Part shown: positions 1-64,000 of the stretch, one piece after another
How positions within the stretch are numbered: the first letter of the stretch is position 1
Layout of the letters: the number at the start of each line of letters is the position of its first letter
Origin: Gammaproteobacteria bacterium
GTDB lineage: Bacteria; Pseudomonadota; Gammaproteobacteria; GCA-002705445; GCA-002716945
Direction: 5' to 3'
Assembly: GCA_002698665.1 (NCBI GenBank)
Contig: NZZP01000036.1
Location: 5,125-69,124, forward strand
Length of the DNA: 64,000 nucleotides
Translations under genes and position numbers: made by a program
Notes under the pieces: model-generated
Told to the model about the DNA's origin: nothing
What the model saw: the letters and a program-made list of their open reading frames with translations, nothing else
Databases searched by the model: none

Positions 1-19
1 GAAGAAATAAATTCATCTA

Positions 20-1012
20 TTATCTAAAACTTTCTATTAAATCACTATAATCCTTTTTATTATTTAATTTTGCTCCATACACTTGTATTATTTTAGAAGC
101 ACATAAGTTTGCAAAGTTAATTGCTTCATATGCATTTTTTCCATTATATTTGTGCATAAATGCACCCAGAAACATATCACCTGCCCCAGTAAAGTCTTTC
201 GATTCAACATCAATGCCGTCAACTTCAAAATAATTTGAACCATCAAAGCAGATAGCTCCTTTAGAGCCTAAAGTAATTATAAAAGCATCAGTTAAATCTC
301 TTAAGAAATCTTTCGCGTTGCTTAAATCATCGGTTTCTGCAAAATTCAGCGCTTCTTGTTCATTACAAAAAACAATATCAGCTTTTCTAATAAATAATTT
401 TTTAATATTATCTCTAAAAAAATTAACAATATTTGGATCAGATAATGTAATGACAACCTTAGTATTAAAATTTTGAACTATTTCAATTATCTTAATACTT
501 GTATTCAGAGTCTCCTCTGATGACACTAGGTATCCTTCAATTAATACATACTCGGACTTTTTAAGAGACTCAATATCTATATCTTTAAAAGACAGACTAT
601 TAGATGACCCTAAATATGTGTTCATAGTTCTTTCATTATCAGGTGAAATTAAAACCAGGCATTCTCCACTTTTTTGATTTCCATTTTTGTTAATATATGT
701 AGTTACATTAGATTTATTCAAACATGATATAAAATTATCACCTGTTTCGTCGTTTGCAACTTTCCCAGAAAAACAGACTTTATCTCCAAATTGAGACATT
801 GCAAAAACTGAATTTGCTACTGAACCCCCTGGAATTATCTTTTCTGGCGGTCTAATATTTTTTAAATATTGATGGAGTTTAGAATGATCATCATACTCAT
901 TTAACAACATAGTTCCCTTTGATAACTTCATTTCATTAAGCATTTCATCATTAACTTTATACTCATAGTCTAAAAGAGCATTTCCTATACCATATAGTTT
1001 GAAAAGATTCAT
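20..1012 (-). CDS. PfkB/ribokinase-family kinase, adenosine-kinase-like
   Basis: 330 aa product with the PfkB signature near the C-terminus (DFTGAGDMFLGAF) and ribokinase-fold glycine motifs. The length is typical of adenosine kinases. Confidence 0.7.
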   Translation of the reverse strand: MNLFKLYGIGNALLDYEYKVNDEMLNEMKLSKGTMLLNEYDDHSKLHQYLKNIRPPEKIIPGGSVANSVFAMSQFGDKVCFSGKVANDETGDNFISCLNKSNVTTYINKNGNQKSGECLVLISPDNERTMNTYLGSSNSLSFKDIDIESLKKSEYVLIEGYLVSSEETLNTSIKIIEIVQNFNTKVVITLSDPNIVNFFRDNIKKLFIRKADIVFCNEQEALNFAETDDLSNAKDFLRDLTDAFIITLGSKGAICFDGSNYFEVDGIDVESKDFTGAGDMFLGAFMHKYNGKNAYEAINFANLCASKIIQVYGAKLNNKKDYSDLIESFR

Positions 1013-1033
1013 ATTTGTATCCTAATAAGTTTA

Positions 1034-1113
1034 TAGCGAAGGAGGGACTCGAACCCTCAACCCGAAGGAGCAGGTTTTGAATCTGCCGTGTATACCAATT
1101 CCACCACTTCGCC
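1034..1113 (-). tRNA. tRNA-Leu (anticodon CAA), class II with a short variable arm
   Basis: The reverse complement folds as a cloverleaf. Acceptor GGCGAAG/CTTCGCT with a G1-U72 wobble, D-arm GTG-GAATTGGTATA-CAC, anticodon loop TTCAAAA (anticodon CAA), T-arm GAGGG-TTCGAGT-CCCTC, discriminator A. It aligns closely with E. coli leuX. CCA is not encoded. Confidence 0.75.
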
Positions 1114-1123
1114 ATCAAGATTA

Positions 1124-1152
1124 ATTGTAACAAATTAAAAGATTACAGCCAA
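1124..1152 (-). promoter_or_regulatory. Putative sigma70 promoter for tRNA-Leu (TTGGCT, 17 nt spacer, TACAAT) about 9 nt upstream of the tRNA 5' end
   Basis: Read on the minus strand, the -35 is TTGGCT at 1147-1152 and the -10 is TACAAT at 1124-1129 with a 17 nt spacer. Sequence pattern only. Confidence 0.3.
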
Positions 1153-1371
1153 TTATGCTATAATATTGTTATGAATATAGAATTATTATATATAATCTCG
1201 ATAATTTTTTTATTTCTTTTAATTCTCTATATTATCAAACAGATTAAATTGGCTAGAGAAATATCACTTAAGGATACTACATTAGAAAATATTGAAGAAA
1301 AACTCAAAAAACATAAGTTAATCGGCGGCAGACATAAAAGAACAAATAAAAAAAACCCACCAATTGTTTAA

Positions 1372-1815
1372 TTATATGTTTTCTTCTTTAGCTGAAATTG
1401 CTTTTTTAGCCATTTCGGCACTATAAGCTTCCCCTTGCCAGAGCATGCTATAGACGATTTCTTCATTACCGTTTTCGCAGACATCGATGACTTTTTGGAA
1501 TAATGGTTGAAATGTCTCACTTTTGTGAGAGTTTTCATGATCATCATAAGATTTCCAGAAAGTTATAATCAAGGCTTCCCTATCTTTTAATTCAGAATCT
1601 AATGCTTTGCCCATATTACTTCCTTCATTGGAAATCTGTCCACTGTTTAAAACTACCATGCCACCAATAAAACCTGTTTCAGAGTGATATGTTTTAACAT
1701 TCTCACACATCATGGCTACTCTTTCTTGCAAATCATCAAGAGTATATTCCTTTTTAAGGATAACTCTATTAATTGTTACTATTCCGTCGTAAGGAAAATT
1801 ATTTATTAAAGCCAT
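1372..1815 (-). CDS. Hypothetical protein (147 aa), family not recognised
   Basis: Clean ORF with a plausible start, divergent from queA. It has non-repetitive composition and a conserved-looking core (GFIGGMVVLNSG, MLWQGEAY). No family assignment could be made by eye. Confidence 0.5.
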   Translation of the reverse strand: MALINNFPYDGIVTINRVILKKEYTLDDLQERVAMMCENVKTYHSETGFIGGMVVLNSGQISNEGSNMGKALDSELKDREALIITFWKSYDDHENSHKSETFQPLFQKVIDVCENGNEEIVYSMLWQGEAYSAEMAKKAISAKEENI

Positions 1816-1911
1816 ACTTTATTAAAACAGGAAAATGTATTAAAATCAATATAAGTATTTACTAATATACAATTAGATTGACATAAAGCTTATACATATT
1901 ATTATCTGTCT

Positions 1912-4049
<2,138 letters not shown>

Positions 4050-4050
4050 T

Positions 4051-4374
4051 ATGAACTTTATAGATTTTGCATACGCTTCAACTCAAAATCAAGAACCTTC
4101 AGCGCTAGGATTTCTCCTACCTATTTTTATATTAATTTTAATGTACTTTATATTGATTAGACCGCAATCAAAAAAACTTAAAGAACATAAGCAAATGTTA
4201 ACTGAGCTCAAAATAGGAGATGAAGTAGCTACCGCCGGAGGGTTATTAGGGATTGTCATTAAAATTGGAGAGTCATTTGTATTACTAAAAATTGCTAACA
4301 ATGTAGAAATTAAATTGCAAAAAACATCTGTAAGCAAAATATTACCTAAAAATTCTCTGGAAGCTATCAAATAA
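4051..4374 (+). CDS. yajC: Preprotein translocase subunit YajC
   Basis: 107 aa single-TM protein with the YajC core (IRPQSKKLKEHKQMLTELKIGDEVATAGGLLG). It lies between tgt and secD. Confidence 0.85.
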   Translation: MNFIDFAYASTQNQEPSALGFLLPIFILILMYFILIRPQSKKLKEHKQMLTELKIGDEVATAGGLLGIVIKIGESFVLLKIANNVEIKLQKTSVSKILPKNSLEAIK

Positions 4375-6173
4375 TGGCTGTATATTCTCGGTGGAAATAT
4401 CTTTTAGTTTTTTTGATTCTAGTATTATCAACTATCTATGCTCTCCCTAACTTTTATGCTTCAAAACCAGCAATTGAGATTAATTCAATTAACCAAAGTG
4501 AATTGAACAAAATTTTTAATGTAAACTCAAAAAAAAATAATTATAAAGTAATACAAAAAAATGATAAATCTATTATTACTTTTTCTTCAATAGAAGACCA
4601 ACTAGATGCTTATAAAAAACTAGCTTCTTCTAGTTACAATTTAGAAAATCAATACCAATATACATTAACTAGTTATATTAATCTCCCAGGCTGGCTTACT
4701 TATATTAACGCACATCCTATGTTTCTGGGTCTTGATTTGAAAGGAGGCGTGCATTTTCTTTTACAAGTAGACAAAGAAAATATTAAAACTAATTTACTCA
4801 GGGAAATTGAAACTGAGACAAAAAAACAACTTATTAGGGATAAGCATAGATTCCAATCACTATATAAAACAAAAAATGAAATTATAGTTGAATTTAGTAA
4901 AAATGTACCTCTAGATCAAATATCTGAATCAATAATTAATGAAAACCCTGATGTTGAAATTAATACTGATAAAAATGATACTAATGTTATATTACAGATT
5001 ATTCCATCGCAAACACTTATAGACAGAGATATAAAAAGCGCTTTAGCTAAAAACTTGACAATATTAAGGACAAGAGTTGATGAGCTTGGCGTTGCCCAAC
5101 CTATTGTACAAAAACAAGGTAAAGATAGGATAATAGTACAACTACCTGGCCTGCAAGACTCTACACGCGCAAAAAGTATTCTTGGTTCTACTGCTACTCT
5201 AGAATTTAGATTAACAAAAGGTAACCAGCAAGATTGGTATAACTCAGGTATTAATGGTATCCCTACTATAAATTCTTCGACTCTTTATCGCACAAGGGAT
5301 GGAGGGCCCATATTATTATCAAGAAAGGTTATAGTTGCAGGTGAGGATATCAAAGGGGCTAACTCTGGCTTTGATGGTCAAACAAATAGTCCTGCTGTAT
5401 TTGTAAACCTCAGTGACTATGGGGCTTCAATGATGTTAGAAACAACTAACAAAAATATAGGGAACAAAATGGCAGTTATTTTTGTTGAAAAAAACAAAAA
5501 AGAGGTAATTAATGTAGCTACGATAAGAGAAGCTTTTAGCAAGCGCTTTCAAATCACAGGTCTTGACATGACTGAAGCACAAGACTTAGCAATTTTATTG
5601 AGATCGGGAGCTCTTAGCGCTCCAATGGAAATTGTTGAGGAAAGAACAGTTGGTCCTAGCCTAGGAAAGTATAATATTCTAGCTGGTAAAAATTCCATGT
5701 ATTTTGGGTTATTTCTTGTTGGCATATTTATGATTATTTATTACAGACTGTTTGGTTTGGTAGCAAATATAGCTCTAGTGGCAAATATAATTATTATTAT
5801 AGCAGTGCTATCAATCTTTCAGGCCACACTTACACTATCCGGTATAGCAGGCATTGTTTTAACTGTAGGCATGGCAGTTGATGCCAATGTTTTAATATTT
5901 GAGCGTATTAGGGAAGAGATAAATAATGGTAGCAGTCCTAATGCAAGTATTTATTCTGGATATCAAAAAGCATTTTCTACTATTTCTGATGCTAACATAA
6001 CTACGCTAATAGCTGCCATATCATTACTGACAATAGGCACTGGAGCTGTAAAAGGGTTTGCCATTACACTTGTTATTGGTATTTTATCATCTATGTTTAC
6101 ATCAATTGTTGGCACTAGAGTACTAGTAAATTTAATATATGAAAGAAGAAGCACTAAAGGTTTATCAATATAA
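4374..6173 (+). CDS. secD: Protein translocase subunit SecD
   Basis: 599 aa multi-TM protein with the large periplasmic domain and SecD/SecF transmembrane core. yajC-secD-secF order. Confidence 0.9.
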   Translation: MAVYSRWKYLLVFLILVLSTIYALPNFYASKPAIEINSINQSELNKIFNVNSKKNNYKVIQKNDKSIITFSSIEDQLDAYKKLASSSYNLENQYQYTLTSYINLPGWLTYINAHPMFLGLDLKGGVHFLLQVDKENIKTNLLREIETETKKQLIRDKHRFQSLYKTKNEIIVEFSKNVPLDQISESIINENPDVEINTDKNDTNVILQIIPSQTLIDRDIKSALAKNLTILRTRVDELGVAQPIVQKQGKDRIIVQLPGLQDSTRAKSILGSTATLEFRLTKGNQQDWYNSGINGIPTINSSTLYRTRDGGPILLSRKVIVAGEDIKGANSGFDGQTNSPAVFVNLSDYGASMMLETTNKNIGNKMAVIFVEKNKKEVINVATIREAFSKRFQITGLDMTEAQDLAILLRSGALSAPMEIVEERTVGPSLGKYNILAGKNSMYFGLFLVGIFMIIYYRLFGLVANIALVANIIIIIAVLSIFQATLTLSGIAGIVLTVGMAVDANVLIFERIREEINNGSSPNASIYSGYQKAFSTISDANITTLIAAISLLTIGTGAVKGFAITLVIGILSSMFTSIVGTRVLVNLIYERRSTKGLSI

Positions 6174-7072
6174 TGTTTAAACTAATCAAAAATAATTTAA
6201 ATTTAAATTTTTTAGGTAAGAGAAATATAGCAATCACATTATCCTCATTTCTTATTATTATTAGTTTGTTTAGTTTCATATTCAAGGGTCTAAACTGGGG
6301 TATTGATTTTTCTAGTGGTTATATTGTTCAAATTCAGTTTGAACAGGATGTCAAGGTAAGTGAGATTAGAGACAACTTTATCAAGTCTGGAATTGATGAT
6401 GCTTTGATTCAATATTATGGATCTAGTAATGAAATACTTGTAAAGCTTAAGGAAAATAGTAATTTTGAACGAAATAACATCAATGAGTTTCTTAATAAAT
6501 CATTATCAAAGGATTATCAGTTTAAGATTATGAAACTTGAATTTGTAGGATCCCAAATTGGCAGCGAATTAAGAGAGAAGGGTGAATGGGCAATGTTAGT
6601 GGCATTACTTAGTATTCTTGTATATATTGGTTTTAGATTTGAATTTCTTTTTGGTATTGGAGCAATCTTTGCATTGATACACGATGTTATAATTACTCTA
6701 GGATTCTTTTCTTTACTACAAATAGAATTCAATCTAAGTGTGCTCTCAGCAATTCTTGCAGTAATTGGCTACTCTTTAAATGATACAATTGTTGTATATG
6801 ATCGTATAAGGGAAAATATAAGAACAATTAAAAGTGATTCATATATAGATATATTAAATAAGTCAATAAACCAAACTCTCTCTAGGACCATCATAACGTC
6901 TTTCACCACGCTTTTCGTATTATTTTCATTATTAATTCTAGGTGGATCAGCAGTTTATTATTTTGCATTAGCAATGATAATAGGTATTCTAGTTGGCACT
7001 TATTCTTCTATATATATAGCAGGAACCAGTTTATACTTGCTAGATGCTAAGTTAGAAGATGATTCTAACTAA
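6173..7072 (+). CDS. secF: Protein translocase subunit SecF
   Basis: 299 aa SecF-type TM core following secD. Confidence 0.9.
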   Translation: MFKLIKNNLNLNFLGKRNIAITLSSFLIIISLFSFIFKGLNWGIDFSSGYIVQIQFEQDVKVSEIRDNFIKSGIDDALIQYYGSSNEILVKLKENSNFERNNINEFLNKSLSKDYQFKIMKLEFVGSQIGSELREKGEWAMLVALLSILVYIGFRFEFLFGIGAIFALIHDVIITLGFFSLLQIEFNLSVLSAILAVIGYSLNDTIVVYDRIRENIRTIKSDSYIDILNKSINQTLSRTIITSFTTLFVLFSLLILGGSAVYYFALAMIIGILVGTYSSIYIAGTSLYLLDAKLEDDSN

Positions 7073-7844
7073 GTAACTTTAATATTTTTGAATGAAGCCA
7101 GCTCTTTGCAGCTATTATAGATGTAGAATTATATATATCATCATTACCCTCAATATCACTAATCAATATTCCAGATTCTTTGCATAAAAGTATCCCAGCT
7201 GCTGAATCCAAGATATTAATAGAAGGGTATATAATCAAATCTAAACTTCCGGATGATAAATATGCAAATTCTGTAGATGGAGAACCTATATTTCTAGATT
7301 CTCCATCTATATATGCTCTTAATTTATCTTCTATAGCACTAGATTTAATAGAATATAATAATCTTTTTTCGTGATTTTTAGTATGTCTAATTTTTTTATT
7401 CTCCTGCATTGCTCCGTTTCCTTTGATTGCTGTAGTCATCTCATCTTTAATAGGATTAAATATTACAGTAGCATAAGCACATCTCTTACGAAAAATTGTT
7501 ATTGATACATTAAATAGAGGCAATTTATTAATAAAATTCTCATAGCAGTCAATAGGATTTATAACCCAAATATACTTTTCCTCATAATCAAAAATATTGT
7601 TAACCTTACAGTTATTTTTATCTTTGATGTTATCTGGAATAAAATTTAGTGGTGAAGGCCCTAAAATATCTGTTTCTCCAAATGGATATGCATCCATGAT
7701 TACATTTACTATATGACTATAAAGATATTCATTTATCCCTTTAGATAGTATCAATTCATCTTGATTCTTTGTCAGGTATAGCTGTACTATTAGTTCAGAT
7801 ACTGACCTACATGCTTTAATTGCTATATTTAATCTTGGTTGCAT
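7065..7844 (-). CDS. suhB: Inositol monophosphatase family protein (SuhB)
   Basis: N-terminus MQPRLNIAIKACRSV matches SuhB (MHPMLNIAVRAARKAG). It is divergent from trmJ, as in E. coli suhB/trmJ-iscR. Confidence 0.8.
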   Translation of the reverse strand: MQPRLNIAIKACRSVSELIVQLYLTKNQDELILSKGINEYLYSHIVNVIMDAYPFGETDILGPSPLNFIPDNIKDKNNCKVNNIFDYEEKYIWVINPIDCYENFINKLPLFNVSITIFRKRCAYATVIFNPIKDEMTTAIKGNGAMQENKKIRHTKNHEKRLLYSIKSSAIEDKLRAYIDGESRNIGSPSTEFAYLSSGSLDLIIYPSINILDSAAGILLCKESGILISDIEGNDDIYNSTSIIAAKSWLHSKILKLLS

Positions 7845-7881
7845 ATTGTTTTATGTAGTAAATTAATCATAATATTACATT

Positions 7882-8595
7882 ATGTTTTCGAATATTAATA
7901 TTATTTTAGTAAATACTTCTCATTCTGGTAATATCGGGTCATCTGCTCGTGCCATGAAAACGATGGGTTTTGAAAACCTTATTTTAGTCAACCCTAAAGA
8001 TTTCCCATCATCACATGCTAATGCCCTCGCTGTTGGATGTAGAGATGTATTGGATAAAGCTAAAGTTTTTAATGAATTCAATGAAGCTATATCAATTGGT
8101 AATATCAACATAGGACTAACTGTCCGATCTAGGCGAGCATCAATACCTATATTAGAGATAGATGACTTCATTGATATGATATTACTAAATTCTGAAAATA
8201 AATTTAATATAATTTTTGGTAATGAAAAATCAGGATTATCAAATCAAGAACTACTTAAATGTGATTATGTTATGACTTTGCCAACTTCAAGTAAATACAA
8301 ATCATTAAATTTAGCATTTGCTGTTCAAATTGTTGTTTATGAACTATTTAAAAAATCAAAGTATAAATTATTTAAATCAAAAAAACTTCCTAATCTTGCA
8401 TCATCTAAAGAAAAAAATTTTTTCATTGAAACTCTTATATCTCTGTTAAAAACCACAAAATTTATAACGGAAAAAAACCATCAATCTTTAACCAAAAAAA
8501 TACATATTATCTTTAATAAAGCAAACTTGGAGACAGATGAGGTCAACACATTACATGGCATATTAAGCTCTCTTAGTAAATATTCAAAGAAATAG
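7882..8595 (+). CDS. trmJ: tRNA (cytidine/uridine-2'-O)-methyltransferase TrmJ (SpoU family)
   Basis: N-terminus IILVNTSHSGNIGSSARAMKTMGF closely matches E. coli TrmJ. It lies directly upstream of iscR. Confidence 0.8.
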   Translation: MFSNINIILVNTSHSGNIGSSARAMKTMGFENLILVNPKDFPSSHANALAVGCRDVLDKAKVFNEFNEAISIGNINIGLTVRSRRASIPILEIDDFIDMILLNSENKFNIIFGNEKSGLSNQELLKCDYVMTLPTSSKYKSLNLAFAVQIVVYELFKKSKYKLFKSKKLPNLASSKEKNFFIETLISLLKTTKFITEKNHQSLTKKIHIIFNKANLETDEVNTLHGILSSLSKYSKK

Positions 8596-8630
8596 TTGAT
8601 AAGATTACTAGGTTATAGGATAATTACTTC

Positions 8631-9098
8631 ATGAAACTTACTACTAAAGGGCGATATGCAATAATAGCAATGGTTGATTTGACCATGAACAGTGAGCATG
8701 ACCCAGTGTCACTCAAGGATGTGTCTGCTAGACAAAACATATCCTTATCTTATTTAGAGCAACTATTTGCAAGATTGAGGGCCGCAGGACTTGTTAAAAG
8801 TTATAGAGGTCCAGGCGGAGGTTACAGTTTAAATAAAGAAGCGACTTCGATTAATTTGTTAGATGTAATTACAGCAGTTGATGAGAATATGGATCAAACA
8901 CAATGTAGTGGTGCCATGAACTGTATTGATGAAAAACCATGCTTAACGCATTACATATGGATTGGACTAAATAATACGATTAATCAATACATGAAAGGAA
9001 TCAATTTAAATGATGTTGCATTAAGAGAGGATGTTAAAAATATCATTTTTTTACGGGAGAAAGGAAATGTCAACAGTAATCAAAGACAAAAAAAATAA
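8631..9098 (+). CDS. iscR: Fe-S cluster assembly transcriptional regulator IscR (Rrf2 family)
   Basis: Rrf2 HTH ([12 protein letters not shown]) and three cluster-ligand cysteines ([13 protein letters not shown]). It is the first gene of the isc operon. Confidence 0.85.
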
Positions 9099-10314
9099 AA
9101 TTAGTATACCCATCTACTTGGATTATTCCTCGACTACACCAGTTGACGATAGAGTTGCAAAAAAGATGTCCGAGTGTCTAACAAGAGACGGAGCTTTTGG
9201 AAACCCAGCTTCAAGGTCTCATCCTTATGGATGGGATAGTGAAAAACTTATTGATGAATCAAGGCAACATGTAGCTAACTTGCTAGGAGCTGATAAAAGA
9301 GAGATTATATGGACTAGTGGTGCGACAGAGTCAGATAATCTAGCTATTAAAGGAGCTGCGTATTTCTATAAAGATAAGGGTAATCATCTAATAACTTTAT
9401 CTACTGAACATAAAGCGGTTTTAGACACAATGAGATTCCTTGAGTCTGAAGGCTTTGAGGTAACTTATTTGGACCCAAAGGATAATGGACTGCTCGATAT
9501 CAATGATCTTAAGAAAGCTATCAAGGACACTACTATACTAGTGTCAATTATGCATGTGAATAATGAAATCGGTGTAATACAAGATTTAGAGTCTATAGGT
9601 AAAATATGTAGAGATAATAAAATTATTTTTCATGTTGATGCAGCTCAGAGTCCTGGAAAAGTAGAAATAGATGTCAATAAATATAATATTGATTTGTGCG
9701 CGCTTTCTGCCCATAAAGCGTATGGACCCAAAGGAATAGGTGCGTTATATGTAAGAAGAAAACCAAGAGTGCGTATACAACCACAAATTCATGGAGGTGG
9801 ACATGAGCGCGGGTTCAGATCAGGAACTTTACCGACACATCAAATAGTAGGAATGGGTGAAGCATTCAGAATAGCAAAAGAAGAAATGAAAGAAGATAAT
9901 AAACGAATACGTAAATTAAGAGATATTCTATGGAATGGTATAAAAGATATTGAAGAAATTTATCTTAATGGTGATCTAGAGAATCGCATATCAGGAAATT
10001 TAAATGTTAGTTTTAATTTTGTTGAAGGGGAAAGTTTGATAATGGCTATAAAAGATATAGCTGTATCATCGGGATCTGCCTGCACATCAGCAAGTTTAGA
10101 GCCTAGTTATGTACTTAGAGCTTTGGGAAGAGAAGATGAATTAGCTCATAGCTCCATAAGATTAACGATAGGTAAATATACTACTGAAGATGAAGTTCAA
10201 CATGCAATCACCTTATTAAAAACATCAGTGGCTAAACTTAGAGATTTGTCGCCTTTATGGGACATGTATAAAGAAGGTATTGATTTAAAAACAGTTAAAT
10301 GGACAGCGCACTAA
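9067..10314 (+). CDS. iscS: Cysteine desulfurase IscS
   Basis: About 70% identical to E. coli IscS by eye ([46 protein letters not shown]). The start is taken at the ATG behind a GGAGAAAGGAA ribosome-binding site (9067). The track ORF from 9031 is a 5' over-extension. Confidence 0.9.
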
Positions 10315-10315
10315 C

Positions 10316-10639
10316 ATGACAATAACCATAACAAAAAAAGCAGCAAATCATGTGAATCAACATCTACAGAGCCGAGGAAAAGGAATTGGTCTTAGATTAG
10401 GGGTCAAAACCACAGGGTGTTCAGGCTTGGCGTATGTAATTGAGTTTGCAGATAAGATAGAAAAAGAAGACAAAGTGTTTAAAGATAACGGTATTACATT
10501 AATAATTAATCCTAAAAGTTATGTTTACCTTAAAGGAACAGAGTTAGATTTTGCTCGAGAGGGTTTAAACGAAGGTTTCAAATTCAATAATCCTAATGTA
10601 AAAGATAAATGTGGATGTGGCGAGAGCTTTAATGTTTAA
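10316..10639 (+). CDS. iscA: Iron-sulfur cluster insertion protein IscA (A-type carrier)
   Basis: Near-identical to E. coli IscA ([17 protein letters not shown]-terminal CGCGESF). It starts 2 nt after the iscS stop. Confidence 0.85.
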
Positions 10640-11154
10640 TGGACATATTAAATAAGAACTATTTTGAACTATTCAATATCAATGTTTCTATTGACCTTAA
10701 TAAATCAATTTTAGATGAAAAAGTTAAGAAACTACAATTAACGTTTCATCCTGATAAATTTACTAATTCTACAGCTCGCGAAAGAAAAATAGCATTAATG
10801 ATATCGTCGCATATAAATGATGGTTACAAGATATTATCTGATATCGTTCTTAGGGTTGAATATATATTAAAAATAAATAACTATGAAATAGATGATTCAA
10901 AAACAATAAATGATGAAAACTTTCTGCAGTTACAAATTAAATATAGTGAAATTATAGATTCACTCAATATCACTAAGAATCAAGATTTAATAAAGAGTAA
11001 TATTCAAGATTTAAAGATAGAAACTAGAGATATAGTATCTGAAATTAAAGAGTGCTATGAAAAATCTAATTTCCATGGAATGTGGTTGGCATTATCTAGA
11101 TTACGATTTTTTAAAAAAAATATAAAACAACTTGGAAGTTTATTGACAATATGA
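10639..11154 (+). CDS. hscB: Fe-S protein assembly co-chaperone HscB
   Basis: J-domain with HPD motif (FHPDKF) and a C-terminal helical domain. It lies upstream of hscA. Confidence 0.85.
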   Translation: MDILNKNYFELFNINVSIDLNKSILDEKVKKLQLTFHPDKFTNSTARERKIALMISSHINDGYKILSDIVLRVEYILKINNYEIDDSKTINDENFLQLQIKYSEIIDSLNITKNQDLIKSNIQDLKIETRDIVSEIKECYEKSNFHGMWLALSRLRFFKKNIKQLGSLLTI

Positions 11155-12986
11155 GTTTATTGAAAATATCTGATCCTCTGAATGATCATCAAAAAATACC
11201 TAAATTAGTGGTAGGTATTGATCTGGGTACTACTAATTCATTGGTTGCAACCTATGATACTAATTATAAAATCTATACTGATTCTGGTCATGATTTGATA
11301 CCATCTATTGTTGCTTTCTCACCTGAACATGACATATCAGTTGGTATAGGTGCAATAAAATTAGTAGATGATTCAGAAGTAAAGACAGTATCCTCAATCA
11401 AGCGGATAATGGGCTTATCATATGATCAAATTGACGAAGTATCATTACCTTTTGACTATCCTATTATAAAGCTCAATAATATGCCTTCTATATCAATACA
11501 TAAAAAAAACTATAGTCCTATAGATATATCATCTTTGATTTTAAAACATTTAAGAAATATTGTTGAAAAAACAGAAAATAGTACATTAGATGGTGCTGTT
11601 ATTACAGTGCCAGCATATTTTGATGACATCCAAAGACAAGCAACAAAAAATGCTGCAAAGTTAGCCGGTGTGAATACTTTGAGATTATTAAATGAGCCTA
11701 CAGCAGCAGCATTAGCATATGGGTTAGACTCACAAGATCAAGGATCATTTATTATTTATGATTTAGGTGGTGGTACTTTTGATGTTTCTGTTCTAACGCT
11801 TGATAATGGAGTATTTAAAGTTTTATCAACTAATGGAGATACAATGTTAGGCGGTGATGATATTGATATTATTCTATCTAATTGGCTCAAAAATAAATAT
11901 GAATTTCTTTCTGATGTACCTTTACTAACCTTAAGAGGTATTGCGAAAATAATGAAAGAGTCACTTAGTACAAATGACTCTATTGAGCACACATTCAACA
12001 ATCATATACTTAAGATTACAAGAAAAGAGCTTGATGAACTTATTATGCCTTTAATAACTAAAACTATAAAAATTGTAAAAGATGCAGTTAAGGCATCAGA
12101 GAAAAATATTAATGATATAAATAAAATTGTATTAGTAGGTGGTAGTACAAGACTATTATTAGTGAGAGAATTACTACATAACGAATTGAATTGTGAAGTT
12201 CTGAGTAATATAGACCCTGACAAAGTAGTAGCTTATGGTGCTGCTATACAAGCTTCTATCATAGCGGGGCAAAATCAAGATGATGTATTATTGCTTGATG
12301 TCCTACCATTATCGCTTGGTATCGAAACTTATGGAGGGTTGGTGGAAAAAATAATTACTCGTAATACACCAATACCTATAACATCTACAAAAACATTTAC
12401 TACATTTAAAGACGGACAGACAAAACTTCTGGTTCATATTCTCCAGGGAGAACGAGAATTAGTAAATGATTGTAAGTCATTAGGCCAATTCATTTTGTCT
12501 AGTATTCCACCTATGGTATCTGGTGCTGCAAGAATAGATGTTGAGTTTCAAATAGATGTGGATGGGCTTCTGTCTGTTACTGCCATAGAAAAAAATTCCG
12601 GCGTGATGTCATCAATAGATGTTAAACCATCTTATGGGCTTAGTGAAGTTGAAATAACAAAAATGATAGAGGAATCAAACTCTCATGCTAATAGTGATAT
12701 GGCTGCAAGAAAACTTAATGAATCAAAAGTTGAGGCTAAGCGTGTTATTTATGCTCTGGAACAAGCATTAATAAAAGATGGTAATGAATTATTATCAGAT
12801 AATGAGGTATCTACTATAAAGCAATCATTATCAGAATTAAAGTCATCACTAGATAAAAATGACCCAGATTTAATTAATCATAATATTAAACAAACAGAAC
12901 AAATATCTGAATTTTATGTTGATAGAAGAATGAATAGAAGTATCAACTCCTTCATTGCAGGAAAAGGTGTTGATGATATACTGTAA
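11151..12986 (+). CDS. hscA: Fe-S protein assembly chaperone HscA (Hsp70 family)
   Basis: 611 aa Hsp70 with actin-like ATPase motifs ([17 protein letters not shown]). hscB-hscA-fdx-iscX order. Confidence 0.9.
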
Positions 12987-12991
12987 ACGAA

Positions 12992-13336
12992 ATGCCTAAG
13001 ATTACTTTTTTACCTAATGATGATATATGTCCAGAAGGAGCTGTTATTGAGGTACCTAAGGGTACAAGTATATGTAAAGCTGCACTTGATAATGGTATTC
13101 CGTTAGAACACGCTTGTGAGCTATCATGTGCATGCACAACATGCCATGTATATGTTATAGAGGGTATCGATTCACTTGACGATGCAACTGATGATGAAGA
13201 TGATTATTTAGACAAAGCTTGGGGGCTTAAGTCAAATTCTAGATTAAGTTGCCAGGCGATTGTTCAGGATAAAGATTTAATAATTGAAATTCCAAAATAT
13301 ACAATTAATCATGCATCAGAAAGGCATTCATCATGA
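12992..13336 (+). CDS. fdx: [2Fe-2S] ferredoxin of the ISC system
   Basis: Adrenodoxin-type cysteine pattern (CxxxxxC...CTTC...C) with an acidic C-terminus. It matches E. coli Fdx. Confidence 0.85.
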   Translation: MPKITFLPNDDICPEGAVIEVPKGTSICKAALDNGIPLEHACELSCACTTCHVYVIEGIDSLDDATDDEDDYLDKAWGLKSNSRLSCQAIVQDKDLIIEIPKYTINHASERHSS

Positions 13337-13530
13337 AACTCACATGGCTTGATACATATGAGATAGCGTTAATGCTAGATGAAAAATATCCAGATATAGA
13401 CCCTAGAGTACTAAGATTTACTGATTTACATAAATGGATCACTAACCTAGAAGACTTTGATGATGATCCAGATAAATCGAATGAGAAAATTCTTGAAGAT
13501 ATTCAAATGAAGTGGATAGATGAAAAATAA
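13333..13530 (+). CDS. iscX: Fe-S assembly protein IscX (YfhJ)
   Basis: 65 aa protein with FTDLHKWITNLEDFDDDP, close to E. coli IscX (FTDMHQWICDLEDFDDDP). Confidence 0.8.
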   Translation: MKLTWLDTYEIALMLDEKYPDIDPRVLRFTDLHKWITNLEDFDDDPDKSNEKILEDIQMKWIDEK

Positions 13531-13934
13531 TGATTATTGAACAAACTCTTGCCATAATAAAACCAGATGCGATAAATAGAAATTTGATAGGTTCTATTAT
13601 TAATTTGATAGAACAAAACAACTTAAATGTAAAAGATATTTTGATGAGGCGAATCTCCACCAAAGAAGCTAAAGAGTTTTACAAAATACATACTGATAGA
13701 GAGTTCTTTTCAAAACTCATTGAATATATGACATCTGGACCCATAGTTGTTATGCTCCTTGAAGGAGATGATGCTGTTAATAGATATAGAAAAATAATGG
13801 GTTCTACGAATCCAGATACTGCAGAAAGTGGTACTATTAGAAAATTATATGGCTTAAATACAACAGAAAATTCTGTTCATGGTTCTGATAGTATCGATAA
13901 TGCAGATATTGAGATTAAATTTTTTTTTAAGTAA
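13530..13934 (+). CDS. ndk: Nucleoside diphosphate kinase
   Basis: Canonical Ndk motifs (TLAIIKPDA, NSVHGSDS with the active-site His). Confidence 0.9.
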   Translation: MIIEQTLAIIKPDAINRNLIGSIINLIEQNNLNVKDILMRRISTKEAKEFYKIHTDREFFSKLIEYMTSGPIVVMLLEGDDAVNRYRKIMGSTNPDTAESGTIRKLYGLNTTENSVHGSDSIDNADIEIKFFFK

Positions 13935-13942
13935 TAGTTAAT

Positions 13943-15223
13943 ATGGCAAAAGATAAAATTAAATCAATTAAAGGCTTCAAAGATATCCTATCTGATGAGG
14001 TGAGATATTATAGGTATTTGGAATCTCTACTTTTACAAAAAACATTGCAACATCATATAGAGGAAATGAGATTTCCTATATTAGAAAAATCTGAACTTTT
14101 TAATAGAACTATAGGCGAATCATCTGACATTATTACTAAAGAAATGTATGATTTTATAGATAAGAATGGAGACTCTATTTGTTTGAGACCAGAAGGCACG
14201 GCGTCTTTAGTAAGAACTGCTATAGAGCATAACTTAATTTATGACCGTGGTATTAAAAAGCAAAAGTATTGGTATTATGGGCCTATGTTTCGTCATGAGA
14301 AACCTCAACGAGGTAGGTATAGACAGTTTAATCAATTTGGCATAGAATTTTTTGGATATTCAGATACCAATAGTGATTTGGAAGTAATCTCATTCGGAGA
14401 TAAATTGTTTAAAGAACTATCTTTAAAGAATATAACTCTATATGTTAATTCACTTGGAAGCCATGACGATAGAGTCAAGTATAAGAAAGTTATCGTAGAT
14501 TATTTAAGTAAATCTATTGATGTGTTGACAGATGAGCAGAAAAACACACTTTCTAAAAACCCATTACGTTTACTCGATAATAAAAGTGACAATATACAAA
14601 AATTACTTAATGGCATACCTAAGTTATATGATAATTTATCTGAATCATCTAAAAAGAGATATGACAGATTGCTTGATAAACTTACTAAGTTAGGTATCAC
14701 ATTTATCAATGATAATTCAATTGTAAGAGGGTTGGATTATTATAATGATACAGTATTTGAGTGGCGTCATGACAATTTAGGTAGCCATGGTGCCATTTGC
14801 GCAGGAGGTAGGTACGATAATTTAGTTAATTCTATTGGTGGATATGATGTGCCAGCTATTGGTTTTGCTATAGGAGTTGAGAGAGTTGTTGATTTACTTA
14901 AAAATATACCAAACAAAATCATTACATCATATACAATACCGATTATTAATTTATGCTCAGAAGATTCAATAAATTCTATAGAAATATCTGATAAACTCAG
15001 ATCCAAATATCCTACAATTGGATTTATAAATACTGATTCATCTTCAAGCTTTTCCTCTCAAGTAAAACATTCATTGAAGATTAATGATGAATTTATTATT
15101 ATAATTAATGATAAAAATGTTGAAGAAAATAAAGTTACAGTACGACATAAATCTACTAAGATGTCTGATATGAATTTATCAATAAATGAACTATATGATT
15201 TAATTGGTAAGAGTTATGAATAA
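13943..15223 (+). CDS. hisS: Histidyl-tRNA synthetase
   Basis: Class II synthetase motifs (LRPEGTASLVR, GPMFRHEKPQRGRYRQF) and a C-terminal anticodon-binding domain. hisS-yfgM-bamB-der order as in E. coli. Confidence 0.9.
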   Translation: MAKDKIKSIKGFKDILSDEVRYYRYLESLLLQKTLQHHIEEMRFPILEKSELFNRTIGESSDIITKEMYDFIDKNGDSICLRPEGTASLVRTAIEHNLIYDRGIKKQKYWYYGPMFRHEKPQRGRYRQFNQFGIEFFGYSDTNSDLEVISFGDKLFKELSLKNITLYVNSLGSHDDRVKYKKVIVDYLSKSIDVLTDEQKNTLSKNPLRLLDNKSDNIQKLLNGIPKLYDNLSESSKKRYDRLLDKLTKLGITFINDNSIVRGLDYYNDTVFEWRHDNLGSHGAICAGGRYDNLVNSIGGYDVPAIGFAIGVERVVDLLKNIPNKIITSYTIPIINLCSEDSINSIEISDKLRSKYPTIGFINTDSSSSFSSQVKHSLKINDEFIIIINDKNVEENKVTVRHKSTKMSDMNLSINELYDLIGKSYE

Positions 15224-15833
15224 TCAGTATTCAGAAGAGGAATATAAACTAATAGATTGGTTTAAGTCTAATCTGTTTAATATATTAACTGGGATATTTT
15301 TAGGATTTATTCTTATATTTAGTTATAAATACTATAATGATTCTATAGAGAATGAGCAGTATACATTATCACAAAGATATCAAGCTGCTATTTCAAAATC
15401 TAATGAACAAGATACTGATGCAATATTGATACTTTCTAATGAACTAGAAAAATCTAACCCGAATAATATATACACAGCTATGACTAACCTATATGCATCA
15501 AAAATATTGGTTGAAAGTAATAATCAAAGTGATGCACAACAGAAATTAAATTTTATCATTGAAAATTCTGATGTAGATGAGATTAAGATTATAGCGAAAC
15601 TTAGATTAGCACGACTATATATACATCAAAAATATTTTAAAAAGGCTAAAACTCTAGTTTTATCAGTTCCACAATATGAAGATAATCCTTTGTTTAATGA
15701 GATATTAGGAGATATTGAATATGCTAATAACAATATCCCTTCTGCAAGAAGGTATTATGAATTAAGTCTTGACGGTGATTTAGTACCCAACAAAAGAAAG
15801 ATTATTGAGAACAAACTTAGCTCAATAAATTGA
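15216..15833 (+). CDS. yfgM: YfgM-like membrane-anchored TPR protein
   Basis: N-terminal TM anchor and a TPR-like region (KLRLARLYIHQ aligns with E. coli YfgM NLRLARVQ). Conserved position between hisS and bamB. Confidence 0.65.
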   Translation: MNNQYSEEEYKLIDWFKSNLFNILTGIFLGFILIFSYKYYNDSIENEQYTLSQRYQAAISKSNEQDTDAILILSNELEKSNPNNIYTAMTNLYASKILVESNNQSDAQQKLNFIIENSDVDEIKIIAKLRLARLYIHQKYFKKAKTLVLSVPQYEDNPLFNEILGDIEYANNNIPSARRYYELSLDGDLVPNKRKIIENKLSSIN

Positions 15834-17041
15834 TACATATGAAAAATATAGTTAAATCATTTATTCTTTTATTTATTTCTAGCTGTTCCTATATTGATGG
15901 TTTTAATATATTTACTTCCAGCTCATCCAGTACTCAGGTTGAAAACGTCAAAGTCGAGAGATTATGGTCTAAATCTATTGGTCAGTCAAAAAATTCAAAA
16001 ACTGGTTTCTTACAACCTTTTTTATTTGAGGATACAATTTATACTATAGATACAGATGGTGTTGTTACAGCAACAAATGTCCTAAATGCTGATAAAGATT
16101 GGTCATATAATCTTGATATGGATGTTTCCTCTGGCCTTCTTTTTCATAATAATATTTTTTATTTCGGCACACCAGACGGTAAGCTCTATGGCTACCATAT
16201 TGATAAAATTTCGTCTGGCAATAGTTTTAAGGATGCCTTTGATTTCACAGGAGTTTTCGAAACAAGTGCACTCATTCCAGATATAAGCATACAACTTAAT
16301 AGTGAAATAGCATCAGCAGCTACAGGAGTTGATGACTTGGTTTTTGTCAAACTCGATGATGGTGATACTGTCGCGATAAATACTTTATCAAGTGATGTTG
16401 CATGGGTTTATAAAGGTAAAAATGTTCCATTAAGCATGAAAGGATCGGGATCAATAGCTCATAATCAATCTAATATATATGTTGCAAGAGATGATGGAAA
16501 TATAGTTTCATTAACTTCAGATAGTGGAAAGCTTAATTGGCTAATTTCTGTTTCACCAAGATCAGGTCGTAATGAACTAGAATCGCTAAGGGATATGGAA
16601 ATGACACCATTAGTTACATCTGGAGAAGTATTTACTGGAAATTATCAAGGAAATTTGGTCTCTATTGACTTATTCACTGGTAATATAATCTGGTCAAACC
16701 CTATGTCAGTAATTTCTAATGTCAGTGTAGATTATGACAATTTATATGTATCTGATAATTCAGGAAAGATTTACTCAATAGATAGGTATGATGGAACTAT
16801 AAAATGGAAAATGAGTAATCCTGATAATCTAATTTCTACACAAACATATGTTTACAATGATTATCTAATATCTTTTAGCATAGATGGACATATTATCATA
16901 TTAGATAAAGATACAGGCAAATTACTATCATTTAAGAAAATTATTGACTCTGTGGAACCGCAATCAAGTGGCTACATAATAGATAAAGTGCTTTATATAG
17001 TTAGTAAAAATGGTAGACTCAACGCAATTCAAATTAATTAA
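15830..17041 (+). CDS. bamB: Outer membrane protein assembly factor BamB (PQQ-repeat beta-propeller lipoprotein)
   Basis: Lipoprotein signal with a lipobox cysteine (LLFISSC) and repeated propeller blades. Conserved position upstream of der. Confidence 0.8.
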   Translation: MIHMKNIVKSFILLFISSCSYIDGFNIFTSSSSSTQVENVKVERLWSKSIGQSKNSKTGFLQPFLFEDTIYTIDTDGVVTATNVLNADKDWSYNLDMDVSSGLLFHNNIFYFGTPDGKLYGYHIDKISSGNSFKDAFDFTGVFETSALIPDISIQLNSEIASAATGVDDLVFVKLDDGDTVAINTLSSDVAWVYKGKNVPLSMKGSGSIAHNQSNIYVARDDGNIVSLTSDSGKLNWLISVSPRSGRNELESLRDMEMTPLVTSGEVFTGNYQGNLVSIDLFTGNIIWSNPMSVISNVSVDYDNLYVSDNSGKIYSIDRYDGTIKWKMSNPDNLISTQTYVYNDYLISFSIDGHIIILDKDTGKLLSFKKIIDSVEPQSSGYIIDKVLYIVSKNGRLNAIQIN

Positions 17042-17049
17042 TAATTGCG

Positions 17050-18354
17050 ATGGAAAATTTTATATCGATAGTTGGTAGAACTAATGTTGGGAAATCCCTT
17101 CTATTTAATAAACTTACAAAATCAAGAAAGTCTCTTGTATTAGATCACGATGGGTTAACTAGAGATATCAATATTGGGTCTATGAAATTAGGTAATGGTA
17201 TTATTCATATTCAAGATACCGGAGGGATACCTTTGGTTGAAGACAAAATTAATAATATGGTTGCTGAAAAATCATATTCATCAGTACATATATCAAAAAT
17301 CATCTTATTTGTTGTGTCTGCAAGTGATGGTTTATTAAATCAAGACTATGATATTTGCAAAAAACTTCAAAAACTTAGATGTAAAATAATATTAATTGTG
17401 AATAAATGTGATATAACAAAAAAAGAATATAACATAAACGATTTTTATAAATTAGGTATCAATGAAGTATTTCATATCTCAGCAAAAGACAATACAGGAT
17501 TATCTGAACTACAACAAAGATTATCTGATATTGCTGAAAACGAATCATCACAGAATATATTTAGACGGATATCAATAATAGGTAAACCAAATGCTGGGAA
17601 ATCTACACTAATAAATACCATATTAAAGGATAGTAGGATGATTACTTCTGATATAGCAGGGACTACTATTGATTCAATTGAAGTACCATTTATTTATAAA
17701 GAAAATCAATTCTTATTATATGATACCGCCGGAATTATACGAAAATCTAAAGCAATTTCTTTAGTACAAAAATATAGTATCAGCGCCACCCTTAAAACTA
17801 TTAAAACTACAGATATATGTGTTTTTATATTAGATGCAGAACAAGGTATAACTAAACAAGACAAAAATATTCTAAATCTTATACAAGATTCTAATAAAGC
17901 ATTCCTCATCGTAGTTAACAAAATTGATAAATTATCAAAACCATTGTTATTAGAATTAAAAAGAGAACTTCATTATTTTTCTAATATTACTGACAATGCT
18001 GAAATAATTTATATTTCTGCTTTAAAAAATCAAAATATTAAAAGATTCCTAAAAACAATATGCGATATATCTTATTCTGTTTTTAAGAGGTATAAATCTT
18101 CAGATTTGACTAAAATCCTAGAACAAGCTGTATCAGAACATCCTCCGCCAATGATAAAAAATAAAAGAATTAAGTTAAAATTTGTTCAACAATCAAAAAC
18201 TGATTCTCTTAAATTAATAATTTATGGCAATCAGACCGACAAACTACCACTTACCTATGAAAAGTACCTGAAGAATTACTTTATAGATAAACTTCAATTA
18301 GTCGGTATACCGATAAAGATTAAACTATCCAAAGAAAAAAACCCATTCAAATGA
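17050..18354 (+). CDS. der: Ribosome-biogenesis GTPase Der (EngA)
   Basis: Two tandem GTPase domains (GRTNVGKS and GKPNAGKS P-loops, DTAG motifs) plus a C-terminal KH-like domain. Confidence 0.9.
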   Translation: MENFISIVGRTNVGKSLLFNKLTKSRKSLVLDHDGLTRDINIGSMKLGNGIIHIQDTGGIPLVEDKINNMVAEKSYSSVHISKIILFVVSASDGLLNQDYDICKKLQKLRCKIILIVNKCDITKKEYNINDFYKLGINEVFHISAKDNTGLSELQQRLSDIAENESSQNIFRRISIIGKPNAGKSTLINTILKDSRMITSDIAGTTIDSIEVPFIYKENQFLLYDTAGIIRKSKAISLVQKYSISATLKTIKTTDICVFILDAEQGITKQDKNILNLIQDSNKAFLIVVNKIDKLSKPLLLELKRELHYFSNITDNAEIIYISALKNQNIKRFLKTICDISYSVFKRYKSSDLTKILEQAVSEHPPPMIKNKRIKLKFVQQSKTDSLKLIIYGNQTDKLPLTYEKYLKNYFIDKLQLVGIPIKIKLSKEKNPFK

Positions 18355-18370
18355 ATGGGTTTTTTATTTA
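18341..18370. terminator. Bidirectional rho-independent terminator between der (+) and the convergent DUF4242 gene (-)
   Basis: Hairpin CCCATTC-aaat-GAATGGG flanked by an A-run upstream and TTTTTTATTT downstream. Confidence 0.6.
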
Positions 18371-18382
18371 ATCAACTAATTA

Positions 18383-18655
18383 TTATTCAGCTGTTTTTGG
18401 ACTGATTACATTTTTTACTTCTGAAATACTGTTTGCTGGAAAACCTCCAGTTGAAGCATGTTGTTTGATTAACTCTTCATTATCAGCATTGTATACACAG
18501 TAAACTTTGTCACCAGTTACGTAACTATGAACCCATTCTATGCCAGTGCCCATATCTTTTAATATTCCACAAGATTTTTGTGATATACCCTTTAGATCAT
18601 CTTGTTTTAATTCACCAGCGCCTGGGATTTCTCTTTCTATTACATATTGCGGCAT
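18383..18655 (-). CDS. DUF4242-like small protein
   Basis: 90 aa. The N-terminal MPQYVIEREIPG and the overall pattern resemble the DUF4242 family. Assigned from memory only. Confidence 0.5.
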   Translation of the reverse strand: MPQYVIEREIPGAGELKQDDLKGISQKSCGILKDMGTGIEWVHSYVTGDKVYCVYNADNEELIKQHASTGGFPANSISEVKNVISPKTAE

Positions 18656-18696
18656 TTTACCCCTCCTTTATTTAATATATCTATTCTGCTATTAAT

Positions 18697-19539
18697 TTAC
18701 TCAAGCTTCAAGTGGAAATAATGACTAATTGTTCCATCTATAAATAATTTTGGGTTAATATATGCCTTATTCATTATTAAAGACCAATGAAGATGTGGGC
18801 CAGCAGAGGCGCCGGTATTTCCAACTTTACCTATAATTTGTCCCTTTTCAACAAATTCATTTTTATCTACAAGTACATCACTTAAGTGAATAAATAAGCT
18901 TTTTAAACCTCTACCATGATCCAAAAAGACAAATTTACCATTATAATAATAATCTCCAGTCAGAATAATTTTTCCAGACGAGGGCGCACTAATATATGTG
19001 CCTTCTGGAGCCGCTATATCTAGTCCATTATGATATCTTCCTTTTTTTCCATTATAATATCTTTCTGTGCCAAAAAAACCCGTATAAATACCATTCAATG
19101 GTTTGATAAAATCAATATCTGGATTCACATCAATCCAAACCTGTCTTGCTTTATTAAGAGTTTCTTTTTCATGTTTAATTCTCTTTAAATCTATGATAGA
19201 TGGCTGAATATATTTATTCTTAATCGTAATGTACTGTTTAGTAAAATCTTTTGGGGTCAGATTAATGTCAATAGACAAATACAAATCATCATGACTTAAA
19301 GTCAATGGATATATATCCGATTTATTATTATATGATATTCCATACATTAAAAAATACCTATCATTACGATTTATAGTAAGAATCTGGTTTTTTTTATATG
19401 CAATTTTATTATCATAGTCATTTTTAGAGATTTCATGTATGTAGACATCACCTCGAGATATAGGTATATCATTCGCAGATAAATTATTAGGCAGTATTGA
19501 TAGGATTGTTGTAGATAGAACTAATATAAAGTTTTGCAT
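18697..19539 (-). CDS. M23 family metallopeptidase (LytM/lysostaphin-like) with signal peptide
   Basis: HxxxD and HxH zinc motifs (HNGLDIA ... GPHLHWS) and an N-terminal signal sequence. Confidence 0.8.
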   Translation of the reverse strand: MQNFILVLSTTILSILPNNLSANDIPISRGDVYIHEISKNDYDNKIAYKKNQILTINRNDRYFLMYGISYNNKSDIYPLTLSHDDLYLSIDINLTPKDFTKQYITIKNKYIQPSIIDLKRIKHEKETLNKARQVWIDVNPDIDFIKPLNGIYTGFFGTERYYNGKKGRYHNGLDIAAPEGTYISAPSSGKIILTGDYYYNGKFVFLDHGRGLKSLFIHLSDVLVDKNEFVEKGQIIGKVGNTGASAGPHLHWSLIMNKAYINPKLFIDGTISHYFHLKLE

Positions 19540-19548
19540 ATAAATACA

Positions 19549-19932
19549 TCAATTTAGAATATGGCCAGTATCCTTCCACCCTTTTCTGGTATATTTGGTT
19601 GTAATTGTAGTAATAATACCACCCCTAACTTTCCAATATCCTATAACAGACATATATCGTGGTTTAATTAATTGAGTTAAATCACGTAGAATATTATTAG
19701 TATTATCTTCATGGAATGCGCCTACATCTCTATATGATGCCATGTATAGTTTGAGTGACTTAAGCTCTATACATAATTTATCTGGTACAATATTTATGGC
19801 AAATTCAGCAAAATCAGGCTGTCCAGTGAGTGGGCAGAGACATGTAAATTCCGGAATATCCATGGTAATGAGATAGTCTGTATTAGGGTGTGGATTTTTA
19901 AATGTATCTAGTAATATAGTTTTAGTTTTCAC
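19549..19932 (-). CDS. queF: NADPH-dependent 7-cyano-7-deazaguanine reductase QueF, unimodular (type I)
   Basis: QueF motif E(S/L)K(S/A)hK(L/Y)(Y/F/W) is present as ELKSLKLYM. The catalytic Cys is in CLCPLTGQPDFA. The 127 aa length indicates the single-domain type. Confidence 0.8.
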   Translation of the reverse strand: MKTKTILLDTFKNPHPNTDYLITMDIPEFTCLCPLTGQPDFAEFAINIVPDKLCIELKSLKLYMASYRDVGAFHEDNTNNILRDLTQLIKPRYMSVIGYWKVRGGIITTITTKYTRKGWKDTGHILN

Positions 19933-19995
19933 AATAAACCTCCTGATAGTAGTATTATACCTAAGATTTTATTATAATCTATTTAAGGGTTTTCT

Positions 19996-22830
19996 ATGCG
20001 TCTTACTAAAATCAAATTGGCAGGTTTTAAAACTTTTGTTGATCCAACGACTTTGTCATTTCCGAGCAATCTTACAGGTATAATAGGTCCAAATGGCTGT
20101 GGCAAATCAAATATTATCGATGCGATAAGATGGGTTATGGGCGAATCCTCAGCAAGAAACTTGAGGGGCGATTCAATGGAAGATGTGATATTTTCTGGGT
20201 CATCATCTCGATCTGAAGTTAGCAAGGCTTTTATCGAACTATATTTTGATAATGAAACTAATACATTAGATACAAAATTCGCAAGATATAGTGAAATTGT
20301 CATTAGAAGAGAAGTTTCAAGAGATGGAAGCTCTAATTACTACCTCAATAGTTCAAAATGTAGACGAAAAGATATTAGAGAGGTTTTTTTAGGTACAGGT
20401 TTGGGACCAAGAAGTTATGCGATAATTGAACAAGGTATGATATCGAGGCTAGTCGAATCTAAACCCGAAGATTTAAGAACATATCTCGAGGAAGCAGCTG
20501 GCATTAGCAAATATAAAGAAAAAAGAAGAGAAACTGAGTTACGTTTAAAACATACTAAAGAAAATTTAAATAGATTAAATGATGTAATGAAAGAAATTAC
20601 ATCTCAACTTAATAAACTTGAACGACAAGCAAAAGCAGCAAAAGATTACAAAGAATTAAAAAACTCCGAGAGAGATCTTAAGGTAGAATTATTAGCTATT
20701 AAATGGAACAATTATGATCAAGATATTGAAGACATAGATAAGAAAATAAGCAAAGATAATATTGAAAGTGAAAAACAAAAATCATTGCTAACAAATAAAG
20801 ATAAACTTATCGAAGAAACAAGAGTGAGTATAAATAACCAGCAAGATAAATTTAATTCGATGCAATCTGATTTTTATCAAGTAGGAAGTGAAATTGCGAA
20901 ATGTGAGAAGGATATTGAGCATTCTCAAGAATCTGAATCTTCAAGAAAGAAATCTATTGATGAGATTAATAGTAATATATTAAATATTAAAGAAAATACG
21001 ACAAAAGAAAAAAATAGATTAGATAATATTAAAAGAAATTTCTCAAATAATCAAGATGATCTCAAAGCTGTTAATAAAGAATTAGAAACCTTAGATAAAC
21101 AAAAAAAAGAATCAAATTTTGCACTTCAGAACTGGCAAAGCAGATATAACGAGTTTATATCACAACAACTAGAAACAAAAAATAAACAGGAAATAGAAAA
21201 AACAAAAATAACTGCATCAGAAAAGTCAATTGAGTTATTATCTAAAAGGCTTAAGATACTCGAGTCATACACAATCAAAGAAGATAGAAATTTGTCTGAC
21301 AAAGGTGATATTTTAGAGAATACTAAGACCCTTCAAGAGAAAATTTCTTCACTTTTGATAGATATCCAGCGCTCAGAATCGTACAAACAAAAAAAAGATA
21401 AGCTTCTTCAGTTATTGCCCAAAACAATTAGAGATATTACAGATAACATAAAATATATTTTGAAAAAAATAAAACTTTTGGTTAGATCACAAGAAGATGA
21501 AATAACTGATATCAAAGTTAAAATGGATGATTATAAACATAGCATCAAAACAGCCTATAATATTGTTGGTACTCTCCAAAAAGATATAGATTCGAATGAT
21601 CATAAACAAGTTATTTTAGAAAAAGAGAAGATTGAATTTAAGCAAATTATTGATCAAGTTAGCTGGAAAACTGATGAACTAAGGAGTCGGCAAAATGATA
21701 TAAATATAGTCATGTCTTCTTTAGCATCTGAAGAGACTGCTGTTTTAAAGAATATTGATAGACTCATTGAAGAAAAAAATCAATTAGAGGATAGAAAATT
21801 AACCTTATTATCGAGTGATAGCACTCCAAAAAAACCGTCGACTGATATGCAGAATCAGCTTAAAAAACTTCTTAATGATAAAAAAATTAAAGAAAAAAAA
21901 TTATCTATTTTACGTGAATCATTAGAGTCATTGGATGGAAAAATCAAATTATATGAAACAGATAAGTCTAGAATAAATACAGAGCTATCCTCACTCATCG
22001 ACAACATTCAAACTATGAAAATATCTTTGACACAAAAAACTGCCGAGAGAGATTCTTTAAAAATTAATTCAGAGCTCCCTGAAGAAGATATTAATGAAGC
22101 TATAGCAAATAATAGTAGCAATAAGAACATTGATACCTTAAATAAAGACATAGACAAAATACAAAATAAAGTCAATCACTTAGGAGCTATTAATTTGGCT
22201 GCTATTGATGAATTGAATGAACAAAAAGAAAGAAAATCATACTTAGACATGCAATATGAAGATCTGTCTAAGTCCGTATCTACTCTTGAAAGTGCTATTA
22301 AGAAAATTGATAATGAAACAAAATCAAAATTTAAAGAAATATTTGATAACATTAATAGTAATCTTAATTTATTTTTTACTAAAATATTTGGTGGAGGTAA
22401 AGCATATCTCGAATTAACTGATAATGATTTACTGAATACTGGCGTAATGATAAAGGCTAGACCTCCAGGTAAACTAGTAAAAAATATTAATTTATTATCT
22501 GGCGGTGAGAAAGCTGGTACAGGTATAGCTTTTGTGTTTTCAATCTTTACTATCAACCCTGCACCATTTTGTTTGCTTGATGAAGTTGATGCGCCTTTAG
22601 ATGAAGCTAATAATAATAGGTTCTGTCAAGTTGTGAAAGAGATGTCTGAAAATGTTCAGTTTATCTTCATTACTCATAATAAATCAACTATGGAACTTGC
22701 AGATATTCTTTCTGGTGTGACAATGAAAGAAGCTGGTGTTTCTAAATTAGTATCAGTTAACGTTAATGAGGCTGTTGATTTATCGATGAATAAAAATACA
22801 CTAGATGCAACACCTACTAGCCCAAACTAA
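19996..22830 (+). CDS. smc: Chromosome segregation protein SMC (short form, 944 aa)
   Basis: Canonical SMC head. N-terminal Walker A (GPNGCGKSNIIDAIRWVMGE), C-terminal signature LSGGEKA, Walker B (FCLLDEVDAPLDEAN), and a long K/E-rich coiled coil. smc-ligA order as in Pseudomonas. Confidence 0.85.
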   Translation: MRLTKIKLAGFKTFVDPTTLSFPSNLTGIIGPNGCGKSNIIDAIRWVMGESSARNLRGDSMEDVIFSGSSSRSEVSKAFIELYFDNETNTLDTKFARYSEIVIRREVSRDGSSNYYLNSSKCRRKDIREVFLGTGLGPRSYAIIEQGMISRLVESKPEDLRTYLEEAAGISKYKEKRRETELRLKHTKENLNRLNDVMKEITSQLNKLERQAKAAKDYKELKNSERDLKVELLAIKWNNYDQDIEDIDKKISKDNIESEKQKSLLTNKDKLIEETRVSINNQQDKFNSMQSDFYQVGSEIAKCEKDIEHSQESESSRKKSIDEINSNILNIKENTTKEKNRLDNIKRNFSNNQDDLKAVNKELETLDKQKKESNFALQNWQSRYNEFISQQLETKNKQEIEKTKITASEKSIELLSKRLKILESYTIKEDRNLSDKGDILENTKTLQEKISSLLIDIQRSESYKQKKDKLLQLLPKTIRDITDNIKYILKKIKLLVRSQEDEITDIKVKMDDYKHSIKTAYNIVGTLQKDIDSNDHKQVILEKEKIEFKQIIDQVSWKTDELRSRQNDINIVMSSLASEETAVLKNIDRLIEEKNQLEDRKLTLLSSDSTPKKPSTDMQNQLKKLLNDKKIKEKKLSILRESLESLDGKIKLYETDKSRINTELSSLIDNIQTMKISLTQKTAERDSLKINSELPEEDINEAIANNSSNKNIDTLNKDIDKIQNKVNHLGAINLAAIDELNEQKERKSYLDMQYEDLSKSVSTLESAIKKIDNETKSKFKEIFDNINSNLNLFFTKIFGGGKAYLELTDNDLLNTGVMIKARPPGKLVKNINLLSGGEKAGTGIAFVFSIFTINPAPFCLLDEVDAPLDEANNNRFCQVVKEMSENVQFIFITHNKSTMELADILSGVTMKEAGVSKLVSVNVNEAVDLSMNKNTLDATPTSPN

Positions 22831-22832
22831 AC

Positions 22833-24833
22833 ATGCCTATTGATAAAAATAGAATTAGAAAGAAAATAGTTTCACTCATAGAGAAGATTAATCAACATAA
22901 TTACTATTATCATACATTAGACCAGCCTCAAATATCAGATAATGAATATGATAATATATACCTTCAGCTTAAATCGCTAGAATCTAAATATCCAGATTTA
23001 GTAGAATCTCATTCTCCTACACAACGCGTGGGTAGTAAGTTATTAAATACATTTAATAAAGTACATCATGAACATGCTATGCTTTCTCTAACTAATGCAT
23101 CTAACGATATGGAATTTGAAAATTTCTATGCAAAATTATTTGACGAAATTGAAAGTGACCAGATAGCTCTTTATGCAGAACCTAAATTTGATGGATTAGC
23201 TATTAGTATTACTTATTTAGACGGTATATACACATCAGCAGTTACACGTGGAGACGGACAAACTGGTGAAGATGTAACAGCAAATATACGTACAATAAAA
23301 ACTCTGCCATTAAAACTAAAATCTAAAAACCCACCAAAAAAACTGATACTAAGAGCTGAAGTTTTTATGAATATTTCTGATTTTGAATCACTTAATAGAC
23401 AATTATTAAAAAATAAAGAAAAAACATTTGCTAATCCAAGAAATGTAGCAGCTGGTTCTATCAGACAATTGGATCCTAAAATAACATCTAGCAGAAATCT
23501 TCAAATAATCTTCCATGGCGTTGTTAGCACTAGCAGTAATAATCATGCTTGTCATTCTGAATCTCTTAATTATATTAAAGATTTAGGGTTACCTATCTCA
23601 AGCCTTAATGATATTGTCATGAGTCTTGCTCAAGCTAAAAAATATATTATCAATATTAATAATTTACGTGACAACCTCCCATATGAAATAGATGGAATTG
23701 TATTTAAGATAGATGATTATAGTTATCGTATTAGAATAGGTTCGACATCTAAGGCACCAAAATGGGCTATAGCTTATAAATTTATATCAGCAGAAGCAAA
23801 AACTAAGCTCGAAAATGTAATATTTCAAGTTGGAAGAACAGGAACAATAACACCTGTTGCAATTTTAAGCTCAATTAATATTGGTGGCGTTACAGTTTCT
23901 AGGGCAAGCTTACATAACATGGATGAAATTCAAAAAAAAGATATTAGAATTAATGATATTGTTTATGTGAAAAGGGCAGGGGATGTAATCCCAGAAATTG
24001 ATAGAGTATGTTTTGAGGAAAGACATAACTCAAAAAAAATAGTTCCTCCAAAAATATGTCCAGCATGTAAAACTCCATTACTAAAAGTATCACAACAATC
24101 AATATATAGATGTCCCAATACAATAGGTTGTAAACCTCAAATAATTCAAACAATTGAACACTTCACATCTCGTAAAGCTATGAATATTTCAGGTCTTGGT
24201 GAGAGTATAATTGAATCACTTGTTGATAACTCATATGTAAAAAATTACTCAGATTTATATAAATTGAATCAAGTAGATATCATGAAACTAGACAGGCTAG
24301 CAGAAAAATCATCAAAAAATATTATTGATTCCATTAATAGCTCTAAAATAGTAGATTTTGATCGTTTTATTTATGCTCTTGGAATAAAAGAGGTTGGAAC
24401 GACCACAGCTAAAATATTATCTAAAAAATATAATGCTTTAAATAAATTAATGTCTGCTGATAAGCAAAGCCTTGAATGTATTAATGATATTGGACCTATT
24501 GTTGGTGATAACATATTTAATTTTTTTCAGTTAAAAAGAAATATAGTAATCATAGACTCTCTATTGTCTAGTGGTGTAACTATCAAATATCATCAAACGA
24601 AAAAAAATAAAAATATTATCAATAAGAAGTTTGTTATAACAGGATCTTTTGCTAATTATACGAGATTAGAGCTTGAAAAAATTATTGATAATTATGGCGG
24701 TAATATATCTAATTCTATATCTAAAAAAACTAATGTGCTTATAGTCGGCAATAATCCTGGTTCAAAATATAAAAAAGCATTAGATTTGGGTATTAAGATT
24801 ATAAACGAAAAAGAGCTTTCTAAGATTCTCTAA
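22833..24833 (+). CDS. ligA: NAD-dependent DNA ligase LigA
   Basis: Adenylation-domain motifs (EPKFDGLAI with the active-site Lys), OB fold, Zn finger (CPACKTPL...C), HhH repeats and a C-terminal BRCT domain. Confidence 0.9.
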
Positions 24834-25632
24834 GTAACTCGTTAATACTTACTTTTGATCGAGTTTTTTCATCAACTTTTTTAACTATAACTGCACAATA
24901 CAAACTGTACTTGCCGTTTTTTGAGGGAATTGAGCCTGAAACAACTACTGAACCTTCGGGTATTACCCCATATGATACTGTATCATTTTCTCTATCATAT
25001 ATTTTTGTACTCTGACCGATATATACACCCATCGATATAACTGAGTTTTTTTTAACTATAACCCCCTCAACGATTTCAGATCTGGCACCTATAAAACAAT
25101 TATCTTCTATAATTGTTGGATTAGCCTGCAATGGCTCCAAGACGCCTCCAATACCAACACCACCTGATAGATGAACATTTTTGCCTATTTGAGCGCATGA
25201 CCCAACAGTTGCCCACGTATCTACCATTGTCCCATCATCCACATAGGCACCAATATTAATAAATGAAGGCATTAGAACTACATTTTTTCCTTGATATGTT
25301 CCCTCTCTTGCTATTGCTTGAGGCACAATTCTTATATTATTTTTTTTTAAATAAGATTCATCAATATCTTTGAATCTTGAACCTAATTTATCATAAAACT
25401 TAGTATAATTAGTCTCTATGATAGAATTGCTTCTTATCTTAAAAGAAACTAATATAGCTTTCTTTATCCATTGATGAACTACCCAGTCACCGTTAATATA
25501 TTCTGCAACCCTTAGTTTTCCGTCATTCAAAGACACAAGAGTATCTTCAACAGCATTCGTAACATCAGCAATGTTTATATTCGTCATATTTGAATCAAAT
25601 GCTTTTTCAATAATCTCTTTATTTATGCTCAT
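24820..25632 (-). CDS. dapD: 2,3,4,5-tetrahydropyridine-2,6-dicarboxylate N-succinyltransferase
   Basis: Very high identity to E. coli DapD ([66 protein letters not shown]). Confidence 0.9.
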
Positions 25633-27026
25633 AATGTATTAGGAATAATTTCATTTTTATTATCTTCTAAAATCTCATCTTGAGAATCTAAGAATACAAG
25701 TATATCATAATATTGTCTAATATTTTGAACATACTTAACTGTTTCCCATCCTCTAGCATATCCATATTTAGTTTTTTTATAAAACTTAGACTGACTTAAT
25801 TTTAATAAGTATGGTTCTATCTCAGACCAATTTTTTATTATAATATTATCTTGATTAGCTAATATAATGGCATCATTGATATGCCCAAGGCCAATGTTAT
25901 ATGCGCCTATTGCAAACCATATTTTCTCTTTAGGATTTATATTATCAGGTATTTTTTTCAATAGTTTATTTAGATATTTAGCACCACCATTAATACTCTG
26001 AATAGGATTAGTTCTATCTTCTATACCTAGTTCTCGAGATGTATCTTTTGTTAACATCATAAGGCCACGGACTCCCGTATATGAAACAGCATCTTTGTTC
26101 CATCTTGATTCCTGATATCCTATGCTAGCAAGTAGTCTCCAATCATGGTTATATTGTTTTGAATATTTTTTAAAATAAAATTCATATAAAGGAAATATAT
26201 TAACTAAATCATTGATAAAGCTTTTTGAGCCTACAAAAGAATAATTTAATTTATCACTAAAATGGTTTTGATGAATTAAACTAATTTTATTAGTCTTTAA
26301 CATTTCTGTAAAAAACTCAGATATTTTATTCTTTATACCTGAGCCTGTATCTCTAGGTAATGCCCATGTTATAGGAGAATCTGTTTTGATTTGAAATGCA
26401 ATTTTTATTTCTGGGAAGTATTTTTGATATATCATAAGTTCATCAGAATTAAGGATTGTATATTTAACTTCACCTACCCTAAGAGCATTGATGATTGCAT
26501 CAATATTTTTCTCATAATTAATCTCAATCTTTGTTGATGCTATGTCATATTCTAATAAAGACTTTGTTATGATGGGCGAATTAATTATCTCTATAGAATT
26601 ATTTTTTATGTTTTCTTTGTTAGCTGGTTTATTACTATATATAGAATTATATACAATATAAAGATTTACTTTGTTATAAACATAAGACAAATTTACATTC
26701 TCGTATACACCATAATCTGCAAGTATGTCAACTTTTCTTGTATTTAAATATGATAAAGCTTTTTCAGTGTTATCTATAGGATGAATTATCAGATCTACTC
26801 CTAAGTATTTAGCAAACTCTTTTGTTATATTGTATGTATAGCCAATATTTTTATTTTTAATCTGATAATAGCTTGTTGGTCCGAATCTAATAGCTATATT
26901 AATTTGGTTATTTTTTTTTATTCGTTTTAAATCATTTTGATAAAACGGATGATAATTATTGATTACATACAAAAATGCACTGACTACAATAGCGATTATA
27001 AAAATTCTAATAACAAATTTTAACAT
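25629..27026 (-). CDS. mltF: Membrane-bound lytic murein transglycosylase F-like (solute-binding-like domain plus SLT domain)
   Basis: C-terminal SLT/goose-lysozyme-like motif ([26 protein letters not shown]) preceded by a periplasmic-binding-protein-like domain and an N-terminal signal anchor. Confidence 0.75.
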
Positions 27027-28849
27027 TATCCATTTGTATTAATATTATTAGAATTTTTTTTATTATTACTATTACGATTTGAGTAATTTTTCTTTTTATT
27101 AAAAGACTTATACTTATTATATTTATAGTTTCCCTTACTATATCTTCTATTATTATTTTTAGTATATTTCTTTTTTTGTTTACTCCCAAATATATTCTTG
27201 ATTATATCAAAAAGACGTTTTACAACTGACTTATTAATTTTCTTATAATTATCTCTTGGATTTGAGACAGGTTTAGGAGGTACTGATTTTGGAGTAACAG
27301 CCTTAACAATTGCTTCTTCAAAATGAGAGCTAGTTTCATTAAGCGTCTTTGTATCTTTTTGGTTATTTTTATTTAACGAAGCCTTAAATTCATTTGCATC
27401 TAAATTTGCTTTATCAATATGATAGTTTGCGCCTTCTATAGAATTATCTGGCACTATTTTGATATTAATTTTTTGTCTTTCTTCTATACCCCGAATCAGA
27501 TCTTTTTTTTCATTCAACAAGTATGTAGCTAGTCTTACTGGTAAGTATACCGTCAATGCTTTTTCAGTTTTCATTGCTTGCTCTTCGAGTATTCTCACTA
27601 GATTTATCGATAATGTTGAAAGAGATTTAATTTCACCTGAACCACCGCAAGTTGGACAAACTTGGCTTGTATTATCTACAATTGATGATTTAAGTTTTTG
27701 ACGTGATATTTCCATAAGTCCAAACTTTGATATTCTGCTAAATTGAATCTTAGCTTTATCAATTTTTGCCATTTCTGCCATCTTCTTGCTAACTTGCTTC
27801 TGTGAACTAATCGACAACATATCTATAAAATCAACTACTATTAGCCCGCCAATATCACGCAGTCTTAATTGAGTGGCTAAAGAAACAGCAGCTTCAATAT
27901 TTGTATTTAGAGCAGTTTCTTCAATATCTCCTCCTTTTGTTGATTTAGCTGAGTTCACATCTATGCTCGTTAATGCCTCAGTAGTGTCGAATATAATGTT
28001 TCCTCCAGATGGCAATGTAATTTTCCTTCTGTAAACACTTTGTACTTGTGTCTCAATACCAAAATTGCTGAATATTGGTACAGGTTTGCTATGCCTGAGA
28101 GTTTTTACATCTGAATGAGGTATAAAATGCTTCTTCGCATTAACAAAATCATCATGAAACTTCTCATCATCAATAATAATCTCATTAATAGTTTCATCTA
28201 TATAATCTCGAACAACCCTCGCCAACATACTACTTTCCTCATATATCAAGAAAGGTGATTTTTTTAAAACAGAACTCTCAAGAATAGATTCATAAATTTG
28301 TACAAGATAATTCATGTCCCATTCTAATGTTTCTTTATTTATATCTAATGCAGATGTCCTTAATATAATGCTCATGCCATCAGGTATTCTTATACTACTG
28401 ATTAGTTTTTTAGCGGCAATTCTGTCATTACCTTCCAGTCTTCTGGAGACTCCGCCTGTATTGGGGTTTTTTGGTAACAAAACTAGATATTTTCCAGCAA
28501 GACTTAAGTATGTCGTTAAAGCAGCTCCTTTTGTGCCTCGCTCTTCTTTATCTACCTGAACAACTACTTCTTTCCCAAATTCAATACAGTCTCTTGAGGT
28601 TTTAGGTTTACCTTGTGTGAATATTTCATGGGAAATTTCCTTAAAAGGCAGGAATCCATGTCTGGACCGCCCAAAGTTTACAAATGCCGCTTCTAAACTA
28701 GGTTCTACCCTAGATATTGTCCCCTTGTATATATTTGATTTTATGTTTTTTGATGGAAGATCTATGTCTAATTCCAAAAGCTTGTTGTTTTCCACAATAG
28801 CAAGCCTGACCTCTTCTCTCTGAGAGGCGTTTATTAATATTTGCTTCAT
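27026..28849 (-). CDS. rne: Ribonuclease E (short form, 607 aa)
   Basis: N-terminal S1 and catalytic domain aligns with E. coli RNase E (MKQILINASQREEVRLAIV, EAAFVNFG). Zn-link CPTCGG is present. It has a short K/N/R-rich C-terminal tail and is divergent from rluC, as in E. coli. Confidence 0.8.
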   Translation of the reverse strand: MKQILINASQREEVRLAIVENNKLLELDIDLPSKNIKSNIYKGTISRVEPSLEAAFVNFGRSRHGFLPFKEISHEIFTQGKPKTSRDCIEFGKEVVVQVDKEERGTKGAALTTYLSLAGKYLVLLPKNPNTGGVSRRLEGNDRIAAKKLISSIRIPDGMSIILRTSALDINKETLEWDMNYLVQIYESILESSVLKKSPFLIYEESSMLARVVRDYIDETINEIIIDDEKFHDDFVNAKKHFIPHSDVKTLRHSKPVPIFSNFGIETQVQSVYRRKITLPSGGNIIFDTTEALTSIDVNSAKSTKGGDIEETALNTNIEAAVSLATQLRLRDIGGLIVVDFIDMLSISSQKQVSKKMAEMAKIDKAKIQFSRISKFGLMEISRQKLKSSIVDNTSQVCPTCGGSGEIKSLSTLSINLVRILEEQAMKTEKALTVYLPVRLATYLLNEKKDLIRGIEERQKINIKIVPDNSIEGANYHIDKANLDANEFKASLNKNNQKDTKTLNETSSHFEEAIVKAVTPKSVPPKPVSNPRDNYKKINKSVVKRLFDIIKNIFGSKQKKKYTKNNNRRYSKGNYKYNKYKSFNKKKNYSNRNSNNKKNSNNINTNG

Positions 28850-29086
28850 TATAAATCCTGTAATTCATTCGCTTTTATCGATTTTTCTCTTATTTTGTAA
28901 AAATACTTATTATATTCGTCTTACTTTTTTTATTGTTACTGCTTAAGTTCAATTTCTTAATCCACTGCTTAGTGGGATATTTGTTTTTTATCAACGCTTT
29001 AGCCATATTATTGACTAATTTCATTAAACAATATAAAAATCTTTGAATTAATATATCAATGATTTACACTATCTTCAAATACTATC

Positions 29087-30019
29087 GTGTCAAATTCTAA
29101 TAAAATCAGTGTACGAAAAATTAAAATATTGTCTAATCAGCAAGGACAAAGGTTAGATAATTACCTCCGTAAACTCCTCACAGGTGTCCCTAATAGCCTA
29201 ATCTATAAGATTATAAGGGATGGTCAAGTCAGGGTAAATAGTTCTAGAGTTAAGCCGCTTTATCGACTACAACAAAATGATTTATTACGTATACCTCCTG
29301 TATCAGTTGACTTGAAACAAAAATCAGTTTCAAGGTTTCTTGTTAAGGACTTAAAAAAATTTATCTTAGTAGAAAATGATGATTTTATAATTATAAATAA
29401 ACCGCCGGGCATATCAGTACATTCTGGGACAAACATAAAGAATGACATTATATCTACTCTTAAAACCTTAGAAGAATATAAGTCTGTAACATTGGTTCAT
29501 AGGTTAGATAAAAATACTAGCGGATGTCTTATATTGGCGAAACATTATCAGGCGGCATCTGATTTAGGCAAGATTTTTCAATCAGGCAATGTAGAAAAAA
29601 ACTATTTATCATTGTTATCTGGTGAACTCAGTGGGGATAAAATTGCAGTAGATCACTCACTAATCAGGAACAAGCTTAATAATGCGCCTTCTGTGAGTGT
29701 ATCAAGCTCAGGTAAGCACGCTTTATCTTATATAACTCTGATTAAACAATTTAAACAGTGTTGTCTAGTAGATATAAAAATTGAGACAGGTAGAATGCAT
29801 CAAATAAGAGTTCATGCATTAAGCATAAGTCAACCAGTATGCGGGGATACAAAATATGGAAATATTGAAATTAATGAAGAAATGAGAAAAAAAGGATTAA
29901 AAAGAATTTTTTTACATGCTAAGAAATTGTCTTTTTTTTATAAAAAACAATATATTGTTGAATCTCCTACACCCGAAGACTTAAGCTTGGTTATTGATAA
30001 TCTTAAGAATGAAATATAA
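29087..30019 (+). CDS. rluC: 23S rRNA pseudouridine synthase RluC (RluA family with N-terminal S4 domain)
   Basis: S4 domain followed by the RluA catalytic motif (HRLDKNTSGCLILAK). Divergent from rne. Confidence 0.8.
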   Translation: MSNSNKISVRKIKILSNQQGQRLDNYLRKLLTGVPNSLIYKIIRDGQVRVNSSRVKPLYRLQQNDLLRIPPVSVDLKQKSVSRFLVKDLKKFILVENDDFIIINKPPGISVHSGTNIKNDIISTLKTLEEYKSVTLVHRLDKNTSGCLILAKHYQAASDLGKIFQSGNVEKNYLSLLSGELSGDKIAVDHSLIRNKLNNAPSVSVSSSGKHALSYITLIKQFKQCCLVDIKIETGRMHQIRVHALSISQPVCGDTKYGNIEINEEMRKKGLKRIFLHAKKLSFFYKKQYIVESPTPEDLSLVIDNLKNEI

Positions 30020-30040
30020 TATGATACTAAATGATAAGGA

Positions 30041-30937
30041 TTGCAAATGGATGATAACAAGATACTGCAGGATTTAATAAATACGCTTATTGAGGATAAA
30101 AGATCTGAGAGAAGATATAAGCTTATTGGTAGGATATTATTCTTATCTATTGTATTACTCTTCATATACTTTGCTTCAATATCAAGCTCTAAATTAACCA
30201 CACCGCATACAGCCATTATTGAAATTAATGGAGTAATTGCAGCAGGTGGACCAGTTAACGTAAAGAAAATTCTTCCATTAATTGAAAATGCTGTTGATAA
30301 TGATTTATGTAATGGGGTTATTTTAAAAATAAATAGTCCTGGAGGTAGTGCAACACAATCTAAGATTATATATGATGAAATAGTTAAAATTAGGAATACA
30401 ACCTCTAAGAAAATTATTTCAGTCATTGAAGATGTAGGGGCGTCTGGTGGATATTATATCGCAGCCAGCAGTGAAGAGATATTTTCTAGTCCTTCTAGTA
30501 TAGTTGGATCTATCGGTGTAAGGATTGACAGTTTTAATATACAATCTCTTATGTCGAAACTTGGAATAGAGCCACAAATATTATCTTCTGGTAAAGATAA
30601 AACAATTTTAGACCCATTTACTAGACTATCAGACAAGCATAGAAAACATCTTCAGATTTTATTACAGGATATACATACTCAATTTATATCGGATATTGAA
30701 ATATCACGAAAAGACAAAATCACTACCAATGTATATACAGGCCTTTTTTGGACAGGAAATGAGGCATTGAAAATTGGTCTCGTAGATAAAATTGGTTCAA
30801 TATATGATGCTAATAAAGAAATATTTAACGACAACCCAATGGTTACATATAATAGAAAAGAGAATTTATTAACTGATATTCTTAATACATCTCTATTTAA
30901 TTCTGATTACACTAATAATATATCCATAAGATATTAA
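30041..30937 (+). CDS. sppA: Signal peptide peptidase SppA, 36K type (S49 family)
   Basis: N-terminal TM anchor and S49 motifs (INSPGGSA, GASGGYYIAA). Confidence 0.75.
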   Translation: MQMDDNKILQDLINTLIEDKRSERRYKLIGRILFLSIVLLFIYFASISSSKLTTPHTAIIEINGVIAAGGPVNVKKILPLIENAVDNDLCNGVILKINSPGGSATQSKIIYDEIVKIRNTTSKKIISVIEDVGASGGYYIAASSEEIFSSPSSIVGSIGVRIDSFNIQSLMSKLGIEPQILSSGKDKTILDPFTRLSDKHRKHLQILLQDIHTQFISDIEISRKDKITTNVYTGLFWTGNEALKIGLVDKIGSIYDANKEIFNDNPMVTYNRKENLLTDILNTSLFNSDYTNNISIRY

Positions 30938-30940
30938 AAA

Positions 30941-31837
30941 ATGTCTTACAAACTATTTACTAAAAAGAAGATTAATCAACATCTTGTTGAATTCAAGGTA
31001 AATAATCTATCTAATCGGTATAGTGAGCACATTATCAATATAATAGAAGACTCACATACACACAAATACTCATATGGTAAATCATTAATTATTGGTGGAG
31101 CTGAAGGTTACTTCGGCGCAATTATCATAGCTAGTAGAGCAGCATTATCATCAGGTTCACGTTATATTGAAGTTATGTCTACACAATCACATGCATCAAG
31201 TTTAGCTATACACCAGCCAGAATTAATTTCATCATATAAATTAGAATCTATTGAGTTAGAAAAATATAAAAATATTTTAATTGGTCCAGGCTTATCACAG
31301 AATGCTTGGTCTGAGAATATATCAGAAAGTTTATTTAATTATATTTCTAAGGCCAGCAAAAATATTAACATTATTTTAGATGCTGGAATGTTACATTATC
31401 TTTCATTAAATAATATGCGAAATGATAGATGGATTTTAACCCCTCATACTGGTGAGGCAGCAAAACTTTTAGATATATCCTCTAAAGAAATAGAGTCTAA
31501 TAGACAAAAAGCTATTATTCAAATTCAGGAAAAATATGGTGGTATAATTATTTTGAAAGGGCATGAAACTTTAGTTAGAACAGATACTACAACTTACATG
31601 TGCAAGCACGGTAATAGTAGTATGGGAACGGCTGGGATGGGAGATTGCTTATCTGGCATAATTCTTTCGTTGACAAGTATGGCGATAAAAGAGGATTATA
31701 TAAATGCAACATTATTTGCAGTAGGCGCCCACTCTTTTATTGGTGATGTGATTAGAGAAAAATTAGGCGGGGTCGGTCTTCTAGCATCAAATGTGATTGA
31801 TGAGACAAAAATTTTTATGAACAAATATCGATCGTAA
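30941..31837 (+). CDS. nnrD: ADP-dependent NAD(P)H-hydrate dehydratase (YjeF C-terminal domain only)
   Basis: YjeF-C carbohydrate-kinase-like fold motifs (GKSLIIGGAEGYFGAIIIASRAALSSG, GDCLSG). No YjeF-N epimerase domain is attached. Confidence 0.7.
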   Translation: MSYKLFTKKKINQHLVEFKVNNLSNRYSEHIINIIEDSHTHKYSYGKSLIIGGAEGYFGAIIIASRAALSSGSRYIEVMSTQSHASSLAIHQPELISSYKLESIELEKYKNILIGPGLSQNAWSENISESLFNYISKASKNINIILDAGMLHYLSLNNMRNDRWILTPHTGEAAKLLDISSKEIESNRQKAIIQIQEKYGGIIILKGHETLVRTDTTTYMCKHGNSSMGTAGMGDCLSGIILSLTSMAIKEDYINATLFAVGAHSFIGDVIREKLGGVGLLASNVIDETKIFMNKYRS

Positions 31838-31844
31838 TGAAAAA

Positions 31845-32273
31845 ATGTATAACAAGAAGATAAAGTACTATCATATTTCTAATATATCATCATACCATAA
31901 GATTTTTCCTATTATACAGAATCATAATTTATCTCAAAATATTATTTTTTTAAGAGGAAATATTGGAGCTGGTAAAACCTCATTTGTTAGAGAGTTTGTC
32001 GCTAATCTGAATGTTAAATGTGATATATCAAGCCCTACTTTCACACTAATAAATGAATACAAAAATGATGATATAAATATTTATCATTATGATTTATATA
32101 GAGTGGAAAATAATCATGAATTATTTGAAATCGGAATTGATTATTATTTTTCTCAAGATGGATATCATTTTATTGAATGGCCTGAAAAATTTATCTCATT
32201 TTTACCAAGACCACATATTGAAATAAATTTTAAAATTATGGAAGATTCTAGATTGCTGAGCATATACACATAA
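31845..32273 (+). CDS. tsaE: tRNA threonylcarbamoyladenosine biosynthesis protein TsaE
   Basis: P-loop GNIGAGKTSFVR and a conserved YHYDLYR segment. It follows nnr, as in E. coli yjeF-yjeE. Confidence 0.8.
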   Translation: MYNKKIKYYHISNISSYHKIFPIIQNHNLSQNIIFLRGNIGAGKTSFVREFVANLNVKCDISSPTFTLINEYKNDDINIYHYDLYRVENNHELFEIGIDYYFSQDGYHFIEWPEKFISFLPRPHIEINFKIMEDSRLLSIYT

Positions 32274-33211
32274 TGTCACTAGATCGAACATTAATAGCTC
32301 TTATTGGCCCAACAGCGACAGGTAAATCTCAACTTGCCCTAGAATTATATAATAAATATCCAGTAGAAATTGTTAGCGTAGATTCTGCGATGATATATAG
32401 AGGACTCAATATCGGCACAGATAAACCAGACAACAAAATTCTGAGTAATATTAAACACCATCTAATTAACATTAGAGACCCTTATGAGACATATAATATA
32501 GGTGATTTTTTTTCTGATATTAAATCTGTTCTTTCAACTATCCATAGTAAAAAAAAAATACCTTTGCTTGTTGGTGGCTCCTTAATGTATTTTAATCAGC
32601 TTTTTACTGGCATATCATCTCTTCCAGAGAAGAGTATATCTGATAGAAAATTGATAAATAAATTATTAGAAAACTATGATTGTAATCAACTACATTCATG
32701 TTTGCAAAATATAGATATTGAATCATATAAACGTATCGATAAAAATGATCGTCAGAGAATAGAGCGTGCATTAGAAGTCTATATGATTACTGGTATGCCA
32801 ATGTCAAAATTACTTAATCAAAAAACTAACATTCTTAAGAATTATAATATTTTACTTATAAAACTTTTTTCTAATGATAGATCGATAATTCATCAGAAAA
32901 TAGAAAAAAGGGTAGACAAAATGTTAGCAAATGGACTTGTTGACGAAGTTAAAGGGCTAATTGATAAGTTTTCTCTAAATGATCAAATGCAGTCAATGAA
33001 ATGTATTGGTTATAGACATGTATTTGAATATTTATCACAAAAACAAAAATCAGAGGAATTAAGAGATAAATGTATTTTTTCTACTAGACAACTAGCAAAA
33101 AGACAGATTACTTGGCTGAAGCAATTTAATCATGGTTATCCAGTTGACATTTCTACAAATACATTACAAAAATCATGCAAATTTATCGACAAGAATTTGC
33201 ATTTTATTTAA
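32273..33211 (+). CDS. miaA: tRNA dimethylallyltransferase
   Basis: N-terminal P-loop (IALIGPTATGKSQLALEL) and the conserved DSAMIYRGLNIGT motif. It sits upstream of hfq. Confidence 0.9.
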   Translation: MSLDRTLIALIGPTATGKSQLALELYNKYPVEIVSVDSAMIYRGLNIGTDKPDNKILSNIKHHLINIRDPYETYNIGDFFSDIKSVLSTIHSKKKIPLLVGGSLMYFNQLFTGISSLPEKSISDRKLINKLLENYDCNQLHSCLQNIDIESYKRIDKNDRQRIERALEVYMITGMPMSKLLNQKTNILKNYNILLIKLFSNDRSIIHQKIEKRVDKMLANGLVDEVKGLIDKFSLNDQMQSMKCIGYRHVFEYLSQKQKSEELRDKCIFSTRQLAKRQITWLKQFNHGYPVDISTNTLQKSCKFIDKNLHFI

Positions 33212-33258
33212 ATAGTGTCAATATTACATAACTAGGATGAATTCGAATCAGGTTTTTT

Positions 33259-33477
33259 ATGCAGGACAATCTTCAAGATAAATTCTTAAATAAACTAAGA
33301 AAAGAAAAGATTATGATATCTGTTTTTTTGATAAATGGTATTAAATTAGATGGTATTGTTGAGGCATTTGACCCTTATACAATCCTTTTAAAGAGCAAGA
33401 CCACACAAAGTATTTATAAGCATGCAATATCAACTATAGTACCTCACCAACATGTTAAATTAGAAATTGATGACTAA
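33259..33477 (+). CDS. hfq: RNA chaperone Hfq
   Basis: Sm1/Sm2 motifs almost identical to E. coli Hfq ([22 protein letters not shown] ... [10 protein letters not shown]). Confidence 0.9.
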
Positions 33478-33515
33478 AGTACTTTATAATACTATAATGT
33501 CCTAGGAGCATAAAA

Positions 33516-34646
33516 ATGGCATGGAATGAACCTGGTGGTAATAAGGACCCTTGGGGAAGAAAACCACAAACAAAAAATGAGTTAGATAATCTTCTTAAAG
33601 ATTTCAATAAGTTCTTCAAGAAGGTACTAGGTGGCGGGTCAAGTGGAGATGGCACTGGGCCTACTAAGCGTAATACCTCTATTTTAGTTGCCTCAATACT
33701 TGTGATATATTTTCTAAGCGGGATTTACATCGTAAATGATGGCGAAAGAGGAGTAGTTCTCCAGTTTGGAGAGTTCCATTCGATTACAACTCCTGGCCCT
33801 CATTGGGTGCCCAGAATTGTACGTAGTTATGAGATTGTTGATGTCTCAAAAATTAGATCTGTACAACAAAAAGCAGTAATGCTGACAGAAGATGAAAATA
33901 TTGTAAGCGTGAACTTTGCTGTTCAATATGATGTTAAAGATGCTAGTAATTTTATTTTTAACTTACGAGACCCTGATGAAACTCTAAGTGCTGCTGCTGA
34001 AAGTGCAATAAGAGAGGTTCTGGGTAAAAATAAAATGGATTTTGTTATTACTGAAGGAAGAGAATCTATAGCACAATCTACCCAAATTTTACTTCAGACT
34101 GTATTAGATAGTTATCAGTCAGGCATAAATGTCCAAACTGTCAATATTTTGGAAGCACAACCACCTGAACAGGTGCAAGATGCCTTCTCCGATGCAATTA
34201 GAGCTAGAGAAGACGAACAGAGATACATCAACGAAGCTGAAGCTTATAGGAATGAAATTATACCTCTAGCTCGTGGTAAGGCTAAACAAATCATAGAAGA
34301 AGCCAAAGCCTATCAAGTTAAACTAATAAAGTCTGCTGAAGGTGAAGCATTACGATTTACAAAGCTTTTTGAAGAATATCAAAAAGCACCAGAAGTGACA
34401 AGAGAGAGATTATATTTAGAATCTGTTGAATCTGTTTTGGGTAGTTCTACTAAAGTCATGATTGACCTTGATGGAGGAAATAATTTACTTTATCTTCCAT
34501 TAGATAAAATATTAGAGCCAAGATTATCTGAAAAGAGCACAAATCAATCTGCTAAAACTGATGATTCTACAAATACTCTCGCTGATAAAATAAGACAATC
34601 CAGAGATAGCTTTAATTCTAGAAAGAGGAGCCTCTACAATGAATAA
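33516..34646 (+). CDS. hflK: FtsH protease modulator HflK
   Basis: SPFH/band-7 domain protein with an N-terminal TM. hflK-hflC pair downstream of hfq. Confidence 0.85.
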   Translation: MAWNEPGGNKDPWGRKPQTKNELDNLLKDFNKFFKKVLGGGSSGDGTGPTKRNTSILVASILVIYFLSGIYIVNDGERGVVLQFGEFHSITTPGPHWVPRIVRSYEIVDVSKIRSVQQKAVMLTEDENIVSVNFAVQYDVKDASNFIFNLRDPDETLSAAAESAIREVLGKNKMDFVITEGRESIAQSTQILLQTVLDSYQSGINVQTVNILEAQPPEQVQDAFSDAIRAREDEQRYINEAEAYRNEIIPLARGKAKQIIEEAKAYQVKLIKSAEGEALRFTKLFEEYQKAPEVTRERLYLESVESVLGSSTKVMIDLDGGNNLLYLPLDKILEPRLSEKSTNQSAKTDDSTNTLADKIRQSRDSFNSRKRSLYNE

Positions 34647-35505
34647 TAGAAACATTCTAACAGTAATATTAGTTACAATAATACTTATCTCATCTGCAAC
34701 ATTTATAGTAGATGAAAGAGAGGTTGCGATTAAATTTAGATTGGGTGAAATTGTCAGAGCATATCAAGATCCAGGATTATATTTTATGATACCGTTTATT
34801 AATAATATAAAAAAATATGACTCGAGATTACTCACTATGGACTCTAAACCAGAACAATTTTTAACTAGTGAGAAAAAAAATGTGATTGTTGATTCATTCG
34901 TAAAATGGAAAATAACTGGTCCAGAAAACTTTTATAGATCGTCTAAGGGTGATGAGAGAATTGGTATTAATCGTTTATCTCAAATTATTAATGATTTAAC
35001 TAAGAGTGAATTTAGTAAACGAACTATTAATGAAGTTGTTTCAGGAGATAGATTGGCATTGATGAATACTGTCAAGATTGAAGCAAATAAAGCTGCATCT
35101 GCATTAGGAATAACTGTTATTGATGTAAGAGTTAAAAAAGTAGATTTACCTGATGAGGTAAGTAATTCTGTATATGCAAGGATGGTTAAAGAGAGGGCAA
35201 CTGTTGCCAAAGCATTTAGATCTAAAGGCAAGGAGGAAGCTCAAGGTATTTCAGCTTCAGCTGAGAGAGAATCTGCGACTATTATTGCGGAAGCTTATAA
35301 AGAATCACAAGCTATCAAAGGTGAAGGAGATGCAATTTCCACAGAAACTTATGCTCGCGCATATAACCTCAGTCCAGAATTTTATTCTTTTTATAGAAGC
35401 TTATCTGCCTATAAAGAGACATTCAGTGCAAAACAGGATGTGCTAGTTATACAACCAGACTCTGATTTCTTTAAATATTTCAATAATCCTCTTGGTAAAA
35501 AATAA
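34639..35505 (+). CDS. hflC: FtsH protease modulator HflC
   Basis: Second SPFH-domain protein, overlapping hflK by 8 nt. Confidence 0.85.
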   Translation: MNNRNILTVILVTIILISSATFIVDEREVAIKFRLGEIVRAYQDPGLYFMIPFINNIKKYDSRLLTMDSKPEQFLTSEKKNVIVDSFVKWKITGPENFYRSSKGDERIGINRLSQIINDLTKSEFSKRTINEVVSGDRLALMNTVKIEANKAASALGITVIDVRVKKVDLPDEVSNSVYARMVKERATVAKAFRSKGKEEAQGISASAERESATIIAEAYKESQAIKGEGDAISTETYARAYNLSPEFYSFYRSLSAYKETFSAKQDVLVIQPDSDFFKYFNNPLGKK

Positions 35506-35695
35506 TAGATCCCTGGTTATTATTAATTTTAGCTGTCTCACTTTCTATTTTATTAGAAGGTATGCTCTTGTTTTTGTCACCTAATTTATTTAGAGATTTA
35601 TTAAAATATTTTAATGATCTAAGTAATAATTCTTTGAGAATAATTGGTCTTGTCTGTATGATATTGGGGTTAACTTTGTTTTTAATAGTAATATA

Positions 35696-35696
<1 letters not shown>
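35505..35696 (+). CDS. DUF2065 (YjeT-like) small membrane protein; start codon uncertain
   Basis: The frame open from 35499 reads DPWLLLILAVSLSILLEGMLLFLSPNLFRDLLKYF...GLVCMILGLTLFLIV, matching E. coli YjeT (WLALALVLVLEGLGPMLYP...). This is the conserved position after hflC. No ATG/GTG/TTG precedes the conserved N-terminus; the first ATG (35562) would remove it. Confidence 0.45.
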
Positions 35697-37955
<2,259 letters not shown>

Positions 37956-38708
37956 ATGTCAAAACCGGAAACTAATAATATTATTTATGGTATACATACA
38001 TGTACCGCACAACTTAATCATGATAAAACTAACATTACTAAAGTTTATGTAAAGAAATCACATAAATCTAAGCAAGTTCATAACATCATTCAGAATTTGA
38101 ATGATTTATCGATTGAAGTTATTGAAACAACTAAAGACTATCTTACAATGATATGTTTATCTTCAAAACATCAGGGAATTGTTTTTGAAATAAGAAATAT
38201 TACAGAAACATATGATTTAGATCACTATCTTCAAACAATTAGTAAACCTTTTATAGCTATATTTGATAATATTCAAGATCCAAGAAATTTAGGTTCTCTA
38301 ATCCGTACTTCTAATGGAGCTGGTGTCAACTTAGTTATTAAAAAAAAATCAGGTTCTTGTGATATATCACCACTGGTGCATAAAACAGCATCCGGTGGAT
38401 TACAAGGTATTGGTTTAATTGAAACTAATAATCTTACTGAAATAATTAAAAAGATTAAAAATCATAACATTATGGTTGTTGGTACATCAGACTCCGCATC
38501 TTTGTCAATTTATGATATGAAACCTATAGTATCAGGAGTAGCTATTATATTTGGGTCAGAGGGTGCAGGCATAAGTAAATCCCTTTCCCATTTATGTGAC
38601 AGTGTATATAGCATTCCAATACATGGTTCTATAGAATGCTTAAATGTAGCTGTTGCAGCAGGAATTGTACTTTATCATACTCAACAGATGCTTAAAAATT
38701 CTAAATGA
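37956..38708 (+). CDS. rlmB: 23S rRNA (guanosine-2'-O)-methyltransferase RlmB-like (SpoU/TrmH family)
   Basis: N-terminal substrate-binding domain plus SpoU motifs (IFDNIQDPRNLGSLIRTSNGAG, IIFGSEGAGIS). Conserved position upstream of rpsF. Confidence 0.75.
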   Translation: MSKPETNNIIYGIHTCTAQLNHDKTNITKVYVKKSHKSKQVHNIIQNLNDLSIEVIETTKDYLTMICLSSKHQGIVFEIRNITETYDLDHYLQTISKPFIAIFDNIQDPRNLGSLIRTSNGAGVNLVIKKKSGSCDISPLVHKTASGGLQGIGLIETNNLTEIIKKIKNHNIMVVGTSDSASLSIYDMKPIVSGVAIIFGSEGAGISKSLSHLCDSVYSIPIHGSIECLNVAVAAGIVLYHTQQMLKNSK

Positions 38709-38759
38709 TGATTGAAATATTGTTGATACTCAAGTAGTATTCGCATATTGGATAAAACA

Positions 38760-39089
38760 ATGAAAAATTACGAATTATTGCTAATGTTTAATATAAATCA
38801 AGATGAATCTACATCTAAAACTGTAGATAAATATAAAGATATTATTACTTCAAAAAATGGCATTATTGATAGATATGAAGACTGGGGAATAATAAAATTG
38901 GCTTACAGTATTGAAAAGAACAATAAAGCAAGATATATTCTCCTTAATTTTCAATCAGATAAAGAAGTTTTGTCGGAATTATCTGGTTTAATAAAATTCA
39001 ATGACAGCATAATGAGGCATATGTTTATATCTAAAAATAAAAGGATAACAGAGCCATCGATTATGATGCAACAAAGAGAAAGGGCATAA
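38760..39089 (+). CDS. rpsF: 30S ribosomal protein S6
   Basis: [10 protein letters not shown] ... [11 protein letters not shown] aligns with E. coli S6 (MRHYEIVFMV ... LEDWGRRQLAY). The track ORF is extended 4 codons upstream. Confidence 0.85.
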
Positions 39090-39091
39090 TT

Positions 39092-39307
39092 ATGGCAGAA
39101 GATTCAAACCCAAAAAAAACTAATATTTTAGACGAGATAGATTATAAAAATCTTGGTTTTCTCAAGAAATTTCTTACAGAATCGGGTAAAATCTCTCCAA
39201 GAAGGGTTGCAGGCACAACAGCTAAACAACAGAGAAAGGTTAATAAGGCAATTAAGATTGCAAGACATCTTGCACTACTCCCATTTTGTGATAACCATAA
39301 ACAATAA
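39092..39307 (+). CDS. rpsR: 30S ribosomal protein S18
   Basis: Conserved [32 protein letters not shown]. Confidence 0.85.
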
Positions 39308-39813
39308 TGGATGTACTACTTCTTAAAAATATAAAAAACTTAGGTGACATTGGTAGCAAAGTATCAGTAAAATCAGGTTATGCTAGAAATTACCTTTTAC
39401 CTAATAATCTGGCAGTACTCTCTTCAAAAGAAAATCTAGCTATAGTAGAAGAGAAGAAGCAGTTATTACTAAAGCAAGAAGAAGAACTCAGAAATCAAGC
39501 TATAAACATTAAAGAAAAATTTAACGATTACATCCTTACCTTTGATGTACATGTACAGGAAGATGATGATAAGCTATTTGGCTCTATCAACTTACAAAAT
39601 ATAGTTGAAAAACTTAATAATGATGGCTATGAATTGGAAAAAAAGCAAGTTAATCTTCCTTCTGGACCTATAAAAATATTTGCAGATGATTATATAGCTA
39701 CCGTAAGTCTATATGCTGACGTTTCTGTAACTATTCCAATTAAATTAACTAAAATTGCCAAGCCATCGCCTGAAAATACTTCAGAAAACCCATCATCAGA
39801 ATCTCCTGAATAA
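39307..39813 (+). CDS. rplI: 50S ribosomal protein L9
   Basis: N-terminal [32 protein letters not shown] is canonical L9. Confidence 0.85.
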   Translation: MDVLLLKNIKNLGDIGSKVSVKSGYARNYLLPNNLAVLSSKENLAIVEEKKQLLLKQEEELRNQAINIKEKFNDYILTFDVHVQEDDDKLFGSINLQNIVEKLNNDGYELEKKQVNLPSGPIKIFADDYIATVSLYADVSVTIPIKLTKIAKPSPENTSENPSSESPE

Positions 39814-39860
39814 ATCTGATCTATTCTATAAAAAATAGTTTTTTTCAGTTAGAATGAACT

Positions 39861-41219
39861 ATGGATTCGAGAATACCTTCTACACCAAAATCACTTGAAG
39901 CAGAGCAAGCTTTCTTAGGCTCTTTGATTATGGACTCGTCTTCTTGGGACCAAGTATCGCATATGGTAGAATCTAAAGACTTTATCGATACTAAAAACAG
40001 AGAAATATTTAATCAAATTTATAATTTAGTTTCATCTGGCCAAGTTATAGACGTAATAGTACTTGGTGATGCTCTTAAAACCAGTGGTTTGTTAGATAAA
40101 GTTGGCGGACTAATATATCTTGGAGAATTAGCGAAAAAAGTTCCAACATCAGCACATATCAAAGCATATGCTGACATCATAAAAGAAAATTCTATAAAAC
40201 GTGAATTAATCAATATAAGTACTCGTACAATACAAAATGTACATCAAAGCGATCAGGGTAATATCAAGGATATCTTGGATAAAGCGGAATCCGAAATATT
40301 TGGAATTACGGCTGACTCCACCATAGATAATGGATTAGCCAAGATAGGCCCAGTAGTAAATAAATATATAGAAAATGTCTATAATAAAAAAAATAATGAT
40401 GAGATTGATTATTTATTAACTGGATATAAAGAATTTGATAAACTTGTTTCAGGGCTTCAAAAATCAGATTTAATTATAATTGCAGGTAGACCGTCAATGG
40501 GTAAAACTGCTTTTGCAATGAATATAGCGCAAGATATAGTTTTTAAACAAAAGAAGAAAGTGGGTTTTTTTAGTTTAGAAATGTCAGCTCAATCAATTGC
40601 ATTAAGAATGCTTTCATCATTAAGCTTTGTCTCTCAACAAAAAATTAGAACAGGTGATTACGAGGCGAGCAACAAAGATACAAAAGCTGTCACCTCAGCA
40701 ATAGAACAGATGCAAGATTGCGATTTTTATATTGATGATACAGCTGCTATATCACCAATGGAACTAAGATCTAAAGCTAGACGTATGAAAAGGGACTCTG
40801 GAATAGATATGATTATAGTTGATTACTTACAACTAATGTCTATACCTAGATACTCAGAGAATAGGGTGAATGAGATTGCTGAAGTTACTCGTGCCCTTAA
40901 AGCTATAGCTAAAGAACTAGATATCCCTGTAGTAGCTTTATCTCAGTTAAATAGAGGAGTTGAGACAAGAAATGACAAAAGACCTTTTCTATCCGACCTA
41001 AGAGAGTCAGGATCAATTGAACAAGACGCAGATTTAATTATCTTTTTGTATAGAGATGAAGTATATGACTCAAATACAGCGCAGAAAAATGTTGCAGAAA
41101 TAAGAGTAGAGAAACATAGAAATGGACCTACAGGAGTGATTAAACTTACATGGGTCCCTCACTGCACTAGGTTCGAAGATTATTTTCCGCAAGTTTATGA
41201 TGGGGTCGGCGAGTATTAA
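39861..41219 (+). CDS. dnaB: Replicative DNA helicase DnaB
   Basis: N-terminal PxSLEAEQAFLGSLI, Walker A GRPSMGKTAF, and RecA-fold motifs. Confidence 0.9.
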   Translation: MDSRIPSTPKSLEAEQAFLGSLIMDSSSWDQVSHMVESKDFIDTKNREIFNQIYNLVSSGQVIDVIVLGDALKTSGLLDKVGGLIYLGELAKKVPTSAHIKAYADIIKENSIKRELINISTRTIQNVHQSDQGNIKDILDKAESEIFGITADSTIDNGLAKIGPVVNKYIENVYNKKNNDEIDYLLTGYKEFDKLVSGLQKSDLIIIAGRPSMGKTAFAMNIAQDIVFKQKKKVGFFSLEMSAQSIALRMLSSLSFVSQQKIRTGDYEASNKDTKAVTSAIEQMQDCDFYIDDTAAISPMELRSKARRMKRDSGIDMIIVDYLQLMSIPRYSENRVNEIAEVTRALKAIAKELDIPVVALSQLNRGVETRNDKRPFLSDLRESGSIEQDADLIIFLYRDEVYDSNTAQKNVAEIRVEKHRNGPTGVIKLTWVPHCTRFEDYFPQVYDGVGEY

Positions 41220-41220
41220 T

Positions 41221-41544
41221 TTACTCTTCTAATAATTTTATCTTGCCTTCTTTTCCTTCCCACTCCTTTGCATCGGCTGGCGGGTCTTTAATTTCAGTTA
41301 GTATTGGCCATTTCTTAGATAGTCTTTCATTAATCTCAAGAAACTCTCTAGTGTCATCTGTTATGTCCTCATCAGAGATGATTGCATTGATCGGACATTC
41401 AGGCTCGCACAGACTGCAATCAATACATTCATCAGGATTAATTACTAAAAAATTAGGGCCTTCATGGAAACAATCTACTGGGCAAACTTCTACGCAATCA
41501 GTATATTTACACTTTATACAGTTTTCTGTGATAACATATGTCAT
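41221..41544 (-). CDS. fdxA: 7Fe ferredoxin (Azotobacter FdxA type, [3Fe-4S][4Fe-4S])
   Basis: [26 protein letters not shown] ... [12 protein letters not shown] cysteine pattern. Confidence 0.85.
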
Positions 41545-41577
41545 TAGATATATTATTTTGCACTAAATAGTTAGATA

Positions 41578-42453
41578 TTGCACATGAAAAAAATAAAAAA
41601 AGCCGTTTTTCCAGTTGCCGGTTTGGGAACAAGGTTCTTGCCCGCCACTAAAGCAAGCCCCAAAGAAATGCTTCCAGTAGTTGATAAACCACTTATTCAG
41701 TATGCTGCTGAGGAAGCAGTTGATGCCGGTATTAAGCAGTTAATATTTGTTATTGGCAGGACTAAGAATGCTATCATAGATCACTTTGATTCTAGCCCAG
41801 AACTTGAGAGAGAATTAATTGATAAAAAAAAGAATAATCTATTGAATTCCGTCAAGAGTATCGTACCAAATAATGTGGATTGTGTATTTGTCAGACAAAA
41901 TATTCCAGCTGGACTTGGTCACGCAGTGCATTGCGCTAGACACATTGTTAATGATGAACCATTTGCAGTTATTTTGGCTGACGATTTAATAAAATCAAAA
42001 AAATCATGTCTTAAACAAATGACAGATATATATTCTAGAGAGCAAAGTCCTTTGATAGCTATTCAAAAAATTAATAAAAAAGATAGTGATAAATATGGGA
42101 TTATTGAATACGGTGATAAACATAATAATTTATATGATATAAAATCAATTATTGAGAAACCTAAACCAGCTAAGGCTAAGTCTAATCTTGGTGTTGTTGG
42201 AAGATATGTGCTGCCTCCTTCTATTTTTAACAATATTGCATCATCTAAGCCTGGTGTAGGCAAAGAAATACAGCTAACTGACGCAATAGAGAAGTTAATT
42301 TTAGAGCAGCGTGTCTTAGGCTATGAATTTGAAGGTACCAGATTTGACTGTGGAAGCAAAATTGGCTATTTGCAAGCTACAACAGAATATGCGCTTGAAC
42401 ATAGTGAAGTGAGAAAAGAATACAAAAGTTATTTAAAAAAATTGAAAATATAA
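41578..42453 (+). CDS. galU: UTP-glucose-1-phosphate uridylyltransferase
   Basis: KAVFPVAGLGTRFLPATKASPKEMLPVVDKPLIQY is canonical GalU. Confidence 0.85.
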   Translation: MHMKKIKKAVFPVAGLGTRFLPATKASPKEMLPVVDKPLIQYAAEEAVDAGIKQLIFVIGRTKNAIIDHFDSSPELERELIDKKKNNLLNSVKSIVPNNVDCVFVRQNIPAGLGHAVHCARHIVNDEPFAVILADDLIKSKKSCLKQMTDIYSREQSPLIAIQKINKKDSDKYGIIEYGDKHNNLYDIKSIIEKPKPAKAKSNLGVVGRYVLPPSIFNNIASSKPGVGKEIQLTDAIEKLILEQRVLGYEFEGTRFDCGSKIGYLQATTEYALEHSEVRKEYKSYLKKLKI

Positions 42454-42502
42454 AATTAATGTTGATGGTAATTAAAAATTGAATTATCATGCGATAACTT
42501 AT

Positions 42503-42575
42503 TCCTCGGTAGCTCAGTTGGTAGAGCGAGTGACTGTTAATCACCAGGTCGGCGGTTCGAGTCCGTCCCGAGGAG
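42503..42575 (+). tRNA. tRNA-Asn (anticodon GUU)
   Basis: Cloverleaf: TCCTCGG-TA-GCTC-AGTTGGTA-GAGC-G-AGTGA-CTGTTAA-TCACC-AGGTC-GGCGG-TTCGAGT-CCGTC-CCGAGGA-G. Close to E. coli asnT. The anticodon stem has an A27-C43 mismatch. Confidence 0.85.
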
Positions 42576-42652
42576 TATCTAATAATTATTACTCTTCACT
42601 ATTTACCAAGATATATGTTATCTTATATATTACATATAATATTTAGCTCGTC

Positions 42653-43405
42653 ATGAAAAAAATAATTTTAAAACTGTTGCATGCCATTAGATATATATTG
42701 GGGAGAATTATTATACACTTGATACCAAGAAACTTACCATCGCTAAGAGAACAAGAAAATATTACTTGTTATAAATTATATGAAAAAGATGAAATTGAAA
42801 AATGTTATCATTATTTTAAAAAATACTTCAATACTGCTATGCATTTAGAAGGAGACAATTTACTGGTCTATGGCATCAAACATGCAATTGAGATTAATGC
42901 ATCTAAAAACAATTTATTTTTAGAATTTGGTGTTTGGAACGGAAGAACTATTAATTTATTTTCTAAATATATTAATAAAAATCGGATTTATGGATTTGAT
43001 ACATTTTCTGGGACTCCTGAAGATTGGAAAGGGACAGATAAACCCAAAGGATACTACTCAGCAAATAATAAAATACCTAAACTTAATGAAAACTGTATTC
43101 CAATCAAAGGACTTGTTAAAGATACTTTGCCATCATTTTTATCTAATAATAGCGGCAAGAGGATAAGATTTGTACATATGGATTTAACTATATATGAGCC
43201 TACATTATTTGTGCTTAATTCCATAAAACCATATCTAGCAAATGATGCAATAATTATTTTTAGAGGTTTTTATAATTATCCTAGTTGGCAAGAAGGTGAA
43301 TTCAAGGCTTTAACAGAGTCTTTTGATGAAAAAGATTATAAGTATATTGCCTTCTCAAAAGATGGTAGTCCAGTAATAATAAAATATATCAGACCTAACT
43401 CTTAA
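42653..43405 (+). CDS. TylF/MycF-family (macrocin-O-methyltransferase-like) SAM-dependent sugar O-methyltransferase, copy 1
   Basis: Motifs LEFGVWNGRT (SAM site), GFDTFSGTPEDW and HMDLTIYEPT (metal site D-x-D-x-Y) fit the TylF family. The gene is paralogous to 44656-45318. Confidence 0.6.
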   Translation: MKKIILKLLHAIRYILGRIIIHLIPRNLPSLREQENITCYKLYEKDEIEKCYHYFKKYFNTAMHLEGDNLLVYGIKHAIEINASKNNLFLEFGVWNGRTINLFSKYINKNRIYGFDTFSGTPEDWKGTDKPKGYYSANNKIPKLNENCIPIKGLVKDTLPSFLSNNSGKRIRFVHMDLTIYEPTLFVLNSIKPYLANDAIIIFRGFYNYPSWQEGEFKALTESFDEKDYKYIAFSKDGSPVIIKYIRPNS

Positions 43406-44598
43406 TGAAGATTTGTTTTTTTACAGAAAATACTCATAAAGGTGGTATGGATAAATTTATTTATACATTAGCTAATAATTGGCCCAACAAAGAAGATGAA
43501 ATAACGATACTTTGCAATAGCTCTCATCCAGGTTATGAAGATATAAGGAATCATTTAAATTCTAAATATATTATTAAACCATCTAATATAAAGCTTTCAT
43601 GGGAATTAAAAAATAATATCGCTAATTATTTACCTAGAAGTATCATTCCTGTAATATCTTTTATTCTGAAATATGTCCTATTTCCATATCAAATCTTTAA
43701 GTTATATGTCTATTTTAAAAACTCAAGCTTCAAAAAACTATTTACAATCAATGGTGGCTATCCTGGTGGATATTCATGTAGAGCAGCACCTATTGCATGG
43801 TATTTAGCAAAAAAGAATAAATCTAAAATGGCTTGTTTGAGTGCCGTTAAAGAAACATTTTGGTATGCAGCGCCTTTTGAATACCTCTTAGATAAAGCAT
43901 TGTATTTTTCTTTGAATGAACTGATTTTTCCATCTCAGTATGTCAAGGATACACAATTACTAAGGGCATCACTAAAAAATATATCTTCTACTGTTATTTA
44001 TAATGGTATTGATAAATTTCCTATAGAATTTCGCTCTAGTAAAGATAATAAAATAATTAAATTTTTAATGCTTGCAACATATGAAAAAATTAAAGGGCAT
44101 AGTCTTCTATTAGAGTCTTTTAAAAAAGTCATAGATAACTTTGACTGTACAAATTTTGAATTAACTATTGCTGGCTATGGTACTAATGAACAAAAAAGAA
44201 ATATAATTGACGAGATCAAATCAAAAAACCTAAATAAGTTTGTTAATCTATTAGATTTCCAAGAAAATGTACTAGAATTATACCAAGCCACACATGCTGT
44301 TATTATTCCATCCATTAAATATGAAGGATTGCCACTTACAGCTATAGAAGCAATGTCACTTCAAATACCGATTATCTCAAGTGATACAGGAGGTCTAAAA
44401 GAAATATTTAGCTTAAACAGGGATATAGGGCTTATTTCTAGTACCTCATCTTCTTCCATGTCAAAGAATATTTATATGTTCATTCAAAATCCTAATAAAC
44501 ATAAAATATATGGTCAGCATGGAATAGATACTTTTACAAAATATTTTACTAGTGAAGTTTGTGCAGCTAAGTATTATAGCAGTCTAATTAACCACTAA
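43405..44598 (+). CDS. GT4 family glycosyltransferase (Glycos_transf_1)
   Basis: C-terminal EGLPLTAIEAMSLQIPIISSDTGGLKEIF is the GT4 EX7E-type nucleotide-sugar-binding region. The GT-B N-terminal domain is present. Confidence 0.75.
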   Translation: MKICFFTENTHKGGMDKFIYTLANNWPNKEDEITILCNSSHPGYEDIRNHLNSKYIIKPSNIKLSWELKNNIANYLPRSIIPVISFILKYVLFPYQIFKLYVYFKNSSFKKLFTINGGYPGGYSCRAAPIAWYLAKKNKSKMACLSAVKETFWYAAPFEYLLDKALYFSLNELIFPSQYVKDTQLLRASLKNISSTVIYNGIDKFPIEFRSSKDNKIIKFLMLATYEKIKGHSLLLESFKKVIDNFDCTNFELTIAGYGTNEQKRNIIDEIKSKNLNKFVNLLDFQENVLELYQATHAVIIPSIKYEGLPLTAIEAMSLQIPIISSDTGGLKEIFSLNRDIGLISSTSSSSMSKNIYMFIQNPNKHKIYGQHGIDTFTKYFTSEVCAAKYYSSLINH

Positions 44599-44655
44599 TT
44601 TCTGATATAATCTATATTATATTTAATGATTGTGTTTTAATTACAGATATAATTT

Positions 44656-45318
44656 ATGTTTAGAAATCTAATTAAATTTATACTCTCACGAATCAGTTAT
44701 GATTATTATGTCAGAGGCATGACTTTAAATTTACAGCATGCTGTTTTTAATAAAGTACGATTATCAAAAAAATATAATAAAAGAGAATTACTTTGGAAAT
44801 CTCTCCTAGAAGAATTAGATGATAGAGAGATATTATATTTAGAATTTGGTGTCTGGAAAGGATACTCCATAGAATACTTTGCAAGAAATATACAATCTTC
44901 ATCATCTAAATTTATAGGCTTTGATAGTTTTGAAGGATTGCCAGAAGACTGGTATACAAATCCAAAAGGTACTTTTAACTTAGATGGTAAACCACCTAGT
45001 GTTCATGATAATAGAGTTAGTTATATCAAAGGATGGTTTTACGATACAGTACCGCCTTTTATTGATAGGCAGTTGCAGGCTCGAAACTATAATGAACTTA
45101 TAGTTCATTATGATGCTGACTTATATAGCTCTACTCTTTTTTGTCTATCACAGATCGATCGTCTGAAGAAACCATACTATGCCATATTTGATGAGTTTGT
45201 AAGAGATGAAACTAGAGCGTTATATGATTATATGCAATCTCACGGAGCTGAAATAGAGTTTTTAGGTTATACCGCTGAGAATCAAATGCTTTGTAAAATT
45301 ACCCCTCATAATTCATAG
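44656..45318 (+). CDS. TylF/MycF-family SAM-dependent sugar O-methyltransferase, copy 2 (paralog)
   Basis: YLEFGVWKGYS, GFDSFEGLPEDW and HYDADLYSSTLF repeat the motif set of the upstream copy. Confidence 0.6.
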   Translation: MFRNLIKFILSRISYDYYVRGMTLNLQHAVFNKVRLSKKYNKRELLWKSLLEELDDREILYLEFGVWKGYSIEYFARNIQSSSSKFIGFDSFEGLPEDWYTNPKGTFNLDGKPPSVHDNRVSYIKGWFYDTVPPFIDRQLQARNYNELIVHYDADLYSSTLFCLSQIDRLKKPYYAIFDEFVRDETRALYDYMQSHGAEIEFLGYTAENQMLCKITPHNS

Positions 45319-45332
45319 CATATTATATAAGT

Positions 45333-46511
45333 CTATTTCAGCGAGTTAGTAATTCTCTTCATAGCATCTTCTAGAGAATGCATATCAATAGCAATCGATA
45401 TTCTTATATGCCCTTCTAAACCAAACGCACTTCCTGGTACAACAGCTACTTTAGATTCATTAAGAAGGTGTAAAGCAAGCTCACTATCATTATTAATAGA
45501 ACTACTATTTTTAATATATTCATGGAATGAAGGAAATACATAGAATGTACCATCAGTTTCTTTGCATAATACTCCATCTATTAGATTTAGTTGATTAACT
45601 ACAAAGTCATGACGTTTTTTATATTCATCACGCATCATTGGTAATTCATTACATTCGTTTATAAGAGCTGATGTAGCAGCTGCTTGTGATATTGAACTTG
45701 CACATGAAGTACTTTGTGACTGTAATGTTTTCATTTTTTTTATAATGTCTTTATTACCCGCAGCATATCCTATTCTCCATCCTGTCATAGAGTATGCTTT
45801 TGATACACCATTTAAAACTATCGTTCTATCTTTCAATTCTGGACAGACATTAATTATATTATGAAATTTTTCTTTATACCAAAATATATGTTCATATATA
45901 TCGTCGGACGATATGAATATGCTTGGATGTTTTAGCAAAACTTTTGATATAGATCCTAATAGTTTTGAGTCAAAATATTTTCCGCTTGGGTTATTGGGAC
46001 TATTAAGCATTAACAACTTTGTTTTTTTTGTAATCAGGTCTTGTAGTTTATCGATATCAATATCGAAGTTATCTTTATACGTTGTTTCAAGAAGAATTGG
46101 AATACCACCAGAATATACAACCATATCAGCATACGAAACCCAATAAGGTTGAGGAATAATAACTTCATCTCCATTATTAATGAGAACTTGAAGTAGGTTG
46201 AAAATTGATTGTTTACAACCAGCAGAAACAATTATTTCGTCAGCATCATACGACAAGTTATTTTCACTTTGAAATTTATGTATTATTGCATTTTTTAGTT
46301 CCGTTGTACCATCTACAGCAGTATATTTTGTGTTACCCTTATCTATTGCAATCTTTGCAGATTCCTTTATATAGTTAGGCGTGTCAAAGTCTGGTTCTCC
46401 AACTGTTAGAATTACAACATCCTCCCCACTTTGGCGCATTTCTTTAGCCTTGGAGGTTAATGCCATTGTTGAAGATGGTTTAATTAATTTTATTCTATTT
46501 GAAAACGTCAA
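45333..46511 (-). CDS. Class I (AAT-like) aspartate/aromatic aminotransferase
   Basis: PLP-dependent aminotransferase class I fold (GEPDFDTP, SKAYSMTGWRIGY with the PLP Lys). Divergent from uvrB, as in Pseudomonas. Confidence 0.8.
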   Translation of the reverse strand: MTFSNRIKLIKPSSTMALTSKAKEMRQSGEDVVILTVGEPDFDTPNYIKESAKIAIDKGNTKYTAVDGTTELKNAIIHKFQSENNLSYDADEIIVSAGCKQSIFNLLQVLINNGDEVIIPQPYWVSYADMVVYSGGIPILLETTYKDNFDIDIDKLQDLITKKTKLLMLNSPNNPSGKYFDSKLLGSISKVLLKHPSIFISSDDIYEHIFWYKEKFHNIINVCPELKDRTIVLNGVSKAYSMTGWRIGYAAGNKDIIKKMKTLQSQSTSCASSISQAAATSALINECNELPMMRDEYKKRHDFVVNQLNLIDGVLCKETDGTFYVFPSFHEYIKNSSSINNDSELALHLLNESKVAVVPGSAFGLEGHIRISIAIDMHSLEDAMKRITNSLK

Positions 46512-46583
46512 TGTATTGCCTTGATAAGTAATAGTAGCTTATATAAGTCTTTTAAGTCAACTTCATGTTAGAATATTTCTAAT

Positions 46584-48614
46584 ATGAAGAAATTCAAATT
46601 GAAATCAATGTATAAGCCCGCTGGAGATCAACCTACTGCTATTTCTAGCCTAGTCAATGGAATAGATAACGGGGAATTACATCAGACACTTCTGGGGGTA
46701 ACTGGTTCAGGTAAAACATATACTATGGCAGAGATTATTGAGAGAACTGGGAAAACTACATTAATTATGGCACCTAATAAGACACTAGCAGCTCAGCTTT
46801 ATACTGAGATGAGAGATTTTTTTCCAGAAAACTCAGTTGAATATTTCGTATCATATTATGATTATTATCAGCCGGAAGCTTACGTACCAGTCTCTGATAC
46901 ATTTATTGAAAAAGATGCTTCTCTAAATGAACACATAGAACAAATGAGATTATCAGCAACAAAGTCTTTGACGGAAAGAAAAGATGCAATTGTAGTAGCT
47001 AGTGTATCTGCAATTTATGGTCTGGGTGATCCTGAAACATATTTAAAAATGAATTTACATTTAGTTGTTGGTGATTTAATAGATCAAAGAAAAATATTAT
47101 CAATGTTAGTGAATTTACAATATTCTAGAAATGATTTAGAACTTAGAAGAGGGACATATCAGGTAAAAGGTGAAATAATTGACATTTTCCCCGCTGATTC
47201 TGAAAAGGATGCCTTAAGGATTGAACTTTTTGATAAAGAAATTGAAAACATGTTTATTTTTGACCCTTTGACAGGAACTATACATAGGAAAGTAAAGAGA
47301 TTCACTGTATATCCCAAAACTCATTATGTGACTCCCAAAAATATTATGGATGATGCTGCAATTAAGATTAAGGAAGAGTTAAAAGATAGACTTATTTTTT
47401 TTCAAAAACAAAATAAACTGATAGAACTACAAAGATTAAGGGAGAGAACGAATTATGACCTAGAGATGATTGCAGAGATGGGTTATTGTTCAGGCATAGA
47501 AAACTATTCAAGGTATATATCACAGAGAGCTCCTGGCCAGCCACCACCATGCCTATTAGATTATTTGCCAAAAGATGGTCTAATTATACTTGATGAAAGC
47601 CATGTAAGTGTTCCGCAAATCGGAGGAATGTATAGAGGGGACAGGTCAAGAAAAGAGACATTAGTAGAATATGGATTTAGATTACCTTCCGCATTAGATA
47701 ACAGACCGCTAAAGTTTGAAGAATTTGAGGGTTACAATTTTCAAACAATATATGTATCTGCGACACCTGGTATATATGAATTAGAAAAATCAAATAAAAT
47801 TACTGAACAAGTAATTAGGCCTACAGGTCTTGTAGACCCTGTGGTAGAAGTAAAACCATCGTCAAACCAGGTTGAAGATGTATTATCTGAAATCAATAAG
47901 GTCTTAGATAACAAAAACAGAGTTTTGGTTACAACTTTAACAAAAAAAATGGCTGAAAATCTTACAGAATACTTGCAGGATTTTAATATAAAAGTTCGAT
48001 ATCTACACTCTGATATAAATACAGTAGAAAGGGTTGAAATCATAAGAGACCTAAGATTAGGAGAGTTTGATGTGTTGGTTGGTATAAATCTTCTTAGAGA
48101 AGGGCTAGATATACCTGAGGTTGAATTAGTTTGTATTTTAGATGCTGATAAAGAGGGATTTTTAAGATCAGATAGATCATTAATTCAGACAATAGGTAGG
48201 GCTGCCAGGAACATAGATGGCAGGGTGATACTATACGGCGATATTGTTACTAAATCTATGAAGACAGCTATGAGTGAAACAGAAAGAAGGAGGTCTATTC
48301 AACTTTCTTACAATAAATCTAATAATATTAAACCTGCTAGCATCAAAAAAGCAATAAAAGAAGCTCTTGATGAAGATGTATATGTATCTAATAAAAAATT
48401 AGATAAATTAACCTTGGTTTCAAATATTAAAAAGCAGTTCCCGAAAGTTAAGAGTGATAATGTAGTATCTGTCATCAAAGAATTAGAAAAAATAATGTTT
48501 AATCATGCTAAGGATTTAGAATTTGAAAAGGCAGCAAAACTAAGAGATCAAATTGAGACTTTACAGGCCAATTTTCTTGATATGCCTAATAAAAATAAAA
48601 GGAGTAAAAGATAA
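46584..48614 (+). CDS. uvrB: Excinuclease ABC subunit B
   Basis: Canonical UvrB (N-terminal FKL.S.Y.PAGDQP, Walker A GVTGSGKT, helicase motifs, C-terminal UVR domain). Confidence 0.9.
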
Positions 48615-48672
48615 TAATGTAAACTATAATAGCTTGAGAATACGTCGGCAGCATGTTAGTTTTACATGGATT

Positions 48673-48746
48673 AGGCGCGTAGCTCAGCTGGTTAGAGCGC
48701 CACCTTGACATGGTGGAGGTCGTTGGTTCGAGTCCAATCGTGCCTA
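48673..48746 (+). tRNA. tRNA-Val (anticodon GAC)
   Basis: AGGCGCG-TA-GCTC-AGCTGGTTA-GAGC-G-CCACC-TTGACAT-GGTGG-AGGTC-GTTGG-TTCGAGT-CCAAT-CGTGCCT-A. Near-identical core to E. coli valV/W. The acceptor stem has an A1-U72 pair. Confidence 0.85.
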
Positions 48747-48759
48747 GTTGATTTAAATT

Positions 48760-50670
48760 ATGTATAAAGTAAATATTGAAAATAATTTTTTTGAAATTGG
48801 AAAAAATCAATCAATAGAGAAGTTAATTGATGAACATTTTCCTTCATCCAATATTGTTGCAGCTAAAGTTGATAATAAGCTTGTTGATTTAAGCCACGTT
48901 ATTTCAAATGATTCAGTTATAGAGCTTGTTAAATCTTCTGACCCAGATGGGCTTAATATTATAAGACACACTTGTGCACATGTATTTGGACATGCTATCA
49001 AACAAATGTATCCAGAGACTAAAATGGTTATTGGTCCAACTATTGAAAATGGATTTTACTATGATATTGATTCTAAGACTACTATATCAGAAAAAGATTT
49101 GTCTGGGATTGAATCTTTAATGAAGAAATTAGCCAAGAAAAATTATAAAATTATAAGAGAAGTAGTAGATAGAAAAAAAGCCACTGATATATTTCAAAAA
49201 CGTAGTGAAGATCATAAGGTTGCATTAATCAAAGAAATTCCTGAAAAAGACATAATTGCTATCTACCATCATGAAGAATACATTGATATGTGTAGAGGAC
49301 CCCATTTAACTAGTACTAAATACTTAAATTATTTTAAATTAATGAAAGTGTCTGGCTCATACTTGAAAGGCGATTCATCTCAACAACAACTCCAAAGAAT
49401 TTATGGAACTGCGTGGGACACTAAAGATGGTTTAAAAAACTATCTTCAAAAACTTGAAGAAGCTGATAAAAGGGATCATCGTAAAATAGGTCAGAAATTA
49501 GATTTATTTCATTTTCAAGAAGAATCCCCAGGTATGGTTTTCTGGCATAGCAATGGCTGGAAGATATACTCAACTATTAAGAATTTTATGACTGATTATC
49601 TATTGGATAATAATTATGAAATTATTAACACACCGCAAATCTTAGATAAATCATTATGGAAAAACTCGGGGCATTTAGATAAGTTTTCTGATCTTATTTT
49701 TGGTGTATCTTCGGAAAGTAAAGAGTATGCAATCAAACCAATGAGTTGCCCTGGCCATATTCAAGTTTATAACCAAGGCTTAAAGAGTTACAAAGATTTA
49801 CCTATAAAACTAGCTGAATTTGGTTTAGTCCATAGGAATGAGCCTTCTGGCACCCTTCATGGGCTTATGAGAATAAGAGCCTTTACTCAAGACGATGCTC
49901 ATATATTTTGTATGCCTGAGCAAATTGAGGATGAGATCAAATGTTTAATTAAAGATATTTATGACATATACAGTAAGTTTGGTTTTAATAATATTTTTGT
50001 TGAATTATCAACTAGACCTGAAAAGCGTGTCGGAAGTGATGAAATATGGGATAAGTCTGAGAACGCCCTTAAATCTGCATTAGACACCTGCAAAATAGAT
50101 TGGAAGATTAATAAAGCAGATGGAGCATTTTATGGCCCTAAAATAGATTTTTCTCTTAAAGACTCTTTAGATAGAGTATGGCAACTTGGAACAATTCAAC
50201 TCGACTTTTCGATGCCTGCTAGATTAGGTGCAAGTTATATATCTACAAATGGTGATAAAATTCCGCCAGTCATGATTCATAGGGCAATTTTAGGATCCTT
50301 AGAGAGATTTGTCGGTATTCTTCTTGAAGAATATGCTGGTGATATGCCACTTTGGCTAGCACCGACCCAGGTAGCTATCCTAAATATATCTGAGAATCAA
50401 ATTAATCAATGTCAAAAGATTGATAAAAAACTTAGACAAAATGGGATGAGAACAATAACAGATTTTAGAAATGAAAAAATTAGTTATAAAATTAGGGAAT
50501 ATAGTATGATGAGGGTTCCATATTTAGCTATTATTGGTGATAAAGAGGTGGAACGAAATACAATTTCTTTAAGGCTGAGAACAGGTGAGGATATTGGTAT
50601 CATGGATGTTGATAAATTTATTAAAATGGTAGAAACTTTAGTAGAAGATAAATCAATTAATTTAAAATAA
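48760..50670 (+). CDS. thrS: Threonyl-tRNA synthetase
   Basis: TGS, editing and class II catalytic domains (CRGPHL, FYGPKIDF). thrS-infC-rpmI-rplT-pheST-ihfA order. Confidence 0.9.
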   Translation: MYKVNIENNFFEIGKNQSIEKLIDEHFPSSNIVAAKVDNKLVDLSHVISNDSVIELVKSSDPDGLNIIRHTCAHVFGHAIKQMYPETKMVIGPTIENGFYYDIDSKTTISEKDLSGIESLMKKLAKKNYKIIREVVDRKKATDIFQKRSEDHKVALIKEIPEKDIIAIYHHEEYIDMCRGPHLTSTKYLNYFKLMKVSGSYLKGDSSQQQLQRIYGTAWDTKDGLKNYLQKLEEADKRDHRKIGQKLDLFHFQEESPGMVFWHSNGWKIYSTIKNFMTDYLLDNNYEIINTPQILDKSLWKNSGHLDKFSDLIFGVSSESKEYAIKPMSCPGHIQVYNQGLKSYKDLPIKLAEFGLVHRNEPSGTLHGLMRIRAFTQDDAHIFCMPEQIEDEIKCLIKDIYDIYSKFGFNNIFVELSTRPEKRVGSDEIWDKSENALKSALDTCKIDWKINKADGAFYGPKIDFSLKDSLDRVWQLGTIQLDFSMPARLGASYISTNGDKIPPVMIHRAILGSLERFVGILLEEYAGDMPLWLAPTQVAILNISENQINQCQKIDKKLRQNGMRTITDFRNEKISYKIREYSMMRVPYLAIIGDKEVERNTISLRLRTGEDIGIMDVDKFIKMVETLVEDKSINLK

Positions 50671-50685
50671 ATTAGGAGTGAAGTT

Positions 50686-51201
50686 ATAGCAAATAATAAA
50701 AGACTTAGGATGAATGCAAGAATTACTGCAGATAAAGTAAGACTTATAGCATCAAATGGGGATCAAATTGGCGTAGTTGACTCATCTAAAGCCCTTGATT
50801 TAGCACAACAAGAAGACCTAGATCTTGTTGAAATAGTCCCAAATCAAAAACCGCCTGTATGTAGAATAATGGATTATGGGAAGTATAAGTTTGAGAGTCA
50901 GAAAAAAGCCCATGCAGCTAAAAAGAAACAAAAACAGACACAAGTAAAAGAAATTAAGTTTAGACCAAATACAGAAGAAGCGGATTATCAAGTAAAACTT
51001 AAAAGCCTAATAAAATTTCTTAGTGGTGGCGATAAGGCAAAAATAACCATGCGCTTTAGAGGTAGAGAAATTGCCCACCAGGTTATCGGTAGAGACTTTC
51101 TAGATAGAGTTCAAAAAGATTTAGATGATTATGGAATTGTAGAGCAAATTCCATCATTTGAAGGAAGACAAATGGTAATGGTTATAGCGCCGAAGAAATA
51201 A
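50686..51201 (+). CDS. infC: Translation initiation factor IF-3, probable non-AUG (AUA or AUU) start
   Basis: The body is near-identical to E. coli IF3 ([28 protein letters not shown]). The only strong SD (AGGAG, 50674-50678) lies 7 nt upstream of an in-frame ATA at 50686. The first ATG (50710) has no spacer to any SD. Confidence 0.75.
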
Positions 51202-51242
51202 TTACTGTATACTTGTATCGTTTTAGATTAAAAGAGGTAATT

Positions 51243-51437
51243 ATGCCAAAAATGAAAAGTAATAGTGGGGCTGCTAAGAGATTCAAGAAGACGCCATCTG
51301 GAGAGTTGAAGAGAGCTCAATCACATAGAAGGCATATTTTGACAAAAAAAAGCACAAAACGTAAAAGACATTTGAGAGATGATTTATTGATTAGTAAGGC
51401 TGATAAGGCCTTGGTCAAAAAAATGTTACCATACTAA
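51243..51437 (+). CDS. rpmI: 50S ribosomal protein L35
   Basis: [17 protein letters not shown] behind an AAAGAGG ribosome-binding site. The track ORF starts 10 codons too early. Confidence 0.85.
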
Positions 51438-51448
51438 AGGAGTAAATT

Positions 51449-51802
51449 ATGGCCCGTGTAAAACGTGGTGTAGTAGCACATGCTAGACACAAGAAAATAC
51501 TAAAATTAGCTAAAGGGTACAGAGGCGCTAGGAGTCGTGTATATAGAGTTGCTAAGCAGGCTGTAATTAAAGCTGGTCAGTATGCATACATTGGACGCAA
51601 ACAAAGAAAAAGGCAATTTAGATCATTATGGATTACAAAAATAAATGCCGCTGCTAGACAGAACAATATGTCATATAGTCAGTTGATGAACCAATTAAAA
51701 AAGGCTGATATAACTATTAACCGTAAAATGCTGGCCGACTTAGCAGTCAATAATGCAGCTAGTTTTACAGCAATAGTTAATTCTATAGCTGCACAAAAAT
51801 AA
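51449..51802 (+). CDS. rplT: 50S ribosomal protein L20
   Basis: [19 protein letters not shown] is canonical L20. Confidence 0.9.
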
Positions 51803-51813
51803 ATTTTACTGTT

Positions 51814-52794
51814 GTGTCGCAGCATTATAATTCATTAATATCCGAACTTAGAAAAACCGTTGATGACTGTGAGTCACAACATGATTTAATGAATGTTAAA
51901 TCTAAATACCTTGGCAAAAAAGGATTAATCACTATTGAGTTTGAAAGTCTCAGAGCTGCTCAAGATGATGAAAAAAAAGAGCTTGGAAGACTATTAAATG
52001 ACCTTAAAAATACCGCATTAGAAATAATAAATGAAAAACAAAACTCATTAATTAATAATCTTTCATTAGATAATAAAATAGATGTTACATTGCCTGGCAA
52101 AAATATATCTATTGGGTCAAGGCACCCTGTATCAATAGTAATAAATGAGATTACTGAAATATTATCTCATTATGGCTTTACACAGGAAACAGGATTAGAA
52201 ATTGAGGATGAATTTCATAATTTTGAAGCATTAAATATACCATCCACTCATCCAGCTAGAGATATGCATGATACATTCTATGTTGATAACAATAAATTAT
52301 TAAGAACTCACACGTCTTCAGTTCAAATAAGATCAATGAAAAACTCAAAACCACCTATAAAGATTATGACACCTGGCAAAGTTTACAGATGTGATTCTGA
52401 TCCTACTCATTCTCCGATGTTCCATCAAATAGAGGGTTTACATATTGATTCAAATATTAATTTCTGTCACCTAAAAGGTGTATTAAAAGATTTTATAGAT
52501 GAGTTTTTTGGAAGAAAGACTGAGATAAGATTTAGGCCATCTTATTTTCCTTTTACGGAACCATCAGCAGAACTTGATATTAAATTTAATGGTAGGTGGC
52601 TAGAAGTTTTAGGGTGTGGGATGGTTCACCCCAATGTTTTGCGTAATGTAGGGATTAACTCCAAAAATTACTCAGGCTATGCTTTTGGTTTAGGTATTGA
52701 AAGATTTGCAATGCTTAAGTTTGGCATAAAAGATTTAAGGATGTTTTATGAAAATGACTTATCATTTCTCGCTCAATTTGAAGGTCTAAAATAG
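51814..52794 (+). CDS. pheS: Phenylalanyl-tRNA synthetase alpha subunit (GTG start)
   Basis: Class II motifs (FRPSYFPFTEPS, GCGMVHPNV). The start codon at 51814 is GTG. Confidence 0.9.
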   Translation: MSQHYNSLISELRKTVDDCESQHDLMNVKSKYLGKKGLITIEFESLRAAQDDEKKELGRLLNDLKNTALEIINEKQNSLINNLSLDNKIDVTLPGKNISIGSRHPVSIVINEITEILSHYGFTQETGLEIEDEFHNFEALNIPSTHPARDMHDTFYVDNNKLLRTHTSSVQIRSMKNSKPPIKIMTPGKVYRCDSDPTHSPMFHQIEGLHIDSNINFCHLKGVLKDFIDEFFGRKTEIRFRPSYFPFTEPSAELDIKFNGRWLEVLGCGMVHPNVLRNVGINSKNYSGYAFGLGIERFAMLKFGIKDLRMFYENDLSFLAQFEGLK

Positions 52795-52796
52795 TC

Positions 52797-54812
52797 ATGA
52801 AAGTTAGTTATAATTGGATTAAAGAGTTTGTGCCAGGCATAAAGAAGAATAACATATCAGATCAACTTACATCACTTGGTTTAGAAGTTTCCTCTGCTAT
52901 TTATAAAAATAATGATTTAATTTTAGATATAGATTTAACTCCTAATAGAGCTGATTGTTTATCTGTAATTGGAATTTCTAAAGATTTAAGATCAATACAT
53001 AAAACAATGATAAAAGAGCCCTTATATAAAAAACTTCACGGTGTAAGCTCAAAAAAATCTATTTTGAAAGTTGATAAAAAGATATCATCGAATTATAACT
53101 TACTCACAATAAGTAATATTAATAACAAAATTAGTACACCAAAATTTATTATTAATCGTCTAAGTGCTTCACAAATAAAGCATGTTAATTTTATTGTTGA
53201 TATCTTAAATTATGTGATGCTTGAAAATGGACAGCCCATGCATGCGTTTGATAAAGATAAATTTAATGGTAAAGTTAATGTTAGATTCGCAAAAAAAAAT
53301 GAAAAAATTAATGCATTAGATTCTAACTTATATAATTTAGAAAATGATATGCCTGTTATTGCAGATGATTGTAATGTTCATGCAATAGCTGGGATTATTG
53401 GATCGACCTATTCATCTATAACAAAGTCTACTAAAAACTTAATGATTGAGTCTGCATTTTTTGATCCTAATATAGTAAGAAGGACTGCCAAAACTTTAAG
53501 AATTCAAACCGATGCATCGCATAGATTTGAAAGAGGTGTAGATCCTACTTTGGGTAAATACGCTATCATGCGAGTATTTTATCTTTTAGCAAAGTATTCT
53601 ACATATGACAATTATTGTTATGATGTTAGAACTGCAAATAATCTACCTGTACATATTCAAAAAAAAATTAAAATTGAGTTTAATCATATAAAAGATTTGC
53701 TTGGTGTGAATCTAGATAATAAATTTATAGTTAGAACATTAACACTATTAAATTTTAAGCCCAGTGTTACAAAAAATAGTATCACTGTTCGTGTTCCAAG
53801 TAATAGATTTGATATAAATATACCTGAAGACTTGATTGAAGAGATAGCTAGAGTCTATGGTTATGATAATATTACCTCTACCCCTGACATAACTCAAAAA
53901 AAGATATCCAATAATACCGCAAATCAATTAAATAATTATCTAAATATATTTGTCACGAGAGGGTACAACGAAGTTATATCGTTTAGCTTGCTACCAAGAA
54001 ATATACAAAAATTCTCCAGCAGTGATAAAAATATTATTTCTATTCAAAATCCTATATCTGAAGATAAATCTGAGTTAAGAACAAGTATGATTTACAGTAT
54101 GATTGATACATATAAATATAATGCTACTAGACAGCAGTTTAATATAAAGATTTTTGAATCTGGGAAAATATATAAATCTCAAAAGAAAAAAATAATTGAA
54201 ACTAATATAATCAGTGGCTTATTATCAGGATTAAATTCTGGTTTTAATCTTAAAGCTGATCAAAATCTTATTGACTTCTTTGATATGAAGGGTGATTTAA
54301 TGAGTATATTTCATAATATTACTTTTAAGCCCTCTAATTCTTTAGATTATCTAGAAAAAAGTAGTCAAGCTATGATATATCAGAATAAAAAACTTGTAGG
54401 GCATTGTGGAGAGGTAAAGAAATCCCTGTATAGTGATATTTCTCGCAAATACCCTTTATACTTTTTTGAGATTTTGCCAGATAATCTACATCACACAGTA
54501 GATGTAAAATATAATGAGATATCAATTTTTCCAAAGGTCAAGAGAGATTTAACTATTTTACTTGATGATAAAATTTCAGGACAAGATATAATAGATAAAG
54601 TAGAAAGAATGTCACTTAAACAACTGAAAAATATTAGAATAAGTGATATATTTTATAATGAGAAAGATTTTAGAACAAACGAAAAAAGCATGACCTTCGA
54701 GTTAATTTTTCAGGATAAGAAGTCTACTCTTACAGATAAAAAAGTAAATAATCTAATGATACTTATCACGCAAGAAGTACAAAAGCATCTAGAGGTTAAA
54801 ATTAGAAGTTAA
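52797..54812 (+). CDS. pheT: Phenylalanyl-tRNA synthetase beta subunit (short, 671 aa)
   Basis: B3/B4, B5 and FDX-ACB domain order, directly after pheS. The N-terminal tRNA-binding domain appears reduced. Confidence 0.85.
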
Positions 54813-54814
54813 TT

Positions 54815-55114
54815 ATGACTATTACTAAAAACTCACTTGTAGAAATCATACATAATGAGGTTGGCCTCAATAAGAGGGAAGCAAAAGAGTTTATTGAGGA
54901 ATTCTTTGAGATGATTAAATCAACATTGGAGGAAGGTAATGATATTAAATTCTCTGGGTTTGGTAATTTTATACTCAGAGATAAAGTTGCTAGGCCAGGA
55001 AGAAATCCTAAAACAGGAGAAGAGGTTGTTATATCAGAACGGCGTGTAGTCACATTTAAGTCAGGGCTGAAGCTTAAAAATAAATTAGAAGCTTATGATG
55101 GAAAATCAGAATAA
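54815..55114 (+). CDS. ihfA: Integration host factor alpha subunit
   Basis: HU/IHF fold with the IHF-alpha signature ([24 protein letters not shown]). Confidence 0.85.
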
Positions 55115-55454
55115 TAATATTTCGATTGATATACCTAATAAGAGGTATTTTACTATTGGTGAAGCCTCTAAAATCTGTAGAATAAAACCTCATGTGCTGA
55201 GATATTGGGAACAAGAATTTAAGGAATTAGAACCGATAAAGAGAAAAGGAAATAGGAGATACTATCAACAAAGAGACATTCTCTTGGTACTTCAAATTCG
55301 TGATCTTTTACAAAACCAGGGTTATACCATAGACGGTGCTAAAAACATGCTCAATAAGCCTCTTAACAAAACATCTACTTCAACAAATAACAAACAAGTT
55401 ATTTCACAAATCAAATCAGACCTTGAGAAGATTATTTCTATTTTAAAAAGATAA
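55095..55454 (+). CDS. MerR family transcriptional regulator (HTH only, no metal-binding domain)
   Basis: MerR-type HTH ([25 protein letters not shown]). Pseudomonas also carries a small MerR-like gene after ihfA. Confidence 0.65.
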
Positions 55455-55456
55455 TA

Positions 55457-56092
55457 ATGATTTCGGCATTTAAAGAAAAATACCGATACTCAAAATATCA
55501 TATTAATAAAGTTGATGGACTGAGATATTACTCTATTTCAGAGAATTTAAACGTTCCAAGTGTTACTAGTATATTGAAAAAGACAAGCTCTGATAAATGG
55601 TATGAGTCATTGCATGTTTCTGACTCAATTGAGATTGGTAATTATATGCATACTTATTTAAATCACTATATCTCAAAAAATAATGATTTTGTTATTGAAT
55701 CTAAGAATTATTCAATTGCAAAAAAGTTAGCTCAAATTGTTATTGATAATCTAATAGTAGAGCTTGATGAAGTATGGGGGTCTGAGGCCACAGTTCTTTA
55801 TAAAGAACAATATGCCGGCACTATTGATCTTATTGGGGTAATTGATGGTAAGGTTACATTAATTGATTACAAATCATCTTATAGGAGAAAAAATGAAAAT
55901 GAGATCAATGAATACTTTTTGCAGCTAGCGGCATATGCATTAGCTCATGACTGGCAATACCATACCAAAATTGAATCAATTATAGTATTCTTAGCTATAA
56001 GAAATGGTGATTTTGAAAAAATTATAATTAATGATGAATTATATAAATATAAAGAAAAATGGTTAAGTAGGCTCGAAGAGTTTTTAGGGTAG
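55457..56092 (+). CDS. PD-(D/E)XK nuclease superfamily protein, RecB/Cas4-like core without Fe-S cysteines
   Basis: Ordered motifs GTIDLIG (motif II Asp), LIDYKSS (motif III D/E-x-K) and QLAAYALA (QxxxY). The protein has no cysteines. Confidence 0.55.
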   Translation: MISAFKEKYRYSKYHINKVDGLRYYSISENLNVPSVTSILKKTSSDKWYESLHVSDSIEIGNYMHTYLNHYISKNNDFVIESKNYSIAKKLAQIVIDNLIVELDEVWGSEATVLYKEQYAGTIDLIGVIDGKVTLIDYKSSYRRKNENEINEYFLQLAAYALAHDWQYHTKIESIIVFLAIRNGDFEKIIINDELYKYKEKWLSRLEEFLG

Positions 56093-56102
56093 TATTATAA
56101 AA

Positions 56103-57213
56103 ATGATTAATTTAGAAGATATGTTAGAACAAACTAAAGATTTCGCTAAAAGGCTTTCCGAAATCCGGAGGTTAGTTTGACTATGATGGTATAAGGTCTC
56201 GTATTGACAATCTAAACACAGATTTGTCATCTGAAGAGATATGGTCAAATAAATATAAAATGTTAGAGTTACAGAGGGAGTTAAAAAACCAGCAAAACAT
56301 CTTAAAAAATATTTCTGATATTCAGAGTAATATTGAACTCGTTGAATATACTATTAAGTCTCTTATTGATGAAAATCAATTGGATAATAATGATGATATT
56401 ATTAACGAAATGCGTGATATATCAAAACATCTTTCTAAAGACATTGTTTGTATCGAAACAACACTGCTATTTAAAAATAAAGAAGACTTCTATGATGCCT
56501 ATATTGATATTCAGTCAGGGTCTGGTGGCACAGAAGCACAAGATTGGGTTTCAATGCTACTTAGAATGTATACACGCTGGCTAGATAACAAAGGTTTTAA
56601 ACATGATATTATAGATCTTTCTGAGGGTGAGATAGCTGGTTATAAGAGTGTAACAATTAAAGTTATAGGTGATTATGCATATGGTTGGCTGAGAACAGAA
56701 ACAGGAGTACACCGTCTAGTCAGAAAATCTCCATTTGATTCGGGGAGCAGGAGACATACCTCATTTGCATCAGTGTTCGTTTATCCACAGATTAACGAAG
56801 ATATTGAGGTGAGTATCAACCCTACTGATTTAAGAATTGATGTTTACAGAGCAAGTGGCGCAGGTGGTCAACATGTAAACACTACTGAGTCAGCAGTTAG
56901 AATTACTCATATCCCTAGTAAGATTGTTACTCAATGCCAGAATGATAGATCTCAACACAAAAATAAAGAAAGCGCTATGAAACAATTACGTGCTAAACTA
57001 TATTTATATGAACTTAATAAACAGAATGAAATAAAAAACAAAGTTGAATCAGAAAAATCAGATATTTCATGGGGTAATCAAATTAGGTCATATATATTAG
57101 ATGACTCAAGAATAAAAGACCTACGAACTAAACATGAAACAGGTAATATTCAAGCTATATTGGATGGTGATCTGGATGAATTTATAGAAAAAAGTTTAAA
57201 AGAAGGACTATAA
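56103..57213 (+). CDS. prfB: Peptide chain release factor 2, requires programmed +1 ribosomal frameshift at codon 26
   Basis: Frame 0 (ATG 56103) reads MINLEDMLEQTKDFAKRLSEIRRLV then in-frame TGA (56178). The +1 frame continues DYDGIRSRIDNL ... through the SPF, GGQ (GAGGQHVNTTESAVRITHIP) and Q-methylation motifs, aligned to E. coli RF2. An SD-like GGAGG lies 3 nt upstream of the slip codon. Confidence 0.8.
56167..56181 (+). promoter_or_regulatory. prfB autoregulatory +1 frameshift cassette: internal SD GGAGG, 3 nt spacer, GUU UGA C
   Basis: Same architecture as the E. coli AGGGGG-uau-CUU UGA C cassette, but with GUU as the slip codon. Confidence 0.7.
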
Positions 57214-58685
57214 TGGCAGAAGAAAACAAATTAATTACAGAAAGAAGAAAGAAACTAGAGGAAATCAAAAAAAAATATAAACCTTATCCAAATAGTTTTA
57301 AAAAAGTTGATAACACTGCCTCACTTATAGATCAATATAGCGATAATGATAAAGAAAGCCTTGAAAAAAAATCTGTTAATGTTTCTATATCAGGTCGACT
57401 ATTAACTATTAGGAATATGGGAAGTTCATCTTTTGCTAACCTCCATGACGAATATGGAGATATTCAAATTTACTTACAAAAAAAACAAATTGGTGATGAC
57501 AGTTATGAGTTATTCAAAAATTTAGATCTTGGTGATGTTGTAGGAATACAAGGTAAACTCTTTAAAACCAAAACAGGTGAGTTGACTATCAATACAAGTT
57601 TTATCCAACTTTTATCTAAATCACTTAGACCATTGCCTGAAAAGTTCCATGGCATTGCTGATATTGAGATTAAATATAGACAGCGATATTTGGATTTAAT
57701 GATAAATCCAGAAACTAAAAACTTATTTAAACTAAGGTCTAATATTATTTCGACTATACGTAACTATTTTATAAATGATGACTATTTGGAAGTAGAGACA
57801 CCTATGATGCATATGATACCAGGTGGAGCGACTGCAAAGCCATTTGTAACACATCATAATTCTTTAGATCTTGATTTATACTTACGGATAGCACCAGAGT
57901 TATTTCTAAAACGATGCATTATAGGTGGTTATGAAAAAGTATTTGAAATTAATAGAAGTTTTAGAAATGAAGGTTTGTCTGTAAAGCATAATCCAGAATT
58001 CACGATGATTGAATTTTATTGTGCTTATGAAGATTATAATTACTTAATGAAATTTATTGAAAGACTATTTGATAGATTACTACATCAACATGAGATTGAT
58101 AAAGTCATTAATTATCAAAATTATCAGGTGAATCTAAAAACTCCATTTACTAAAATAAAATTTTACGATGCGATTCAGAAATATGTTACTGGGATTAATT
58201 CAACAAAAATTAACGATATTGACTATCTTGAAAAATTTTGCTCGTCACATGAAATAACTTTAAGAGATAAATCTTCTTTGATTGATATACATCTCGATAT
58301 ATTTGAAAAGATTGTAGAGAAAAAGCTAATAGATGCAACATTTGTTACACATTATCCTACAAAGATTTCACCTTTATCTAGAAGTTTTGATGATAACCCT
58401 GACTTAGTTGAAAGATTTGAATTATTCATTGCTGGTAGAGAAATTGCAAATGGATTTTCTGAACTTAATGATCCACAAGAACAATCAAATAGATTCAAGT
58501 TGCAAGTAGAATCGAGTACTGATGATAAAATGAGTTATGACGAAGACTTTATAACAGCTCTTGAGTATGGAATGCCTCCTACAGCGGGTGCTGGGATAGG
58601 TATCGACAGACTTATTATGTTGTTAACTGATTCCCAATCAATAAGAGATGTTCTATTATTCCCTCATATGAAACCTAAAAAATAA
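57213..58685 (+). CDS. lysS: Lysyl-tRNA synthetase (class II)
   Basis: OB-fold N-domain and class II motifs (FRNEGLS, GIGIDRLIMLLT). prfB-lysS coupling as in E. coli. Confidence 0.9.
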   Translation: MAEENKLITERRKKLEEIKKKYKPYPNSFKKVDNTASLIDQYSDNDKESLEKKSVNVSISGRLLTIRNMGSSSFANLHDEYGDIQIYLQKKQIGDDSYELFKNLDLGDVVGIQGKLFKTKTGELTINTSFIQLLSKSLRPLPEKFHGIADIEIKYRQRYLDLMINPETKNLFKLRSNIISTIRNYFINDDYLEVETPMMHMIPGGATAKPFVTHHNSLDLDLYLRIAPELFLKRCIIGGYEKVFEINRSFRNEGLSVKHNPEFTMIEFYCAYEDYNYLMKFIERLFDRLLHQHEIDKVINYQNYQVNLKTPFTKIKFYDAIQKYVTGINSTKINDIDYLEKFCSSHEITLRDKSSLIDIHLDIFEKIVEKKLIDATFVTHYPTKISPLSRSFDDNPDLVERFELFIAGREIANGFSELNDPQEQSNRFKLQVESSTDDKMSYDEDFITALEYGMPPTAGAGIGIDRLIMLLTDSQSIRDVLLFPHMKPKK

Positions 58686-58905
58686 TACTCTTAAGTTTTT
58701 TAATAGCATCATCAAGATTTGAGAAAGTATATGGATCAACATTATTGTATTCATAAATATTAATATATTTATTTATAACAATATAGATTTCAGATTCATC
58801 TAAATAGACTCTTATTTCGTTACATATTGATTGATACTCATAACCAGACTCTTGTATACATAATTCTAACTCAGATAGTATATGATACTTATCTTTTAGC
58901 ATCAC
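58675..58905 (-). CDS. Small hypothetical protein (76 aa), uncertain
   Basis: ORF in the lysS/purB convergent junction. It overlaps both neighbours by 11-17 nt. It has acidic, non-repetitive composition. Not recognised. Confidence 0.3.
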   Translation of the reverse strand: MMLKDKYHILSELELCIQESGYEYQSICNEIRVYLDESEIYIVINKYINIYEYNNVDPYTFSNLDDAIKKLKSIIF

Positions 58906-60256
58906 AGAGATCTATTGCATACCCAATATAGTTTCTTGGTGAGAGTAAGAGTAATTTATCTTTTTCTGATTCAGGAATTTTTAATGATAGAATTAATTCA
59001 TGCATCATTTTTTTTGTTACAGATTGACCCCTAGTTTTATTTTTTAATAACTCATAAGAATTAGAAATATTATATTTCCTAGCTATCATTTGAATAGGTT
59101 CAGCTAAAAGTTCCCAACTATTATCAATATCATCATTAATTTTATTTTTATTAATTTTAAGCTTATTTAATCCTAATATAAGATTTTCATAGGCTAAGAA
59201 AGAGTAACTAAAACCAACACCTAAATTTCTCATAACTGTAGAATCTGAAAGATCTCTTTGAAGTCTAGAGATAGTCAATTTCTCAGATAAAAATCTTAAC
59301 ATACTATTTGCTAGTCCTAAATTGCCTTCTGCGTTTTCGAAGTTTATTGGATTGATCTTATGCGGCATTGTTGATGAACCAATTTCTCCTGAAATATTTT
59401 TTTGTATGAAATAGTTTTTAGATATATATGTCCACATATCTTGTGAAAATCCAATCAATACAGAATTTAGATGCGATAACATGTTATTTATTTCACATAT
59501 GTAGTCATGAGGCTCAATTTGGGTAGTATAATTATTTTGAGAGATACCTAAATTATTTATAAACTTCTTATTTATTATAGGCCAGTTTAGATTTGGAAAG
59601 GTTGTTTTATGAGCTGAATAATTACCAGTTGCACCATTGAACTTTCCCTCTATATTTATACTTTCTAGTTTACTAGATAGTTTATTCAATCGATGATAGA
59701 AATTTAGAAATTCTTTTCCCATTGTTGTTGGAGTAGCTGGCTGACCATGAGTATGTGACAGCATTACATCTTTAGAATATTTTCTAATATTCTTATTCAT
59801 TATTTTCTTCAAATCATTAATTTTATTCAAAATAATATCTCTTCCTTGTGTCATTATTAGAGCATAAGCAAGATTATTAATATCTTCTGAAGTGCAACAA
59901 ATATGAATGTATTCTTTATATTTTTTTAAACTAGTAGATTTATCAAATTTAGATTTGAGAAAATATTCAACTGCTTTAACGTCATGTTTTGTTGTTTTTT
60001 CATAATTTTTAATAATCTTTGCATCAGTTATGCTGAATTTATTTATGATGTTATTTAGGAATTTTTTATCTTTACTAGTTAGTTTTGGTATTCTAGATAT
60101 TTTATTTAGTTCTGACAAATATATAAACCATCTAACTTCAATTTGGACACGATATTTGATTAAGCTATACTCAGAAAAGATAGTTCCTATATCTTTACAA
60201 ATTGCTGAATATCTTCCATCTAATGGAGAGATTGAGAGTAAATCATCTTTTTTCAT
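58889..60256 (-). CDS. purB: Adenylosuccinate lyase
   Basis: Fumarate-lyase superfamily signature (GSSTMPHKINP) with a PurB-type N-terminus (SPLDGRYS). Confidence 0.9.
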   Translation of the reverse strand: MKKDDLLSISPLDGRYSAICKDIGTIFSEYSLIKYRVQIEVRWFIYLSELNKISRIPKLTSKDKKFLNNIINKFSITDAKIIKNYEKTTKHDVKAVEYFLKSKFDKSTSLKKYKEYIHICCTSEDINNLAYALIMTQGRDIILNKINDLKKIMNKNIRKYSKDVMLSHTHGQPATPTTMGKEFLNFYHRLNKLSSKLESINIEGKFNGATGNYSAHKTTFPNLNWPIINKKFINNLGISQNNYTTQIEPHDYICEINNMLSHLNSVLIGFSQDMWTYISKNYFIQKNISGEIGSSTMPHKINPINFENAEGNLGLANSMLRFLSEKLTISRLQRDLSDSTVMRNLGVGFSYSFLAYENLILGLNKLKINKNKINDDIDNSWELLAEPIQMIARKYNISNSYELLKNKTRGQSVTKKMMHELILSLKIPESEKDKLLLLSPRNYIGYAIDLCDAKR

Positions 60257-60315
60257 ACCAACATTTATCTCAAAGATGTTATTATAGCATATAATAATTT
60301 AATATTAAAAATCAT

Positions 60316-61695
60316 ATGAAAAAAACTACATACAGAATAGAACAAGATTCCCTGGGTAAAGTCAAAGTACCTAAAAATGCTTTATATGGCGCTCAAACAC
60401 AACGAGCTATTGATAACTTTAAAATTAGTGCAGATGTTTTCCCGCCAGAATTCATTGAATGTTTATCTGCCCTAAAAGCTGCTTGTGCGATAAGTAATAA
60501 TAAACTTAAGTTATTATCTACTCGAAAAGCTAAGGCTATATACTCAAGCGCAATGAATATTAATATGAATATAGGGAAATATTTTGATCAGTTTCCAATT
60601 GATATATATCAAACAGGTTCTGGTACAAGCACGAATATGAATATGAATGAAGTATTATCAAATATAGTTTCTAAGAAACTCAAAGTAAGTATACATCCAA
60701 ATGATGATATTAATAAATCACAAAGCTCAAATGATGTTATTCCAAGTACGATAAATATCAGTAGCGTTTTACTAGCATTTGAATTAAATGATGCCCTCGA
60801 TTATTTAACTATGAGATTGATAGAGAAAGAGTTTGAATTAAAAGATATTATAAAATCTGGCAGAACTCATCTGATGGATGCTGTTCCTTTATCATTTGGC
60901 TATGAGATAGAGTCATGGCGAGAACAAGTGGCTCACTGCAATGACCCATTATTACGAAGTGCAGAAGAGCTCCAATATTTACCAATAGGTGGTACCGCTA
61001 TAGGAACTGGTTTAAATGCACCAAAGTCATTTGGAAAAACTGTATGTTTAGAACTTAATAAGATTTATTCAAAAACTGGAGTAAAGTTTTCTTCAAATCC
61101 TAATAAATCTGAAATGATAAGTTCTCAAAATCACATATTAACAATGAGTGGAGCATTACAACGAGCTTCAAGCTGTTTAACAAAAATCTCCAACGATTTA
61201 CGATGGATGAACAGCGGTCCAGTTTCCGGACTTTCCGAGATTACTCTGAAACCATTGCAGCCTGGCAGCAGTATAATGCCTGGTAAAATTAATCCTGTTA
61301 TTCCAGAAGCTGTTTTAATGGCAATGACTCAAGTTACTGGTAATCATAATGCAATTAACCTTGCATGCATTTCTGGAAATTTTCAGTTAAATACTATGCT
61401 TCCACTCCTGGCATTTAATATAATTAACTCTTTTAACTTGTTAATTAACTCTACATACTCCATTGCAGAAACTATAGACACATTTAATGTTAATATTGAG
61501 AAAATCGATGCTAATCTTGAGAGAAATCCAATAATAGCTACTAAACTTAACGAAGTGATTGGATACGATTTAGCTTCTAAAATTGTAAAAAAAGCATATG
61601 CAACTAATAGATCCATTATTGATATAACTGAAGAGATGACAGATTTATCTAAGAAACAAATCTTAAAGTTACTAAACCCAAAAAAGTTAATCTAG
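60316..61695 (+). CDS. fumC: Class II fumarate hydratase
   Basis: High identity to E. coli FumC (QTGSGTSTNMNMNEV, GSSIMPGKINPV). Confidence 0.9.
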   Translation: MKKTTYRIEQDSLGKVKVPKNALYGAQTQRAIDNFKISADVFPPEFIECLSALKAACAISNNKLKLLSTRKAKAIYSSAMNINMNIGKYFDQFPIDIYQTGSGTSTNMNMNEVLSNIVSKKLKVSIHPNDDINKSQSSNDVIPSTINISSVLLAFELNDALDYLTMRLIEKEFELKDIIKSGRTHLMDAVPLSFGYEIESWREQVAHCNDPLLRSAEELQYLPIGGTAIGTGLNAPKSFGKTVCLELNKIYSKTGVKFSSNPNKSEMISSQNHILTMSGALQRASSCLTKISNDLRWMNSGPVSGLSEITLKPLQPGSSIMPGKINPVIPEAVLMAMTQVTGNHNAINLACISGNFQLNTMLPLLAFNIINSFNLLINSTYSIAETIDTFNVNIEKIDANLERNPIIATKLNEVIGYDLASKIVKKAYATNRSIIDITEEMTDLSKKQILKLLNPKKLI

Positions 61696-61699
61696 CTAA

Positions 61700-62419
61700 A
61701 TGATTGGTAGAAATATAAGTAATCTAATATTTATCAAATGGTTCATAGGTGTAATATTTTTTTTAATATTCATTTTTATATTAAATCATCTTGGTTTCCT
61801 GTATCCATTAATTAATAATGATGCGAGTTATATCACATCATTAATATTGTTGATTTTTATTTATTTTTCTATAAATGTTGGCATAGAACTATATCATTTA
61901 CGTGAGAGATATTTGAATATAAGTAATTTATTATCAGTCTCTAAAAATAAATCTAAAAAAGAAATAAATCTAATTTTACAGCAATTCTTAAATTCTAATC
62001 ATAGTGATGATCAATCTATATATACATATATTACTGCTAAAGAGAATAATGAGTCTTCAAAAGAAAATTTCGAATATTCACTTACATCAAAATTAAACAT
62101 TGGATGGTTAGTTGCAGATGGTTTATTAAAACTAGGTCTCATAGGAACAGTAATTGGCTTTATTATCATGTTATCAGCTATAACTGAAATTGATGGTTTT
62201 GATTTTACGATGATGAAAGATATGTTACAAAATATGAGTAAAGGTATGGAAGTTGCCCTATATACGACACTATCTGGACTCGTGAGTTCGGTCTTATTAT
62301 CTATGCAATACTCATATTTAGAGCATTATATATATAAAATATTTTATATGTCCAATTTATGCTTATCGAATTTTTTGCCTGAACCTATAAATATAAAAAA
62401 TGATGATGAAGAAATATAA
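61700..62419 (+). CDS. MotA/TolQ/ExbB-family proton-channel protein (239 aa)
   Basis: C-terminal half carries the family core: LKLGLIGTVIGFIIMLSAI (channel helix) and ALYTTLSGLVSSVLLSMQY (last TM). Two additional N-terminal hydrophobic helices are present. Confidence 0.6.
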   Translation: MIGRNISNLIFIKWFIGVIFFLIFIFILNHLGFLYPLINNDASYITSLILLIFIYFSINVGIELYHLRERYLNISNLLSVSKNKSKKEINLILQQFLNSNHSDDQSIYTYITAKENNESSKENFEYSLTSKLNIGWLVADGLLKLGLIGTVIGFIIMLSAITEIDGFDFTMMKDMLQNMSKGMEVALYTTLSGLVSSVLLSMQYSYLEHYIYKIFYMSNLCLSNFLPEPINIKNDDEEI

Positions 62420-63005
62420 TAAATTTGATCCATTTACTGATTTGCTTTTTAATATATTACTAGCTTTTACTTTTTTATTTTTTATTACAATTTTATTCAT
62501 TAATCCCATTACAAAATTTGGAAATGTTAATATGAAAGCTGAATATATCATTACAGTGGACTGGAATGATAGTTTGCCTGATGATATTGATCTCTGGGTT
62601 AAAGACCCTAATGGAGAGATTGTATCATATCTAAAGAAAGATGCAGGATGGCTACACTTAGATAGAGATGATCAAGGGATTATTAATGATAAAGTTACAA
62701 TCGATGGCAAAGAAACTGTTTATCCTATTAACAGGGAGGTAGTAACTTTAAGAGGAATTATTCCTGGAAACTATGTTGTAAACTTATATATGTATGACAA
62801 TAAAAGCATGAAACCTGTAAATGCTAAAATAACTATTGAAAAAGTAAATCCAACATTAAAACTTGTCTTTTTTGATAATGTTGTCCTTAAGGATAAAGAT
62901 ACTGAATTAACTGTAGTTAAATTCAGATTAGATTCAACTGGAAACTTTAGCCATATTTACACTGATAATGAAATACTAACGCCATATGGTCTAGAGGGTA
63001 TATAG
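62400..63005 (+). CDS. ExbD/TolR/MotB-like single-pass protein with non-canonical periplasmic beta-rich domain
   Basis: N-terminal FDPFTDLLFNILLAFTFLFF matches the ExbD (PFIDVMLVLLIIF) and MotB (YADFMTAMMAFF) helix, with the protonatable Asp conserved. The 160 aa periplasmic part (DDIDLWVKDPNGEIVSY ... GNYVVNLYMYD) is not an ExbD or OmpA domain. Confidence 0.5.
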   Translation: MMMKKYNKFDPFTDLLFNILLAFTFLFFITILFINPITKFGNVNMKAEYIITVDWNDSLPDDIDLWVKDPNGEIVSYLKKDAGWLHLDRDDQGIINDKVTIDGKETVYPINREVVTLRGIIPGNYVVNLYMYDNKSMKPVNAKITIEKVNPTLKLVFFDNVVLKDKDTELTVVKFRLDSTGNFSHIYTDNEILTPYGLEGI

Positions 63006-63445
63006 TGTTGGCTGAAATAATAATTATCATATTGACATTATTAATTATATTTACCTATCTTCTTTACTTATTATTCAAAAAAGAGTCTTTCAAAAAAATG
63101 ATTATTTTATCATCTTCAATATTTATTTTTTTTGTAATTACATTCAATAGTATGATTAATATTCTTGGATATCCTGTGGTTTCTAAATTACCTGAGAGAT
63201 TTGATTTACTATTTGTAAAAGTAATAAATAAAAATATTATTATATTAGTAAAAGACATTAACATAGATAAATATCCTAGATTGCATATACTGGACCATAG
63301 TATTTCTCTAGAAGATGAGTTTAAAAAAGCTTCATATGATTTAAAAGATGGTAAAAAAGTCATTGGTATAATTGATGAAAATATTTCCGATAATCATTAT
63401 GGAATCATATTTAAACCAATTAAAAGAAATATTCCTGCTAAATAA
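63005..63445 (+). CDS. Second single-pass ExbD/TolR-like partner (Glu in place of Asp), uncharacterised C-terminal domain
   Basis: N-terminal MLAEIIIIILTLLIIF has Glu at the position of the conserved TM Asp. A second hydrophobic segment and a 90 aa soluble domain follow. Translationally coupled (ATG overlaps the upstream stop). Confidence 0.4.
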   Translation: MLAEIIIIILTLLIIFTYLLYLLFKKESFKKMIILSSSIFIFFVITFNSMINILGYPVVSKLPERFDLLFVKVINKNIIILVKDINIDKYPRLHILDHSISLEDEFKKASYDLKDGKKVIGIIDENISDNHYGIIFKPIKRNIPAK

Positions 63446-63503
63446 TATGAAAACTTCAACTTTTTTATGATAGAATATCCACAATTTTTTGAGAGATTAA
63501 AGC

Positions 63504-64000
63504 ATGGATTTTAAAAATCATCTAGTTGAATCAAGTGTAAAATATAATATTTTTGATATAAGTAAATCCAAAATATCTCATTTACCTTACTCCCTAAGGG
63601 TATTATTTGAGAATTATGTTAGAAATAATAAAACTATATCTGAAAAAATAATCAAGAAATTTGAATCTTGGGATGGCAGTATAGAAAATCAGACAGAATT
63701 AACCTTTTTCCCAAGTAGAGTAATCATGCAAGACTTTACTGGTGTTCCTGCTGTTGTTGATTTAGCTTCTATGAGAGATGCCGTTAGAGCATTAAACGGA
63801 GATCCAGCACTTATTAACCCACAATGTCAAACTGATTTAGTTATAGACCATTCTGTTATGGTTGATCACTATGGTGCTGCAGATTCAAAAGATCTCAATA
63901 CCAAACTAGAATATAAGAGAAACATCGAGAGATATAGACTACTTAAATGGGGTCAAAGTGCATTTAAAAATTTAAGAATAGTGCCACCTAATAATGGAAT
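63504..64000 (+). CDS. acnA: Aconitate hydratase A (N-terminal fragment; continues beyond the window)
   Basis: VIMQDFTGVPAVVDLASMRDAV ... DLVIDHSVMVDHYG matches AcnA (VLMQDFTGVPAVVDLAAMREAV ... DLVIDHSVTVD). Confidence 0.85.
   Translation, partial: MDFKNHLVESSVKYNIFDISKSKISHLPYSLRVLFENYVRNNKTISEKIIKKFESWDGSIENQTELTFFPSRVIMQDFTGVPAVVDLASMRDAVRALNGDPALINPQCQTDLVIDHSVMVDHYGAADSKDLNTKLEYKRNIERYRLLKWGQSAFKNLRIVPPNNG

Follow-up and report, generated by a model that had tools for sequence, protein, structure and literature searches.

An isc operon without iscU, and a conventional iscU 61.5 kb downstream, in a low-GC marine gammaproteobacterial group

The window analyzed here, a 64,000-nt stretch of a contig from a gammaproteobacterial metagenome-assembled genome (MAG), contains, on the forward strand, an isc operon in the order iscR-iscS-iscA-hscB-hscA-fdx-iscX, followed by ndk and hisS. 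Pfam and NCBIfam scores bear out the open reading frames and family assignments, from iscR to iscX, that had been proposed in an initial annotation of the sequence. The cysteine desulfurase gene iscS (9067–10314; 415 aa) scores 730–735 bits against the IscS equivalog model (TIGR02006; cutoff 643.2). The 107-aa product encoded after iscS (10316–10639) is indeed the A-type carrier IscA (TIGR02011, 168.5 bits; cutoff 150.6). Next come the genes for the J-type co-chaperone HscB (10639–11154; 171 aa; TIGR00714, 80.2 bits; cutoff 46.75), in which the HPD motif is present, and the Hsp70-type chaperone HscA (11151–12986; 611 aa; TIGR01991, 715.6 bits; cutoff 708.55). The operon ends with fdx, encoding the ISC [2Fe-2S] ferredoxin (12992–13336; TIGR02007, 169.8 bits), and iscX (13333–13530; TIGR03412, 104.4 bits), both of which score above cutoff.

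The first gene, iscR (8631–9098), encodes an Rrf2 regulator (Pfam Rrf2, 130.6 bits) whose best NCBIfam match is IscR (TIGR02010), with a score of 183.2 bits that falls below the equivalog cutoff of 207.55. Alignment shows that the [2Fe-2S] ligand motif C-x5-C-x5-C-x2-H is kept, and the sub-cutoff score would be compatible with an AT-rich orthologue that has diverged at the orthologous site. One small correction concerns iscS, whose first 32 nt lie within the 3′ end of iscR, so that no gap separates the two genes. Scans for promoters and terminators gave counts no higher than those in shuffled controls and are uninformative in this 30% GC DNA.

The canonical position of iscU, between iscS and iscA, is empty. 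At this junction (10312–10318, forward strand), a single base, c, separates the iscS stop codon TAA (10312–10314) from the iscA ATG at 10316, so the 1-nt spacing reported earlier can be read directly in the sequence. The 64-kb window does not hold iscU elsewhere: only IscA cross-hits were returned, both by tblastn with E. coli IscU, SufU, NfuA, SufB, and CyaY and by a profile HMM of 59 gammaproteobacterial IscUs run on all six-frame open reading frames. An LPPVK-like motif is absent from every real gene of the window. The junction and these empty searches uphold the observation that iscU is missing from its operon slot.

A canonical iscU lies beyond the window end, on a contig of the same species. 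Contig k127_655058 (ERZ976293; 102,500 bp; loci L001 and L236) carries the iscU-less operon with an IscA identical to that of the window. It matches the window at 99.8–100% nucleotide identity over the first 20 kb, which includes the isc region, and at 99.84% over the last 12.3 kb (51,700–64,000); the coordinates are shifted by 17,997 at either end alike. At positions 89,797–90,180 of the record (L236 20101–20484; window-equivalent 71,800–72,183), it encodes a 127-aa protein with a Pfam NifU_N domain, IscU. This gene is 61.5 kb downstream of iscA and approximately 7.8 kb past the window end; it was read on same-species contigs of 99.8% identity, and the window's own MAG contig (94,880 bp) was read to base 64,000. 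The protein scores 229.5 bits against the IscU model TIGR01999 (cutoff 192.4) and falls below the cutoffs of the NifU and SufU models. It has C37, C63, and C106, and LPPVK at residues 99–103. With IscU included, six of the eight ISC components pass equivalog-type NCBIfam cutoffs, HscB passes one of the four HscB models, and IscR is below cutoff.

Just 13 nt upstream of iscU is a second IscR-like Rrf2 gene (L236 19638–20087), itself preceded by a DUF1249 gene; this second site begins roughly 7 kb beyond the window end. The paralogue is missing the cluster-binding loop, and its alignment shows neither Cys nor His at the ligand positions Cys92, Cys98, Cys104, and His107. It passes the Rrf2 superfamily model (100.8 vs 73.3 bits) and is below the IscR equivalog cutoff (128.8 vs 207.55 bits). 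In L237, another assembly of this species, the Rrf2 and IscU proteins are identical. Cellular Rrf2-iscU loci syntenic with the window end were exposed by scanning metagenome contigs with a codon-restricted DNA pattern for KTYGCGSAIA. Homologues of a neighbouring lineage's IscU had also been considered as the relocated protein and were set aside: P0094, P0143, P0151, and P0149 all belong to canonical operons, and P0152 is phage-borne. None of the candidate IscUs had an accession in the MAR78xxx series of the window's MAG, in which MAR78182–MAR78189 are the isc proteins.

The window end is linked to iscU by conserved gene order. The genes at 60316–63445 (fumC, an exbB-like gene, and genes encoding 201-aa and 146-aa proteins, all on the forward strand) are identical or nearly identical in L235, L236, and L237. 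They are also collinear with the sister-species loci L225–L232 (75% nucleotide identity) and, at the protein level, with the more distant L153. The last gene, cut at the window end, is the 5′ part of acnA (63504–64000, forward strand), whose translation matches AcnA of L153. A 9-kb contig found through a match to the 146-aa protein (L235; 99.76% nucleotide identity) prolongs the window through acnA-hflD-mnmA-aceA, and the full order past the window end on matching contigs is acnA-hflD-mnmA-aceA-icd-infA-DUF1249-Rrf2-iscU. Contigs matched by the 201-aa and 330-aa window-end proteins were at most 11 kb long, and none reached iscU; the 201-aa lookup was probably limited by differing gene start calls.

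The DUF1249-Rrf2-iscU unit occupies the same synteny in a sister species (L225–L234), in which the longest contig bearing IscU and the longest bearing IscS are both 199,865 bp. More distant contigs carry it as well; they are apparently related, based on synteny with the window end (L153), 79–82% nucleotide identity of aceA (L160 and L198), or gene order (L134 and L199). The split arrangement is very probably ancient and stable within this abundant low-GC marine gammaproteobacterial group. It could have arisen by transposition of iscU, or iscR-iscS-iscU could have been duplicated and the two copies then have lost genes reciprocally.

Two facts could place this gene outside the housekeeping ISC system: phages in these waters commonly carry iscU as an auxiliary gene, and the distal copy comes with a regulator to itself. 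It might then derive from a phage or from horizontal transfer and serve another role, so that the operon would have no scaffold of its own. This seems very unlikely. The neighbours of iscU are core housekeeping genes (acnA, mnmA, aceA, icd, infA, and purL), and this synteny is conserved in the same species, in a sister species, and in the more distant contigs. The protein is a standard gammaproteobacterial IscU, with 83% identity to both E. coli IscU and the IscU of locus L055, compared to 86% to a phage copy, values that show no special phage affinity. Finally, no further IscU was detected for the group.

The proteins that would work with IscU retain the features needed to contact it. In IscS, the IscU-docking segments known from earlier work (PMC2854127) are conserved, including α8 (EGESLIMA), Glu347, and the C-terminal helix. 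HscB keeps, along with HPD, the IscU-binding hot-spot positions L92, a hydrophobic residue at 96, and F153 (positions from PMC3040723). The HscBs of the clade differ at R99 (S or N) and M93 (Q, E, or L), where alanine substitutions had a modest effect and a minor or no effect, respectively (PMC3040723). In the HscA substrate-binding domain, 44 of 49 invariant columns are kept, a rate equal to that of an IscU-containing AT-rich control, and the evolutionary rate of HscA, scaled to that of IscS, is no higher in the iscU-less clade than between iscU-containing pairs. Within-species pN/pS values (0.23 for hscB and 0.16 for hscA) indicate that both chaperone genes are under purifying selection. IscA keeps all 39 of the positions that do not vary among other IscAs and has no clade-specific signature; judging from its sequence, it is a canonical A-type carrier and not a scaffold replacement. 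The retained contact determinants of IscS, HscB, and HscA, together with the selection on hscBA, are consistent with an intact pathway. As expected from established ISC biochemistry and from the conservation of these parts, IscS would load sulfur onto IscU, Fdx would supply electrons, and HscB/HscA would recognize the IscU LPPVK motif, handing the cluster on to IscA and the client proteins.

These data also bear on the possibility that iscU was truly lost, with IscA, NfuA, or a SUF scaffold building clusters and serving as the HscBA client. A 64-kb window without any IscU, chaperone genes kept under purifying selection, and an IscA of unusually high conservation inside the clade could all be read in this way. 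However, contig k127_655058 refutes it by encoding a canonical LPPVK-containing IscU 61.5 kb from the operon; in addition, IscA lacks clade-specific change, no real window gene offers an LPPVK-like motif, and the IscS, HscB, and HscA surfaces for IscU contact are intact. We therefore regard true loss as highly improbable, and the substitute scaffold (an A-type carrier or other protein) suggested in the initial annotation is not supported. The same annotation had called an ISC system with chaperones and no adjacent scaffold unusual: the scaffold gene is indeed not adjacent, but the chaperones do not lack a client, since IscU is encoded on the same contig. Its other alternative, relocation, is supported by the LPPVK-containing iscU on the operon's contig, which had been named beforehand as the sign of relocation.

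The identical iscS-iscA junction was found in at least 10 independently assembled contigs, from different samples and assemblers and including a separate NCBI assembly (GCA_902530175.1). The sister-genome check proposed earlier gave the same answer, with equivalent junctions lacking iscU in four sister species (L011–L014; 80–86% IscS identity), and IscS is 415 aa long in every one of the group's at least 120 distinct variants. The repetition of this junction excludes the assembly deletion raised at the outset, and an assembly or binning artefact of any kind, such as a collapsed junction, has a negligible probability, with nothing in its favour beyond what is generally possible for MAGs. Altogether, it is very probable that the ISC system is complete and conventional, with its genes split over two sites in the same chromosome region.

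At least three further lineages of Gammaproteobacteria likewise have no iscU in the isc operon slot. The flanks of the iscU-less operons share no extra gene; what they hold varies by lineage (DUF1249, cysE, or a NifS-like or RRM gene). A literature search on iscU-less isc operons found nothing relevant. Similar cluster-less Rrf2-iscU pairs occur at two loci (L119 and L121). It is possible, if doubtful, that the split represents regulatory rewiring with a dedicated cluster-less IscR paralogue rather than a neutral rearrangement. If so, IscU supply would be uncoupled from holo-IscR feedback over iscS, iscA, hscBA, and fdx, and the L119 and L121 pairs, together with the iscU-less operons of the other lineages, would represent convergent adoption of this design.

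The tempting lead, an ISC system with chaperones and without a scaffold, is thus shown to be false, and a gene missing from an "invariant" operon slot within a 64-kb window does not amount to gene loss. This matters when marine MAGs are annotated by pipelines or scored for pathway completeness, as a low-GC gammaproteobacterial group that ranks among the most abundant has iscU approximately 61 kb from iscS. The remaining interest is modest and lies in the split isc operon, with iscU behind a cluster-less IscR-like paralogue. The placement of this paralogue before iscU, along with the recurrence of iscU-less operons, may hint at the control of scaffold dosage where surface oceans are poor in iron.

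Compared to the canonical operon iscRSUA-hscBA-fdx-iscX of E. coli, Pseudomonas, and Azotobacter, all eight components are present here too, and the flanks (suhB-trmJ upstream and ndk-hisS downstream) are as in loci L055 and L094. The difference is that iscU is 61.5 kb from the operon, behind a second IscR-like Rrf2 gene without the cluster-binding loop, and the contiguous order iscR-iscS-iscU-iscA is not found here. That order is typical of Gammaproteobacteria and does not define the pathway. In Rickettsiales and others, the ISC genes are dispersed, with iscS-iscU apart from hscBA-fdx, and still form one pathway. In such Proteobacteria iscS and iscU are usually together, whereas here iscU is apart from iscS and accompanied by a regulator paralogue. 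Phage IscU auxiliary genes (PHROG phrog_8429, "NifU-like Fe-S cluster assembly protein") are stand-alone, encode LPPVK, and share 86% identity with the IscU described here; they sit among T4-like replication and baseplate genes, whereas the iscU of this lineage sits among core cellular genes in conserved synteny.

The isc operon of the window (~30% GC) lies at 8.6-13.5 kb in the order iscR, iscS, iscA, hscB, hscA, fdx, and iscX, flanked by secDF, suhB, and trmJ upstream and by ndk and hisS downstream. IscS, IscA, HscB (TIGR00714), HscA, Fdx, and IscX all pass equivalog-type NCBIfam models. As the initial annotation had proposed, the 107-aa protein encoded after iscS is an ordinary IscA (TIGR02011, 168.5 bits), in which every one of the 39 columns invariant across other gammaproteobacterial IscAs is retained. 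A single base separates the iscS stop from the iscA start, and neither tblastn nor a profile HMM built from 59 IscUs detected any IscU, SufU, or SufB signal in the whole 64 kb, which bears out the reported absence of iscU from the operon. The iscS and iscR genes overlap by 32 nt, the iscS start lying within the 3' end of iscR (9067-9098); the 415-aa form of IscS is called in all assemblies, and a longer 427-aa ORF starting at 9031 is probably unused. At the gathering threshold, the only Rfam matches in the window are three tRNA genes (1034-1113, minus strand; 42503-42575 and 48673-48746, plus strand).

An assembly artifact is ruled out as the source of the gap. Ten contigs assembled independently of one another, from Tara Oceans and further marine assemblies, carry the exact window IscA and the same junction; a separate NCBI assembly (GCA_902530175.1) is among the sources. 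In a scan of species-representative genomes, the window IscS matched four sister species (L011-L014), and all four have iscS directly followed by iscA, as the initial annotation had suggested checking, with hscBA, fdx, and iscX intact. These species share 80-86% IscS identity but only 49-58% HisS identity with the window. The iscU gap between iscS and iscA is therefore old. At 85-89% identity, the protein database adds at least 120 IscS variants, each 415 aa long, and a single variant among them is present on 90 contigs, so the window group is both abundant and diverse.

The partner proteins give indirect evidence that a normal IscU has to have been retained. In the crystal structure, IscU contacts IscS at helix alpha8 (Glu309-Ala316), Glu347, and the C-terminal helix Arg379-Lys391 (PMC2854127), and these segments are equally well conserved across all iscU-less operons and canonical ones. 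Three positions of HscB are hot spots for IscU binding: L92, position 96 (hydrophobic), and F153 (PMC3040723). By alignment, the window HscB retains HPD, L92, I96, and F153; within the window clade, R99 is replaced by S/N (S in the window itself) and M93 by Q/E/L. The window HscB (10639-11154) is strongly diverged, falling below the Pfam gathering cutoffs for DnaJ and HSCB_C while still passing TIGR00714. In the substrate-binding domain of HscA, 44 of the 49 columns invariant among iscU-containing lineages are retained, the same proportion as in its ATPase domain (106/117) and as in an AT-rich control with iscU (L055; 43/49 and 109/117). Relative to IscS, HscA evolution shows no acceleration compared with iscU-containing pairs, and within-species pN/pS is 0.16 for hscA and 0.23 for hscB versus 0.13 for hisS. 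No gene in the window encodes an LPPVK-like motif.

Homologs of a neighboring lineage's IscU were considered as candidates for the moved gene, and every one checked was either part of a canonical operon or phage-borne. Metagenome contigs were also scanned for DNA encoding the IscU motif KTYGCGSAIA, with only A/T allowed at third codon positions, and the resulting 120 loci were sorted by gene context. One class (L153, L160, L198, L199, and L134) is cellular, with ~33% GC and an iscU that does not adjoin iscS; its IscU is of the gammaproteobacterial type (79-86% identical to E. coli), and the gene is preceded by Rrf2 and DUF1249-like genes. L153 shows synteny with the distal end of the window, sharing purB, fumC, exbB-like, 201-aa, and 146-aa genes and acnA, whose N-terminus is encoded by the last 497 bases of the window (34-72% protein identity, complete genes). 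The L153 IscU retrieved a very large family, of which one member (P0391) is found on 283 contigs, the longest being 199,865 bp; the longest contig for a sister-species IscS (P0169) is likewise 199,865 bp, and the link between the two proteins rests on this equal size. The P0391 locus reads exbB-200aa-146aa-acnA-hflD-mnmA-aceA-icd-infA-142aa-Rrf2-IscU and is collinear with the window end at 75% nucleotide identity.

Contigs from the window's own species lead on to the gene itself. One (L235) is 99.76% identical to window 60,222-64,000 and runs on through acnA, hflD, mnmA, and aceA. The window exbB-like protein also occurs on ena:ERZ976293 k127_655058 (102,500 bp), the source of L001, which bears the iscU-less operon and the exact window IscA. 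Identity between this contig and the window is 99.8-100% in the first 20 kb and 99.84% across window 51,700-64,000, with the same coordinate offset (17,997) at both ends. After acnA-hflD-mnmA-aceA-icd-infA, it continues (as L236) with a DUF1249 gene (L236:19086-19514), a 149-aa Rrf2 gene (L236:19638-20087; window-equivalent about 71,337-71,786, beyond the window end), and, after a gap of 13 nt, the gene for a 127-aa IscU (record 89,797-90,180; window-equivalent 71,800-72,183). A second same-species assembly (L237) has identical Rrf2 and IscU. At 229.5 bits, the relocated protein clears the cutoff of the IscU equivalog model (192.4); it has C37, C63, and C106, carries LPPVK at residues 99-103, and shares 83% identity with E. 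coli IscU. An LPPVK-containing iscU elsewhere in the genome was what the initial annotation had named as the mark of relocation rather than loss, and relocation it is: iscU sits downstream of iscA at a distance of 61.5 kb, shortly beyond the window end, a placement read on same-species contigs at 99.8% identity, with the window's own record read to base 64,000. The ISC system is complete and conventional in its parts, as far as function can be predicted from sequence, and gene order alone differs. The split could have arisen by excision and transposition of iscU, or by duplication of iscR-iscS-iscU and later reciprocal loss.

The Rrf2 protein encoded upstream of the relocated iscU is clearly IscR-derived: its best NCBIfam match is IscR, and it shares 43% identity with E. 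coli IscR and 36% with the window IscR. A 9-residue deletion removes the whole Cys92/Cys98/Cys104/His107 cluster-binding loop, leaving no Cys there, while the operon's own IscR (8631-9098) retains the loop. This suggests that the scaffold gene may be under cluster-independent control. Paralogs likewise missing the loop precede iscU at L153:1182-1646, L198:3526-3978, and L199:1879-2310. In a second, unrelated context (37-41% GC, adjoining rho, trxA, and rhlB-like genes), a cluster-less Rrf2 lies directly upstream of a stand-alone iscU (L119:300-1313 and L121:8213-9158); therefore, the pairing is not unique to the window lineage. DUF1249 also precedes iscR-iscS-iscA in the L054 clade (L054:4780-5313; also L065, L070, and L088), so DUF1249-iscR adjacency recurs in that clade and in the window lineage's Rrf2-iscU unit.

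Unexpectedly, other, higher-GC Gammaproteobacteria likewise lack iscU between iscS and iscA (L021, L044, L054, L065, L070, and L088), and one further operon, L049, has an RRM RNA-binding protein gene (7482-7754) in that slot (L049:7216-7938); these operons retain hscBA-fdx-iscX. A neighbor-joining tree of IscS, IscA, HscA, and Fdx, a simple distance tree whose grouping may be affected by AT-bias attraction, included the iscU-less loci that were complete enough and resolved them into three distinct clades (the window clade, L054/L070/L088, and L049). The placeable other iscU-less operons fall in at least two clades apart from that of the window. The iscU-less operon of a Thiohalobacter MAG has an extra 382-aa class-V aminotransferase, a NifS-like desulfurase, between iscR and iscS (L044:4830-5978). 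Our literature search found no paper on a scaffold gene paired with a cluster-less IscR paralog, here or in the L119/L121 context, or on recurrent iscU-less isc operons. These features are variation in organization, and possibly in regulation, and do not amount to a novel type of Fe-S machinery.

Full-length LPPVK iscU genes also occur on T4-like marine phage contigs (L091-L093, iscU at 6001-6408; L149, L155, L177, L188, and L124), some of which additionally encode an A-type carrier along with ribosomal protein S21 and DUF1674; on others, iscU lies between regA/clamp-loader genes and the DNA polymerase gene. This phage auxiliary gene is already known, being covered by PHROG phrog_8429.

In an AT-rich marine lineage (32-36% GC), the gene order is iscR-iscS-iscU-iscA-fdx-iscX-ndk with no hscB/hscA between iscA and fdx (L106, L127, L130, L136, L141, L162, L164, L175, L194, L195, L206, L212, L217, and L221; e.g., L141:2688-6091), and its IscU is divergent, at 134 aa with LPPIK (LPAIK in some members) versus the canonical LPPVK. 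This order, with iscU in place and hscBA missing from its slot, is the mirror image of the window arrangement.

Follow-up and report, generated by a model that had tools for sequence, protein, structure and literature searches.

A variable slot beside tRNA-Asn in a marine gammaproteobacterium that holds a GT4 glycosyltransferase and two TylF-superfamily methyltransferases

What kind of element occupies the space between a tRNA-Asn gene and a core aminotransferase gene in an uncultured marine gammaproteobacterium, and on what would its products act? The source DNA is AT-rich (about 30% GC), and the window (by which we mean the whole stretch analysed, 64,000 nt) carries at this point three genes that are all entered in GenBank as “hypothetical protein”. 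An initial annotation, made from the sequence, placed three ORFs downstream of the tRNA, and our coordinates agree with it, including the distance of 76-77 nt between the tRNA and the first gene. The features of the locus are as follows.

41578..42453 (+): galU, a core gene and the conserved left flank
42502..42576 (+): tRNA-Asn (GTT), also given as 42503-42575 (ARAGORN, Rfam); left anchor of the variable slot
42577..45332 (+): inserted block of 2,756 nt, at the position of a gap of only 2-3 nt in the relatives L040 and L005
42577..42652 (+): AT-rich spacer 5' of MT1
42653..43405 (+): MT1, 250 aa, a CalS11-like class I SAM methyltransferase by family
43405..44598 (+): GT4-family (GT-B) glycosyltransferase, 397 aa, here called GT4
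44656..45318 (+): MT2, 220 aa, a TylF/MycF-type O-methyltransferase by family
45333..46511 (-): aspC-like aminotransferase, a core gene; the slot ends on its right side at this gene's stop codon

The MT1 stop codon overlaps the GT4 start codon (TAATG), so that these two genes would be translationally coupled. MT2 ends 14 nt before the aspC stop, and aspC is convergent with the cassette. A promoter-like site in the spacer (42602-42631) is no better than chance; the promoter scan returned 24 such sites where 33.5 are expected and is uninformative in DNA so rich in AT, as is the terminator scan, which returned none. Rfam detects three tRNAs and nothing else.

A variable slot with exact boundaries

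The tRNA-Asn gene is 97-100% identical across all syntenic relatives. In the seven of these, the slot between it and aspC is either empty (2-3 nt) or filled with unrelated cargo, and the cassette is found in none. The empty sites place the boundaries exactly: in L040 the tRNA is followed by AGT and then by TTA, which is the aspC stop, and in L005 by AT and then by CTA. Where the slot is filled, it holds cutA (L001, L003 and L006, together with a 169-aa ORF of unknown type in L001) or a porin-like gene and a coiled-coil gene (L012). The block had been proposed to be accessory and variable at tRNA-Asn, with a comparison of this locus across relatives as the check, and the comparison bears the proposal out: the insert differs both between species and between closely related lineages. 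The proximity of galU, which the initial annotation had considered suggestive, is another matter. galU is present in every syntenic relative, independent of slot content, and the galU-tRNA-Asn-aspC backbone is the same whether the slot is empty or contains unrelated genes, so the adjacency of galU carries no functional information and is coincidental.

At the narrowest population level the cassette is on every informative contig, namely the 17 contigs with an identical AspC, wherever these reach far enough, and 13 of 13 contigs with an identical MT1. It therefore appears to be fixed there, with variation seen only at ~96% ANI and beyond. As a separate observation, five GalU contigs stop 17-137 nt past galU, where the tRNA lies or shortly ahead of it, a pattern that could reflect either strain branching or assembly breaks at the conserved tRNA and to which we give no weight.

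A sister lineage, L096, provides the closest view of this variation. Its flanks share 96.5% nucleotide identity with the window, and its cassette contains an additional 873 nt with another TylF-type methyltransferase, which is 66% identical to the methyltransferase of the pgsA-tRNA-Gly-tRNA-Cys/tRNA-Leu loci considered below. Within the cassette, MT1 has diverged furthest (52% amino acid identity, dS about 1.5, dN/dS 0.25), GT4 is more similar (88%, dS 0.37), and the dS of MT2 (0.167) equals the backbone divergence (range 0.12-0.16). On the left side, the homology with L096 stops at 42582-42589, 6-13 nt beyond the tRNA, and a further breakpoint lies inside GT4 near 44328 (chi2 of 36.4 for two haplotypes, a value that none of 500 permutations attained). 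The mosaic fits a putative replacement of the cassette or of alleles in it, in which homologous recombination would use as conserved sequence the tRNA on one side and the cassette's 3' portion plus aspC on the other. This reading is drawn from two haplotypes (window and L096), from which donor and direction are not derivable.

The initial annotation held that the block is not a classical integrative island, and our searches agree. The block has the tRNA 3' location of such islands but neither an integrase, nor a distal repeat, nor an atypical composition. Neither the block nor its immediate neighbours (galU and aspC) include an integrase-like gene, and the subset of remaining window ORFs that was scanned consists of housekeeping genes or genes with no Pfam match, with no integrase among these. 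The tRNA 3' end (last 15 or 21 nt) has no second copy in the 64 kb at up to 3 mismatches, which disposes of the imperfect repeat that had been named as something to look for. No direct or inverted repeats flank the block, and the general scan returned the MT1/MT2 homology and AT-rich noise only. Composition had been suggested as a further check, and here the block is not atypical: GC, GC3 and codon log-likelihood show no anomaly (absolute z of at most 1.3 in all cases, relative to 58 window genes), so that a lateral origin rests on comparative absence and not on composition.

Published work sorts flexible genomic islands into additive and replacement types (PMC4898812; PMC11898729), and the slot in the window mixes the two. 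Unrelated cassettes occupy one tRNA site among related genomes, as in an additive hotspot, with unrelated cargo between species; and glycan-related genes occur at the same position in divergent versions (L096), as in a replacement or “glycotype” island, with allele replacement between close lineages. The slot has in common with marine flexible islands (those of Alteromonas and the Pelagibacterales O-chain cluster) a fixed position between core genes, glycan cargo, a tRNA at the insertion site and different versions in close lineages, and the divergence mosaic would fit the exchange by homologous recombination through conserved flanks that is described for those islands. It differs in scale, since those islands are tens of kb long whereas the window cassette spans 2.8 kb and 3-4 genes, and additive cassettes have a partial tRNA repeat that the window slot lacks.

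Families and active-site residues of the three proteins

The fold and family assignments below are well established at the level of sequence comparison and structural models. The middle gene had been annotated as a GT4 glycosyltransferase, and this stands: Glycos_transf_1 (PF00534) scores above threshold (92.1 bits, 3.8e-26) and the architecture is GT-B, with additional matches to PF13692 (74.7 bits) and, weakly, to PF13439 at the N-terminus. Its E-x7-E motif, EGLPLTAIE, comprises E307 and E315, of which E315 is invariant in the clade. The PDB sequence matches are TarM, BshA-like proteins and PglH (PglH/WlaC). By family, GT4 would be a retaining GT-B glycosyltransferase of CAZy family GT4. All NCBIfam equivalogs fall far under their cut-offs, and no characterised equivalog was matched.

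Sequence and structure comparisons place both methyltransferases in the TylF superfamily, as had been anticipated; in Pfam only MT2 is above the PF05711 cut-off. The two align with 37% identity over 131 aa, a partial alignment that is far above chance (BLASTP, E=9e-22), and the motif strings quoted in the initial annotation are all present in them: EFGVW(N/K)G, GFDTFSGTPEDW / GFDSFEGLPEDW, and a third that reads HMDLTIY in MT1 and HYDADLY in MT2. Two conclusions drawn from these strings do not hold. The third had been taken as a shared metal motif that tolerates D or T at one position, but the D-to-T change means that the putative catalytic base is lost in MT1, where three of the four acidic residues are absent. 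Duplication within the locus had also been proposed; each protein is closer to outside homologues than the mutual 37%, in that MT1 shares 43-51% identity with homologues from other marine genomes (Pelagibacter among them) and MT2 shares 45-60% with proteins of a family that numbers 3,684 and is present in other phyla. Local duplication is rejected on these identity patterns, which indicate instead that MT1 and MT2 are ancient paralogues from separate old subfamilies.

MT2 is assigned a TylF/MycF-type sugar O-methyltransferase fold. It scores 32.0 bits on PF05711 (cut-off 23, E=1e-7), and its AF2 model (pLDDT 89.8) has Mg-dependent class I O-methyltransferases as top Foldseek matches. The acidic set is complete (D153, D155, D179 and E180); within the MT2 family (45 members), D155, D179 and E180 are invariant and D153 is near-invariant. 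The set aligns with the MycF sequence “MDGD...IIDDY”, whose acidic residues at these positions we take to be the metal ligands and the catalytic base. MT2, with its active site complete, would be an enzyme of the TylF type that depends on Mg2+ and O-methylates a sugar hydroxyl.

MT1 is assigned a TylF-superfamily, CalS11-like sugar O-methyltransferase fold. It passes Methyltransf_24 (37.3 bits, threshold 26.3, 5.6e-9) and stays under the gathering threshold of PF05711 (16 versus 23 bits). CalS11 is its match among PDB sequences (phmmer, E=1.2e-11), and Foldseek with the AF2 model (pLDDT 91.6) ranks CalS11 first (1.8e-11), then NovP, MycF and SpnH, with MeT1 also matched. The SAM-binding residues E91, G93 and D116 are intact, so the protein should still bind SAM. 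T179 is aligned to the second Asp of CalS11 “FDLDLY”, the putative catalytic base (Asp191 in published CalS11 work), and R204-G205 to the CalS11 “DE” pair, so that the base and two metal-ligand positions would be lost. Both Asp residues are kept in 115 of 120 family members and in ~89% of 160 representative domains, with Arg in none of the remainder; in these two sets combined, T179 together with R204-G205 is found only in MT1, its L096 allele and protein P0001. Without the base and these two metal-ligand positions, MT1 may have an altered, metal-independent chemistry, or it may be a non-catalytic or specificity partner, and “two O-methylations” by the cassette are therefore not assured. The methylation of a sugar hydroxyl by MT1 remains putative, on the strength of its family.

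Glycan context and alternative readings

Homologues of the cassette genes lie in polysaccharide contexts. One MT1 homologue (49% identity) is within a Wzy/GT2/GT4/WecA-like cluster, and an MT1-like gene of Pelagibacter is paired with a GT87-like glycosyltransferase. A TylF-type methyltransferase always comes after the GT4 orthologues (44-45% identity), in whose neighbourhood there are genes for Wzy_C, UDP-glucose dehydrogenase, GT2 and a nucleotidyltransferase. These orthologues include a GT4 and methyltransferase pair inserted between pgsA-tRNA-Gly-tRNA-Cys and tRNA-Leu in another marine lineage (L091, L093-L095 and L098-L101), in which GT4 is orthologous over its full length, has the methyltransferase directly behind it and is flanked by tRNAs, as here. 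That pair differs from the window in its tRNA site and in having a single methyltransferase of another subfamily (about 25% identical to MT1), and genes for Wzy_C, UDP-glucose dehydrogenase and GT2, all absent from the window, adjoin its locus. Near the window cassette there are no LPS, capsule or flippase genes, and the other window ORFs that were scanned are housekeeping genes or match no family.

With moderate confidence, we favour the reading that the block is a three-gene flexible “glycotype” island, situated at a tRNA-Asn/aspC recombination hotspot, that adds an O-methylated sugar to a surface glycan as a decoration. GT4 would take a single sugar from a nucleotide-sugar and attach it to a glycoconjugate that is already present. 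The acceptor, the sugar, the position of methylation and the selective driver are here what we infer: the acceptor would most likely be LPS/LOS outer core or a capsule-like polysaccharide, and the driver may be diversification of the surface “glycotype”, for example against phages or grazers. A broader and rather speculative proposal, to which we attach low confidence, is that GT4 plus a TylF-superfamily methyltransferase is an integrase-free module recurrent at tRNA 3' flanks (tRNA-Asn; tRNA-Cys/tRNA-Leu) in streamlined marine gammaproteobacteria, and that MT1 represents a new, fast-diversifying, metal-independent TylF/CalS11 branch in which Arg replaces a Mg2+-ligand Asp and the base is lost.

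Four other functions can be weighed against decoration of a surface polysaccharide, of which a protein target (pilin, flagellin, S-layer or outer-membrane protein, glycosylated and methylated in place of LPS or capsule) is unlikely but deserves the most attention. The absence of LPS genes nearby is in its favour, as is the GT4 match to PglH/WlaC, which in Campylobacter belongs to the pathway for N-glycosylation of proteins. Phage glycans contain methylated sugars, and the phage relatives of both methyltransferases are mostly from mycobacteriophages of the Che8 and Corndog type (phrog_6608, about 1e-25), with two Gordonia phages and one archaeal virus besides; the mycobacteriophage genes are annotated as O-methyltransferases or GT/MT fusions, and are likewise paired or fused with glycosyltransferases. 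In Che8, glycans have been reported on capsid proteins (PMC11256854). Phage relatives of this kind speak for a glycan context under the favoured reading as well. However, the phage similarity is distant (29-39% identity to both proteins by tblastn), that system belongs to actinobacterial phages and is directed at a virion protein, the neighbourhood of the cassette contains no gene for an oligosaccharyltransferase, flagellin or pilin, and the marine homologues adjoin Wzy_C, WecA-like and GT2 polysaccharide genes. A phage as the vector of the cassette is a separate matter, and was rejected: no GT4 relative was found on 2.9 million viral contigs, and the methyltransferase matches to phages are distant. 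We regard it as improbable that the three genes by themselves make up a complete pathway to a small glycoside, or to a methylated oligo- or polysaccharide kept inside the cell, after the manner of the mycobacterial methylmannose-polysaccharide (MMP) cluster, which has a compact set of a retaining GT4 transferase (ManT) and two O-methyltransferases (MeT1 and pMeT3), together with MmpH (PMC9883506). The gene set is alike, the cassette itself brings neither a flippase nor a polymerase nor a ligase, and MT1 is matched structurally to MeT1 (Foldseek, E=5e-6), but this match is only at rank 20 with 10-12% identity, ManT is not sequence-related to the window GT4 and is not among its PDB sequence matches, and no MmpH-like hydrolase is present. 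Moreover, the MMP arrangement is conserved among mycobacterial genomes (PMC9883506) while the window cassette differs even between close lineages, and its extreme allelic diversity and gene gain and loss are typical of exposed structures, not of cytoplasmic ones.

The remaining readings are much less credible. The nearest solved structures of the methyltransferases are all natural-product sugar O-methyltransferases, which would suggest tailoring of a glycosylated secondary metabolite. Both proteins resemble the TylF/MycF/NovP/CalS11/SpnH family (PF05711) in having a class I Rossmann fold with a lid and the SAM motif, and MT2 keeps its D-x-D...D-E set, where MT1 has T179 and R204-G205 instead. 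The setting differs, in that the source is a marine heterotroph with a streamlined genome and without an antibiotic cluster; PKS, NRPS and deoxysugar-pathway genes are absent from the 64-kb window and from the 10 kb on either side in related contigs, and the methyltransferase family is widespread in marine heterotrophs in polysaccharide contexts, all of which makes such tailoring very improbable. To an anti-phage “conflict system” built on GT4 we assign a similarly slight chance: GT4 does score 35.9 bits on PF20706 (GT4-conflict, threshold 26) and the location is a variable hotspot, but the generic Glycos_transf_1 scores far higher over the same region (92 bits), PADLOC matches none of the three proteins, and there is no nuclease, NTPase or sensor partner. 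It is hardly conceivable, finally, that the three genes belong to the clade's core by vertical inheritance and form no island. Their genome-like composition, their presence on every contig of the narrow population and the backbone-level dS of MT2 against L096 would agree with vertical descent, but they are missing from 7 of 7 syntenic relatives, two of which have the 2-3-nt empty site, and L096 differs in gene content and in its allele strata.

Under the surface-glycan reading, the locus offers a base-pair view of glycan-gene variation in a streamlined, uncultured ocean bacterium without mobile-element machinery. The 2-3-nt gap between the tRNA and a convergent core gene is the landing pad, and the breakpoints of the swapped parts coincide with the tRNA, with a junction between genes and with the interior of a gene. 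The family assignments improve the annotation, since GenBank calls all three products “hypothetical protein”. The Arg-bearing, acid-less MT1 lineage poses a small, testable question of enzymology: the protein might methylate an anionic group (a uronate, a Kdo carboxylate or a phosphate), or it might be a subunit that has no catalysis of its own and gives specificity to GT4, with which it is translationally coupled. The locus fits what is established for flexible islands and glycotypes and leaves current concepts unchanged; this is an ordinary, well-resolved instance of glycan-gene swapping in marine bacteria, in which the genes probably act on surface sugars.

An exact insertion site between tRNA-Asn and aspC

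The three-gene arrangement that the initial annotation noticed beside tRNA-Asn is real: the tRNA and the ORFs are located where it placed them, and the two methyltransferases (MTs) are related. The locus is laid out as follows.

41578-42453, upstream of tRNA-Asn: galU
42502-42576: tRNA-Asn(GTT) (ARAGORN, Rfam)
42653-43405, + strand: MT1, ORF of 250 aa
43405-44598, + strand: GT4, ORF of 397 aa
44656-45318, + strand: MT2, ORF of 220 aa
ending at 45333, - strand: aspC-like gene, convergent to the cassette

In GenBank, the cassette genes (42653-45318) are each labelled "hypothetical protein" (CMD43_04665/70/75; MAR78219-21), and their source is a MAG labelled only "Gammaproteobacteria bacterium".

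With GalU as the probe, we obtained seven syntenic relatives, which have the gene order rplI-dnaB-fdxA-galU-tRNA-Asn-[slot]-aspC-uvrB-thrS, where the slot runs from the tRNA 3' end to the aspC 3' end. The tRNA-Asn is 97-100% identical across relatives, and homologues of MT1, GT4 and MT2 are present in none of the seven. In two of them (L040, L005) the aspC stop codon starts 2-3 nt past the tRNA, so comparison with these empty sites sets the limits of the insert at exactly 42577-45332 (2,756 nt). Another (L004) has an AT-rich spacer of ~130 nt past the tRNA with no ORF of at least 50 aa, two (L003, L006) carry cutA, one (L001) carries cutA and an unknown ORF, and the last (L012) encodes two proteins, one coiled-coil and one beta-barrel-porin-like. 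The slot is a hotspot, with cargo that turns over between species and an insertion site that is exact. The cargo of L012, a close relative, is surface-related and wholly different in kind from MT-GT4-MT (L012:11175-13403): the coiled-coil protein, of 420 aa and in part obscured by N, is signal-peptide-like, and the beta-barrel-porin-like one, of 294 aa, is of the BBP2_2 type.

The cassette appears to be fixed in the narrowest population, being carried by all 17 contigs with an identical AspC, where these reach far enough, and by all 13 with an identical MT1. Five independent metagenome contigs with an identical GalU (L078-L082) end 17-137 nt past galU, at or just before tRNA-Asn, which could reflect either branching of the assembly graph where slot variants co-occur or contigs that break off at a conserved tRNA. 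The adjacency of galU, which had suggested a functional link, is backbone synteny and carries no functional information.

No integrase-like gene was found in or beside the block, nor a second copy of the tRNA-Asn 3' end in the window, as the initial annotation had stated, and no repeats bound the block. The compositional contrast that it proposed to look for is absent: GC, GC3 and codon usage of MT1, GT4 and MT2 are unremarkable relative to the window genes (|z| <= 1.3), which is compatible with genes acquired long ago or taken from a donor of likewise low GC. Loci bearing homologues have a GC content of 22-31%. The other window ORFs scanned are all housekeeping or lack a Pfam match; among the latter, a 147-aa ORF at 1372-1815 (- strand), by tRNA-Leu(CAA) (1033-1114), has the highest GC3 of the window (z=2.7) and may represent another small accessory gene beside a tRNA.

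Enzyme families and the active site of MT1

GT4 is a GT4-type glycosyltransferase (Pfam Glycos_transf_1, 3.8e-26) with an E-x7-E motif (E307...E315), and matches TarM, BshA-like enzymes and PglH in the PDB by sequence. MT2 is recognized by Pfam TylF (32 bits; threshold 23), and its best PDB matches are MycF, SpnH and NovP. MT1 is recognized by Methyltransf_24 (37 bits; threshold 26), with TylF under threshold, and has the TDP-rhamnose 3'-O-methyltransferase CalS11 as its sole PDB match (1.2e-11). The AlphaFold models are confident (pLDDT 91.6 for MT1, 89.8 for MT2), and Foldseek matches MT1 to CalS11, NovP, MycF, SpnH and MeT1, and MT2 to Mg-dependent class I O-methyltransferases. Since these results agree on O-methyltransferases, and no different fold was found for either protein by Pfam, PDB matches or modeling, the methyltransferase assignment stands.

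The motifs quoted for both MTs in the initial annotation are present in each, and the metal motif as written masks a difference between them. Asp191 is the putative catalytic base of CalS11 (PMC4760980). This residue, the second Asp of "FDLDLY", aligns to Thr179 of MT1 ("MDLTIY"), and CalS11 "FDEL" aligns to "FRGF" of MT1. Asp is found at both positions in 115 of 120 MT1-family sequences; departures are always coupled, and Arg occurs only in MT1, its L096 allele (N/R-G; L096 is a sister lineage) and the related protein P0001 (N/R-A). The 150 best representatives of 1.84 billion protein clusters yield 160 domains; ~89% of these keep D-D-D-(E/D/Q/N), and no other domain has the Arg. None of the four acidic residues is missing from MT2, in whose family they vary little or not at all. 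Judged from these alignments, the acidic active-site set is gone from MT1, whose Arg-bearing lineage is rare and modestly interesting. Because the SAM-binding residues (E91, G93, D116) are intact, and dN/dS is ~0.25 between window and L096 alleles that share only 52% identity, MT1 is probably a maintained protein with altered chemistry and not a decaying pseudogene. An unusual poly-methyltransferase, P0396 (1,656 aa), has six tandem MT1-type domains (36% identity to MT1), each of which has the acidic set.

The relationship between MT1 and MT2, which had been taken as a duplication within the locus, is significant (37% identity over 131 aa, E=9e-22). Each is nearer to outside relatives than to the other, so the paralogy is ancient and a local duplication is not supported. 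The MT1 family is small and mostly marine (199 matches), and includes a gene of a Wzy-type polysaccharide cluster (49% identity) and a Pelagibacter gene (43%). The MT2 family is much larger (3,684 matches), with 59% identity to a solo gene of another marine genome and 45-50% to proteins from other phyla. The Pelagibacter gene, which has an intact acidic set, forms with a GT87-like membrane glycosyltransferase a two-gene insert between rpsD and grx/bolA (L089:8001-9962), a mini glycan cassette amid housekeeping genes. Among MT2 relatives on long contigs, the solo gene (L083:8001-8654) is the closest; it is squeezed in between guaA and a dinB-like polymerase, and no glycosyltransferase adjoins it.

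Mosaic divergence and related GT4-MT pairs

L096 (contig MDTG01343969.1), which has its own version of the cassette, was recovered by scanning metagenomes with the GT4 clade. It shares 96.5% identity with the window over 4.4 kb, reaching 13 nt past the tRNA, where an extra 873 nt encodes a canonical TylF-type MT that starts with GTG; MT1 (52% aa identity), GT4 (88%) and MT2 (95%) follow, and the MT1 stop and GT4 start overlap as TAATG in both lineages. Synonymous divergence (dS) is 0.12-0.16 for the backbone, 0.167 for MT2, 0.37 for GT4 and ~1.5 (saturated) for MT1. In sliding windows, identity is 91-98% as far as 42582 and 58-73% across MT1, and rises in a step to 82-92% that coincides exactly with the MT1/GT4 junction; from ~44340 it is back at 95-97%. 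The maximum-chi-square breakpoint, at ~44328 (chi2 36.4, reached in 0 of 500 permutations), separates third-position mismatches of 21% and 8%. Compared with this close relative the cassette is a mosaic whose breakpoint is supported, and its three divergence strata, together with the gain or loss of an entire gene, are as predicted by recombinational replacement with the tRNA as one anchor. In the galU 3' half (41926-42450) identity dips to 91-95%, versus 97-98% further upstream, and among the four backbone genes compared dS is highest for galU (0.162; dnaB 0.120), so sequence adjoining the hotspot may be more diverged.

GT4 orthologues of 44-45% identity (L091, L093-L095, L098-L101) always have a TylF-type MT directly after them, and these pairs lie between tRNA-Cys and tRNA-Leu of a pgsA-tRNA-Gly-Cys-Leu array, upstream of Wzy_C, UDP-glucose dehydrogenase, GT2 and nucleotidyltransferase genes. 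The extra MT of L096 is 66% identical to the MT of this site, which links the two locations; the same GT4-MT module thus occurs at two different tRNA sites, which is modestly interesting. Such a pattern is absent among GT4s at ~30% identity. It is in another AT-rich marine lineage (L091:7827-10259; also L093, L098-L101) that GT4 and a canonical TylF MT split this otherwise usual array, and there the downstream genes also include FTHFS and a 255/332-aa ORF that is unannotated and lacks a Pfam match. In L092:262-2374 a GT4 relative (50% identity) is divergent to an unrelated Methyltransf_11/25-type MT, followed by ABC/PBP genes, so that the pairing recurs with a non-TylF methyltransferase.

Proposed function

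We propose that GT4 would add a sugar to a pre-existing glycoconjugate, that MT2 would O-methylate this sugar in a Mg2+-dependent reaction, and that MT1 may make an altered or non-catalytic contribution; the product would be a surface "glycotype" determinant. Protein glycosylation, an intracellular methylated glycan of the MMP type (PMC9883506) and natural-product tailoring are each less probable. So is a defence system, and PADLOC gave no defence matches. On viral contigs GT4 has no relative, and the MTs match phrog_6608 (~1e-25), with distant phage relatives (114 of 117 records from mycobacteriophages, two from Gordonia phages and one from a Nitrosopumilaceae virus); Che8 has been reported with glycans on its capsid (PMC11256854).

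Flexible genomic islands are described as additive tRNA hotspots, or as replacement glycotype clusters swapped by homologous recombination via conserved flanks (PMC4898812; PMC11898729), and the surface-glycotype reading of the cassette agrees with this concept. The evidence supports the initial proposal of a variable glycan-modification module that adjoins a tRNA and lacks an integrase, and gives it a quantitative footing. Islands of this kind are known already, and the evidence supports the cassette as one more of them, a miniature flexible or glycotype island.

What the first reader, a model, noticed from the sequence alone, without database searches (positions are those of the whole stretch)
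61700..63445. Orphan MotA/ExbB-type proton channel with two atypical ExbD/MotB-like partners between fumC and acnA
Three tightly coupled genes (overlaps of 20 nt and 1 nt) sit between the TCA-cycle genes fumC and acnA. They encode a 239 aa MotA/TolQ/ExbB-family channel and two single-pass partners. Each partner carries the family-defining protonatable residue in its TM helix: Asp in FDPFTDLLFNILLAF in the first, and Glu in MLAEIIIIILTLLII in the second. Neither partner has an ExbD/TolR periplasmic domain or a MotB OmpA-like peptidoglycan-binding domain. The first instead carries a 160 aa beta-rich module whose DDIDLWVKDPNGEIV ... GNYVVNLYMYD pattern resembles pre-peptidase C-terminal/bacterial Ig-like sandwiches. 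The second carries a different 90 aa domain. No TonB, TolA, Pal, flagellar or gliding genes are adjacent. This looks like a pmf-powered stator module coupled to an unknown effector, analogous in principle to Tol-Pal, TonB, GldLM or Zorya ZorAB but matching none of them. I consider it the strongest candidate for an undescribed system in this window.
Basis: partly seen in the sequence, partly recalled or inferred. Interest (0 to 1): 0.72.

Follow-up and report, generated by a model that had tools for sequence, protein, structure and literature searches.

The report
Minimal TolQ-like motor shared with phages
Three overlapping genes encode an uncharacterised, stripped-down relative of the proton-driven Tol/Ton/flagellar-stator motors, with two novel periplasmic partners; the same three-gene cassette occurs in many marine and soil Proteobacteria and in hundreds of phage genomes, where one partner is sometimes fused to a lysozyme.

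Summary

- **p1** is a bona fide MotA/TolQ/ExbB protein. Its closest solved relative is TolQ.
- **p3** is not a second ExbD/MotB-like subunit. It has two hydrophobic segments and its Glu4 is not conserved.

The p1-p2-p3 order is the only thing shared across SAR86-like bacteria, other Gammaproteobacteria and Alphaproteobacteria. It is also kept in about 80 fetched IMG/VR viral loci. Cultured Rhizobium/Sinorhizobium phages (16-3, RHph_N3_19, the P10VF group) carry p2 homologues flanked by p1- and p3-like genes. The fumC/acnA flanks are specific to the SAR86-like lineage.

In one phage clade p3 is fused to a T4-type lysozyme. In another clade the trio lies between spanin-like genes and small membrane proteins.

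Best reading: a self-contained, minimal proton-driven 5:2-type motor that acts in the periplasm, probably on the cell wall or envelope. No described family covers p2 or p3. I rate it a new variant of a known kind, with high interest.

The parts
61700..62419 (+). p1: MotA/TolQ/ExbB-family membrane protein, 239 aa. An extra N-terminal TM is followed by a TolQ-like three-TM core. The channel motifs are LGLIGTVIGFI (about residues 143-153) and GMEVALYTTLSGL (about residues 182-194).
   Evidence: Pfam PF01618 at E 3.4e-10, 40.2 bits against a cutoff of 22.9. hhalign of the p1 profile against E. coli TolQ gives probability 88%, E 3e-6. The best PDB sequence hits are TolQ at E 1.4e-6. G146, G149, T150, A186, T190 and G193 are invariant in 27 diverse homologues.
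62400..63005 (+). p2: single-pass partner, 201 aa. A TM helix (residues 11-33) is followed by an all-beta periplasmic domain (residues about 46-187). It overlaps p1 by 20 nt.
   Evidence: ORF. AlphaFold2 model from a 64-sequence alignment, pLDDT 89.4. The family has 1664 representatives of 50%-identity clusters at E<=1e-3. No Pfam, NCBIfam, PADLOC or PHROGs family covers it.
62439..62441 (+). Codon GAT for p2 Asp14, the candidate proton-accepting residue, inside the motif F12-x-D14-L-L-F-N18.
   Evidence: D14 is present in 151 of 151 distinct cellular and viral homologues; F12 in 147, L16 in 150, F17 in 149 and N18 in 147. The sequence was read.
62535..62960 (+). p2 periplasmic beta-sandwich (residues about 46-187) with an invariant acidic and polar set: W55, D62, D64, D90, D91, G93, E113, R118.
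63005..63445 (+). p3: 146 aa, GTG start, overlaps the p2 stop by 1 nt. It has two hydrophobic segments (roughly residues 1-26 and 28-59) and a periplasmic region (residues about 55-146) with conserved G55-(W/Y)-P, P91-R92, G116 and a C-terminal L-P-x-K.
   Evidence: ORF. Alignments of 27 and 148 homologues. No Pfam or PDB match. C-terminal lysozyme fusions in phage homologues indicate that the C-terminus is periplasmic.
60316..61695 (+). fumC (class II fumarase). It ends 4 nt before the p1 start, which leaves no room for an intergenic promoter. This flank is lineage-specific and is not part of the module.
   Evidence: ORF. Pfam Lyase_1/FumaraseC_C on the orthologous neighbours. This gene family is present in only 25 of the 80 cellular loci.
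63504..64000 (+). The 5' part of acnA (aconitase), which runs off the window. This flank is also lineage-specific and not part of the module.
   Evidence: Sequence. Pfam Aconitase on the orthologous neighbours. The family is present in 20 of the 80 cellular loci.

Best explanation
The three genes form one self-contained module that encodes a minimal TolQ/ExbB-type, proton-driven 5:2-style membrane motor whose output is in the periplasm.

- **p1** would form the pentameric channel/rotor ring.
- **p2** would form the central dimer. Its invariant TM Asp14 would take up and release protons. Its short linker holds an acidic TerD/PPC-like beta-sandwich just above the membrane. By analogy with TolR and MotB, this sandwich may be a Ca2+- or glycan-dependent anchor.
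- **p3**, a TM hairpin with a periplasmic domain, a variable charged linker and a conserved C-terminal LPxK motif, would be the third component that receives or delivers the work. This is analogous to TonB/TolA, not homologous to them.

The target is most likely the cell wall or envelope. In bacteria this would be a housekeeping envelope function. In phages it would be control of lysis or of envelope state during infection.

**Shown:** family membership of p1; the invariant Asp and the fold of p2; the two-TM nature of p3; strict co-occurrence and gene order in cells and phages; p3-lysozyme fusions.

**Inferred:** the 5:2 stoichiometry, rotation, Ca2+ or peptidoglycan binding, p3 as a transducer, and the cell-wall target.
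For: - p1 passes the Pfam MotA_ExbB cutoff. Its channel helices align to TolQ and keep the conserved Gly/Thr motifs.
- p2 follows p1 with a 20-nt overlap and has one TM helix with Asp14 in 151 of 151 homologues. Its arrangement P-F-T-D-L-L-F resembles TolR P-L-L-D-V-L-L by eye.
- Gene order p1-p2-p3 holds in most of the 84 cellular loci: 58 by direct phmmer hits, and a p3-like ORF follows p2 in nearly all the rest. It also holds in 81 of the next 85 loci fetched, 80 of them IMG/VR.
- These three are the only gene families shared between lineages.
- The cytoplasmic loop of p1 is variable and nearly absent in the phage versions. This argues for a periplasmic output.
- p3 is fused to Pfam Phage_lysozyme (E about 1e-48) in 5 viral loci, and in 4 of 10 close relatives from independent datasets. 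In a sister contig the same lysozyme is a separate gene with its own signal-anchor (SAR)-like N-terminal segment.
- In the L085-type phage contigs the trio lies between a GH108 endolysin with spanin-like genes and small TM proteins.
- In one cellular lineage it follows a YkuD L,D-transpeptidase with 4-nt overlaps. In another it follows IspA/YciB.
Against: - No complex was modelled or observed.
- The p2 profile shows no detectable similarity to TolR, even in the TM region, so 'B subunit' rests on position, topology and the Asp.
- p3 shows no similarity to TolA or any other known family.
- The lysis and cell-wall links come from a minority of loci. In the T4-like Rhizobium phages the trio sits among replication and early genes. 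In the SAR86-like lineage it sits between TCA-cycle genes.
- TerD-like folds have no established biochemical role beyond Ca2+ binding.
Confidence: 0.55

Rival explanations
1. The trio is a diverged but ordinary ExbB-ExbD-TonB or TolQ-TolR-TolA set that energises outer-membrane transport or Tol-Pal function.
For: The closest solved relatives of p1 are TolQ proteins. The three-gene order of channel, single-pass Asp protein and membrane-anchored periplasmic protein mirrors tolQRA and exbBD-tonB. From my own knowledge, not tested here, SAR86 genomes are rich in TonB-dependent receptors.
Against: p2 has no ExbD/TolR domain and its fold is a TerD-like sandwich. p3 has two TM segments, no TonB_C or TolA_C domain and no similarity to TolA. 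The cassette is carried by many phages, and phage p1 versions shrink to 113-190 aa.
Confidence: 0.05
2. p1 and p2 form a gated proton leak rather than a force-generating motor. In phages this would be a depolarising device that times lysis in the manner of a pinholin. The bacterial copies would be domesticated or serve to sense or dissipate the proton-motive force.
For: The trio lies inside a lysis cassette in the L085-type phage contigs. p3 replaces the signal-anchor (SAR)-like segment of a lysozyme in one clade; from my own knowledge, SAR endolysins are released when the membrane depolarises. The short linker places the p2 sandwich like a cap over the channel.
Against: In the T4-like Rhizobium phages the trio lies among replication and early genes. 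In Gammaproteobacteria the copies appear vertically inherited and sit in core-genome contexts. The strict conservation of a third protein, p3, is not needed for a simple leak.
Confidence: 0.15
3. The trio is a superinfection-exclusion or anti-phage envelope sensor. This would be a Zorya-like logic without the nuclease arm, used by phages against competitors and by bacteria as immunity.
For: p1 gives weak hits to ZorA models in PADLOC and NCBIfam (E 1e-4 to 3e-3). One of the better PDB hits is a 696-aa MotA/TolQ/ExbB-domain protein, similar in size to the ZorA models. The cassette is a mobile accessory unit in many phage backbones. In the T4-like Rhizobium phages it lies among replication and early genes; from my own knowledge, T4 keeps exclusion genes such as imm and sp in comparable regions.
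Against: The ZorA matches cover only the shared 70-residue channel motif and are far below the NCBIfam cutoff (16.8 bits against 100). There is no ZorA tail, no ZorB peptidoglycan-binding domain and no ZorC/D or other effector nearby. The cellular loci are housekeeping neighbourhoods, not defence islands.
Confidence: 0.12

Closest known systems
TolQ-TolR-TolA (Tol-Pal motor) and ExbB-ExbD-TonB (Ton motor)
   Same: The p1 channel helices are homologous to TolQ/ExbB. The gene order is channel, then a single-pass protein with a TM Asp near the cytoplasmic end, then a membrane-anchored periplasmic protein. The likely output is periplasmic.
   Different: The p2 periplasmic domain is a TerD-like beta-sandwich, not the ExbD/TolR alpha/beta domain. 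p3 has two TM segments and no TonB/TolA C-terminal domain. p1 has an extra N-terminal TM and a small, dispensable cytoplasmic loop. The module is also encoded by phages.
MotAB/PomAB flagellar stator
   Same: It is a MotA/ExbB-family A subunit with a B subunit carrying an invariant TM Asp. The B-subunit head may act as an anchor.
   Different: p2 has no OmpA-like peptidoglycan-binding domain. p1 has no FliG-interacting cytoplasmic domain. No flagellar genes are nearby. PDB matches to MotA/PomA are weaker than to TolQ.
GldLM/PorLM (type IX secretion and gliding motor)
   Same: Conceptually, both are ion-driven motors whose B subunit carries beta-sandwich domains into the periplasm. This comparison rests on my own knowledge of GldM.
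   Different: No sequence match to GldL or GldM families was seen in the Pfam scans. p2 has only one sandwich domain on a short linker. The hosts are Proteobacteria and their phages, which lack a type IX secretion system.
Zorya ZorAB anti-phage system
   Same: The A subunit belongs to the MotA/ExbB family, and p1 gives weak ZorA-model hits.
   Different: p1 is 239 aa, with no long ZorA tail. There is no ZorB-like domain and no ZorC/D. The loci are not in defence islands.
TerD / PPC / DUF2135 Ca-binding beta-sandwich modules
   Different: No member reaches a convincing family score. TerD is a soluble cytoplasmic protein, whereas here the sandwich is fused to a TM helix with an invariant Asp and is always paired with a MotA/ExbB gene.
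Signal-anchor-release (SAR) endolysins and membrane-tethered lysozymes of phage lysis systems
   Same: In one phage clade p3 takes the place of the N-terminal membrane segment of a T4/P22-type lysozyme. A sister contig carries that lysozyme with its own hydrophobic N-terminus.
   Different: p3 is a 150-200-aa conserved protein with a TM hairpin and its own periplasmic domain. It is present without any lysozyme in most loci, including the window.

Membership tests
MotA/TolQ/ExbB proton channel family (p1) | Match to Pfam PF01618 above the gathering threshold | tested here: met
   40.2 bits against a cutoff of 22.9, E 3.4e-10, residues 133-214.
MotA/TolQ/ExbB proton channel family (p1) | The two conserved channel-lining helices with Gly/Thr motifs, alignable to a solved member | tested here: met
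   hhalign against E. coli TolQ residues 131-202 gives probability 88%, E 3e-6. PDB TolQ hits reach E 1.4e-6. G146, G149, T150, A186, T190 and G193 are invariant.
MotA/TolQ/ExbB proton channel family (p1) | Adjacent, co-oriented partner gene whose single TM helix carries a conserved acidic residue | tested here: met
   p2 overlaps p1 by 20 nt. Asp14 is present in 151 of 151 homologues. Adjacency is kept in cells and phages.
MotA/TolQ/ExbB proton channel family (p1) | A5B2 assembly and ion-driven rotation | not testable with these tools
   No multimer prediction was available.
ExbD/TolR (p2) | ExbD/TolR periplasmic domain (Pfam PF02472) | tested here: not met
ExbD/TolR (p2) | N-terminal single TM helix with an essential Asp near the cytoplasmic end | tested here: met
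   The TM helix spans residues 11-33 in the model. D14 is invariant. TolR has P-L-L-D23-V-L-L at the equivalent place.
MotB / OmpA-like (p2, p3) | C-terminal OmpA-like peptidoglycan-binding domain (Pfam PF00691) | tested here: not met
TonB / TolA (p3) | Single N-terminal TM anchor, an extended linker and a TonB_C/TolA_C domain | tested here: not met
   p3 has two hydrophobic segments. There is no Pfam hit in 27 members. hhalign against E. coli TolA finds nothing. Only a variable charged linker in phage versions is reminiscent.
   The Glu4 column is mostly gap/A/S/G in 148 homologues. Only 65 of 148 have any D or E in residues 2-22, and at no fixed position.
Zorya ZorAB | ZorA with a long C-terminal tail, ZorB with a peptidoglycan-binding domain, and ZorC/D effectors nearby | tested here: not met
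   PADLOC ZorA hits have E 1e-4 to 1.5e-3, most covering only the roughly 70-residue channel motif of 640-700-residue models. NCBIfam gives 16.8 bits against a cutoff of 100. p2 and p3 have no PADLOC hit. The neighbours are fumC and acnA.
TerD family (p2 periplasmic domain) | TerD fold with its Ca2+-binding sites; sequence membership in Pfam TerD | tested here: inconclusive
PPC, pre-peptidase C-terminal domain (p2 periplasmic domain) | Match to Pfam PF04151 | tested here: not met
Phage lysis cassette component | Consistent placement next to endolysin, holin and spanin genes | tested here: inconclusive
   This holds in the L085-type contigs and, through the p3-lysozyme fusions, in one clade: 10 of 85 loci in all. 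It does not hold in the T4-like Rhizobium phages or in most other contexts.

The most novel reading that the evidence does not exclude
The trio is a previously unrecognised third class of periplasm-directed 5:2 motors, alongside Ton/Tol and GldLM. It is shared by abundant marine bacteria (SAR86-like, Pelagibacteraceae-like and SUP05-labelled lineages) and by many phage lineages. It would use the proton-motive force to switch cell-wall hydrolases or other envelope factors on or off mechanically through p3. In phages this would act as a clock or safety catch for lysis.
Probability: 0.25. Interest if true: 0.88.

Novelty: new variant of a known kind. Interest (0 to 1): 0.74.

Why it matters
Ion-driven 5:2 motors (MotAB, ExbBD, TolQR, GldLM, ZorAB) are a small set of machines. 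Each new member so far has revealed a new way of carrying inner-membrane energy to the envelope.

This module is unusually compact, with phage p1 versions as short as 113-190 aa. It has two partner proteins with no described family. It is common in some of the most abundant ocean bacteria and in hundreds of viral contigs.

Cultured, genetically tractable phages carry it (Sinorhizobium phage 16-3, Rhizobium phages P10VF and RHph_N3_19). The question of what a phage does with its own proton-driven motor is therefore directly testable. The p3-lysozyme fusions give a concrete first hypothesis: control of cell-wall hydrolysis by the proton-motive force.

Tried and rejected
- Single-sequence AlphaFold2 of p2 gave an unusable model (pLDDT 56). 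It was redone with a 64-sequence alignment.
- PHROGs has no family for any of the three proteins, including the phage versions. Only weak hits to the beta-domain of large uncharacterised phage proteins appeared, in line with the BFVD matches.
- The search for related loci with the 64-sequence alignment failed for lack of a conserved stretch. An 8-sequence alignment worked.
- hhalign of the p2 profile against TolR and of the p3 profile against TolA found nothing. Homology of p2 to ExbD/TolR is therefore not claimed.
- P0177 was first taken as a p1-p2 fusion. I rejected it as evidence: its N-terminus looks frame-scrambled and it has V and K in place of the invariant D14 and N18.
- The promoter and terminator scan of 60200-63700 gave counts no different from shuffled sequence.
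- Six literature searches found no description of this trio, of a TerD-ExbB link, or of phage-encoded MotA_ExbB lysis genes. The MotAB-evolution paper PMC12505986 was read only at outline level; its abstract mentions heterogeneous non-flagellar 'generic ion transporter' homologues and does not describe this family.
- Endolysin proximity alone was not used as evidence, because the chance of an endolysin within a few kb is not small. Only the gene fusions and the position inside a spanin-flanked cassette were used.
Full report

The window is AT-rich (about 22-35% GC around the region). Three same-strand ORFs lie at 61700-62419 (p1, 239 aa), 62400-63005 (p2, 201 aa) and 63005-63445 (p3, 146 aa, GTG start). 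They overlap by 20 nt and 1 nt. fumC ends 4 nt before p1. The acnA start is at 63504.

p1 matches Pfam MotA_ExbB at 40.2 bits against a cutoff of 22.9. p2 and p3 match nothing in Pfam, NCBIfam or PADLOC. So the genes, the overlaps, the MotA/ExbB assignment and the lack of ExbD, OmpA or TonB domains are confirmed.

Two details are not. First, p3 has two hydrophobic segments, not one. Second, its Glu4 is not conserved: the alignment column in 148 homologues is mostly gap/A/S/G. In contrast, Asp14 of p2 is present in 151 of 151 distinct homologues, inside the motif F-x-D-L-L-F-N.

**2. What the three proteins are**

*p1.* A profile of 27 diverse homologues aligns to E. coli TolQ residues 131-202 (hhalign probability 88%, E 3e-6). 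The best solved relatives are TolQ proteins (E 1.4e-6), ahead of a 696-aa MotA/TolQ/ExbB-domain protein, then MotA, ExbB and PomA. Invariant residues fall in the two channel helices: G146, G149, T150, and A186, T190, G193.

p1 has an extra N-terminal TM helix in front of a TolQ-like three-TM core. The shortest phage version (113 aa, RHph_N3_19) lacks this extra helix. The cytoplasmic loop between the second and third TM helices is about 65 aa here. It is variable in bacteria and almost absent in phage versions. This argues against a cytoplasmic output such as the MotA-FliG contact.

*p2.* AlphaFold2 with a 64-sequence alignment gave a confident model (pLDDT 89.4). It has a TM helix at residues 11-33, a short linker ending in a conserved N35-P36, and an all-beta domain at residues 49-187.

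- Foldseek against PDB found nothing significant.
- At sequence level there are only sub-threshold echoes. One is a motif match to the C-terminal domain of the subtilisin-like protease Tk-SP ('tlyW..s.sDlDLylyDPnGn.V.ys', E 0.3). Across 64 members, DUF2135 hits 4 (best E 6e-4), PPC hits 2 (E 0.16) and ExbD hits 1 (E 0.005).
- A profile comparison with E. coli TolR finds nothing.
- The periplasmic domain has an invariant acidic and polar set: W55, D62, D64, D90, D91, G93, E113, R118. This fits a metal-binding sandwich, but binding was not tested.

TerD is the best match, and no family membership can be claimed.

*p3.* It has two hydrophobic segments separated by a positively charged loop (KKESFKK). 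These are followed by an invariant G55-(W/Y)-P, a conserved P91-R92-(A/L)-(Y/H) element, G116, a linker that is long and Gly/Lys/Glu-rich in many phage versions, and a C-terminal L-P-x-K. No Pfam or PDB relative was found, and there is no similarity to TolA.

**3. Conservation and distribution**

The p2 family is large. It has 2769 clusters (90% identity) at E<=1e-3 with the single sequence. It has 1664 representatives of 50%-identity clusters. All names given by the sources are 'hypothetical'.

A pattern scan of one genome per species gave 95 confirmed loci, of which 80 were kept. Their record titles name:

- SAR86-like marine Gammaproteobacteria (58-87% identity to the window p2);
- Arenicellales, a MAG labelled Ca. 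Thioglobus (SUP05), and MAGs labelled Acidiferrobacter or Acidiferrobacteraceae;
- Alphaproteobacteria, including Geminicoccaceae, MarineAlpha6 and a Pelagibacteraceae MAG.

In these loci p1 immediately precedes p2, and a p3-like ORF follows. Clustering all flanking ORFs showed that p2, p3 and p1 are the only families shared across lineages (74, 69 and 64 loci). fumC and acnA flank the trio only in the SAR86-like lineage (25 and 20 loci).

Other cellular contexts are also housekeeping:

- IspA/YciB directly upstream in 14 gammaproteobacterial loci, with PanB, asparaginase and GcvH nearby;
- an ABC transporter and SufBCDS in the Pelagibacteraceae MAG;
- YkuD L,D-transpeptidase and DUF302, joined to the trio by 4-nt overlaps, with a VWA-FHA protein downstream, in two long contigs.

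**4.

Looking up contigs for more distant p2 homologues gave loci with ThyX, PhoH and a GH108 endolysin. A scan of IMG/VR found 316 viral stretches that encode a p2 relative. The order p1-p2-p3 on one strand holds in 81 of 85 loci, 80 of them IMG/VR and the other five from contig look-ups. Three of the remaining four are cut at a contig end upstream of p2, and one (L163) shows only p1.

PHROGs identified flanking genes as terminase large subunit, T4-type DNA polymerase, SbcC-like nuclease, ribonucleotide reductase and exonuclease. At least ten different neighbour sets are seen, and occasionally extra ORFs sit between p2 and p3. The trio therefore behaves as an autonomous cassette.

Cultured phages have it too. 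tblastn found 29 records, all Rhizobium or Sinorhizobium phages.

- In phage 16-3, the HMMs place p038 as p1-like (E 7e-4), tblastn places p040 as p2-like, and I read p042 as p3-like from its sequence.
- In RHph_N3_19 the corresponding genes are EVB99_065 (p1 HMM E 7e-7), EVB99_066 and EVB99_067.
- In P10VF (genes 191-193) and RHph_I1_18 (EVB91_122-124), only the middle gene was matched (tblastn). The flanking genes were assigned from gene order and size in the annotation.

A neighbour-joining tree of 151 p2 sequences shows three patterns. The SAR86-like group and the other Gammaproteobacteria lie next to each other. The Geminicoccaceae-type Alphaproteobacteria form another block. The MarineAlpha6/Pelagibacteraceae group is nested among diverse viral sequences. 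This suggests vertical inheritance in Gammaproteobacteria plus exchange between cells and viruses.

**5. Clues to function**

(a) *Lysozyme fusions.* In five viral loci p3 is one ORF of 295-301 aa. A complete p3, including its C-terminal motif, is followed by an acidic linker and a Pfam Phage_lysozyme domain (E about 1e-48). In the sister contig L128 p3 is unfused, and the homologous lysozyme lies 4.4 kb downstream with its own hydrophobic N-terminal segment of signal-anchor-release (SAR) type. A database search with the p3 part found 10 relatives, 4 of which carry PF00959, from NCBI, ENA and Tara sources. The fusion is therefore real. It also indicates that the p3 C-terminus is periplasmic, which agrees with the positive-inside loop.

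(b) *Lysis cassette.* In the L085-type contigs (L085, L124, L136, L143) the order is as follows:

- a GH108 endolysin;
- two small ORFs;
- a protein with an N-terminal TM and a coiled coil (i-spanin-like), overlapping a lipobox-like ORF (o-spanin-like);
- p1-p2-p3;
- three small TM proteins.

(c) *Cellular neighbours.* The YkuD and IspA/YciB neighbours in two cellular lineages are envelope-related.

*Against a simple lysis role.* In the T4-like Rhizobium phages the trio lies among topoisomerase, gp55-like sigma factor, gp46/47-like nuclease and clamp genes. The SAR86-like copies sit between TCA-cycle genes. A secreted ClpP/S49-like peptidase or a trypsin-like peptidase lies next to the trio in several phage contexts. 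This is unexplained.

**6. Most likely mechanism**

By analogy with solved 5:2 motors (reviewed in PMC9389320, seen only at abstract level), I propose the following.

- p1 forms the pentameric ring.
- p2 forms the central dimer. Its Asp14 cycles protons against the conserved Thr-containing p1 helices.
- The p2 sandwich sits just above the ring. It may anchor the dimer, perhaps through Ca2+ or glycan binding, as TolR and MotB anchor to peptidoglycan.
- p3, held in the membrane by its hairpin, is the element on which the ring acts or which carries the output. This is the TonB/TolA logic without homology.
- The lysozyme fusions and the lysis-cassette context suggest that the output concerns cell-wall hydrolysis or envelope state.

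Shown here: family membership of p1, the invariant Asp, the p2 fold, the p3 topology clue, and strict co-occurrence. Inferred: stoichiometry, rotation, anchoring and the target. I put 0.55 on the general model and about 0.25-0.3 on the specific idea of gating cell-wall hydrolases.

**7. Rivals**

- *Diverged ordinary Ton/Tol set (0.05).* The domain tests fail and phages carry the module.
- *Gated proton leak or holin-like depolariser (0.15).* This fits the lysis contexts but not the early-region or core-genome contexts, and it does not need p3.
- *Superinfection exclusion or Zorya-like sensing (0.12).* The ZorA matches cover only the shared channel motif, and no effector or defence island is present.

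**8. Comparison with known systems, and novelty**

The module works like Tol/Ton in layout. Only p1 is a member of a known family. p2 fails the ExbD/TolR, MotB/OmpA and PPC membership tests, and its link to TerD is at fold level only. p3 fails the TonB/TolA test. The Zorya and GldLM features are absent.

Six literature searches found no description of the trio. I therefore class it as a new variant of a known kind of machine: a MotA/ExbB-type motor with two undescribed partner families and an unexpected, broad presence in phages.

Interest is high for people who work on 5:2 motors, phage lysis and marine microbiology. Tractable phages that carry the module make it testable.

**9. Limits**

- No multimer model was made.
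- No whole-genome check for canonical Tol/Ton genes was possible.
- The genome and viral scans depended on short peptide patterns, so the counts are lower bounds.
- IMG/VR labels were verified by flanking genes for only a sample of loci.

Noticed in passing
window 56103-57213 (shift site 56167-56181): prfB (release factor 2) appears to use the programmed +1 frameshift. An ATG at 56103 opens a 25-codon frame that ends at an in-frame TGA (56178-56180). An SD-like GGAGG precedes it. The main ORF continues in the +1 frame. The slippery context is GTT TGA C rather than the classical CTT TGA C.
   Followed up: partly
window 58675-58905 (- strand): A small 76-aa ORF lies between lysS and purB. It is also called as an 80-aa gene with no Pfam family at the same position in related genomes (L001-L003, 4231-4473). 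It is a conserved unannotated small protein.
   Followed up: no
L106 2982-3869; L109 735-1622; L140 6299-7198; L149 8661-9560; L155 1604-2509; L128 7380-7913: These are p3-lysozyme fusion proteins in one phage clade. In sister contig L128 the homologous lysozyme is a separate gene with its own signal-anchor (SAR)-like N-terminus.
   Followed up: yes
L085 3659-8334 (the same layout occurs in L124, L136 and L143): The trio is embedded in an apparent lysis cassette. The order is GH108 endolysin, an i-spanin-like protein (TM plus coiled coil) overlapping an o-spanin-like ORF, the trio, then three small TM proteins.
   Followed up: partly
L148 6839-7540 and its family in about 16 viral loci; L176 3751-4491; L171 2148-3047 (phage 16-3 p036): Serine peptidases lie next to the trio in several unrelated phage contexts. 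They include a ClpP/S49-like peptidase with a signal-peptide-like N-terminus, a CLP_protease, and a trypsin-like periplasmic protease. This may be a partner or a coincidence.
   Followed up: partly
L087/L088 (40-kb and 27-kb metagenome contigs): Here the trio sits among many small unannotated ORFs, a DUF723 protein and an intein/LAGLIDADG-containing gene. The contigs also carry beta-oxidation genes (ECH/3HCDH, thiolase), isocitrate dehydrogenase, an ICL-family protein and a split aconitase. This is an odd mix that could be a large virus or an unusual cellular region.
   Followed up: no
L015 (PBJZ01000005.1, labelled Flavobacteriaceae MAG): Its p2 is 70% identical to the window protein and groups inside the SAR86-like clade in the tree. 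The contig is probably mis-binned.
   Followed up: no
L123 and L130 (288-aa ORF); L158 and L169 (two to three ORFs): Extra ORFs are inserted between p2 and p3 in some viral loci. They were not identified and may be homing endonucleases.
   Followed up: no
L089 and L177, 4113-8706: In one cellular lineage the trio appears to be in an operon with a YkuD L,D-transpeptidase and a DUF302 protein upstream (4-nt overlaps). A VWA-FHA protein lies downstream.
   Followed up: partly
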